From Pseudovirgaria hyperparasitica (lineage: Eukaryota), in assembly GCA_010093815.1 (NCBI GenBank), contig ML996585.1: 64,000 bases of DNA. One strand, written 5' to 3'. How positions within the stretch are numbered: the stretch's first letter is position 1; each line of letters opens with the position of its first letter. This document shows positions 1 through 64,000 of this stretch, piece by piece. The notes beneath the pieces are model-generated. The model ran no database searches, had not been told where the DNA came from, and was given only the letters and a program-made list of their open reading frames with translations. The position numbers were made by a program, and so were the translations under genes.

Positions 1-1844
1 ATAAAGATAGTTAAGGGTTTAGAATATAAGAAATTAGATTCTTCTAATCTAACTTAGATTATAGCTTTAGAGATAGAGATATTATTTTTACTAGTTAGAA
101 TATATATATATATAGTATATATATCTTCCTTAACTAGATTAAAGATACTACTATAGCTAGAGAAACTAAAACTATTAAGTTAAAAATCTCTTAGTATCTA
201 TAAGAATATACTCTTAAGTAGTTTATATTATAATTATCTAATCTTAAGAAGAAAGTACTCTATTACTTATCTAGTTTAGATACCTAGACTATAGTCTTAA
301 TTAAGTAGTTTAAGTAGCTATTATCTAATACTCTATTATCTCTTATAATATAAAGATATACTCTCTAATAGGCCCGCTTCTAAACTAACGTTACTTTATA
401 TATATATACTATAGCTTATAATTATAGTACTATATAACTATTAGGCCCTTCTAGCTAAAACGCTTAGATATTTATATAGAATAGTATTAATATTCTTCTT
501 TACTAGGGTCTACCTCTACTAATAGAATCTATATCTCTAGTCTAATTTATATAGACTCTATAAGTAAAATATAAAGAATAGTACTAACTTATCTACTATT
601 ATCTTAGTAGTATATAGTATAATACTTTAAGTTAATTTACTTAATAAGAAAGAGAAGATAGTTAATATAATGGCTCTTATTACTATAACTTACCTTAACT
701 ATTTAGTAACTCTTAAGACTAGAGCTAGTCTAATAGCTATTATCTTATAACTAATTAACCTAATTAACGCTATAACTTATACTAGTTCTACCCTTTATAG
801 TAGTTCTAATAAGAATTAGAAGGTTTAGATAAAGATAGTTAAAAGATATTAGCTAATATATATTAGCTACTAGCTATAACTAGTACTTCTATAGATTATT
901 CTACTAGTTCTAGAATAGCTAATAAGCTCTATACTAGCTAGTCTTAGTCTCTTAGTAATAATAGACGGTTTATCTAACTACTATAACCGTTCTACTAGGT
1001 ATATAATATTTAGAAAGAATTATATAATCTAGATATTAAAGATACTTACTATATAGAGGTTAAAGAAGCTTTCTTCTACCTTAGACTAACTAATATAGAT
1101 ACTATTAAACTAGTATAGTTTAGTAATAAAACCGGTCTTACTAGCCTTAATCTACTATCTAGTAATATTAATAAGAGTCTACCTTTATAATTTATAGTAT
1201 ACTAAGTAACTAATATATATCTAGTATACTAGATCTAATATAACGTTTATAATAAGGTATTTCTATTATAAGATAAGCTATTAAAGTATCTTAAGAATAG
1301 AAAGTACCTTAAGATAATAGTAAATACTAAGGTTCCTCTATATAATTATATAGTTCTAAGATTAGACGTTATATATTATAATATCTAGAGTAATATAGTA
1401 CTATTATTAGTTAATAGTCTACTAGATACCGGCTAAGTATATAAAGAATTATACTATATCTAAGTTAAGGCCTTACTTAGTCTTAACGGCCCTATTAAAT
1501 ATATCTATCTAGATATAGAAAGTATTATAATACTAATTAACTAAGCTTTTCTTAAATAGTAGAACTCTAATATCTAAATACTTATCTAACTAGCTATTTC
1601 TATTTAGAGAGTAGAGGGAGTTAAGTCTATAAAGTCGACTAAATTTATAGTTATTATACTATTTCTCCTAGGCCGAACGTCTAATAGTTTAACTACTATA
1701 ACTATAAAAGTAATATATAAGGTATATATCCTTAACTATCTATAGGTAGATCTCCTTCTTAGAATAGACGTTATAGTACCTTAGAAGATAGATATCTATA
1801 TAAGTATATATATTTCTATAGAATCTTATAAAAAGATATAAGTT
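1..1844 (+). pseudogene. Family B gag/protease relic
   Basis: De-RIP reading 'ICLDTGSTMTLIDQAFL' at ~1503-1553 (aspartic protease DTG motif). Many RIP stop codons. Confidence 0.6.
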
Positions 1845-2102
1845 CCCGCTAGCGTCCTTACTAAAACCACGACTAAAAAACTACCTTTTCCCTTATAATA
1901 AATTAACCACGCCCTTAATTAAAAATCGATACTAATAAATCGTGCTCCTAGCTACGCCGAGTAATTCTATATACTTTTTATAACTTATAGGCGCGGCGTT
2001 ATAGACGAGTTCTAGTTATAAGTCTCTAGTATCGTGTTTAGTAGTAGCTTGAAAATTCGTACGTCTTAGCCGTGGATTTTCCGGCGTACCTTAGTACCTT
2101 AG

Positions 2103-2340
2103 TATTAGGACGGGAACCATAATAGACCTATATGGACCATTCTAATCCATGCAGCCACGTAGTAGCTAGAGCTAGGTTGAGTTAGCTAAGTTAAGCGAGG
2201 TCACTATATAAGTAGACCGTATAAACCGATTCCTACTTATTAGGAATTAACCTTGTATAAGAGTAAGATTACTCTATAAATACATTCCTATATCTCTCTA
2301 TGAACTATTAGACTACTATCCCACGTCTTTACTCTTTATA
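2103..2340 (+). repeat. 5' LTR of A1
   Basis: Direct repeat of 9919-10156, 16241-16478 and 24044-24281. TG...CA ends are RIP-changed to TA...TA. Contains TATATAAG. Confidence 0.97.
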
Positions 2341-2381
2341 TTTTAATTCCTCTCTATATAGCACGATAGTAGCTTATAGAG

Positions 2382-3764
2382 ATAGCTCCTACTACGCGCC
2401 ATAATACCCGTAGTACTACCTTATATAAGAGACTCTCTCTAAATCTAAATAAAGAGAATAGTCTCCCTACGACCACCTCCACTAATAAGTATACCCTATA
2501 GGCTATCGCACTAATAACTAGTACGGTATTCCATATAACTATAGAAGATTATCTAGATAATAAGGAAGGAGTCTATTATACTCCATCGCGGTCTAGTTTA
2601 TACTATACTAGACCCATCCTTACTATAAGACTAGACCCTATTAACGTTAACGAATTAATTTATTAGAACCGACTAACGTTAACCACGCCTTACAACAACA
2701 TATATACTAAGCTACACACAGAGAGATAGCGTTAGACTTAGCTCAAGTAGTAACTTCGCGAACTTAACAAAGCACAAGAACAAACCGCTAGACTCGAAGC
2801 CGTACTACGCGCTTTAGTACTAGTAGTAACTAACCTATACTAATATAGACTAACTTAAGCCGAAATAGTCTAACTAAGTCTATTACTATTCTAGTTACCT
2901 TAGCCTAAGAAACTACCTTACTTTAACGGTAAAACTAGGAGGAGCTTTCACGAATAGGCTTACTAGTATAGCCAATTCTTCCACCTATTTACGAACGATA
3001 GTAATAAGATTAGGTTCGTATAGAACTACCTAGACCTAATACTATCTAAACGTTAGATAGTATATCGAATTAAATACCCTAAGGATACGCATAACTAGGA
3101 CACGTTCACCGAATTCCTTCTTTAATACTTTGGCAATAGAGCCGAGTAATACGAATAGACTTAGAGCTATATCTTTAAGACTTAATAGCGAGAGAGATAA
3201 TCCCCGTTATAACTCCTTAAATACCTTCAACCTCTTTAGAGAGAAGCCGAGGAAGATTATATAGTTCGATAATATAATAACTTTAAAAGGTCCCTTAACC
3301 CAAGCGTAAAGGAACGCATTAACCTTATAACGTCTATCTCTACTAACCTTTAGACACTCGCGAATCTCGTAGAACGATATTAGTATATAATAAATAACTA
3401 ACGTTATATAGGCGCACGACTATCCCTATTAATCTAATCTAATATAAAATCATCTAAAGAGGACCGGTTTAGTAATAGATCGCGCGGAATACCTTATAGG
3501 CGCTACTACTCTACGAACTCGAGAAGACAAGGCCCGTACTACGAATCTTTCCACTAGTCGATATATCGAGACGCAAGAAACGACTCGTATAAACGACCTA
3601 AAGTTACCTACTATATCTATGGTAGAATAGGCCATATAGTACCCAAGTACCGCTTAGGGAAACTACCGAATACTAATATAGATACTAAGTTAGTTATATA
3701 CTATAAGTGCTAGTAGCTAGGATATATCGCGCCTAACTACCCGGTATATAATATAAAAAACTAA
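2382..3764 (+). pseudogene. gag: A1 gag relic with CCHC zinc knuckle
   Basis: De-RIP 'CYKCQQPGHIAPNCP' at ~3699-3743. The ATG is intact in the A3 homologue (33750). Ends in AAAAAAC-TAA. Confidence 0.85.
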
Positions 3765-6700
3765 CTATCTATAAGGAACCCTCGCGACTTATAGGCGTAA
3801 CTAAAATAGAGAGATAACTAGCTAACTAGTATATCGAACTATAGGCTAGGCCTATCAAGGTCCCTCGTAGATAATATTAGACCATAATACTTAATAGCGG
3901 TTTAGCTACTAACGTTATATCGACTTAACGAGTATAAGAACTTAACGTCGATATTTAAGTACTAATAGATGCTACCTTCCATAGTATTAATAGTCCTATT
4001 AAATTATAGAGTACCTATACTATTAAATATAGTATCTAGGATAGCGGGGGGAAGTAGAAACCCTACTACTTAACCTTTATCGTGGTAGATAGTCCCTTCG
4101 ATATGATTCTTAGTATACTATAGCTTAAAAAATATAACCCGAAACTGGACTTTATCTAGAAAACAGCTGGCTGGCGCATATACCTACTATAATAGAACCT
4201 AGTATAGCTAGTTAACGATAAATAATTCTAGAAGGACTATGAAAAGGTAATCTCCGCTATCTACGTCCTCTTACTTACTTAAAATAGAGAGCTTAGTATT
4301 AAAGTAGACGAAAACCTACTATATTAGTATAAAATATACTAATATATCGCGTTAGCGATCGACTCGTCCGAATTACCTTAATACCAATCTAACGACCTTA
4401 CTATTAACCTTAAAGATGGTTAATAACCTCTATACGGACCTATCTACCCTCTATTAGAACCCGAGCTATAGGTCCTCTAAGAATATATCGAAAAGAACCT
4501 TATATAAGAATAGATTAGGCCTAGTATATCTCTAGCCGGAGCTCTAATCCTCTTTATAAAGAAGAAGGATAGAAGTCTCTATCTATATATTAACTACCAT
4601 AGCCTAAATAATATTATACGAAAGAATCGTTACCTACTACCTCTTATCTCTAAGTCTATTAATAGACTAGGACGCGTGAAAATCTTTACTAAGCTCGATC
4701 TACGCGACACCTACTACCGCCTATATATTAAGAAGGGCGATAAGTGGAAAATGGTATTTAGGACCCGTTATAGATACTTTGAGTATATAGTAGTCCCTTT
4801 TAGACTAACTAACGCGCTAGGAACCTTCTAAGCGTATATTAATAACGCGCTAGTAGGTCTACTCGACACGACGTGCATCGTATACCTCGATAATATTCTT
4901 ATCTTCTCTAATAATAAAGAAGAATACATCTAGCACGTACACGTAGTCCTAGATAGGCTAGAAAAATATAAGCTATATATTAAGCTATCTAAATGCGAGT
5001 TCTACTAGAACCACGTTAACTTCCTTAGCTTTATTATTACTAATTAAGGTATAACTATAGAAAGGGATAGGGTCGCTACTATCGTAGACTAGCCTAAACT
5101 AAAATCGGTTTAAGATATACGTGTCTTCATCGGATTCGCCAATTACTACTAAAAATTTATTAAGTATTTCTCCCGGCTAGTAGCACCGCTTAACGCGCGT
5201 ACTACTACTATAGATTCGTCTATTACGGTCCGCGGTAGATAGAAACAGCGTAATATTAAATCGTAGCCTATAGAATTATTAGAAGACGAAAGGGCCTCCT
5301 TTAAGAAAATTAAAGAGGCATTTATAACTACTCTATTACTAGTGTACTTCGACCTAACTAAACCTATCCGCGTTAAAACCGACGCGTTAGAATTTATAAT
5401 CTTAGATATTCTCTTCTAGCCTAGACTAACTAAGTCTAAAAAGGTCTAATAGTATCTAGTTACGTTCTTCTTACGTAAAATGGTTAATATTAAGACTAGA
5501 TATACTATCTATAACTAAGAGCTACTAGTAATAGTAGAGTCGTTTAAATAGTAGCGATATTATCTTAAAGATACTATATATAACGTCGAGTTACTAACTA
5601 ATTACTATAACTTAAAGGGGTTTATAAGCACGACGGTTTTAAACCGTCGATAGGTCTAATAGGCTAAGTAGCTTACGAACTTTTACTTTATAATCTACTA
5701 TCGACCTAGAAGTATAAACCTAGCTAATAGAATATTAAGAAGACCTAACTATAAAGAAGGCGCCTAGGATTATAGTAGCTATAGGGTCCTAGAGTAGCTA
5801 TAGGCCTAACTCTTAAGGATGAGGTTAGATTTTAAGTTATTAGGTAATTAGCGAGATACTAACGTCGATGCTAGTAATTAAATCTCTAAGACCGAAGCCG
5901 GTAACTAAAGACATGGTACTAAAGTCCCTAGTAGGCCGTTTATTAGCGCTATCGGGAAGGGCGATAATACCTAGCGTAAATATCTAATCAACCTCGCCTA
6001 GTTAATCGTGGATCTATAGAAGACAGACCCGATAGTTTTAAAGTTATATAAAATATAGTAAGATAGGTTATTACGGACTAAAGTAGACTATAAGTAGACC
6101 GCTATAGACGGCTTACTTTACTATAATAGAAAGTACTATATACTAACGGGTAACGCGTAATTTAACGTAGTTAGCTAATACTATAACGCTAACCTAGTAG
6201 GATACTTTAGGTATATACGTACCCTAAGCTTAATTCGTTAGTACTATTTTTAGGAAGATATACCTAAGTACGTCGAAGAATAGATAGCTACTTATCTAAT
6301 TTATTAAAGAACGAAGGCCCCTAGGTATAAGCCATATAGGAATTTATAGCCTCTTTTAGCCTCCCTCTTTATGTAGAAAGACGTTACTATAGACTTTATA
6401 GTTAACTTATCTCTAAGTGAGATGCTTAGAATAAGTTATAATTCTATTCTTATTATCGTAGATAGACTTATAAAGATATCTAGGTATATCCTAGTATAGA
6501 AGACGATTACATCTAAAGAACTAGCGTAGGTGTTCTAGAACGAGATTATTAAGGTCCATAGTATACTAAAAAGGATTATTATAGACTAAGGAAGTACCTT
6601 CACGTCCAAATTCTAGATGTTATTCTACGAAATAGTAAGTATAAATAGGAACATGTCTATAGTATTTTATCCTTAGATAGATAGCTAGATAGAGTAATAG

Positions 6701-7621
6701 AACTAGACGCTCGAGGCCTATCTACGTGTATTCTATAATTTCGAGTAGGACGACTAGGCCTCCCTACTAAGTATAGTAGAGTTCGTATATAATAATAGTC
6801 GTTATAGTATAATAGGTATTATACCTTTCTAGGCGAACCTCGGACGTAGTCTAAGGATAGGTTTTAAGCCTTAGACGGTCTAATTTAATCGAATAACAGA
6901 CGTGAACGTCTACGCTTAGGAATTAGCGATTAAAATCTTTAAAACCGTATATAACTATCGCGCTATAATCTAATAAGTAAACGACTCGTATACGAAGTAC
7001 TATAATAGATTAGCTAAGGATTAGACGTATAAGGAGGGCGACGAGGTCCTTCTTAATATCTATAATATATAAATATCGCGAGTAAATAAGAAGCTCGATT
7101 ATAAAATAGCTAGTCCCTTCCGAATTAAACGTTATATCGGTATAAGAGTCTACGAGCTCGACTTAGGAAGCGATATAAGAATCCATAACGTGTTCCACGT
7201 CTTACTACTCGAAAGATTTCGATCTAACGTGTATGGCCGTACGAACGTGTAGTTATACTCTATTATACCCTAAGATAGACTAGACGTGTTCGAAGTAGAC
7301 TATATTATTAAATATAGAATCGATAAAGACGGTATTTAGAATTATAGAATCTATTAGAAGGACTATACTAAGGACGAGGACACCTAGGAACTAGTAGTAT
7401 ATATCTTAAGTTCTATAATGGCTACGTATAAGTAAAAGATATAGAATAGTGTATTATTAATGTAAGTATAGTAACGTCGCGATTATTATAAAAAGAAGAA
7501 GGATACTATAGAGAACGAAGTACTAAACTAGGAAATCTAGACGCGCACTAGGAAAACTCTATATAGTAGCCCTATAATTTAAGCGTCGCACGGTTACTAG
7601 ATATAAAGAAAGCGTAAATAA
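3760..7621 (+). pseudogene. pol: A1 pol relic (protease, RT, RNase H, integrase, chromodomain)
   Basis: LDSG at ~3890; 'KIFTKLDLRD', 'FRTRYG' and YLDD (tacctcgataat, 4882); 'RVETDAS'; 'MDFIV', 'HNVFHVSLLE'; chromodomain 'EDEDTWEP' at ~7375. Confidence 0.92.
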
Positions 7622-8018
7622 CTATTTTAGAAACGTAACGCGATATACCATAATAGAATAATATAGAGGAGTCTAGAATAGACTAATATGGACCATTATA
7701 CACGAGAAAAACATAGGACTAAGAACCTAAAAAAAGGTACCCTACCATAGAATTAAACTCTTAATATAAAATATAAAAGGTTAGAGTACCCGAACTAATA
7801 ACTACTAGGCTACTAGTTTAGGTACTCTAATAGAATTTATAGAGATAAACCAATTTATATACGGTGCCTATACTTAGGTAACTTAAGGAAAATTAGAATA
7901 TAGAAACCGATAGTTATAAGCTAAGCGAGCGCATATATAATATCGTTAAGTTAAGAATTAAATTACTAGAAACTAGCCGACGGGTATCTAAATAGTCTAA
8001 AAAGAACTAAAACGGATA

Positions 8019-8130
8019 AGAGCCAGGCATAGAGCCAATATATAGAGCTAGGCATAGAGCTAACATATAGAGCTAGACCATAGAGCCAATATATAGAGCC
8101 AAACCTATAGAGCTAGAACTATAGAGCTAC
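8019..8130. repeat. Tandem 12-14-bp AGAGC(C/T)A-containing repeat in the A 3' region
   Basis: About 9 units in A1, fewer in A2 (~22170-22254) and A3 (~39400-39450). Confidence 0.8.
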
Positions 8131-9439
8131 TCCTCTATCTTATTATCCGTCCTAACCTCTAGTATAGTCCTCTCTAACTATATAATATAGTAGTAGAGGA
8201 TAATAACCTTAGCCTCTAGAGTAATAATCTAATCCGTTAGAGCCTAGAGGGAAGAGCCTTAAGCGCCGGAGCGTAGCGACTAGGTCTAAAGTTAGCTAAC
8301 ACGATCTAGAATAATCTAGAAGAGAATATATACTCTCTTATAAGGCGACTTAGAGGGAGAAATAGTAGACCTCTTATAAGATCTATTAGTAGCGCGAGAC
8401 GGATAGGGGGGGATAGAGCGAATTCTCTCTACGGCCTCTATAGCTAGGATAGACTCCCTAGAATAGGTAGCCTAGGCGCTAGGGATCTCGCGGCGGCTAG
8501 AAAAATCAATAGGTGTTAAAAATAATTAATGTACTCGTAACTTATACTTTAATAACCTCTAGGAAGAGCTTATAGCGCTCTCTAAACTCCCTCTATATAG
8601 TAGATAGACAGCTATAAGGACCCCCGAGGGTCTTACGGATGCGAAGATCGTTATATGTATCTTATATATATATAGGAACCTAAGAATGTATTAGCGCGGA
8701 CTACTTTAGATTATACTAGATTAAGATAGCCTATTATACTTACCTATAGATAAGTCTTACTAGTTATAGTATAGCGGCGGTAGCGGGTAGATAGAGTAAA
8801 GATAGGGCGTATAGGCCTATCGTAGTTAGTAGAGTAGTAGCTAATACTAGAGTTAGAGCGAAAGAGATATTTAGAGCCGGCCGTATGGTCCTTAATATAC
8901 TTATAGTATATTAAACCGTAGTTCGCCGTTCTTCTATAGTATAAACCGTAACTACGTTTAGTATCCTCGGCGACCTAGGCCTTATTATTAGTAGACTAGG
9001 GTTTAGAGCGAATATTAAGGTTCTAAAAGGACCTAGAGTAACTAAATCGGTCTATATTAGACCGGAAGGAAGAGCGGTAAGGTAGCGGCGTGGGTAAGCG
9101 CAAGGGCTCGCGATTATTATCTATAATAAGATCTTCTTTATCCTCTAGAGAAGATAGAGTAGACGGTATACGCTTTAGAGCGAGAGGAGAACCTACGACC
9201 ACTTTATCTATAAGTTTAGTACTAGAATTACCTAGATTAGAGCGACTAGTAGCTATATTAGTAGTAGAGGCAGTAGTAGTAGTAGCCCTAGCTACTCTCT
9301 TCTCCGACTTAGAGCGCGCCTTTATACTACCGTAATAGGTAGGCTTCTTAGCTAGCGTAGCCGGGGAGGAGGCGATGCCTTTAGAGCGAGTCTTACGAGA
9401 GAAGGAGGTAGGCTTAGAGATAGGACTAGTATTAGATAT
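8127..9439 (-). pseudogene. Antisense spliced accessory gene of A1 (Cys6 zinc-cluster-like plus coiled coil, ~381 aa after de-RIP)
   Basis: Exons 9439-8744, 8679-8546, 8496-8334, 8279-8127. Introns of 64, 49 and 54 nt with GT(A/G)-type donors (intron 2 donor mutated), branch-like CTAAT/TTAAC/CTAAC and YAG acceptors. Exon lengths sum to 1146 nt, in frame. Confidence 0.8.
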
Positions 9440-9918
9440 CTATATATACACGTTAGCTAGAGATCTAAGGAAGGAATATTCGTCTACCCTTAACAGCGAT
9501 TAACGAAGCTAAATTAGTGACCGTAATAACGCGAATAGGTTACATAGGACCGGTTCTAATAAGAATAGACCACTATAGACTCTTCTAAACCTAAACTAGG
9601 GAAGATAGTATATAAATTAACGACTTACCTTAAGAGCGAGGTGGATATACTAGAGAATAAAATCAAAGGCGAGCGAAGCTAAATATATACTTAACTAAAG
9701 TAGTAATTATATATCCTAGGTAGTAGCCACGAAGCAAGGGATAAGCGCGTGTATAAACTAGTAAAAGTAAACTAGAATCTCGAGTTTACCTATATTAAGG
9801 ATAGTTATAACGTTATAGAAACTTAGTTACGAATATATAGGTACACGATAGATTATAGAGACTTAGAATTATATATACTTAAGTACTTTAGGGCGAAGCA
9901 TAAAAAGAAGAAGGATAT

Positions 9919-10156
9919 TATTAGGACGGGAACTATAATAGATCTATATAGACTATTCTAATCCATGTAGCCACGTAGTGGCCAGAGCTGGGTTAAGTTA
10001 GCTAAGTTAAGTAAGGTTACTATATAAGTAGACCGTATAAACCGATTCCTACTCGTTAGGAATTAACCTCGTATAAGAGTGAGATTACTCTATAAATACA
10101 TTCCTATGTCTCTCTATGAACTGTTAGACTACTATCCCACGTCTTTACTCTTTATA
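9919..10156 (+). repeat. 3' LTR of A1
   Basis: Matches the 5' LTR. Preceded by the PPT and followed by TSD CTTAG. Confidence 0.97.
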
Positions 10157-10236
10157 CTTAGTACCTTAAATTAAGACTACACGTAGTCTACTAGCCGTAG
10201 GCCACCCTAGTAATAACTATTAGTATATATAGCGGG

Positions 10237-12370
10237 ATTACTATACTAACCTTTACTACTACTATTTAACTAGTAGTACACTAGGGAGTAACTGTTTTAT
10301 AGTATACTATTCTCTAGCTATAAATACTTATACTAGTTCTAATTATAATCTATTACTAGTATAAGTTAGCTATAAAAGATTATATATTTACTCTAATATA
10401 TATAAGTATAAGACTTAGTTAGAGTAGAGGTATCTATATATATCTTACTAACTAAAATATAGTATATATATTTATTATAAACTATAGATTTAGATTAGTA
10501 TATATAAATAAAAATATAAGACTTAGTATATTAATAGACGAAATAGATACTCTCTATATATTTTAGACTAAAGTAGTCCCTTTAGATAGTATAGAGGGAT
10601 TATCTATAAAGCTTACTTAGCTTAATAAAGTTAAATAGATAGGCGCGTTTAGTATAAAAATTTATACTAAAGATAAAGTAACTATCTAGAAGTTTAATAA
10701 TATTATCTAAAGTTATACTAACTTATTTTATAATACTAGACTTATAAATATTCTAGAGAAAGACTAGATATATATCCTCTAGTAAGTAACTAGAAACTAA
10801 CTAGTATAAAGCTAAGCTACTATATCTATCTATTAGGGGTAAGTAGTAAGGCTATTATTAATAAGATATATAATAAGCTTTATATATAAGGTTATATAGA
10901 ATATCTAATATAGTTAATACTATTTAGTTTTCTAATATTTATTATATACTCTATAGTAAAGTTACTTATCTAGATATTATATAAGGATACTAGTCGGGTA
11001 GTTAGAGATATAAGAGACCTAAATAAAATTAGTATTAAGGACTTCTATCTATTACTACTCTAGGGCGATATTATCTAATATATAGCTAGAAAGAAGTTTA
11101 TATCTATCGTTAATATAGCTAGCTTCTTCTACTAGTGGCCGGTTACTAAGAAAGACTATTATAAACTAACGTTTATATTATACTAGGGCTAGAAGTAGTT
11201 AAATATTATTCTAATAGCTTTCTATAACTCTCTACTATATATATAGAGATAGATTAATAAGATCTTATATAAAGCTAGATATAAGGCGTTTGCTATAGTA
11301 TATATTAATAATATTTCTATATTTAGTAAGGAACTTAATAAGTATCTTAACTATCTTTAGTAGGTATTTACTATACTATAAGTAAGAAACTTAACACTTA
11401 AAGGTAAAAAGTATTACTTAGAATATCTATCTATTACTCTACTTAGTTAGAAGGTTAATACTTATAGACTCTCTACTATAGCTAAGAAATTAGTAGCTAT
11501 ATATAATCTTTAGTATTCTAACACGCTTAATAAGCTTAAATACTACCTTAGACTAACTAGTTAGTTACGGTAATATATACTATATTATACTTAACTTATC
11601 TAGAATCTATAGATAGAGAAAATATATCTTCTTAAAGAAGTACCTTTAGTAGAATATATATATATAGTATACTATAAATAAATAAAGATTACTTAAATAG
11701 ACTAGCTACTAGTATTCTAGAAGGGTATTTAGACTATCTTTACGGATAAGACTAAGCTTATCTACTATAATTTAAAATAATAGCTCTATATAGATATTAA
11801 TATATTAAAATATAGCTTTAGAGTCTTTACTTACTATATTAAAGAAGAAGCGGATAATATTATAAAGATTAGATAATTAGATATTAAGTCTATTCTATAC
11901 CTTAGTAAAGAACTCTCTATAGCTAAGTTATAGTACTAGCTAATAGAGCTTAAAGTAGTAGTAGTTATATAGACTATATACTAAATATACTATATAGTTA
12001 ATAGTTTAGACTAACTAATAATTATTATTACTAACTATATAGCTACTTTAAGTATTATTTAGTAGATAGTACTTATAAGCTTATTAGTTAATAAGCTAAA
12101 TCTCTAACTAGTATAGACCTTATAGTATCTATTATAGTTTAACCTAGAGCTTAAATATAGACTAGGTAAAGAGTATATAGTATCTAACACTCTTTCTTAG
12201 CTCTATTAGATCTATAATAGAGCCTAGCTAAGAGACTTAGATATTCTTAAGGAGCTCTTAATATTTAATATTATAATAGTTAAAATTAATCTGAAATTTA
12301 TAAGGTAACTAGCTAATATATATAATAATAATAAGTACTAGATAAGTATAAAAGCTATAGTACTAGACTA
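10237..12370 (+). pseudogene. pol: Family B RT/RNase H relic
   Basis: De-RIP 'DIRGLNKI..KDFYPLPLQGDII', 'DAASFFYQW', 'VYIDDI' (~11298), 'LYVDVDASK.GFG', 'YWPTELEV'. Confidence 0.85.
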
Positions 12371-12664
12371 ATTAAATACCTAACTATTATCTCGAAGGGA
12401 CTAGAACTAGTTAATTTAGGGCGATATAGCGATCTATAGATACTAATTAATAGAGTATACTAAGTATAATAACTTCCGACATATATATATACGTATAGTA
12501 TATAATATACGACGGTACTAATATATAGAGATACTATATATATATACTTAAAAACTCTTTAGAGTAATAAGTATAGACTACTACTAATAAACGCTAATAT
12601 ACTAACCCCCTTTATTAGTTAAGGGTAGCCCTTAACTAATAATTATAGCGGCCTTTAGCACTAA

Positions 12665-14095
12665 TATACCCTAACTTCTACCGGGTATACCCCTACTACT
12701 AGTATAATAGAAATAGCTATATAGTAGTATATTCTAGAACGACTAAACTACCGTCTAAAAAATAAAAAACGACTAGGGGTATAAAGTACTATAGATAACT
12801 AAGATAGGGAGAACTCCGCTTACGGATACTCTTATAGATAAGATTAAATACTAGATAGTATATATAGAGAGGGAGGTCGAGAAAGAAGAGACTACCCTTC
12901 TTAATATCTTCTAGAGCCTAGTCCGGAATATTAAGAGGCTTACTATAGAAGTAAAATAGATACTAGAAACGAGTCCGGGGTCTAGGCTAGACTAAATTAA
13001 GGCTAGTCTACTAAGGATCTAAGAAGGCCTTACCTAGAAGAGACGTCTAACTACTTAGATATAAGTCGCGGTACTATTAGATAGTATAACCGGGAGAACC
13101 TAAATACTAAGAATATCTATAGAAGAAGTATATAGCGTATAGATTACTATCTAGGATAAGAAAGTCCTTATATAGGTCTAGAAGGTATCTCTAAAGGATA
13201 TTATTAATAAGATTAATAAATAAAAAGAAATATAGTTAAATATAGTTATAGCTAAACTTACCCTAGGAGGTATAGTACTAACTACTACTACTAATATAGT
13301 CTAGTAGACTATCTTCCACGACCTAAACGTAATTAATAATATCTTCTCTAGTATATCCGTCCACGCTAATACATACCTAATATAGATATATATAGTTCCC
13401 GTCTAGGGATATATTATTAGCGCTAATAATATTAAGCGAATAGAATAATCTAACGACCGGAAATACCCTAGAATTAAGATTATAAAGGTGTAGTAGAAGA
13501 ACGTATAAGGAATTAAAGTAAAATTAAAAAAATATTCTACTATAATAGTAGAGCTCTAAGACTCTACCCTCGTCTATTAGATTATATAAGAAGGCTTCTT
13601 AGCTAAGGGAGAGTTACTTATAGCGGAACCATAGAATAGAGTATAGATAATAACCTAATACTTTAACTATTAGAGATATAGATATACTAGATAGAGGTAC
13701 TCTTAGAAAGCTACCTACGGATAGTACTAATAGAACTACTATATCTAGAAATATCTATATAAAGGATAGAAGAACTATATATATAATAAAGATACTACTA
13801 AGTACTCTAATTATAATAGAAACTACCCGTTATAGTTAGTAACGTATATAAAATATAGATAAGTTACTAACTATATTAACACTATAAAGGCGAGAGAGGC
13901 GAGGTAGATATACTAAGCTACGAGGCCCCTACTATCTACTCTAACCTTATCTATAACTATACTAACTAACCTATAAGAAGGAGAGGCTAACGTGTAATAG
14001 TATACTATATAGAGGAAGATAGGATAACCCTAGGGTATTCTTAAGGTAGCTACTATATAGGGATAGTTACGCCTTAACGCTACTAGTATATAGAC
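12665..14095 (+). pseudogene. LINE ORF1 (gag-like) relic
   Basis: De-RIP 'QCFNCQGYGHTGQRC' at ~13657-13700 followed by two more Cys/His knuckles. Ends approximate. Confidence 0.75.
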
Positions 14096-16519
14096 TCGAG
14101 TATTCTCTAGCACCTAATAAGGAGTTAAGATATACTTATTATTATATAGGCGAATATATAATATAAATAAGAAAACTAGGCTACGCTTCTAGAAGAGATA
14201 GATACCGCGATAATAGCTATTTAGGAACCTTATAAATACTATTAAACTAATAAACTAATAATATACCTAGAATACTATACTATCTACCCCCTAGGCCTAG
14301 ATAGGAGAGTTCTCTTCTATATATATAAATCTATTCTACTCTTAGAATAGTTCTATATAGAATAAGACGACCTTTAGATAATACTATACCTCTAGATAGA
14401 TATAGGGCCTCTCTATATCTATAATATCTATAACTAGAGAGAATTACTTACGCCGAACGCTATATTAGAGAGTATTATAAAACTAGGATAATATATTCTT
14501 CTAGGCGACTTTAACCTCTACTATAGATAGTAGGGAGGCCTAATAGTTATTAGGGAAGAGCTTAGGGTAAGGAAGCTATATATAAGGTACTATAACCTTC
14601 TATATCTCCTTATACTAGTTAGATAAATTATATAGAGGAAATATAAGGAAGATAAGGAGGGATCTATACTTAACCTTACCTTCGCTATAGAATATATAAG
14701 CTATAGAGTATAATACTACCGCCCTAGTAAGATATAAACGGACTCTAATTACGAATATATAGAGACTATAATAGATATATCTACGCCTAATAAATAATAG
14801 GGGAGATAGCTATAGAAAGATACTAACTAGGAGAAGTATAGGAAGGACCTAGAATCGGCGATTCTAGACCTCTCTATAGTCGACGTCTCTAATAGCCCGG
14901 CTATAGATAGAGCTATATAAGTCCTTCTTTAAGTCTTCTAAAACTTAAGGAATAAATATATACTATACTAAACGTATAAGCCTCTAGACGTAAGGGATAT
15001 ACCTTAAATATATGAAAGTAGAAGGGTAGCCCGGAGACTATATATACGTGTATACTATATCTAGATAACTAAGGTATAGAAGGAATAGAAAGAGATAATC
15101 TAATCTTAAGATAAGACCCTCTATAATAAATAATATAAACACTAGTATATAATTACTAATAAATATATATAATAGACTATAGAGCTATAGTATATAGTAA
15201 AGTAGGCTAAGAGCGCGGACGTATAGACGCTACTACTACTAATGCCTCCCCTAATATACTAGGGGAGAATATATACTATAAGCCCCGAAAAGATAGAGAT
15301 CCTCTAAGAAGTTATATTTCCCCCCCTAGAGCTAGTAGATCTATTAGATATTAATAATAATATATATCTAGACGCGGTTAATATCCCCGTAGAGATTATA
15401 GAAGAGAAGATCCTTAATACTATTAGAGTACTCCCGAATAATAAAGCGCCTAGACCGGATAGAATACTAAATAGATACCTTAAATATACTATATAGGTAA
15501 CCCTACTACTTATTAGCCTTATCTTCTAGATATACGCTAAGAATAGATACTACCTCTAAAGCTTCCGGGCCGTCTATACTATTATATTTCTAAAACTAGA
15601 GAAGAACTCTAACTCCCTAAAAGGATAGAGACTAATTACCCTTGTCTTCTATCTTAGTAAGATACTTAAGACTATAATCGCGAAGAAGATAAGTACTATA
15701 GTATAAGAATATAACCTCCTTCTAGTAAATTAGAAGGCGAAAACTAGGAGCTCTCTAATTACTACTATCTAATATATTCTTCAAGTTATCTAGACTATAT
15801 AGAAATAGAGACGCGTAGTAATATTACTCTCCCTTAATATAGCCGGCGTATTTAATAAAGTAAACCATATAAGACTTATCTATAACCTATAGAAGAGACG
15901 TATACCCGAATAGATTACGAGGTTTATATAGTCCTTTCTTACTAAAAGAATTACCTAGATATATATCTCTAGATATTAAAGTAAATATAAGAAGATAATA
16001 TATAGTATTCTATAAGGAAGTACTATCTCTCTAATTCTCTTTCTCTTCTTTACTATAGACCTTCTATAGAGAATATAATATATAGAGATAGTAGAATACG
16101 CTAATAATATATACCTCCTAGCTATTAATAATAATACTAGTTTAATATATAAACGCCTTAAATAAGACTATAAGAGATATATCTAGTAGATAAAGCGCTA
16201 TAGAGTAAAGTTTGCCCCCGAGAAATACTAACTTATATACTATTAGAACGGGAACCATAACGGACCTATATAGACCATTCTAATCTATGTAGCCACGTAG
16301 TAGCCAGAGCTGGGTTAAGTTAGCTAAGTTAAGCGAGGTTACTATATAAGTAGACCGTATAAACCGATTCCTACTCGTTAGGAATCAACCTTATATAAGA
16401 GTAAGATTACTCTATAAATACATTCCTATGTCTCTCTATGAACTATTAGACTACTATCCCACGTCTTTACTCTTTATATTTTAATTCCTCTCTATATAGT
16501 ATGACGGTAGCTTATAGAG

Positions 16520-19500
16520 ATAGCTCCTACTACGCGCTATAATACCCGTGGCACTACCTTACACGAGAGACTCTCTCCAAATCTAAATAAAGAGAATAGT
16601 CTCCCTACAACCACCTCTACTAATAAGTATACCCTATAGACTATCGTACTAATAACTAGTACGGTATTCCGTATAACCATGGAAGATTACCTAGATAATA
16701 AGGAAGGAGTCTATTATACTCCATCGCGGTCTAGTTCATACTATACTAGACCTATTCTTACTATAAGACTAGACTCTATTAACGTTAATAAATTAATTCG
16801 TTAGAACTAACTAACGTTAACCACGCCTTATAATAACGTGTATACTAAGCTATACACGGAGAGGTAGCGTTAGACTTAGCTCGAGTAGTAACTTCGTAAA
16901 CTCGACGAAGCGCGAGGACGAACCGCTAGACTTAAAGCCGTACTACGCGCTTTAGTACTAGTAGTAACTAATCTATACTAATATGGACTAACTTAAGCCG
17001 AAACAGTCTAACTAAGTCTATTACTATCCTAGTTACCTTAGCCTAAGAAACCACCTTACTTCGACGGTAAAACCAGGAGGAGCTTTCACGAATAGACTTA
17101 CTAGTATAGCCGATTCTTCCACCTATTCACGAACGATAGTAATAAGATTAGGTTCGCATAGAACTACCTAGACCTAACGCCATCTAAACGTTAGATAGTA
17201 TATCGAATTAAACACCCTAAGGATGCGTATAACTAGGACACGTTCACCAAATTTCTTCTTTAATACTTCGGCGATAGAGCCAAGCAACGCGAATAGGCTT
17301 AGAGCTATATCTTTAAGACTTAATAGCGAGAGAGATAATCCCCGTTATAACTCCTCGAATACCTCCGACCTCTTTAGAGAGAAGCTAAGAAAGATTATAT
17401 GGTTTAATAATACGACGACTTTAAAAGGTCCCTTAACCCGAGTATAAAGGAACGCATCGACCTTATAACGTCTATCTCTACTAACCTTTAGGCACTTACA
17501 AATCTCGTAGAACGATATTAGCGTATAATAAATAACTAACGTTATATAGACGCACGACTATCCCTATTAATCTAATCCGATATAAAATCGTCTAAAGAGG
17601 ACCGGTTTAGTAATAGATCACGCGGAATACCTCGTAGGCGCTACCACTCTACGAACTCGAGAAGACGAGGCCCGTACCATAGATCTTTCTACTAGTCGAT
17701 ATATCGAGACACGAGAAACGACTTATATAAATAACCTAAAGTCACCTACTATACCTATGGTAGAATAGGCCATATAGTACCTGAGTACCGCTTAGGGAAA
17801 CCACTAAATACTAATATAGATACTAAGTTAGTTATATACTATAAGTGCTAGTAGCTAGGACATATCGCGCCTAACTACCTAGCATAGAACATAAAAAACT
17901 AATAGCCTATGAGAAACCCTTATGACTTATAGGCGCGACTATAATAGAGGGGTAATCCGCTAAATAGTATATCGAACTATAGGCTAGACCTATCGAGGTC
18001 CCTCGTAGATAATATTAGACCGTAATACTTAATAGCGGTTTAGCTACTAACGTTATATTAACTTAATAAGTACGAGAACTTAACGTCGATATTTAAGCAC
18101 TAATAGGTACTACCTTCTATAGTATCGATAGTCCTATTAAATTGTAGGGTACCTATACTATTAAATATAGTATCTAGGACAGCGGGGGGAAGTGGAAACC
18201 CTACTACTTAACCTTTATCGTGGTAGACAGTCCCTTCGACATGATCCTTAGTATACTATAGCTTAAAAAATATAACCCGAAACTAGACTTCATCTAGAAA
18301 ACAGCTGGCTAGCGCATGTACCTACTATAATAGAACCTAGTATAGCTAGTCAATGACGAATAATTCTAGAAGGACTACGAAAAGGTAATCTCCGCTATCT
18401 ATATTCTCTTACTTACTTAAAATAGAGAGCTTAGTATTAAAGTGGACGAAAACCTACTATATTAGTATAAAATGTACTAATATATCGCGTTAGCGATTGA
18501 CTCGTCCGAATTACCTTAATACTAATCTACTAACCTTACTATTAACCTTAAAGACGGTTAATAACCCCTACACGGACCCATCTACCCTCTATTAGAACCC
18601 GAGCTATAGGTCCTCCGAGAATATATCGAAAAGAACCTTATATAAGAATAGATTAGGCCTAGTATATCTCTAGCCGGAGCTCTAATCCTCTTTATAAAGA
18701 AGAAGGATAGAAGTCTCTATCTATATATTAACTACCATAGCCTAAATAATATTATACGAAAGAATCGTTACCTACTACCTCTTATCTCTAAGTCTATTAA
18801 TAGACTAGGACGCGTGAAAATCTTTACTAAGCTCGATCTACGCGACACCTACTACCGCCTATATATTAAGAAGGGCGATAAGTGGAAAATGGTATTTAGG
18901 ACCCGTTATAGATACTTTGAGTATATAGTAGTCCCTTTTAGACTAACTAACGCGCTAGGAACCTTCTAAGCGTATATTAATAACGCGCTAGTAGGTCTAC
19001 TCGACACGACGTGCATCGTATACCTCGATAATATTCTTATCTTCTCTAATAATAAAGAAGAATACATCTAGCACGTACACGTAGTCCTAGATAGGCTAGA
19101 AAAATATAAGCTATATATTAAGCTATCTAAATGCGAGTTCTACTAGAACCACGTTAACTTCCTTAGCTTTATTATTACTAATTAAGGTATAACTATAGAA
19201 AGGGATAGGGTCGCTACTATCGTAGACTAGCCTAAACTAAAATCGGTTTAAGATATACGTGTCTTCATCGGATTCGCCAATTACTACTAAAAATTTATTA
19301 AGTATTTCTCCCGGCTAGTAGCACCGCTTAACGCGCGTACTACTACTATAGATTCGTCTATTACGGTCCGCGGTAGATAGAAACAGCGTAATATTAAATC
19401 GTAGCCTATAGAATTATTAGAAGACGAAAGGGCCTCCTTTAAGAAAATTAAAGAGGCATTTATAACTACTCTATTACTAGTGTACTTCGACCTAACTAAA

Positions 19501-21759
19501 CCTATCCGCGTTAAAACCGACGCGTTAGAATTTATAATCTTAGATATTCTCTTCTAGCCTAGACTAACTAAGTCTAAAAAGGTCTAATAGTATCTAGTTA
19601 CGTTCTTCTTACGTAAAATGGTTAATATTAAGACTAGATATACTATCTATAACTAAGAGCTACTAGTAATAGTAGAGTCGTTTAAATAGTAGCGATATTA
19701 TCTTAAAGATACTATATATAACGTCGAGTTACTAACTAATTACTATAACTTAAAGGGGTTTATAAGCACGACGGTTTTAAACCGTCGATAGGTCTAATAG
19801 GCTAAGTAGCTTACGAACTTTTACTTTATAATCTACTATCGACCTAGAAGTATAAACCTAGCTAATAGAATATTAAGAAGACCTAACTATAAAGAAGGCG
19901 CCTAGGATTATAGTAGCTATAGGGTCCTAGAGTAGCTATAGGCCTAACTCTTAAGGATAAGGTTAGATTTTAAGTTATTAGGTGATTAGCGAGATACTAA
20001 CGTCGATGCTAGTAATTAAATCTCTAAGACCGAAGCCGGTAACTAAAGACATGGTACTAAAGTCCCTAGTAGGCCGTTTATTAGCGCTATCGGGAAGGGC
20101 GATAATACCTAGCGTAAATATCTAATCAACCTCGCCTAGTTAATCGTGGATCTATAGAAGACAGACCCGATAGTTTTAAAGTTATATAAAATATAGTAAG
20201 ATAGGTTATTACGGACTAAAGTAGACTATAAGTAGACCGCTATAGACGGCTTACTTTACTATAATAGAAAGTACTATATACTAACGGGTAACGCGCAATT
20301 TAACGTAGTTAGCTAATACTATAACGCTAACCTAGTAGGATACTTTAGGTATATACGTACCCTAAGCTTAATTCGTTAGTACTATTTTTAGGAAGATATA
20401 CCTAAGTACGTCGAAGAATAGATAGCTACTTATCTAATTTATTAAAGAACGAAGGCCCCTAGGTATAAGCCATATAGGAATTTATAGCCTCTTTTAGCCT
20501 CCCTCTTTATGTAGAAAGACGTTACTATAGACTTTATAGTTAACTTATCTCTAAGTGAGATGCTTAGAATAAGTTATAATTCTATTCTTATTATCGTAGA
20601 TAGACTTATAAAGATATCTAGGTATATCCTAGTATAGAAGACGATTACATCTAAAGAACTAGCGTAGGTGTTCTAGAACGAGATTATTAAGGTCCATAGT
20701 ATACTAAAAAGGATTATTATAGACTAAGGAAGTACCTTCACGTCCAAATTCTAGATGTTATTCTACGAAATAGTAAGTATAAATAGGAACATGTCTATAG
20801 TATTTTATCCTTAGACGGATAGCTAGATAGAGCGATAGAACTAGACGCTCGAGGCCTACCTACGCGTATTCTATAATTTTAAGTAGGATGACTAGGCCTC
20901 CCTACTAAGTATAGTAGAGTTCATATATAATAATAGTTATTATAGTATAATAGGTATTATACCTTTCTAGGCGAACCTCGGACGTAGTCTAAGAATAGGT
21001 TTTAAGCCTTAGACGGTCTAATTTAATCGAATAATAGATGTGAACGTCCACGCTTAGGAATTAGTAATTAAAATCTTCGAAACCGTACGTAACTATCACG
21101 CTATAATCTAATAAGTAAACGACTCGTATACGAAGTACTATAATAGGTTAGCTAAGGATTAGATGTATGAGGAGGGCGACGAGGTCCTTCTTAATATCTA
21201 TAATATATAAACATCGCGAGTAAATAAGAAGCTCGATTATAAAATGGCTAGTCCCTTCCGAATTAAACGTCGTATTAGTATAAGAGTCTACGAGCTTAAC
21301 TTAGGAAGTAATATAAGAATCCATAACGTGTTCCACGTCTTACTACTCGAAAGATTTCGACCTAATGTGTATGGCCGCACGAACGTATAGTTATACTCTA
21401 TTATACCCTAAGATAGACTAGACGTGTTCGAAGTGGACCATATTATCGAATATAGGATTAATAAAGACGGTGTTTAGAAATATAGAATCCGTTAGAAGAA
21501 CTATACTAAGGACGAGGACACCTAGGAACTAGCGGTATACATCTTAAGTTCTATAATAACTACGTATAAGTAAAAGATATAGAATAGCGTATTATTAATA
21601 TAAGTATAGCGACATCGCGGTCGTCGTAAAAAGAAGAAGAATACCATAGAGAACGAAGTACTAAACTAGGAAATCTAGACGCGCACTAGGAAAACTCTAT
21701 ATAGTAGCCCTATAATTTAAGCGTCGCACGGTTACTAGACGTGAAGAAAGCGTAAATAA
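16520..21759 (+). pseudogene. A2 gag-pol relic
   Basis: Colinear with A1 gag-pol. AAAAAAC at 17893-17899. YLDD at ~19021. Confidence 0.92.
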
Positions 21760-22251
21760 CCATTTTAGAAACGCGACGCGATATACCACAATAGAATAAC
21801 ATAGAAGAGTCTAGAATGGACTAATATAGACCATTATACACGAGAAAAACATGGGACTAAGAACCTAAAAAAAGGTACTCTACCATAGAATTAAACTCTT
21901 AATATGAAATATAAGGTTAGAGTACCCGAACTAATAACTACTAGGCTACTGGTTTAGATGCTCTAATAGAATTTATAGAGATAAACCAATTTATATACGG
22001 TGCCTACACTTAGGTAACTTAAGGAAAATTAGAATATAGAAACCGATAGTCACAAGCTAAGCGAGCGCACACACAATATCGTTAAGTTAAGAATTAAATT
22101 ACTAGAAACTGGCCGACGGGTATCTAAACGGTCTAAAAAGGACTAAAACGGATAAAAGCTAGGTAAACAGAGCCGGCGCGCACCATCTATAGTAGATCTA
22201 GAATATATAGAGCCAGGTATAGAGCTAATATATAGAGCTAGAACCATAGAG

Positions 22252-23564
22252 CTACTCCTCTATCTTATTATCCATCCTAACCTCTAGTATAGTCCTCTCT
22301 AACTATATAATATAGTGGTAGAGAACGACGACCTTAGCCTCTAGAGTAATAATCTAATCCGTTAGAGCCTAGAGGGAAGAGCCTTAAGCGCCGGAGCGTA
22401 GCGACTAGATCTAAAGTTAGCTAATATAATCTAGAATAATCTAGAAGGGAATATATACCCTCTTATGAGGCGACTTAGAGGGAGAAATAGTAGACCTCTT
22501 ATAAGATCTATTAGTAGCGCGAGATGGATAGAGAGGGATAGAGCGAATTCTCTCTATGGCCTCTATAGCTAGGATAGACTCTCTAGAATAGGTAGCCTAG
22601 GCGCTAGAGATCTTGCGGCGGCTAGAAAAATCAACGGGTGTTAAAAATAATTAATATACTTATAACTTATACTTTAATAACCTCTAGGAAGAGCTTATAG
22701 CGCTCCCTAAACTCCCTCTATATAGTAGGTAGGCGGCTATAAGGACCCCTAAGGGTCTCGCGGACGCAAAGGTCGTTATATATATCTTATATATATATAG
22801 AAACCTAAGAATATATTAGCGTGGACTACTTTAGATTATACTAGATTAAGATAGCCTATTATACTTATCTATAGATAAGTCTTACTAGTTATGGTATAGC
22901 GGCGGTAGCGGGTAGATAGAGTAAAGATAGGGCGTATAGGCCCGTCGCGGTTAGTAGAGTAGTAGCTAATACTAGAGTTAGAGTAAAAGAGATATTTAGA
23001 GCCGGCCGTATGGCCCTTAATGTACTTATAGTATATTAAACCGTAGTTCGCCGTTTTCCTATGGCGTAAACCGCGACTACGTTTAGTATCCTTAGCGACC
23101 TAGGCCTTATTATTAGTAGGCTAGGGTTTAGAGCGAATATTAAGGTCCTAAAAGGACCTAGAGCGACTAAATTAGTCTATATTAGACCGGAAGGAAGAGC
23201 GGTGAGGCGGCGGCGTAGATAAGCGCGAGGGCTCGCGATTATCGTCTATAACGAGATCTTCTTTATCCTCTAGAGAAGGTAGAGTAGACGGCGTACGCTT
23301 TAGAGTAAGAGGAGAACCTACGACCACTTTATCTATAAGTTTAGTACTAGAATTACCTAGATTAGAGCGACTAGTAGCTATATTAGTAGTAGAGGTAGTA
23401 GTAGTAGTAGCCCTAGCTACTCTCTTCTCCGACTTAGAGCGCGCCTTTATACTACTATGATAGGTAGGCTTCTTAGCCGGCGTAGCCGGGGAGGAGGCGA
23501 TGCCTTTAGAGCGAGTCTTACGAGAGAAGGAGGTAGGCTTAGAGATAGGACTAGTATTAGACAT
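22252..23564 (-). pseudogene. Antisense spliced accessory gene of A2
   Basis: The supplied ORF 23172..23564 (MSNTSPISKP...) is its N-terminus. Exons 23564-22869, 22804-22671, 22621-22459, 22404-22252. Confidence 0.82.
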
Positions 23565-25742
23565 CTATATATACACGTTAGCTAGAGATCTAAGGAAGGA
23601 ATATTCGTCTACCCTTAACGGCAATTAATAAAGCTAAATTAGTAACCGTAATAACGCGAATAGGTTACATAGGACCGGTTCTAATAAGAATAGCCTACTA
23701 TAGACCCTTCTAAACCTAAACTAGGGAAGATAGTATATGAATTAACGACTTACCTTAAGAGCGAGGTAGATATACTAGAGAATAAAATCAAAGGCGAGCG
23801 AAGCTAAATATATACTTAACCAAAGTGGCGATTACGTGTCCTAGGTAGTAGCTATAAAGTAAGGGATGAGCGCGTGTATAAACTAATAAAAGTAAACTAG
23901 AATCTCGAGTTTACCTATATTAAGGATAGTTATAACGTTATAGGAACTTAGTTACGGATATATAGGTATACGATAGATTATAGAGACTTAGAATTATATA
24001 TACTTAAGTGCTTTAGGGCGAAGCATAGAAAGAAGAAGGATATTATTAGGACGGGAACTATAACGGACCTATATAGACTATTCTAATCCATGTAGCCACG
24101 TAGTGGCTAGAGCTAGGTTAAGTTAGCTAAGTTAAGCGAGGTTACTATATAAGTGGACCGTATAAACCGATTCCTACTCGTTAGGAATCAACCTCGTATA
24201 AGAGTAAGATTACTCTATAAATACATTCCTATGTCTCTCTATGAACTGTTAGACTGCTATCCCACGTCTTTACTCTTTACATATACTTTATTAACCGCTA
24301 TAGAAAATAGACTACTAAGAAAGAAGAGCGATATTCTAGAATAGATACTTTTACTAAACTACTAATATAGAGTATATATATACTTAGCGTTATAATTAAT
24401 AATAAACTTAAATAGAGCCTATAGATTATATACGTAGTATCTAGGGTCCTTAAGATAGAAGCCGCTATATACTAGATTACAGCCTCTATGTAGAGAACCG
24501 CCTAGAATAAGGTACGCTAACTATATATCTCTATAGTATAACCTGCCTTTACGTATAGACACGAGTACTAGTATATAGCCCTTATATAGGCTAGGCGAAT
24601 AAAGCTCGAGTCTATATAGAACCGTATACTCCGCCTTATTTCTAGTATATATAAGGCTACTAATACGGTACTACTATAGTATAAGATAAATATAATAAGT
24701 ATATACGACTTCTACTAGATATAGAGAGTAATATACTTTACTAAATAATAAGTATAGAAATCCATAGAATATACTAAATATACCTTTACCGCGCTACGTG
24801 TATAAGTTAGTACCTACTATTAAGCGCTACTATATATAGACTAGAATTAACTATAGTATAAGAGCCTAATAGAGATAGACTTAAACTAAATTATATAAGA
24901 GATTAGAGATAACCTAGACGCCTCCCTAGACTAGTAGAACCCTTAGAAGCTTATATAGGCTATATAGTTATAGACCTAGAATAAATAGAAGGAAGTCCTC
25001 TAGACCTATTAGGTATTCTAATAGAATAGATATCTAGAATAGATTTAGAGACTATAGAAGAAGCTAAGTAGATAGATATATAAGGGGCTTACGAAAGCCT
25101 AAGTATCTATCCTTCTCTAAGCTTAAATAGAAGCTATAGAACTTCTATATTATTTATACTAGAGAGGCGTTCTAGACGCGTCTCTATAGTATAAAGTATA
25201 TAGCCGGAGAGATATAATATAGTACTATCTTATAATATACCCGGACCTCTATACGTAGAGATAATCGCTTATCTATATAATAAGGACCTCTAATATTATA
25301 TAGTAGCTTAATAAGTACCCTAAGAAGATCGCCTAGTAGATACTTATATATCTCCCTCTCCCCTAATACTAATAGATCTAGATATATATACTAGAAGTAA
25401 CTAGGTATATACTAGATAGACCCCGGTATACGCCGGAAGAACCCTAGAAGAACCCCGATTATTAGTTAAGGGTAACCCTTAACTAATAACCCCTATACTC
25501 TATATATACTACCTAAGGGTAAAATAACGGTACTATAGGTTATAGGCCTATAGATATTCCTAATAGCTATATACTTAAGATAATACGAAGGTTTTATAAG
25601 ATATAATTATAGAGAAAAGAGAGTTTTTCCTTATATAAAGGTTTCTTCTTATATAATAGCTTAGACTAGAGGAGGTATATGTCTATAAAGTAAACTACTC
25701 TACCTAGTTATATAATATTATTATTATTATAGTACTAGACTA

Positions 25743-27150
25743 GAATAATAATATTACCTAACTAATTCCTTTTTAATTTACTAATAGTATAATTTATTAT
25801 ATTAATTAACTTAATAGATAATATTAGATCTATATACTAAAATTACTTAATAGAGATATTTTTACTTACTTCTATAATAAAAGTACTTATATAGGTTTTT
25901 TCTAAGTATATAATTAAATTCGTACATACTACTTTATTTATTAGCTTATAAAGCGTCTAAAGTACTATATTTAGTACTATTCTACCTATAAAACTTACTA
26001 AATATAAAGATATATACTATATAGCGAATTAAAGCCAGTCTAATTACTACTAATACTATTTTATATAGTTATAATAGACTTTATTATTAGACTACTAATA
26101 TAGAATAGACTTAATATACTACTTACTATAATAAATAAGTTTACTAAGTAAATCTATCTTATTCTAGACTAGAATAACTAGACTACTATATAATAGATAA
26201 CTATATTTAGAAGAAGTATACTACTAGAATAGAGAGTTCTAGCTATAATTATTTATAATAGGGACCGAAAATTCCTATTATTATTTTAGAAAGGAATTTT
26301 CGAGGGTACTAGTACTAAAATTCTAGTATTAACTACTTATTATAAATAGAGTAATAGTTAAAGTAAATATACGAACTAGACGGTAGAGATTACCCTATAT
26401 TTTCTTATTTTAATATTACTAGCTATAGGGTCGATAATCTATATTCTATTAGTCTAGTAGCTTATAAATAATTTAATAAACACCTTAATATAAAAATCTC
26501 GAAATAAGATAGTATACGGCTTCTAACTATCTAAAGGTACTCTATTTAAGGAAACTAGTTTAATAGAAGTAAATAATTACCTCTAAAAGTATAATATAAA
26601 CTAAAAAGAGATATTAGACACGCTAGTATTTACCTAGATATATATAAAGGAGCGTTTTAATAGGCGCTATATATCTCTACTAGACCTCGCTTCTAGTAAC
26701 TAGATCTATATTTAACTATATAAAGAGTATAAGATTCTAGACGCTTATTATAAGCTTAGCTAATAGTAAGTTGGACTAGTACTAATTAAATATATAGTAG
26801 ACTATTAGGCGTACGAACTAGAGCTACTAGAGATATAGAAAATATATCTAGTAATATCTATTAAATAGTTAGAACTATTTCTAAAGAAACTTAACTACTT
26901 TAACTATAGAGAAGATATATATCTACTTACTATTATAAATAAGTAGATAGCGATAGCTATCTATAATTAGCGCTATATTTAAATTAGATATAATTATAAA
27001 CTAACTATTAAATACTAGATAATAGTATATAGCGATAGTCTAGAATTTAATTAGTAGATCTAGTAAAGTATACTTCTATTAGACTTAGTTAAGAAATATA
27101 ACCTTAGATAAGCTTATAGAAATAGTCTACTAGGAGCCTAGCTAGGTTAA
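25743..27150 (+). pseudogene. pol: Family B integrase and probable chromodomain relic
   Basis: De-RIP 'VTMDFIVGL', 'DKFTK', 'DRDRKF', 'TAYHKQSDGQSERTNQTVE', 'HPVISVEQLEP'. Confidence 0.85.
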
Positions 27151-27499
27151 TAACTACTTAAAGTTATAATATCTATCCGCCTCTAGCCGTTATAGGTAGA
27201 GAGCTATTAATATCTATTATAATAAGTAACGTTATAATATATATATTTACTAAAGTATTTTATCAATATATAACAATTAAGTACTTTCTTATATTATTTA
27301 CTTAAAGGTTAGTACTAGATCTAGATCTATTAACTAAAAATAAGTACTATAGTTAAGCTAACTATATAGTCTACTATTTATAGTTACTAATCTATAAATA
27401 TTCTATAATATTAACTAATTACTATATATAACTAGTTTTATTCTTATAAGACCTAGTATATTAATTTAGGAGATTTATAATAGTTATACTTAATCTAAA

Positions 27500-30150
27500 C
27501 TAACTAATATCCTTCTATACCTACGTCTAAAGGTAGATAAAAAGTACTACTATTAGTCTATAGAAAAGATTTAGATATAAGTAAATATTAAACTAGCTAA
27601 CTAACTATTCTATATAGATCTATATAATATAATAGCGGACTAGATAGATTCTAAGAATTTTCCTAGCTTATTAAAAGCTTTTCTACTAATTCTTCTAGAA
27701 TATATAGTAAAAGAATACTCTTTATTATTAGCTCTATCTATATAGATCTCTAGTAATAGACTAGTAGTAGATAATTTCTCTATAACTAAATAATAGTACC
27801 TATTAAAATATAATTTATAGCTATTTTATATAGATTATTCTATTAATATTATAGAGAACTATATAACTTAGCTATCTATAAATATCTAACTATCTAACTA
27901 AGTAAAATTACTAATTATTATAATAATAGAGTAATAGATTATAAGAAAGGGTAAGGTTAGTATCTACTAGCCGGCCGTATTCTTAAAAGAAGAATAGTTT
28001 TAGAATAGATATCTTCTATATAGAGCCCCTAGTATTTTAAATAATAAGGTTATAATTATCTTTAATTAATTTATACTTAGTAGAGTAGTAATATTACTAC
28101 TATATTATTAGTAGATACTAGAGAAGACTTATTCTAAGCCCTAGGTAATTAAAGATAAGCTACTTATAGTAAATAAAACTAACTATTATACTTAGATAGT
28201 ACTCTTAGATATTAATCTAGTATATAGATATAAAGATAATAATAGCGGTATCTTAGCTAAGTAACTATTAAAGATTATAAGTACTATATAACTAACTATA
28301 AAGAGTCTAGTAGATAATCTAATTATAGTATAATCTTAACGATTAGATTATATATATACTATATTACTTATATTACTAACTACTATTAATAATTTAGACT
28401 TTAGCTTACTATATAGTTAGTTAAGTAGATAGCGAACGAACTTAGATAGCTTAGTACTAAATATTAGTAATCTATTACTTTTCACGCCTAAATTAAGTTA
28501 TATAATTAATTTTAAAACTAGTATATAAAGATTTAATCTAATTATAATTCTATAGAAAGATTAGCTAGATAATAAGAAAGCGACTATATTAGATATCTAT
28601 ATATATAACCTTAATATAGTTAAAAGAATTATTAACTAATTAATCTAGACTAATATCTATCTTACTAATATCTACTAATAGCTATATAATACTATCTTAT
28701 TAATTAAGATAAATATAGTTAATTAGAGAACTATAGTAGCTATCTAGGTATAATTTTTAATATTAGTACTAATAGCTACTAGAAATAACTTATATATAAT
28801 ACTTCTTAAGTAAGCTAAAACTCTCTATAAACTTATTAGTAATAAAGATATTAATCTAGTTAAAAATAGATATAAGTAATCTATATTTAAGTATACCCTT
28901 TTAATAACTAAAGACTCCTTTAAAGTTAAGAGTAACCTAGATATATATATTATATTATTCTAGGATTTTTAGTAGAAATTAAGTACTACTAAAAAGATAT
29001 AGTCTTAATAGAGTAGTTATAGAAAGTCTAGTTTTTAAAAAACCATCTATTAAGAAGGAGCCTTCTATTATCTAATCTAAGCTTATAAAGAAATAACTTA
29101 TTATCTTATTAGATAAGAAAGAAATTAATAGTAATTTTACTATAGTATAGCCCTACCTAGTTCTTAAGATAACCTTAACCGCCTTAAAAATATTATCTTA
29201 GTTATTTTAATAAAAGTCTAAGTAGTCTAATTTAGTTAACTATCTAGGTCTTCTATCTAGTCTAAGTAAATTAGCTTATTCTCTAGCTAACTATAGAGAA
29301 CTAGAATAGTACTTATACTAGATAGATAAGCTAATTAAGTAACTAGGGCCTCTAGAGGAGATAGTTAACCTTCTTAAGTCTATAAAGTTAATTTATAAAT
29401 ATAGTAAGTATACTATAAGATTATTTAATAACGAAATTAGTAAGTATATATAAAAATATCTAAATTAGATCTATAATACTAAATATAAGCTCTATACTAA
29501 GAAGTTAATACTAAAGTAAATAGTTAAATACCACTAGAATATCTACTACTATTATAGCTTTAGACTTAAGAATACTACTATAGCTACTTATAGTTATAAG
29601 TAGTATAAATCTTACTTTACTAAACTACTACTAAATAGACTATTATATTATAAGATATACTAAAAGATTATAAAGCTAGTTTTTCTAGATAATAACTCTA
29701 ATAGCGCGTAAGGTAAGACTATAATAACTTTATATAAACTAACTTATATACTATCTACTAGTAAGATACTATAAGTTAACTAGAATAATAATTAAGATAT
29801 TAAGGTTACTAAGCTACTAGCTAAGTAATAAGGTTACTCTAAGGGGACTATAAAGTATATTACGCCCGCTAAGAAACTCTCTAATATTAGTTTAGTAGTA
29901 GATTAACTATACTATAGTATCTATAAAGATATAAACCCGCGCCTAGCTAAGCGTTATATATAAAGTTACTAAGAATAATAGTAGGTTTTCTTAAATTCGG
30001 GTATCTTATTATAGCTATAGTAGTAGTATATATTATATATCATTACTATAGATACTAGCAAACCGGTTAGATATATAAATATAACCGACCGGATACATAG
30101 ATAGAAAATAGTATACTTTATAACTAATTTAACTTAACTTATTAATAATC
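27500..30150 (+). pseudogene. Long RIP-destroyed ORF, candidate DDE transposase (DUF6589-like)
   Basis: Five motif-like blocks in one frame: NLDTVEGI (28607), VDQGT (28718), EGAFH (29054), GD (29843), PDTQMEN (30089). Family assignment is from recalled motifs only. Start approximate. Confidence 0.4.
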
Positions 30151-30503
30151 TTAATTATAATATAAAGGTTTAATAAGATATAGTTATAGAGAGAAGGGAG
30201 TTTTTCCTTTTATAAAGGTTTCTTCTTATATAATAGCTTAGACTAGAGAAGGTATACGCCTATAGAGTAAACTACTCTACCTAGTTATATAATATTATTA
30301 TTATTATACTTTATAACTAATTTAACTTAACTTATTAATAATCTTAATAATAATATAAAGATTTAATCAGATATAGTTATAGAGAGAAGGGAGTTTTTCC
30401 CTTTATAAAGGTTTCTTCTTATATAATAGCTTAGACTAGAGAAGGTATATATCTATAGAGTAAACTACTCTACCTAGTTATATAATAATATTATTATTAT
30501 TAT
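30112..30503 (+). repeat. Tandem pair of ~193-bp units, each ~38 bp of flanking sequence plus a LINE 3' end with (TAT)n tail
   Basis: Units start at 30112 and 30305. The latter ~155 bp of each matches 25575-25730. Confidence 0.85.
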
Positions 30504-30790
30504 AATTTTAAGGGTTCTAGATATAAAGATATAGTTTCTCTTTTATTTTTCTAGACCTTAATAATCTTATTCTTCTCTATTATAAGATTAGATTCTTCTT
30601 TCTTATCTAGTTATAGTCTAGTTACTAATACTTAGATTCTATAGATAAATAATATTATCTACTACTAGAGCTATACCCTAGCTAGTAAAGACTATACTAA
30701 CTAAGTAGTAAGTACTAGACTCTATATTATTTATATTAGACTCTACTAATTTATCTAGTTAAACTAAACTTACTCTTATACTTATTATAT

Positions 30791-30880
30791 TAAAAACTTC
30801 TTATACTCTAAGAGACTAAAACTAGTTAATTTAGGGCGATATAGTAATCTATATATATTAATTAATAGAGTATACTAAGT
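30791..30880 (+). mobile_element. LINE 5' end fragment abutting a 10-N gap
   Basis: Matches 12390-12465 and 31000-31086. Confidence 0.7.
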
Positions 30881-30890
30881 NNNNNNNNNN
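30881..30890. other. Assembly gap
   Basis: Run of 10 N. Confidence 1.
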
Positions 30891-31095
30891 AAGATATATA
30901 TACTCCCTATTACTAATATTCGACTATTTAGCTTTTCTTTATATTTATAGACTTCTATAGGTATTAATTAATAGATATAGTTATTGAAGAATCGAAAAAA
31001 AAACCTCCTATACTCTAAGGGACTAAAATTAGTTAATTTAGGGCGATATAGTAATCTATAGATATTAATTAATAGAGTATACTAAGTATAATAAC

Positions 31096-31100
<5 letters not shown>

Positions 31101-31135
<35 letters not shown>
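31101..31135. repeat. (AT)n microsatellite in the LINE 5' UTR
   Basis: About 17 units, against about 5 at the homologous site 12481-12491. Confidence 0.9.
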
Positions 31136-31138
<3 letters not shown>

Positions 31139-33749
31139 TATAATATATAATAGTACTAATATATAGAGATACTATATATATATACTTAAAAACTCTTTAG
31201 AGTAGTAAGTATAGACTAATACTAATAGATACTAATATACTAACCCCCTTTATTAGTTAAGGGTAGCCCTTAACTAATAATTATAGCGGCCTTAGATACT
31301 AATATACCCTAGCTTCTACTAGGTATATCTCTACTACTAGTATAATAGAAATAGCTATATAGTAGTATATTCTAGAATAAGTAAACTACTATCTAGAGAA
31401 TAAAGAATAACTAAGAATATAAAATACTATAGATAACTAAGATAGAGGGGACTCTACTTAGAGATACCCTTATAGATAAGATTAAATACTAGATAGTATA
31501 TATAGAAAGAAAGATTAAGAAGAGAGAAACTACTCTTCTTAATATCTTCTAGAGTCTAGTCTAGAATATCTAAGAACTTACTATAGAAGTAAAGCGGGTA
31601 CTAGAGTTAAACCTAGAATCTAGACTAGACTAGATTAAGGCTAGTCTTTTAAAGATCTAGGTAGGCCTTAACTAGGAAAAATACTCTACTATATAGATAT
31701 AAGTTATTATACTAATAGATAGTATAATAAAGATAGCTTAAATACTAAGAATATCTAAGGGAGAAGCGTATTATTATAGACTTTAGCTTTATCTTATCTC
31801 TAGTATTATATAATAGAGCCGGGATAGATAAAACTAGTATAGAGGTATTATATAATCTTACTTAATACTATACTTAAGCTATAATCTATATAGACTTACC
31901 TCTACTTCTTAAGTTAAATTATAATATATCTTAATTACTATTATAGTAATACCTTAGTTATATCTATTATATCAATTTAACTTTAATTATCTCTTTCTAT
32001 ATATAGTCTTATAGTATAAGATAGTCTTAATCTATAAGACTCTAATCTAATATAGTAACTCTCTAACTTCTTCCTTAGCTTTTAGAATAAGATATAGTCT
32101 ATCTATAAGTCTATTACGGCCGTCTAAGTAGTAAGCGAGTCTTAGATATCTAATATTAAATATAGTATCTATATAGCTCTATAATATATTAATACCTATC
32201 TTCTTATAGTTAAGTTATATAGCTATACTTCTACTATATTAATCTATAGTAACTTATCTCTACTCTAGCCTAATTCCTCTCTAGTAGTATTCTAATATCT
32301 ATATAGATCTAAACTAGCCTTTTCTACGCGTACTCCTACCTTACTACTATCTATACTATATATTATACTTAACTAGCCTTCTAAGAGAAAGTCTCTCTCC
32401 CTTAGTAATCTATATAATAGATCTAAGGCTCTCTTTTATATATAGTCTATTATAATATAGTATAAGATTACCTAGAATACTAACTTTATTAGTATCTATA
32501 GAGACTAGATAGCTCTTATCTAGACTAATCTAGTATCTAAGATATAGAGAGGGATTAGTATAGTATATTCTACTAGAGAGCTAAATAGTAACTAGAATCT
32601 ATATATATTTCTAGACTATCTTAAATTCTAGTTTAGAGATATATATACTAAAGAGTAGACTCTCTAATAGTTAAATATAATTATATAAAAGATAAAGAAA
32701 CTATTTATAGAGTACTTTATATAGTTCTATACTACTCTCTAGAAGACTAGAGAGATATACTAGACTAATAACTAGAAGCTTATATAGCTCTAGAATAGCC
32801 TTAACTAAGAGACCTAGGTAGTAGCTCTAAACTAGGGCCTTCTAGACTAGTATAAGGCCGCTATAGACTATCTTAGAGATATTAGTATAGATATAGAGTT
32901 ATTCTAGCTCTATACTAGATAAGAAGCTATACCTTAAAATAGATCTAGTAAGAATAAAAATAGTAATATAATAATATTAGTAGTTACTATAAAGATTATT
33001 AAGATAAAGAGTAAGAAGTAAACTATATTACTAATAGTAAAGAGTAAGAATAGAGTTAAGAAGAAAGAGTCTTCTTTATAGATTCTAAAGGACTTATTCT
33101 AGAAGTACTATATAGTAGGTATATATATCTAGTATAGCTAGACTAGCTACTAATACTAGGGCTATCTAAATACTATTAATATATAAGCGCTTAAGGTTAT
33201 AGCTCTAGTCTAGAATAATACTAATTCTAACTCTAAGATAGGGGAAGTATAGTTCTTTACTAAAGTCTAGGTTAGAGAATATTATAATATTTAGTAAGAA
33301 ATAAAGCTATAGATAATCTAGATAATAGCTCTAACCTAGAGAATAGTATATCTACTTAGGTTATAGATAGACCTCTATCTATTATATTACTATTTCTCTA
33401 GAATAGAAAGTATATAGATATCTTAGTAGATATAGAGTATAAGTATTTTATAGTAGTTAGTCTATCCCTGTTAGGGCTGACACTAGGATAGACTCAACTA
33501 GAATACTATAGTCTAGTACGGTCCGTGACAGGTGGACCTAGGGTAAGTTAGCTAGAATAAGCGAGACTACTATATAAGTAGGCCGCATATACTTAATTCC
33601 TACTCTTTAGGAATTAACCTCGTTAGGAGAGTAGACTACCCTTTTAAATATATTCCCGAATCCTCCTATGACCTATTAGACTACTATTCTACGTCTATAA
33701 TCCTTATATTTTGATTCCTCTTTATATAGCACGACGGTAGTTTATAGAA

Positions 33750-36700
33750 ATGGCTCTAACCACTCGTTATAATACTCGTGGCACCGCCTCTTATAGTAGA
33801 CCTTCTCCTAACCTAAACGAGGAGAATAGTCTACCTATAACTACCCCCACCGATAACTATACCTTATAGACTATCGCACCGATAACTCGCATAATATTCC
33901 GTGTAACTATAGAAGATGTTATAGAATATAAGGATAGAGTCTATTATACTCTATCTTAGTCTAGTTTAAACTATACTAGACCTAACCTTAATATAAGGCT
34001 AGACCTTATTAACGTTAACGAGTTAATCCGTTAGAATCGCCTAACGTTAACTATATCTTATAATAACGTATATACTAGACTACACGAAGAGAGGTAACGA
34101 TAGGTTTAACTCGAGTAATAACTACACGAACTCGACGAAGCTTAAGGACGCACTACGAGACTTAAAGCTATATTACGCGCTTTAGTTCTAGTAACGACTA
34201 ATCTATATTTACATGAACCTATACTAACTAAAACGATCCATTCTAGTCTACTACTATCCTAATTACCCCGACCTAAGAAACTACCTTACTTTGATAGTAA
34301 AAGTAGAAAGAGTTTCTATATATAGGCTTACTAATATAGCCGATTCTTCTATCTATTCACGAACGATAGTAATAAAATTAGATTCGCCTAGAACTACCTT
34401 AACCCGACGCCTTTAGAACGTTAGATGGTATACCGAATCGAATATTCTAAGGATACCTATAACTAGGACACGTTCACCGAATTTCTCCTCTAATATTTTA
34501 GCGATAGGGCTAAATAACGCGACTAGGCCTAGGGCTATATCTTTAAGACTCGATAACGAGATAATTAGTTACCGTTATAACTCCTTAAATACCTTCGGCC
34601 CCTCTAGAGAGAAGCCGAAGAAGATTATATAATTCGATAGTACGACGACTTTAAACAGTCCCTTACCCTAAATATAAAGAACCGTCTCGACCTTATAACG
34701 ATAATCCCTATAGACCTCTAAGCTCTTATAAACCTCGCGGAGCGATACTAGCGTATAATAAATAATTAACGCCGCGCTAGTACATGACTATCCCTAACGA
34801 TCCAATCTAACGTAAAATCATCTAACTAAAACCGATTTGGTAATAGATCTCGCGGGACGTTATAAGGCTACTACCACGCCTTAAATTTAAAACCACGCGG
34901 ATTGTATCGTGGATCTCTCTACTAATCGATATATTAAGATACAAGGACCGACTCGCATAAACGACCTAAAGTTACTTACTACACCTATAGTAGAATAGGC
35001 TATATAGTACCTAAGTACCGTTTAGAGAAGCCACCGAGTACTAATATAACTAACTAACTAGTTATATGCTATAAGTGCTAGTAGCTAGGACATATCGCGC
35101 CTAACTACCTAGCATAGAACATAAAAAACTAATAGCCTATGAGAAACCCTTATGACTTATAGGCGCGACTATAATAGAGGGGTAATCCGCTAAATAGTAT
35201 ATCGAACTATAGGCTAGACCTATCGAGGTCCCTCGTAGATAATATTAGACCGTAATACTTAATAGCGGTTTAGCTACTAACGTTATATTAACTTAATGAG
35301 TACGAGAACTTAACGTCGATATTTAAGCACTAATAGGTACTACCTTCTATAGTATCGATAGTCCTATTAAATTGTAGGGTACCTATACTATTAAATATAG
35401 TATCTAGGACAGCGGGGGGAAGTGGAAACCCTACTACTTAACCTTTATCGTGGTAGACAGTCCCTTCGACATGATCCTTAGTATACTATAGCTTAAAAAA
35501 TATAACCCGAAACTAGACTTCATCTAGAAAACAGCTGGCTAGCGCATGTACCTACTATAATAGAACCTAGTATAGCTAGTCAATGACGAATAATTCTAGA
35601 AGGACTACGAAAAGGTAATCTCCGCTATCTATATTCTCTTACTTACTTAAAATAGAGAGCTTAGTATTAAAGTGGACGAAAACCTACTATATTAGTATAA
35701 AATGTACTAATATATCGCGTTAGCGATTGACTCGTCCGAATTACCTTAATACTAATCTACTAACCTTACTATTAACCTTAAAGACGGTTAATAACCCCTA
35801 CACGGACCCATCTACCCTCTATTAGAACCCGAGCTATAGGTCCTCCGAGAATATATCGAAAAGAACCTTACGCGAGGATGGATTAGGCCTAGTATATCTC
35901 TAGCCGGAGCTCTAATCCTCTTTATAAAGAAGAAGAATAGGAGTCTCCGTCTATATATTAACTACTATAGCCTAAATAATATCACGCGAAAGAATCGTTA
36001 TCTACTATCTCTTATCTCCGAGTCTATTAATAGACTAGGGCGCGTAAAGATCTTTACTAAGCTCGATCTACGCGACGCCTACTACCGCCTATATATTAAG
36101 AAGGGCGATAAGTGGAAAACGGCGTTTAGAACCCGTTATAGATACTTCGAGTATATAGTGGTCCCTTCTAGACTAACTAACGCGCTAGGAACCTTCTAAG
36201 CGTATATTAATAACGCGCTAGTAGGCCTACTCGACATGACGTGCATCGTATACCTTAATAATATCCTTATCTTCTCTAATAACGAAGAAGAACATATCTA
36301 GCACGTACGCGTAGTCCTAGATAGACTAGAAAAATATAAGCTATATATTAAGCTATCTAAATGCGAGTTCCACTAGAACCACGTTAACTTCCTTAGCTTC
36401 GTTATTACTAATTAAGGTATAACTATAGAAAGGGATAGAGTCGCTACTATCGTGGACTAGCCTAAACTAAAATCAGTTTAAGATATACGTGTCTTTATTA
36501 GATTCGCTAATTACTACCGAAAATTCGTTAAGTACTTCTCCCGTTTAGCCGCACTACTTAATGCGCGTACTACTACTACCGACTCGTCTATTACGGTCCG
36601 TGGTAGATAGAAATAGCGTAATATTAAATTATAACCTATTAAATTAACTAAGGTCGAAAGAACATCCTTCGAGAAAATTAAAGAGGCATTTATAACTACT

Positions 36701-38990
36701 CTATTACTAGTGTACTTCGACCCGACTAAACCTATCCACATTAAAACTAACGCGTTAGAATTTATAATCTTAGGTATTCTCTCCTAGCCTAGACTAACTA
36801 AGTCTAAAAAGGTCTAATGGTATCTAGTTACGTTCTTCTTACGCAAAATAGTTAATGTTAAGACTAGATATACTATCTATAACCAAGAGCTACTAGTAAT
36901 AGTAGAGTCGTTTAAATAGTGGCGATATTATCTTAAAGGTACTATATATAACGTTAAGTTACTAACTAATTACTATAACTTAAAGGGGTTTATAAGTACA
37001 ACGGTTTTAAACCGTCGATAGGTCTAATAGGCTAAGTAGCTTACGAACTTTTACTTTATAATCTACTATTAACCTAGAAGTATAAACCTAGCTAATAGAA
37101 TATTAAGAAGACCTAACTATAAAGAAGGCGCCTAGGATTATAGTAGCTATAGGGTCCTAGAGTAGCTATAGACCTAACTCTTAAGGACGAGGTTGGATTT
37201 TAAGCTATTAGGCGATTAGCGAGATACTAACGTCAATACTAGTAATCGAATCTCTAAGACCAAAGCCAGTAACCAAAGACGCGGTACCAAAGTCCCTAGT
37301 AGGCCGTTTATTAGCGCTATCGGGAAGGACGATAATACCCGGCGTAAATATCTAATTAACCTCGCCTAGTTAATCGTGGATCTATAGAAGATAGACCTAA
37401 TAGTTTTAAAGTTACGTAAAATATAGTAAGATAGGTTATTATAGACTAAAGTAGACTATAAGTAGACCTTCGTGGACGGCTTACTTTACTATAATAGAAA
37501 GTACTATATACCGACGGGTAACGCGCGATTTAACGTAGTTAGCCAATACCATAACGCTAACCTAGTAGGACACTTTAGATATATACGTACCCTAAGCTTA
37601 ATTCATTAGTACTATTTTTAGAAAGATATACCTAAGTACATCAAAGAATAGATAGCTACTTATCCGATTTATCAAAGAACGAAGGCCCCTAGGCACAAGC
37701 CATATAGGAATTTACAGCCTCTTTCAGCCCCCCTCTTTATATAGAAAGACGTTACTATAGACTTTATAGTTAACTTACCTCTAAGCGAGATACTTAGAAT
37801 AAGTTATAATTCTATTCTTATTATCGTAGATAGACTTATAAAGATATCTAGGTACATCCTAGTATAGAAGACGATTACATCTAAAGAACTAGCGTAGGTA
37901 TTCTAGAATAAGATTATTAAGGTCTATGGTATACTAAAAAGGATCGTTATAGACTAAGGAAGTACCTTCACGTCTAAATTCTAGACATTATTCTACGAAA
38001 TAGTAAGTATAAATAGAAACATGTCTATAGTATTTTATCCTTAGACGGATAGCTAGATAGAGCGATAGAACTAGACGCTCGAGGCCTACCTACGCGTATT
38101 CTATAATTTCGAGTAGGATGACTAGGCCTCCCTACTAAGTATAGTAGAGTTCATATATAATAATAGTTATTATAGTATAATAGGTATTATACCTTTCTAG
38201 GCGAACCTCGGACGTAGTCTAAGGATAGGTTTTAAGCCTTAGACGGTCTAATTTAATCGAATAACAGACGTGAACGTCCACGCTTAGGAATTAGTAATTA
38301 AAATCTTCGAAACCGCACGTAACTATCACGCTATAATCTAATAAGTAAACGACTCGTATACGAAGTACTATAATAGGTTAGCTAAGGATTAGATATATAA
38401 GGAGGGCGACGAGGTCCTTCTTAATATCTATAATATATAAACATCGCGAGTAAATAAGAAGCTCGATTATAAAATGGCTAGTCCCTTCCGAATTAAACGT
38501 CGTATCGGTATAAGAGTCTACGAGCTCGACTTAGGAAGTAATATAAGAATCCATAACGTGTTCCACGTCTTACTACTCGAAAGATTTCGACCTAACGTGT
38601 ATGGCCGCACGAACGTGTAGTTATACTCTATTATACCCTAAGATAGACTAGACGTATTCGAAGTGGACCATATTATCGAATATAGGATTAATAAAGACGG
38701 TATTTAGAAATATAGAATCCGTTAGAAGAACTATACTAAGGACGAGGACACCTAGGAACTAGCGGTATACATCTTAAGTTCTATAATAACTACGTATAAG
38801 TAAAAGATATAGAATAGCGTATTATTAATATAAGTATAGCGACATCGCGGTCGTCGTAAAAAGAAGAAGAATACCGTAGAGAACGAAGTATCGAATCACG
38901 AATTCTAAACGCATACTAGGAAAACTCTATAAGGCAGCCCTATAATTTAAGCGATACATGGTTACCAAACGCGAAGAAAACGTAAACAAC
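33750..38990 (+). pseudogene. A3 gag-pol relic
   Basis: ATG at 33750. Colinear with A1/A2. AAAAAAC at 35123-35129. Confidence 0.92.
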
Positions 38991-39447
38991 CGTTATAGGC
39001 ACGCGACACGACACATTATAATAGAATAACATAGAGAAGTCTAGAATGGACTAACATGGACCATTGTACACGAGAAGAATATAGGACTAAGAAACCAAAA
39101 AGGTACCCTACTACGGAATTGAACTCGTGATATATAATATAAAAGGTTAGAGTACCCGAACTAATAACTACTAGGCCACTAGTTCGGGTGCTCTAATATA
39201 ATTTAGAGAGATAAACTAATTTATATACGATGCCTATACTTAAGTAACTTAAAGGAAATTAGAACCTAAAATTTAATAGTTATAGAATAAATAAGAACGC
39301 ACATAATATTATTAAGTTAAGAATTAAATTACTAGAAAACTAGTAGATAGGTATCTAAACGGTCCAAAAAGGACCAAAACGGATAGAAACTAGGTAGATA
39401 GAGCCAACACACACCATATAAAAACCCTAGCAAATAGAGCCATAGAG

Positions 39448-40752
39448 CTACTCCTCCATCTTATTATTACTCTTAGAGCGTAGCGAATAAACTAACTAAG
39501 TAATAGAGTAACGGAGGTTAGAGACCTTATCCTCTAGAGTAACCACGCGCTTAGTTAGAGCCTAGTAAGACGACGACTAAGCGCTAGAGCGGAGCGACTA
39601 GACCTAAAGTTAGCTAACGCGGTCTAGAATAATCTAGAATAGAATATATACCCTCTTACGAGGCGACTTAGAGGGAGAAATAGTAGACCTCTTATAAGAT
39701 CTATTAGTAGCGCGAGATAGACGGGGGGGGGATAGAGCGAATCCTCTCTACGGCCTCTATAGCTAGGATAGACTCCCTAGAATAGGTAGCCTAGGCGCTA
39801 GGGATCTCGCGGCGGCTAGAAAAATCAATAGGTATTAAAAACAATTAACGTGCTCGTAACTTATACTTTAATAACCTCTAGAAAGAGCTTATAGCGCTCC
39901 CTAAACTCCCTCTATATAGTAGATAGATAGCTATAAGGACCCCCGAGGGTCTTACGGACGCGAAGGTCGTTATATATATCTTATATACGCATAGGAATCT
40001 AAGAATGTATTAGCATAGACTACTTTAGATTATACTAGATTAAGATAGCCTATTATACTTACCTATAGATAAGTCTTACTAGTTACGGTATAGCGGCGGT
40101 AGTAGGTAGGGAGCTTAAAGATTATGCGTATAGGCCTATCGCGGTTAGTAGAGTAGTAGCTAATACTAGAGTTAGAGCGGAAGAGATATTTAGAGCCGGT
40201 AGCGTAAGCCTTAATATACTTAAAGTATATTAAACCGTAGTTCGCTGTTTTCCTATGGCGTAAACCGTAACTACGTTTAGTATCTTCGGCGACCTAGACC
40301 TTATTATTACTAGGGCTAGGTTTAGAGCGAATATTAAGGTCCTAAAAGGACCTAGAGCGACTAAGTTAGTCTATATTAGATCGAAAAGAGAAATAGCGTT
40401 TAGAGCGAGGCGGCAAAGGCATGAACTCTCGATTATTATCTATAACGAGATCTTCTTCATCCTCTAAAGGAGGTAGAGTAGATAGGCGGCGCGAGTAGGT
40501 GTAGGTAGACTTTATAGCTACCTCTTCCGCAACACCAGTACTAGAATTACCTAGATTAGAGCGACTAGTGGCCACGTTAGTGATAATAGTAGTAGTAGCC
40601 TTAGCTACCTTCTTCTCTAACTTAGAGCGTGTCTTTATACTACTACGATAAGTGGATTTTTTAGCTAGTATAGCTAGGGTAGAGATAATCCCTTTAGAGT
40701 AAGTCTTGCGAGAGAAGGAGATAGGCTTAGGAATAGGACTAGTATTAGATAT
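39448..40752 (-). pseudogene. Antisense spliced accessory gene of A3
   Basis: Contains the supplied ORF 40366..40575. Exon 1 is 690 nt and exon 4 is 150 nt (net -6 and -3 nt versus A1, frame preserved). Intron 40062-39999 has GTAAGT. Confidence 0.8.
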
Positions 40753-41484
40753 CTATATATATACGTTAGCTAGAGATCTAAGAGTGGAATACTCGTTCAG
40801 CCTTAAAGGCGATTAAAAAAGCTAAATTAGTAACCATAATAACGCGAATAGATTATATAGGACCAGCTCTAACGAAAATAGACTACTCTAGACCCGAACG
40901 GATCTAAACTAAAGGAGATAGTATACGAATTAACGACTTACCTTAAGAGTAAGGTAGATATACTAGAGAAGAAAATTCAGAATAAGAGAACTAAATATAA
41001 GCTTAGTTAATATAGCGGTCACATAACCCGCGGAGCTACCTCTAAGGTAGTAGCCATGAAGTAAGGGATGAGCGCGTGTATAAATAAAAGTGAACTAGAG
41101 CTTAAGTTTACTAATATAAAGACTATCGATAACGTTATATGGATTTAATTAGATACGCGTATAAACATAACGCTTATAGAATTACGGATTTATATATAGC
41201 TAAGTACTTCGGGGCGAAGCATAAAAAGAAGAAGGATATTATTAGGGCTAATACTAGGATGGACTTAACTAGAATACTATAGTCTAGTACGGTCCGTGAT
41301 AGGTGGACCTAGGGTAAGTCAGCTAGAATAAGCGAGACTACTATATAAGTAGGCCGTACACACTTAATTCCTACTCTTTAGGAATCAACCTCGTTAGAAG
41401 AGTAGACTACCCTTTTAAATATATTCCCGAATCCTCCTATGACCTGTTAGACTACTATCCTACGTCTACAATCCTTACAATCCC

Positions 41485-43095
41485 TTATAGTAGATATAGC
41501 TAAGTTATATATCTTAGTTCTATATTATTAAGTAGCTCTTACTACTAATAGAGTATTAAAACTAGAGATTATAGAAGTTATTACTATCTAGTATAATATT
41601 ATAGAGTAGTAATAACGCCTTACTATCTATATAGTATCTAGACTAGACTAGAATCTTATTCTTAGAAGTCTATAGCTCTACTAGGCTAGTACTATTATTA
41701 ATATATATATAAATAAAATTATACTTTACTATATCTATAGCCTTATAGTCTAGAATATAAATATCTATATATATCTAATAAGTATTTAGATTCTTATTAA
41801 GAAGGGCTATATTATTAGAGATCTAGAGACGGCTTAGTACTATAGATAAGTAGTTACTACTAGTATCTATAATATTATCTATCTTCTATAACTTATATTT
41901 CTCTAGTTATCTCTAGTATCTAACTAGAATATAACTAAGCTTATAGAGAATAGACGCCTATTTCTATTTAAGCTATATATCTACTATAATCTCTTTAATA
42001 AGATAAAGATATTAGTACTACTACTCTATAGAGAGAATACTAACTACTATATTTATATTAAGTCTATACTAGTAGAGATCTCTATAAACCTTCTCTAGAG
42101 ACCCCTCTATACTATATCTTAGAAATAACTTATAGAGCTCTACTACTAACTTATAGATCTTATAGATAAGGGATAGATATAGACTAGCTTCTTAGTAGCT
42201 AGAATACTAATATTTCTTATTTCTAAGCTAGAAGGGAAGTAGTAGCTATATATTAACTATAGAGCCCTTAATAGTATTATAGAGTAGAATTAATATCTAC
42301 TACTACTTATATATAAGACGCTATATACTATTAGTAATATATTATAGTTTAGTAAGGTAGATATCTAGGTAGTATTCTATAAACTATAGATTACTACTAG
42401 GGATAAATATAAGATAGCCTTTTATATCTAGTTTAGCCTCTTTAAATAGATAGTTCTCTCTTTTAGTCTCTCTAGTATTTCTATCTTCTTCTAGTACTAT
42501 ATTAATAGAGTACTAAGTAGGGTTCTAGGGGTTATCTATATAGTATATCTTAATAATATTCTTATCTATACCCTAGGTATATTAGAAGACTACTAGACTA
42601 CTATAAAGACTATTCTATCTCTTCTTATAAAGGCGGACCTTTACTATAACCTTACTAAATACTATTTTACTACTAAGAAGGTCTAGTACCTAGATTATAT
42701 TATTACTACTAGAGAGTTAATCTACTCTAATCTAAAGAAAATTATTATAATCTAGAACTAGAAGCCTCTAACTATAGTCTAGGGCGTCTAGTAGTTTATT
42801 AGATTTATAAACTTCTACTATAACTTTCTCTCTAACTTCTCTACTATAGTAGCTCTACTCTATACCCTTATTAAAGCTAGAATAGTCTTTTACTAGAGTC
42901 TAGCTAAGGACTATATATTTAATATACTAAAGAATACTTTTATTATAGGGCTAATTCTCTAGTTCTAGAATAAGATATATAATATAATAGTTAAGGTAGA
43001 TTACTCTAGATATATAATAGGTAGATATCTATTCTAAAAGGTTTAGAGTATTTAGTACCTGGTAGTCTACTATTCTATAGCCCTTACGGCCGCTT
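41485..43095 (+). pseudogene. pol: Family C protease/RT/start of RNase H relic
   Basis: De-RIP 'CIDYRALN', 'YPLPLI', 'VYLDDILIY' (~42542), 'VQQFIGFANFY'. Confidence 0.85.
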
Positions 43096-43808
43096 TATAA
43101 GAATAGAGTTATTAGATAGTAGTATAGTTAGATAGAATAATAGGGTATATTCTATTATAGAATAAATTACTACTAAACTCTTTTAGTAGGAATCTAAGAG
43201 TATATATATAAAGGGACGCTAATCTATCTAGTATATAATTATTTACCGCCCTTTATACTACCTTCTAACTATATTAGCTAAGATATATATAGATTAGGTT
43301 ATATCTAAGGCTAAGTTCTAATAATTATCCTCTTCCTTTAGGAAGCTACCCTTAGTAACCTAGATTATTATCTATCTCTATATTTCTATTCTAAGTCTTA
43401 TAAGACCTTAGTCGTTCTCTATACTTTATCTTAGATATTTACTAATATTTACTAATCTAAGATTTATATAAGTATTTTTCTAATAAACTAGATTTTATCT
43501 ATTCTAAATTCTTATATAGATAAGATTATCTAATTAGGCCTAGTATATCACGTAATATAATTAGGTAAGCCTAGGTACTATCTATATTAAAATCTTTTCT
43601 TAGAAATATTTCTTTCTTTAAAAAACTTCTTAACTCTTTATAGAGTTTTTTAGATTATTAGATATATTACCCGATCCTTATAGATATAGATTTATATAGA
43701 TTTACTATAATTTAGTATAATTTATATAATTTACTAATTTTTATACTATATTTAGCTAGTAATAATAATAATCTATAATAATCTATATAAATTAGTAATA
43801 ATTATAAT

Positions 43809-44790
43809 ATAGTTTTCTAAAATCTTAATACTCTAAAGTAATTAGTACAGAAATAGACACCTTTAAATAATCCCTATCTTATATATATTACTAATATATT
43901 AAAAGCTATTAATCTACTCTAACCTAGGCCAGACTCTAATAATCTAGCTATATATTATTATAGTTATTACTTTCTATTATATACTACTTACAGTAGTACT
44001 AAATCTATAATATATAGTACTTATATAACTAAGAAGCGTTATTACTTATAGGTATTTAAATAAGTTTAAAGAACTTTATATAGATTTACTTATATTAGTA
44101 TAGATTACTACTAGGCCTCTAGTAACCCCTACTAATAAGAAGCGTAGTACTACTAATTATAATACCTTAGAGAAGGCTTTCTATAAGCTATATATCTAAG
44201 GTAAGAGTTACGCCTAGAAGTACGATTCTAATATAATCTATAAGGATTTATTAGAATCTACTATAGCTATTATTACTATAATTACTAGGTAATATTCTTT
44301 TTCTTAAATCGTTATAGATTCTTACTAATATATATTAATCTCTATAATAGTACTAAAATCTCTACTACTTTAGACTTCTTTCTATATACTAGTAATATTA
44401 AAATTCCTAGAAAAGGTTCTAGTAAAAAGGCTAAGGTTCCTTTCTTATATATATCTAAGAGCTTTAAATTTAGAGAAGATAGCTCTAATCTAGAAATTTC
44501 TATACTAAAGGTATATAGTTCTATACTAATTATTAAATCTTTTTACTAATTTATATAATTCTTAGTATACTTATACTAGTCTATCTCTTTCTACTCTAGT
44601 TTCTACTACTCTATAGATTTCTATAGAGGAGTTTATAGCTACAAGACGCGCTATATAGAATTTATAGTATTAGAATAAAAGGCTAGAGACTTATATTATA
44701 AAGCTCTATACTATACTAAATAAGAACTAGTAGAAGGAATTAGATATAATTATCGCGGTAATTAGTACTTCTACTTCTACTCTAACTTAA
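43809..44790 (+). pseudogene. Antisense spliced accessory gene of D1
   Basis: Colinear with D3 57210-58191. Retains the GT donor directly after the CLQ codons (~44052). Confidence 0.72.
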
Positions 44791-45170
44791 TTAGTTTAGA
44801 TCTATACTAATTAATACTAATATATTTCTTTTATCTAGTATTTTTAGTTTTCGGTTTTAATTTTAAAGTAATCTTACTTCTTCTAGATAGATTAGTATAA
44901 GTTTATATAGATCTATATAGATATTTATATTTTCTTTTAGCTTTCTTAATTTTATCTTTCTTTAATAATAACTTCTTTAATCTCTTTAGTAATCTATACT
45001 AATCTATACTAATTAGTACCGATTTTTAATATCTATTTCTCTTAGTAAATTATTTTTCTAAGTCTCTTTTTTAGTTAAATTTTTTTTAAAGTTCTAAGTT
45101 TAAACTTTCTAAGGAAGTTCCTTAATTTCTTAGAATATTTTAAAGATCTATATCTCTTTTACCTTCTTCC

Positions 45171-45398
45171 TATTAGAACTTAGCCTTAGGTAGAACCCGA
45201 CCTGCACGTACCTTAGCTAACAGGGTTAGAAGGTGACGTGAAGGGCGGTAAATAGTCACGTACTAGATAGATCGGCGTCCCTTTATATATATACTCTCGG
45301 ATTCCTACCGAAAGGGTTTAGTAGTAATTCGTTCTATGATAGAATACACCCTATTATTCTATCTAACTATACTACTATCCAATAACCCTATTCTTACA
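45171..45398 (+). mobile_element. Solo LTR of family D, inserted in D1 in the opposite orientation
   Basis: Reverse complement of the D LTR. TSD CTTCC at 45166-45170 and 45399-45403. The empty site is visible in D3 at 58566-58575. Confidence 0.95.
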
Positions 45399-45574
45399 CT
45401 TCCTTTTAGGCGGCTATCCTTAGTACTAAACTATACTAAAAAATATTAGATTACTATACTTTAGTATAATTCTCTATAATTCTATAGCTTTCTTTACTAA
45501 TCGCTACTTATATACTAATATTACTACTTTACTAATATTTATTATAGATTTCTAAGTATCTTTATTAGAATTAT

Positions 45575-46176
45575 TGTAAGGAGGCGGGCTCTACGCACCA
45601 ACCAACTACACTAAAAGGACCGAATCTTAAAGCTACTGCTTCAAGGGTGGAGCACACTACTTATATACGACTACTACACATATGTATAATTAACTAGTAG
45701 GCACGTGCCTAATAATATCTCCCCTTTTTAAAGGCGCGTGCCCTTATACGTCGTGGGTATCTATCTTATAAAAGATAAACTAAACTAGCCATAATAGGCC
45801 TAGTATACGCGCTAGCCACACTAGGCCTAGCATAAACCATATATATATAATTGATATTTATAATGCCGCCTCTAGTACTAGACACGCTAACTTACTATAG
45901 TAACGTTACTACCATGTCATCCGTTACGTACATAAAGTACACGTGACGTGGTAAGCTAAACGGAATCATACGAAATTCAATAACGGTTGACTAGACCGAG
46001 AGTTAAACCCGTGACCCCGTAGTAGCTTTAAGATTATATAAGGAGGCGGGCTCTACGCACTAACTAACTATACTAAAAGGACCGAATCTTAAAGCTACTA
46101 CTTCAAGGGTGGAGCATACTACTTATATACGACTACTATATACATGTATAATTAACTAGTAGGCACGTGCCTAACA
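45575..46176 (-). mobile_element. TRIM-like non-autonomous LTR element E (602 bp)
   Basis: 140-bp LTRs at 45575-45714 and 46037-46176 with outer TG...CA. 322-bp interior without a supplied ORF. PPT complement TCTCCCCTTTTT at 45718-45729. Confidence 0.9.
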
Positions 46177-49100
46177 TCGCGCTTCTAGTATTAACTATAT
46201 CTTAACTAACTTAGCTTTATACTATACTCGCCTACCTATAGAGATTTTACTATTATTCTCTATAAGTTTATTAAGTAGTACTATAATTTAAAAGAAGTCT
46301 ATAGTAAAATTAAAATAATAGTTTATAAAATCTATAAACGGTCTAATTTAATATATAGTAGTAGGTTCTAGCTATTCTATAATAGTCTTTATATACTCTA
46401 GCTCTATTTTTAGGCCGCTATATATTATAATAAAGCTAAGAAACCTAACTTCTTATTAGTAAAACTTATATTTAGATAATTTTATATAGAGTTTATACTA
46501 CCTTAGACGATTTAGTACTAATTTTATATATTTCTTATAATTCTATATACTATTAGAGTAAATTAGTATATTATTAAGATAAACTATATAAATCACGTTA
46601 AGTAATTCTATAAGTATAGTATTAATATATTCTTAAAACGCTTCTAGTATATTTATAAGTCTAAATAGTATAATAGTATACTTAAAATAACTATATCTAG
46701 TCTAAAATATAGTTTTCTACTTATCTCCGTAACGAATTCAAAGCTAGTAATATATATCTTATAAATCTAGCTTTATAAAGTATTTTACCTTTATTAATTA
46801 GTCTAAAGATTTACTAACTAGTAGTAATAGATAATAATTCTTCTTAGTTACTATATTTAGTATCTAATAGTTAATATATAGATATAAACTTCTATCTTTC
46901 TTCTTTATAAAGAGAATAGATATACTAGCTAATAATATACTATAATATATCTAGTCTCTTCTAAGGTATTCTTTAATATATTTATAAAGAACTTTAAGTT
47001 CTAGTCTTAAAAGTAGATAAAGTAGACTATAAGGGACGTCTACTCTCTCTTTAAGCTTAATCTTTAGCTTATATAGTCCATAATTAGGGAGAAGTAACAC
47101 ATCTCCTACTAAAAATATATCTATATACTATAAATATATATTAGATAGCGTGTCTTTACCCTAATTATTACTATTATCCTTATCTTTATTAATGATTAAT
47201 AAGGACGTAAGATAGATTAGTAATAATTAGGTCTATATAGTAAGGTTCTATACCTCCTTACTAATAGTTACGACTTACTAGTATAGTTTACTATAGTATT
47301 ATTAGAATATTAATATCTTCTTCTAAAAATTAAGGATAGAGTTTAGATATCTAAGCTAAGGTATCCCTAGAATTATATTCTATTAGCTAATATTAGCTAC
47401 GATAAATTTATTAGATATCTACTATTTTATTATCTTTAAGTTATAAACTTTATAATTTATTATAGCTTTATCTAAAGTTCTAACTTTATATCTATTAACT
47501 ATAATAGTTTAGCTAACTTTACTAAAATTATATAATAATCTATACTCCTTTATAAGAATTAATAAAATATAGTTATCTTCTATACTAGTATCTATAAGGG
47601 TCTATATAGTTTTATTACTATTTACTATAGATAATAATACTTTTAGTAATATTAGGTCTTTACTTACCGGAAGGCGCTATAGCTCCTTCTAAGTATATAT
47701 AATTTAGCTAAGAACGCGGTTAGATCTTATATACTAGTCTATTCTTTTTTTAGATTCTTATAGTTAGATAAAATATATTCTATTTCTCTATACTTATAGT
47801 AATAAAGTATACTATAATTCTACTATTTTATAATAGATATTATATTTAAGTCTATATCTTATTCTTTTCTATATTAAGAAGTACTATCTTAATTATTTTA
47901 GTATCCTCTTAACGTATTTCTACCCCGATTTATACTCTTCTAGTACTAATTATAGTAAGGTTACTCTTAATTAAATATATTTAATTAATCTTATTTCTAA
48001 CCTATATAGGGTTTATTAGTTTTATCTAGAGAGTTATATTTATTAAGGATATAGTAGTATTTATTAGCTTTCTTCTCTAATTTATATAGATAGTTAAAAC
48101 TTAATAATACTATTTCTAGTCTTTTACGGATTAACGGAAGTAGTACTTTATAAAACTAGAATATATAAATATTTTTCTATAGCGTAGGGATATTATTCTA
48201 TAGGTTTTATAGGTATTATAGTAGTTAAGTAGATGTCTAGTTCGGTCGTTATACTACGCTTCTTAACTTAAATAGTATCTTTCTTTTATATTCTCCGTCC
48301 GTTCTAAGGGTATTTAGTATAAATATAGCTAAATATTCCTAGGTTATTATAGATAGTAGCTACGCTTCCTTCTATCTATTCTATTAATCGTGGGATTATA
48401 AGTCTAGGTATTATTCTCTAAATAAAATATATTATACTTTAGTAGAAAAGAGTAGAGAGTTATTAAGGAAGTACTTTTCGTAGTCTCTCTTCTAGTCTTT
48501 CTACTCCTTTTAGTTCTTCTCTATAAATATAGTTAGGTCTTTAGATTTTAGTATATCTAGAGAAGAAGTAGAGTAAATTAGTAACGAAGCGGCCGGGAGT
48601 ATAGTAGATTATTATAACTCTAATAGTAGGTAAATTAATTCCGTCTAAATTAGTATAGGAAGTCGTCTATCTACTATCGTTCTATATAGTTCTTTAAGAG
48701 ACTTCTTAAGTTCTTATCTCTTTATAAGAAGTTTCGTATATTCTATCTACTCTTTAAGAGTTTAAATCTCTTAAGTCTAATTCGCGATATATTTCTAAAG
48801 TTTAGTAATAGTTTATTATAATATCTCGTGTAGCTCTACTATAACTTATTATTTAGCTTTATATTATTAGAAGTTACTTAGTGTATCTACTATTTCTTTA
48901 TCTAAAAGCTCCGTAATTTAGTCTAATATCTCTACTTCTTAGTTAGAAACGGCTAGAATTAATACTAATTATAGAGGATCTCTATTATTTAATATAGTAT
49001 TACTTATCTCTATAGTAGATTATATTAACCTTCTTAGTTCTAGTTAGACTATCTTAACTATAGTACTATATAGAGAGTAATTTAAATATAAGAATAGGGT

Positions 49101-49319
49101 TATTAGATAGTAGTATAGTTAGATAGAATAATAGAGTATATTCTATTATAGAATAAATTACTACTAAACCCTTTTAGTAGAAATCTAAGAGTATATATAT
49201 AAAGGGACGCTAATCTATCTAGTACGTAATTATTTACCGCTCTTTATACTACCTTCTAACTATATTAGCTAAGGTATATATAGATTAGATTATATCTAAG
49301 GCTAAGTTCTAACACGCTT

Positions 49320-51290
49320 AGTAGAACTATATAATCTATAATAAGAAGCTTCTTATAGTAGTTTAGTATCTTTAAGTATAGAAATCTAAGCTCTAAAGTA
49401 TCTACCGCCCCTTTATAATCTATATAGACTATAAGAATCTTAAGTACTCTATTAAGTCTTATCTTCTTATTCTATAGTAGTAATAATAGTCTAACTAGCT
49501 TATACTATTTAACTATAATCTTATATACTAGCTAGAATTCTAGATAGTCTATCTAGATACTCTAAACTACTATAACTAGAACTTATCTAAGAAGTCTCTT
49601 CTAAGGGGATAGCTTATAACTCTATAGACTATTAGAATAGTACTAGTAAGTATCTACTCTAGAGAGTTCTACCTTCTCTAGAGATAAAATATCTTTACTA
49701 ATCTCTATCTCTAGAAGCTCTAGAACTAGACTATTTAGTTAGTCCTAGTATATTAGATCTACTATAGAGCTATAATAGATAGAGTATATCTCTTTCTACT
49801 AGAGGCGCTTACTACTAAATAGATTATAGACTATACTATATTAGTATATAGAATACTTATATAGTAGAGAGTTATTTAGATATCTAAGTAAAATCCCCTT
49901 ACTATAACTATTATCTAGAAGTTCTATACCTCCCCTCTTATAGACTACCCTAGTAAGAATAAGATATATATAGCTATTTAGTAGAAGTACTACTAGAAGT
50001 AGATATAGACTAATATCTAGTAGTTTATATAAAACTATAACTACTATAGAGTCTATATAAATTAATATAAGATCTCTAGCCTTCTCTAGTCTCTTCTAAT
50101 ACTAGACTAGTTCTAGTTCTAGATTTCTATAGACTTTCTAACTAATCTTCTCTAATTAAATATATTATAGCTCTACTATCTTTTTATTATTATAGACTAG
50201 CTCTTAAAGTTTATTTAGCTAGAGATAATAATCTTTATAGTAGCTAAGGACTATATTATATAGTTTTATAATATATAGTAGTATTTCTAGAGATTTCTTT
50301 AGTTAATAATTATAGACTAGGGCTTAGACTAGCTAGAGTAGTTCTAGATAATTCTATACTCTATAATAGATATATACTAGAATCTCTCTATAGTCTACTA
50401 TCTATGGATAGATAGTAGTACTAAGTATATAAACTAGAAGATATAGACTATACTATATATTATAGTAATCTTTAAGTAAACTAACTAGCCGGAATATCTT
50501 CTAGTATATTAGCTCGCCCTTAATAACTATATCTTATTAGTAACTAGTATAGTACTAAATTTACTCCTTAATAGATACTATATTAAACTATTACTATAAT
50601 AGCTACTCTCTAATATCTCTATAACCTTAGTAAAAGATTAGACTATAAATTTCCTTAAATACCTTTAGAATAGTACTACCTTAGCTTAAATAGCTATTAT
50701 CTAGACTAAGTAGCGCTTCTAAGACTTAGTAAACTAGTTATAATATCTAGCTAAGTATTTTAAGATTAGTAATATAGTATAGTTCTCTCTCTAGAATATA
50801 AAGACTAACTATCTAAGCTAGAAGCTTAACTAGCTATAGATAAAGTACTAGATTATAGTCTAATCTACCCCCTTAATAGTAACCCTTAACCTCCCTAGAG
50901 ACCTCTATAGAATAGTCTATATAAGTTTTATTAAGCGCGCTATAGAGAACTCTCTATCTAGCTAAGAGTAGCTTAATATCTATTTAGATCTAGCGCTTAA
51001 GCTTAACGAAGTAGATAAGAATATTATAGAGTATAAGATTAAGAATATTCTATATATAAAAAATATATAAGAGTAGAATAAGTAATAGATACTTATAAAG
51101 TAGAAAGATTAGTTATAACTAATATAGATTCTACTTAAGAACATAGAGAATACTAAGGTACTAGACTAGTTTAAGTCTAGATATAATAATACTTAATTAT
51201 ATAATAGTCTATAACTCTAATATATCTCTAAGTAGTAATATTACTCTACTATTATAGATCTATAATAGCTCTAATAACTAAATATAAGAG
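49320..51290 (+). pseudogene. pol: Family C RNase H/integrase/chromodomain relic
   Basis: 'NY.IYDKELL.VV', 'TDHKNL', 'ISMDF', 'GQ..YQVYKLE', 'YEVERLV' after de-RIP. End approximate. Confidence 0.75.
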
Positions 51291-51539
51291 TAGAGATTTA
51301 GAAAAAGAAAGAAATAAATACTAAATACTAGTATCTAGTATAATCTAATAATAAACTAATATCCGCCTTAAGATATAAAAAGGTTATTTATCTAGCTCTA
51401 CCCTAGGTTTATATAGTACTAGGGCTAGTACTATTCTTATCTATAAATTCTAATATAAGGTTAGTTATCTAGTTCTTCTCTAGACTATCTTCTAATAGTA
51501 GTAGTAGCTATTAATCTAGGCGGGTAGTAAGAATAAATT

Positions 51540-52960
51540 ATACTTATCTATAGAAAAATTATAGTAGAGATAGACTAATAACTAATAGTAGTATAATACT
51601 TAATAATTCTTATAGAAATAGTACTAATAGTTATATAAGTAATAATAATAGTTATATAAGTAATAATAATAGTTATATAACTAGTTATAATAGTTATATA
51701 ACTAATTATAATAGTAGAGAGACTAATTATAGTAGATAGGGGACTAGCTATAGTACTTATAGAACTAGAAGTAGTTATAGTAGTAAGGGAGGGTCTAGAG
51801 CTAATAGTAAGATAGTAAGAACTTATAAGAAGAGATAGTAATAGAGAGCTAGGGGGGCCTAGTAGCGTAATAGTAAGGGCTCTAAGTTAGTAACTTCTTA
51901 TAGTCTATAGACTAAGGTTAGCGTGAATAGCTACTATCTAATAAGGGCTTCTTATTCTCTATAACTATCTAAGTAATAAGATAGTAAGAGAGTAGCTCTA
52001 CTAGGCGGACTAATCTAGATATAACTTACTATATAGTACCCTATAATATATATTAGAATAGGTATTTAGACTTACTAAGCTTATATATCTATAGAGTACT
52101 AATACTAGTATATAGCTTATCTATCTAGGCCTTATTATAGAATATATACTAATTTATCTAGTAAATTATACTACTAATCTAGCTACGGTTACTACTACTA
52201 TAATATAGTAGCTTAAATAATATTATAGTACTATAATAAGGTATTATAGAAGTCTAACTAATAATACTAGTATTATAATATATAATATAGATAATCTCTA
52301 AGTTAGATTTATAGTCCTTATATAGATAGTAGAATTTAGAGTTTATATAAGGCTATTTACTAGATAAAGACTTAGTTAGATCTATACTATATATACTATA
52401 GTTAGTTATATAACTAAAGTTATTACTAACTAAATTATATATAAACTTCTCTAGGTAACTTTATATCTTATATAGAGCTAGATAAGTAGTAAGCTTCTTA
52501 GTATTCTATAAGTAGAACCCCTTTAACTTATAGTACTTTATATAGATAGTACTATAACTAGACTTATAGCTATACTTAAGAATTAGTAGATACTACTATA
52601 GTATAGAGATAGTATATACTTAAGAATACTAGTCTTTTCTAGTATCTTTATATATATATAATATATAAAATATATAGACTTAGTATACTTATTCTCTAAT
52701 AAGTCGCTCTCTACTATATATAGCTCTATATAGTATATAGACTTAGTCTATTAGAGAGTAATAGAAGGAATAATCTATTTAGTTAGTAATAGAGATAGTA
52801 TAGAGTTAAGATCTACTTATAGTATAGTTAGTATATTCCTAGCGTCTAGATATATAATTATTATTAGAGTCTTCGCCTCTAGTATCTATAGCTACTACTA
52901 TAATAGCGCTGGTTATAGATATAGATCTATTTAGACCTAGAGTACTTATAATAATATTTT
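51540..52960 (-). pseudogene. Probable antisense spliced accessory gene of family C (Cys6-like, low-complexity C-terminus)
   Basis: De-RIP 'MCCxCMK...|C...ICMKCHKLKGFCLQ' at ~52670-52505. Intron-like segments with GCTAAC...TAG at ~51955-51905. Very heavily mutated; ends approximate. Confidence 0.45.
51625..51712. repeat. 18-21-bp tandem repeat (TAATAGTTATATAAGTAATAA-like)
   Basis: About 4 units with lengths divisible by 3. Confidence 0.7.
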
Positions 52961-53281
52961 AGAAGCTATAAGTTATTATATAAGAAGGTTAAGAATATAA
53001 TAGCTACACTATAGTATTAAGATAATAGATATAGTAGTAGTTAATAATAAAGAAAGATTATTAGATAAGAGACCTCTAACTTATATTAGAGATAATTATA
53101 TAGACTAGGATAGAGCTAGTTCTAAAGCGGATAATAATAAATATATATAGACTCTAAGCTCTACTATATAACTCTACTAATACTAACTAGTAATTACCCC
53201 TTATAATAATATACTAGAACCCTAGTCTAGAGTTTATCTAATATAGATTATATATAAGCTACTCTACTATTATATAACCTC

Positions 53282-53605
53282 TATATTATAGTCTAGCTAC
53301 TAGATTATTATATAACTAAGTATACTATAGCGTAAGAAATCTACCCCCGCTATATAATTAGTATATTATAGCTATAAGATATAGCTACTAAGTAGCTATA
53401 TAACTAAGTATACCGTGGTATAAGGGATCTACCTCTACTATATAATTAGTATATTATAGCTATAAGATATAGCTACTAGATAGTTATATAACTAAGTATA
53501 CTATAGTAGAAGGGATCTATTCTACTATATAACTAGTATAATACTACTATAAGTACCGTATCTCTACTATATAACCGGTATATTATAGCTATAAGATATA
53601 GCTAT
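53282..53605. repeat. ~87-bp tandem repeat upstream of the C 3' LTR
   Basis: 'tatattatagctataagatatagcta' recurs at ~53362, 53449 and 53579, with a degenerate unit at ~53282. Confidence 0.75.
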
Positions 53606-54951
53606 TCTATATTTAAGTATCTAATAGATTTCTAATAAAACCTAGAAGGATAAGAGTATATTATAGACTTTAGATTTATCTTATCTCTAGTATTATATAA
53701 TAGAGCCGGAATAGATAAGACTAGTATAGGGGTATTACGTAATCTTACTTAATACTATACTTAAGCTATAATCTATATAGACTTATCTCTACTTCTTAAG
53801 TTAAATTATAATATATCTTAATTACTATTATAGTAATACCTTAGTTATATCTATTATACGTATAGTATATAAGTTGCTATCTAGAATAAGAAAGTACTTA
53901 TATAGGTCTAGTAAGCGTCTCTAAAGAATATTATTAATAAAATTAATAAATAGAAAGAAATATAGTTAAATATAGTTATAGCTAAACTTACTCTAGAAGG
54001 TATAGTACTAACTACTACTACTAATATAGTCTAGTAGACTATCTTCTATAACCTAAATATAATAAATAATATATTCTCTAGTACGTCTATCTATATAAAT
54101 ATATATCTAATCTAGATATATACTATCTCTATCTAGGGCTATATTATTAGAAATAATAATATTAAGTAAATAGAGTAATCTAATAACTAGAAGTACTCTA
54201 GAATTAAGATTATAAAGATATAGTAGAAAAATATATAGAGGATTAAGGTAAAATTAAAAAAAAAACTCTACTATAATAGTAGAGCTTAGAAACTCTATTC
54301 TTATCTATAGAATTATATAAGAAGACTTCTTAGCTAAAGAGAAACTACTTATAGTAGAACTATAGAATTAGATATAGATAATAATCTAATACTTTAACTA
54401 TTAAGAGTATAGATATACTAGATAGAGATACTCTTAAAAGACTATATATAGCTAGTATTATTAGAGCTATAGTATCTAGAAATACCTCTATAGAATCTAG
54501 GGTAATAGTATATATAATAGAGATACTACTAAGTACTCTAACTATAATAGAAGATATCTATTCTAGTTAGTAATATATATAAAATATAAGTAAGTTACTA
54601 AATATATTAATACTATAAAGATAAGAGGGGTAAGATAGATATAATAGACTATAAGGCCTCTACTAACTACTCTAACCTTACTATCTACTCTAACCTTATC
54701 TATAAATATATTAATCTATCTATAAGGGGGTAGTAATAATATATAATAGTATACTATATAGAGAAAGATAGGCTAACCTAGAGGTATACTTAAAGTAGCT
54801 ACTATATAAGGGTAATTATACCTTAATATAACTAGTATATAGGCTTAAGCTTTCTCTAACACCTAATAAGAAACTAGAATACTCTTATTATTATATAGGT
54901 AAATATATAATATAAATAAGAAAACTAGGTAGTACTTCTAGAGAAGATAGA

Positions 54952-56497
54952 TATTAGAACTTAGTCTTAGATATAACCCGATTTATATATACCTTAGCTA
55001 ATATAGTTAGAAGGTAGCGTGAAGGGTAGTAAACGGTTATATACTAGATAGATTAGCGTCTCTTTATATATATACTCTTAGATTTCTACTAAAAGAATTT
55101 AGTAGTAATTTATTCTATAATAGAATATACTCTATTATTCTATCTAACTATACTACTATCTAATAACCCTATTCTTATATTTAAATTACTCTCTATATAG
55201 TACTATAGTTAAGATAGTCTAACTAGAACTAAGAAGGTTAATATAATCTACTATAGAGATAAGTAATACTATATTAAATAATAGAGATCCTCTATAATTA
55301 GTATTAATTCTAGCCGTTTCTAACTAAGAAGTAGAGATATTAGACTAAATTACGGAGCTTTTAGATAAAGAAATAGTAGATACACTAAGTAACTTCTAAT
55401 AATATAAAGCTAAATAATAAGTTATAGTAGAGCTACACGAGATATTATAATAAACTATTACTAAACTTTAGAAATATATCGCGAATTAGACTTAAGAGAT
55501 TTAAACTCTTAAAGAGTAGATAGAATATACGAAACTTCTTATAAAGAGATAAGAACTTAAGAAGTCTCTTAAAGAACTATATAGAACGATAGTAGATAGA
55601 CGACTTCCTATACTAATTTAGACGGAATTAATTTACCTACTATTAGAGTTATAATAATCTACTATACTCCCGGCCGCTTCGTTACTAATTTACTCTACTT
55701 CTTCTCTAGATATACTAAAATCTAAAGACCTAACTATATTTATAGAGAAGAACTAAAAGGAGTAGAAAGACTAGAAGAGAGACTACGAAAAGTACTTCCT
55801 TAATAACTCTCTACTCTTTTCTACTAAAGTATAATATATTTTATTTAGAGAATAATACCTAGACTTATAATCCCACGATTAATAGAATAGATAGAAGGAA
55901 GCGTAGCTACTATCTATAATAACCTAGGAATATTTAGCTATATTTATACTAAATACCCTTAGAACGGACGGAGAATATAAAAGAAAGATACTATTTAAGT
56001 TAAGAAGCGTAGTATAACGACCGAACTAGACATCTACTTAACTACTATAATACCTATAAAACCTATAGAATAATATCCCTACGCTATAGAAAAATATTTA
56101 TATATTCTAGTTTTATAAAGTACTACTTCCGTTAATCCGTAAAAGACTAGAAATAGTATTATTAAGTTTTAACTATCTATATAAATTAGAGAAGAAAGCT
56201 AATAAATACTACTATATCCTTAATAAATATAACTCTCTAGATAAAACTAATAAACCCTATATAGGTTAGAAATAAGATTAATTAAATATATTTAATTAAG
56301 AGTAACCTTACTATAATTAGTACTAGAAGAGTATAAATCGGGGTAGAAATACGTTAAGAGGATACTAAAATAATTAAGATAGTACTTCTTAATATAGAAA
56401 AGAATAAGATATAGACTTAAATATAATATCTATTATAAAATAGTAGAATTATAGTATACTTTATTACTATAAGTATAGAGAAATAGAATATATTTTA
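54952..56497 (+). mobile_element. Family D copy D2: 5' LTR (54952-55179) and gag, interrupted by D3
   Basis: Reverse complement of D1 47767-49314. Inserted at the start of LINE copy 2 ORF2. Confidence 0.9.
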
Positions 56498-57209
56498 TAT
56501 AAGAATAGGGTTATTAGATAGTAGTATAGTTAGATAGAATAATGGGGTGTATTCTATTATAGAACGAATTACTACCGAACCCTTTCAGTAGGAATCCGAG
56601 AGTATATACATAAAGGGACGCCGATCTATCTAGCACGTGACTATTTACCGCCCTTTACGTCACCTCCTAACTCTATTAGCTAAGGTACGTGTAGGTCGGG
56701 TTCTACCTAAGACTAAGTTCTAATAATTATCCCTTCCCTCTAGGAAGCTACCCTTAGCGACCTAGATTATTACCTATCTCTATATCCCTATCCTAAGTCT
56801 CGTAAGACCTTAGTCGTTCTCTATACTTCGTCTTAGATACTTACTAATATTTACCGATCTAAGATTTATATAAGCGTTTTCCTAATAAACTAGATTTTAT
56901 CTATCTTAACTTCTTATATAGGTGAGATTACCTAATTAGGCCTAGCGTATCACGTAATATAATTAGGTAAGCCTAGATACTACCTATATCAAAATCTTTT
57001 CTTAGAAATATTCCTTTCTTTAAAAAACTTCTTAACTCTTTATAGAGTTTTTAAGATTATTAGGTATATTACCCGATCCTTATAGACATAGATTTATATA
57101 GATTTACTATAATTTAGTACGATTTACGCAATTTACTAATTTTTATACTATCCTTAGCTAGTAATAATATAATTCGTAATAATCCGTATAAATTAATAAT
57201 AATTATAAT

Positions 57210-58191
57210 ATGGTTTCCCGAAATCTTAACGCTCTAAAGTAATCGGCGCGGAAATAGGCGCCTTTAAATAATCCCTATCTTATATACGTTACCGATATAT
57301 CGAAAGCTATTAATCTACCCCGACCTAGGCCGGGCTCTAATAATCTAGCTATATATTATTATAGTTATTGCTTTCTATCGTATATTACTTACGGTAGTAC
57401 TAAATCTATAATATACAGTACTTATATAACTAAGAAGCGTTATTACTTATAGATATTTAAGTAAGTTCGAAGAACTTTACGTAGATTTACTTATATTAGT
57501 ATAGATTACTACTAGGCCTCTAGTGACCCCTACTAATAAGGAGCGTAGTACTACTAATTATAACGCCTTAGAGAAGGCTTTCTACGAGCTATATACCTAA
57601 GGTAAGGGTTACGCCTAGAAGTATAATTCTAATAAGATCCGTAAGGATTTATCGGAATCTACTATAGCTATTATTACCGCGATTACTAGGTAATATTATT
57701 TTTCTTAAATCGTTATAGATTCTTACTAATATATATTAATCTCTATAATAGTACTAAAATCTCTACTACTTTAGACTTCTTTCTATACACTAGCGATATT
57801 AAAATTCCTAGAAAAGATTCTAGTAAAAAGGCTAAGGTTCCTTCCTTACGCGTGCTAAAGAGCCGTAAATTTAGAGAAGATAGCTCTAATCTAGAAGTTT
57901 CTATACTAAAGGTATATAGTTCTATACTAATCGTTAAATCTTTTCGCTAATTTATATAATTCTTAGCGTGCCCGCGCCGGTCCGTCTCTCTCTATCCCGG
58001 GTCCTACCGCTCTATAGGTTTCTATAGAGGAGTTTATAGCTATAAGGCGCGCTATATAGAATTTATAGCGTCGGAACGAAAGGCTAGAGACTTATATTAT
58101 AAAGGTCTATACTATACTAAATAAGAACTAGCGGAAGGAATTAGATATAACTATCGCGGTAATTAGTACTTCTACTCCTACTCCAACTTAA
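57210..58191 (+). pseudogene. Antisense spliced accessory gene of D3 (Cys6-like plus coiled coil, at least 270 aa after de-RIP)
   Basis: Exons 57210-57452, 57505-57689, 57752-57911, 57967-58191 (813 nt, in frame; phases 0,2,0). Probable upstream intron ending at 57157. Confidence 0.78.
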
Positions 58192-60170
58192 TCGGTTTAG
58201 ATCTATACTAATTAGTACTAATATATCTCTTTTATCTAGTGTTTTTAATTTTTTAGTTTTAATTTTAAAGCGATCTTACTTCTTCTAGATAGATTAGTAC
58301 GAGTTTATATAGATCTATATAGATCTTTATATTTTCTTTTAGCTTTCTTAATTTCATCTTTCTTTAATAATAACTTCTTTAATCTCTTTAGTAATCTATA
58401 CCAATCTATACCAATCGGCACCGATTTTCAATATCCATTTCTCTTAGTAAATCATTTTTCTAAGTCTCTTTTTTAGTTAAATTTTTTAAAGTTCTAAGTT
58501 TAAACTTTCTAAGGAAGTTCCTTAATTCCTTAGAATATTTTAAAGATCTATATCTCTTTTACCTTCTTCCTTTTAGGCGGCCGTTCTTAGCGCTAAACTA
58601 TACTAAAAAACGTTGAATCGCCGTACTTTAGTATAATTCTCTACGATTCTACGGCTTCCTTTACTAATCGCTACTCATATACTAATATCGCTACTATGCT
58701 AATATTTATTATAGGTTCCCAAGTATCTTTATTAGGATTATATCCTTTTTAATGAATTTTATATAGCCACGTGCTATCTTCGGCGTGTTACTAGCTAAGT
58801 ATCTACTTAACTTTATAGATATCTATACCTTCTTACGTAACTACTTTATATAGTATCTATTTAGAATGATCCGGTAATAATAAGGCATGAAATGGCTCGA
58901 GAAGCGTAATATAGAATATATTATATATCTTTAACGTAGGAGGGAGTTATAACTCGTACGCCTAGTTATTAATTACACGAGTAATCTTATATAGATCTAT
59001 TATCGTATAGTTAAGCTTCTTCTTTGGCCTAATACTATAAATATTCTTACTATTTAGTAAAACTTTGTCCCTAATATTAAAGATTATAGGTTTTCTACTC
59101 TTGTTATAGTGCGATTTACTATAATTCGTAGTATCTTATAGTAACTTTATAACGCTTCTTTGCGTTTAGAATAGTTCTATAGTAATTTCCATTGCTTTAA
59201 CGTTAGGTCGTTCTACTTTAAACTAAGTCCCTAAGAACTATATATTATGGTTCCGACCGAAGTTTACTTCGAACGGACTTACGTAGGTTAATATATATCG
59301 GCTATTATTATACGCGAATTCCGCGACATAGACTAACCTTATCTAGTTATTCTACTTATAGTTATAATATACGCGTAAATACACCACGACTATCTAATTC
59401 TACTACTCTATCTATCTATCTATTTATAGATAGAACGTAGTACTAAGTTTCTACTTAATTCCTAGTATATAGTAGAAATCCTTCTAAAATTTAGATGTTA
59501 TCTACGGACCTCTATCTAAAACTATACTATTTAGTATACTATAGAGCCGAAGTACGTTACGGAGTAGTATATCTATAAGATCCGGTACTTAGATTATCTT
59601 TCTTATAGGGATATAGTATAATATCTTTATAAATCTATCTAGAACTATAAGTAAACTATTATAAATATACCTAGAATACTTACTTAGGGGTAGATCTATA
59701 ATGAAATCTATTAATAATTCCTTCTATGCCTCCTTTAGTATAGGTAATAGCCTTAATTTACTATATAGTAAGTATCTATATACTTTTATATACTAGTAAA
59801 TATTATACGTTTTTATATAGTCCTTTATATATTTCTAAAGACCCGGCTAGTCGTACGTCCTTCGGATTAAATCGACCGTCCTTATAACGCTAAAGTATTC
59901 TACTAACGTGTAATTATACTATTCCCTTAAAATATTAATTTATAAGCCGCCTTCCAGCACGTAGAGTCGGCCTTAGAAGTAGATCGCGTCCGATTATCGT
60001 TTCTATCTTAATAACCACGGCGGATCTATAGTACTTCCTTTTATACTTATAACTTTCTTTACTAATATATTAGAATTCTAGGTAGATTTAATTAAGTCTT
60101 TAAGGGTTTTCTTATTTCCTTAGATATTTATTTAGATTACTTAATACCCGCTCTAATTCCCGCGGAGAAT

Positions 60171-61095
60171 NNNNNNNNNNNNNNNNNNNNNNNNNNNNNN
60201 NNNNNNNNNNNNNNNNNNNNNNNNNNNNNNNNNNNNNNNNNNNNNNNNNNNNNNNNNNNNNNNNNNNNNNNNNNNNNNNNNNNNNNNNNNNNNNNNNNNN
60301 NNNNNNNNNNNNNNNNNNNNNNNNNNNNNNNNNNNNNNNNNNNNNNNNNNNNNNNNNNNNNNNNNNNNNNNNNNNNNNNNNNNNNNNNNNNNNNNNNNNN
60401 NNNNNNNNNNNNNNNNNNNNNNNNNNNNNNNNNNNNNNNNNNNNNNNNNNNNNNNNNNNNNNNNNNNNNNNNNNNNNNNNNNNNNNNNNNNNNNNNNNNN
60501 NNNNNNNNNNNNNNNNNNNNNNNNNNNNNNNNNNNNNNNNNNNNNNNNNNNNNNNNNNNNNNNNNNNNNNNNNNNNNNNNNNNNNNNNNNNNNNNNNNNN
60601 NNNNNNNNNNNNNNNNNNNNNNNNNNNNNNNNNNNNNNNNNNNNNNNNNNNNNNNNNNNNNNNNNNNNNNNNNNNNNNNNNNNNNNNNNNNNNNNNNNNN
60701 NNNNNNNNNNNNNNNNNNNNNNNNNNNNNNNNNNNNNNNNNNNNNNNNNNNNNNNNNNNNNNNNNNNNNNNNNNNNNNNNNNNNNNNNNNNNNNNNNNNN
60801 NNNNNNNNNNNNNNNNNNNNNNNNNNNNNNNNNNNNNNNNNNNNNNNNNNNNNNNNNNNNNNNNNNNNNNNNNNNNNNNNNNNNNNNNNNNNNNNNNNNN
60901 NNNNNNNNNNNNNNNNNNNNNNNNNNNNNNNNNNNNNNNNNNNNNNNNNNNNNNNNNNNNNNNNNNNNNNNNNNNNNNNNNNNNNNNNNNNNNNNNNNNN
61001 NNNNNNNNNNNNNNNNNNNNNNNNNNNNNNNNNNNNNNNNNNNNNNNNNNNNNNNNNNNNNNNNNNNNNNNNNNNNNNNNNNNNNNNNNNNNNNN
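60171..61095. other. Assembly gap
   Basis: Run of N. Confidence 1.
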
Positions 61096-64000
61096 GCGAT
61101 TAAGGACCTTAGTTAATATAAAGTAATATAGATTTATATAATCTAATAATAATTTAATCTAATATACGGAGCCTTCTAAATAATATTACTATTACTTAAA
61201 ACTCTCGATAATTATAAGTAGTTTCTAGTTATACGTATTATAACACGTCTCTATATCTACTATTTTATAGAAAAAGAAAGCGACCGGATGCTATTACACC
61301 TTATCTTTCGTATCTTTATATAGTTAACTAATAATTCTAGTAATTGCGAATCCTAACACGTTAGTTTCGACCCGAATATACTTCTTAGGATTAAAATACC
61401 TAAGAATCGGCGTAGTTATAAAGTAATTCTTTAACGATCGGAACGCATCTTGCGCTTCTAGCGTTAACTATATCTCGACCGACTTAGCTTTATACTATAC
61501 TCGTCTACCTATAGGGATTTTACTACTATTCTCTATAAGTTTATTAAGCGGCGCCGTAATTCATAAGAAGCCTATAATGAATTTACGATAATAGTTTATA
61601 AAACCTATAAATATTCTAATTTAACGTATAGTAGTAGGTTCTAGCCATTCTATGATAGTCTTTACACGCTCCAGCTCTATTTTTAGGCCGCTATGTATTA
61701 TAATAAAGCCGAGAAACCTAACTTCTTATTAGTGAAACTCGTATTTAGATAATTTTACGTAGAGTTTATACTACCTTAGGCGATTTAGTACCGATTTCAC
61801 GTGTTCTTTATAATTCTATATACTATCGGAGTAAATTAGTATATTATTAAGATAAACTATATAAATCACGTTAAGTAATTCTACGAGTATAGTATTAATA
61901 TATTCTTAAAACGCTCCTAGCGTATTTATTAGCCCGAATAGTATAATAGTATACTTAAAATAACTATATCTAGTCCGAAATACGGTTTTCTACTTATCTC
62001 CGCGACGAATTCGAAGCTAGTAATATATATCTTATAAATCTAGCTTTGTAAAGTACTTTACCTTCGTTAATTAGTCTAAAGATTTACTAACTAGCGGTAA
62101 TAGATAACGATTCTTCTTAGTTACCGTATTTAGTACCTAATAGTTAACGCATAGATATAAACTTCCGTCTTTCTTCTTTACGAAGAGAATAGATACGCTA
62201 GCCAATAATATACTACGACGTATTTAGCCTCTTCTAAGGTATTCTTTAATATATTTATAAAGAACTTCGAGTTCTAGTCTTAAAAGTAGGTAAAGTAGGC
62301 TATAAGGGACGTCTACTCCCTCTTCGAGCTCGATCTTTAGCTTATATAGCCCGTGATTAGGGAGAAGTGATATATCTCCTACTAAAAATATATCTATATA
62401 CTACGAATATACGTCGGGTAGCGTGTCTTCGCCCTAATTATTACTATCGTCCTTATCTTTATCGATAATTAATAAGGACGTAAGATAGATTAGCGATAAT
62501 CAGGTCCGCACGGCGAGGTTCCATGCCTCCTTACTAATAGTTACGATTTACTAGTATAATTTACTATAGTATTATCGGAACGTTAATATCTCCTTCTAAA
62601 AATTAAGAATAGAGTTTAGGCGTCTAAGCTAAGGTATCCCTAGAATTATATTCTATTAGCTAATATTAGCCACGATAAATTTATTAGACATCTACTATTT
62701 TATTATCTTCGAGTTATGAACTTCGTAATTTATTATAGCTTTACCTAAAGTTCTAACTTTATATCTATTAACTATGATAGTTCGGCTAACTTTACTAAGA
62801 TCGTATGATAATCTATACTCCTTTATAAGAATTAATAAAATATAGTTATCTTCTATACTAGTATCTATAAGGGCCTATATAGTTTTATTACTATTTACTA
62901 TAGGTAATAATACTTTTAGTAATATTAGGTCTTTACTCGCCGGAAGGCGCTACGGCTCCTTCTAAGTATATATAATTTAGCTAAGGACGCGGTTAGGTCT
63001 CGTGTACTAGTCTATTCTTTTTTCGGATTCTTATAGTTAGGCGAAATATATTCTATTTCTCTATACTTATAGTAACGAAGTGCGCTATAATCCTACTATT
63101 TTATAATAGGCGTTATATTTAAGCCTATGCCTTATCCTTTTCGGCGTTAAGAAGTACCGCCTTAATTATTTTAATATTCTCTTAACGCATTTCTACCCCG
63201 ATTTATACTCTTCTAGTACTAATTATAGTAAGGTTACTCTTAATCGAACGTATTCGATCGACCTCGTTTCTAACCCGTATAGAGTTCGTCGGTTTTACCT
63301 AGAGAGCCACGTTCCTTAAGGATGCGGTAGTATTTATTAGCTTTCTCCTCTAATTCGTGTAGATAGTTAAAACTTAATAATACTATTTCTAGTCTTTCGT
63401 GGATTAACGGAAGTAGTACTTCGCGAAACTAGAATATATAAATATTTTTCTATAGCGTAGGGATATTATTCTATAGGTTTTAGAGGTATTATAGTAGTTA
63501 AGTAGGTGTCTAGTTCGGTCGTTATACTACGCTTCTTAACTTAGATAGTACCTTTCTTTCACGTTCTCTATCTATTCCGAGGGTATTTAGTATAAATATA
63601 GCTAAATATTTCTAGGTTATCGTAGATAGTAGCTGCACTTCCTTCTATCTATTCTATTAATCGCGGGATTATAAGTCTAGGTATCATTCTCTAAACGAAA
63701 TGCGTTATACTTTAGTAGAAAAGAGTAGAGGGTTATCGAGGAAGTACTTTTCGTAGTCTCTCTTCTAGTCTTTCTACTCCTTTTAGTTCTTCTCTATAAA
63801 TATAGTCGGGTCTTTAGATTTCGGTATACCTAGGGAAGGAGTAGAGTAAATCGGTAACGAAGCGGCCGGGTATATAGTGGATTATTATAACTCTAATGGT
63901 AGGTGAACTAATTCCGCCTAAATTAGTATAGGAAGTCGTCCACCTACTATTATTCGGCGTAGTTCTTTAAGAGACTCCTTAAGTTCTTATCTCTTTATAA

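Follow-up and report, generated by a model that had tools for sequence, protein, structure and literature searches.

A 64,000-nucleotide stretch of Pseudovirgaria hyperparasitica DNA (the window) carries, on the minus strand in the interval that separates pol from the 3' LTR of a retrotransposon of family C, what is almost certainly a dead copy of a real accessory gene. Its exon-intron structure, the coding constraint evident among its genomic copies, the homologous gene at the same place in related elements, its six cysteines and its RS/RD tail all identify it as a gene. The window copy itself is dead and contributes just one example damaged by RIP; the evidence comes from the other genomic copies and from related elements.

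The Host Element

Family C is a RIP-damaged Ty3/Gypsy chromovirus. LTRs, a target duplication, the RT-RNase H-integrase order and a chromodomain are all present; the chromodomain of C was recognized by eye, and those of close relatives through PF00385. The surrounding block is AT-rich and fungal and bears the marks of RIP (TpA/ApT 1.5–1.9, with CpA and TpG almost absent). Within it, family C forms a single element that spans 31772–53858. Its LTRs are 200 bp long, its target duplication is CGTAT, and it is interrupted by a nested A copy (A3) and a nested D copy. Its parts are as follows.

31767–31771 and 31772–31971, plus strand: CGTAT target duplication, then the 5' LTR, 200 bp
31972–51250, plus strand: gag-pol, with the RT, RNase H, integrase order; right end approximate
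31972–33470, 41478–43095 and 49313–about 51250, plus strand: the three gag-pol pieces, separated by nested A3 and D
near 51094, plus strand: chromodomain-like end of pol
53659–53858 and 53859–53863, plus strand: 3' LTR, then the CGTAT target duplication

The gene was first noticed in a sequence-only reading, which had a single, very degraded copy in view and proposed collecting others. The genome in fact carries at least 25 copies of family C, two genome searches having returned the identical 25, and these support a gene of four exons. Full-length elements measure 7.7–7.9 kb (four measured among five longer stretches), and in the pol of one copy (L113, with X at stops) matches to RT, RNase H and the zinc domain of integrase follow one another as in Ty3/Gypsy. 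Decay is most advanced in the window copy. Besides CpA it has lost CpG, with 9 CG in the gene (51465–52979) versus 75–147 in the other 22 copies, which sets it apart from the nested A and D elements. Elsewhere in the window, family D forms a 1549-bp inverted duplication (47764–49312 and 54954–56502) of 98.7% identity, much closer than other copies in the RIP block and so either a recent event or an assembly artefact, and an assembly gap of about 1 kb (60100–61100) falls within a D-type copy.

Structure of the Antisense Gene

Alignment of the 25 copies places the gene on the minus strand from 52979 to 51465, in four exons that total 449–456 codons. With pol ending near 51250 on the plus strand and the 3' LTR at 53659–53858, the gene is antisense and lies between the two. 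The interval first proposed for it, 51540–52960, is slightly too short, since the gene extends a little beyond it on both sides. Two copies (L049 and L050) are incomplete and were excluded from every per-codon count, leaving 23 complete copies; one row, a self inverted match (L026), was removed. The features are listed in the direction of the gene.

53294–53553, no strand assigned: units of about 88 bp in tandem, lying between the 3' LTR and the start codon of the antisense gene
52821–52979, minus strand: exon 1, 159 nt; 4 of 23 copies keep an ATG start codon, and the window has ATA
52775–52820, minus strand: intron 1, 46 nt; begins with GTRAGT in 22 of 25 rows; branch site of RCTAAC type
52620–52774, minus strand: exon 2, 155 nt; acidic EG(D/N)S patch at 52711–52700; Cys1 at 52663, Cys2 at 52654
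52570–52619, minus strand: intron 2, 50 or 49 nt; phase 2, one base ahead of the Cys3 codon; same site in the relative L117
52089–52569, minus strand: exon 3, 481 nt; Cys3–Cys6 at 52568, 52544, 52535 and 52514
52041–52088, minus strand: intron 3, 48 nt; phase 0
51465–52040, minus strand: exon 4, 555, 567 or 576 nt; Arg/Ser/Pro-rich tail including the 21-bp repeat

Introns 1, 2 and 3 begin with GT in 22, 21 and 11 of the 25 rows, respectively, and end with TAG in 24 of 25. In the window copy a GT donor remains at intron 2 only. The minus-strand strings from which the gene was first read are present at about 52666–52646 and 52544–52506, and the 50-nt intron-like segment seen between them is borne out. 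Its donor is GTATAT, GTACGT or GTATGT in 21 of 25 rows, its acceptor TAG in 24 of 25, a CTAAT lies upstream, and it holds the sole frame-shifting indel of the 23 complete copies; judged by its sequence, 52619–52570 is an intron. Less mutated copies lacking GT-AG boundaries or Cys codons would have spoken against the original reading; GT-AG is kept in them and Cys appears at two sites. Exon 4 ends in TGA in 2 of 23 copies and in TAA in 21.

Evidence of Coding

The summed exon length is divisible by three in all 23 complete copies. Their exon indels are of 12 and 21 nt, and the only 1-nt indel sits in intron 2. In-frame stops comprise 480 TAG, 88 TAA and 4 TGA, compared with 23 and 35 TGA in the other two frames, and all four in-frame TGA occupy columns where other copies have CGA. 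Fourteen of the 40 stop columns are fixed across all 23 copies. Such fixation is expected because CAG has been nearly erased (48, versus 3587 TAG), although ancestral stops may lie behind the fixed columns when these are judged from the copies alone.

Selection was assessed from transversions fixed between the two subfamilies of C, of 17 and 6 copies. These fall 16/17/45 at codon positions 1/2/3, so that 45 of 78 are at third positions (P 9e-6). Exons 1–3 contribute 5/0/11 and exon 4 contributes 11/17/34; the tail is the fastest-changing part, with 62 transversions in 555 columns versus 16 in 795.

The Cysteine Cluster and the Arg/Ser Tail

The spacing originally read for the cluster, C-x2-C-x11-C-x7-C-x2-C-x6-C, was right. 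The six codons (91, 94, 106, 114, 117 and 124) are exclusively TAY or TGY in 23 of 23 copies, and the intact relative L117 has Cys opposite all six. Within family C, TGY is seen directly at two of them, as TGT at the first Cys in 1 of 23 copies and as TGC at the fifth in 5 of 23; at the other four it occurs in none of the 23, which at three of these is explained by the rare survival of G after C (48 CTG versus 3587 CTA). Eleven columns of the C core hold C or Y alone. Details of the first translation did not hold up. The second "Cys" of its MCC (52660, codon 92) is CGY, encoding Arg, in 12 of 23 copies, and its K-L-K-G-F is T-S-K-G-T/I in less mutated copies. The six-Cys spacing stands regardless, because codon 92 is no part of it.

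The suggestion that a tandem repeat downstream might represent an RS-like tail proved correct. In six less mutated copies the tail is 26–29% Arg, with 14–19 RS/SR in about 150 residues, compared with 3% Arg and 32% Tyr in the window copy. Of the 47 codon columns from 51790 to 51625, 17 carry CGN in no fewer than half of 16 copies of subfamily 1, and the window copy has TAN at every one of these 17.

The Same Gene in Related Elements

Relatives were reached through Pol. The integrase-chromodomain part of pol retrieved 101 proteins, about 25 of them at 42–51% identity, and an alignment of eight Pol proteins, run on metagenome contigs, gave at least 599 pattern matches, with five relatives among the matches listed (L117–L121). 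All five carry the antisense gene at the same place and in the same orientation, in elements whose Pol is about 45–50% identical to that of C. The public contigs of L117 and L119 have open reading frames and intact pol genes. As a side observation, the contig ends of L117, L118, L119 and L122 (an element discussed below) show identical terminal overlaps of 71–123 bases, as in permuted assemblies of repeated elements or circles.

The cluster recurs clearly in these genes. L117, L119 and L120 have C-x2-C-x11-C-x7-C-x2-C-x6-C, and L118 has a first loop of x12 and a seventh Cys. L121, from another organism, is itself RIP-damaged. At 2046–1840 (minus strand) it reads Tyr in place of every cluster Cys except Cys5, and this survival of Cys5 only matches the pattern of family C. 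In C and in the relatives the cluster follows an acidic patch of EGDS type, and the helical region of exon 3 beyond Cys6 has homology to L117 and L118. The phase-2 intron ahead of Cys3 is also found in L117, and in L117, L118 and L119 a phase-0 intron precedes the Arg-rich tail exon, as in C. The tails of these three are 27–37% Arg; L120 has a weak tail (1 RS/SR) and a stop two codons past Cys6.

Compared in a four-protein set, all 23 copies of C match the L117 protein (E 4e-15 to 2e-4), 23 match L118 (9e-12 to 0.3), 16 match L119 (best 1e-3) and hardly any match L120. The alignment of C with L117 is gapless over 103 residues, with an hhalign probability of 91%. A profile of the four relatives matches 17 of 25 C loci, missing the window copy, and none of 30 A or 30 D loci.

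Exon 3, taken from 12 of the 23 copies with X at stops, gave no match in a word-indexed search of longer proteins and no Pfam family. A 70-residue repeat protein, the sole match to exon 3 among representative proteins, was rejected as chance. Viral contigs gave no locus with the damaged integrase as query and none with P0099 or P0004; with the Pol alignment as query they yielded one distant locus. In atlas features, the neighbors of the L119 exon are unnamed ascomycete clusters at 0.87–0.90, one set with DUF8257 in 29% of members at 0.84 and another with DUF3716 in 28% at 0.81, all of which are leads only.

RNA contigs map to L117 as five short pieces with no splice joints, the strand being undistinguished, and three of these cross predicted introns unspliced. 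Such pieces would also fit sense genomic RNA, because that RNA would look alike. The RNA runs X1 and X2 cover small shares of L117, with no joints in the covered parts.

Relation to Families A and D

The C gene had been proposed as a third member of an antisense Cys6 family that includes genes in elements A and D. The antisense, spliced, six-Cys gene is real, but its inclusion in one family with A and D finds no support in profiles, RT clade, spacing or introns. Profiles of A and D scored on C no better than reversed controls (hhalign 0.2–0.4%), and a C profile scored A at 4.0 and D at 4.7 bits versus 0.9–2.1 for reversed controls. This cross-family test has little power, because A versus D fails as well. 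The A sample comprised 30 of 130 candidates and the D sample 30 of 152, the sampled D copies being the most decayed.

A FastTree phylogeny of RT, built from 96 sequences and rooted at the midpoint, places C, L117–L120 and a Pyricularia Pol in a clade of 30 with support of 1.0. The last is P0025 (Pyricularia oryzae MCOR07_011848), a named Pol within the family C clade. A and D are sisters with L122 and distant from C. The closeness of A and D could owe something to the RIP bias that they share, a bias that did not draw C to them.

All three families share Cx2Cx6C-L-Q in the antisense 3' region, a pattern chosen after seeing the sequences; written with TRY codons, it has a chance expectation of 2.6 occurrences in the window. 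The first halves differ, A being compatible with x9/x9/CC/x17 and D with x4/x10, tentatively, from Tyr/Cys columns. An intron lies two codons after the last Cys in A, D and L122, and none lies there in C. L122, an intact element on the A/D side, has at 439–188 (minus strand) and 7117–6300 an antisense exon with eight Cys, spaced x2, x8, x7, CC, x29, x2, x6, and later exons that look coiled-coil-like; profiles of the A and D copies miss it. The antisense genes of A, D and L122 nevertheless resemble that of C in place, orientation, short introns and a terminal Cx2Cx6C. The C gene is of the same kind as the A/D genes and probably of another type; common descent is plausible.

Fold and Possible Role

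The canonical Zn2Cys6 cluster is Cx2Cx6Cx5-16Cx2Cx6-8C, with a first loop of 6. To call the C cluster close to canonical, as had been done, is an overstatement, since the first loop is x11 in C, L117, L119 and L120 and x12 in L118, and PF00172 gave no row for the intact exons of the relatives at E up to 5 and 10. What the two share is the division into two CxxC-based halves, found in L117–L120 and compatible with the codons of 23 of 23 C copies. Regulators of the PF00172 type, such as Gal4, Leu3 and AlcR, likewise have two CxxC pairs, each with a later Cys, a second half of Cx2Cx6C and a helical region behind; the C gene differs in its longer first loop, RS/RD tail, retroelement origin and lack of a middle homology region.

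Two models of the L119 domain, both poor (pLDDT 50 and 55), place a helix after each CxxC pair, as occurs in Gal4. A search of solved structures by sequence gave no matches, and Foldseek with the L119 model found nothing. In a wide structure search, the top scores (Z 2.8 and 3.4 for models 1 and 2) went to unrelated chains. Among the 13 weak matches of the first model, five are Gal4, Leu3, Pho7, AlcR and 1cld (Z 2.0–2.5); zinc clusters make up two of 28 among the matches listed for the second, a scarcity that is not read as exclusion. Gal4 (1aw6) aligned at Z 2.5 and rmsd 3.7 over 41 residues with model 1 and at Z 2.1 and rmsd 2.5 over 37 with model 2, tied with unrelated chains. These models offer a lead to a long-loop, Gal4-like cluster and stop short of membership.

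Whether the protein is a Gal4-like DNA-binding regulator of its element is, in our judgment, evenly balanced, which still places this reading ahead of the others; these chromovirus elements probably supply their own nuclear, zinc-binding regulator. A clade of fungal chromoviruses carries the accessory gene backwards between pol and the 3' LTR, and in the mechanism envisaged transcription would start from the gene's own promoter near that LTR. Because the gene is antisense, its introns would stay in the genomic RNA, survive reverse transcription and travel with the element. The protein would bind two zinc ions in a long-loop, Gal4-like cluster, enter the nucleus and regulate expression of the element in trans; the likeliest means would be its binding to DNA of the LTR or of the 3' array. 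The 88-bp array is a candidate promoter. In less mutated copies its units contain CGG-N8-CGG around a CACGTG palindrome, with one to four units per copy carrying it (L113:1297–1650). Neither CGG-N8-CGG nor CGGAGC was retained as a site shared with the relatives, both being too common in these GC-rich sequences.

A wider proposal, which we advance tentatively and hold to be rather doubtful, is that the spliced antisense genes of fungal chromoviruses, in at least two clade-specific types, code for Gal4-like regulators of the elements themselves, which bind CGG arrays in the elements' own 3' regions. One type would be the six-Cys x11/x7 protein with RS tail in C and its relatives, and the other the longer eight-Cys protein on the A side, as in L122. 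If true, retroelements would have their own equivalent of the antisense or Tat/Rev-like regulators of retroviruses, made from a fold of the fungal host.

Another means by which the protein could act is on RNA, in a Rev-like manner, with the RS/RD tail recruiting splicing or export factors and the Cys cluster being structural or RNA-binding. The Arg and RS/SR content of the tails in C and L117–L119 fits this reading, and Tat/Rev-like functions have been raised for such genes in a review (PMC7264820). SR splicing proteins also share an RS dipeptide-rich tail, yet neither their N-terminal RRM nor any other RNA-binding family was found in the exons scanned, the relatives' short Gly/Pro first exons being partly scanned. 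Moreover, the tail evolves fastest and is poorly developed in L120, in contrast to the constant Cys cluster, all of which makes an RNA role unlikely.

A third possibility is that the protein counters host silencing, whether by methylation, RNAi or heterochromatin, its Cys cluster targeting element DNA or a host protein. Element-encoded anti-silencing proteins exist in plants, purifying selection has acted on the gene in an element of a heavy-RIP host, and pol carries a chromodomain. On the other hand, no enzyme or chromatin domain was found in the exons scanned, and all 25 copies here are mutated regardless; the chances of such a role appear rather slim.

There is little likelihood that the element captured a host gene and takes it along as a passenger, or that the coding capacity is incidental to an antisense RNA. 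Its spliceosomal introns would imply a host-gene origin, and the L117 RNA contigs show no splice joints. Against this stand the excess of third-position changes, the Cys kept across elements with such divergent Pol and the same place and orientation in all five related loci; in addition, the four proteins of the profile search, the query's own among them, are unnamed. Finally, the idea that the Cys motif is an illusion of RIP, TAY codons being common enough to yield any pattern, draws on the chance expectation for Cx2Cx6C-LQ and on the eleven C/Y-only columns, and it is refuted by unmutated relatives with Cys at exactly the six codons and by the same Cys-to-Tyr shift, sparing Cys5 alone, in L121.

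Known Antisense Genes at This Place

Elements with an antisense gene between pol and the 3' LTR have been described before. The brtn gene of Botrytis Boty occupies that position in a fungal Gypsy element, as cited in PMC7264820, PMC4227169 and 10.1101/2021.04.13.439636 (journal version PMC8365987). The C gene shares this antisense place; the consulted parts of the citing literature name no Cys6 motif or RS tail for it, the portion seen of 10.1101/2022.03.07.483234 makes no mention of brtn, and no named BRTN was among the proteins found by our searches. In plants, the aORF-3R genes include gene23 of maize Grande and those of rice RIRE2, Silene Retand and PvRetro13, and they resemble the C gene in position, orientation, presence in most copies and conservation; some of their products are nuclear, and some of the genes have their own promoter (PMC7264820, in the portions consulted). 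These belong to plant elements, and the same portions of the review name SMC and transposase-28 domains, with no Cys cluster and neither "intron" nor "zinc". By the marks of an antisense accessory gene, the C gene is complete in 23 of 25 copies, has 45 of 78 fixed transversions at third positions and occurs in five of five related loci.

In the literature searched, a Cys6, RS-tailed antisense product of fungal Gypsy elements was not found named or described, although the original brtn report, supplements or figures could contain one. The role of antisense genes at this place is described as an open question in the parts seen of PMC7264820. The gene reported here has a recognizable anatomy of acidic patch, Cys6 cluster, helices and RS tail, and because L117 and L119 have open frames beside intact pol, zinc binding, DNA binding and the effect on the element are directly testable.
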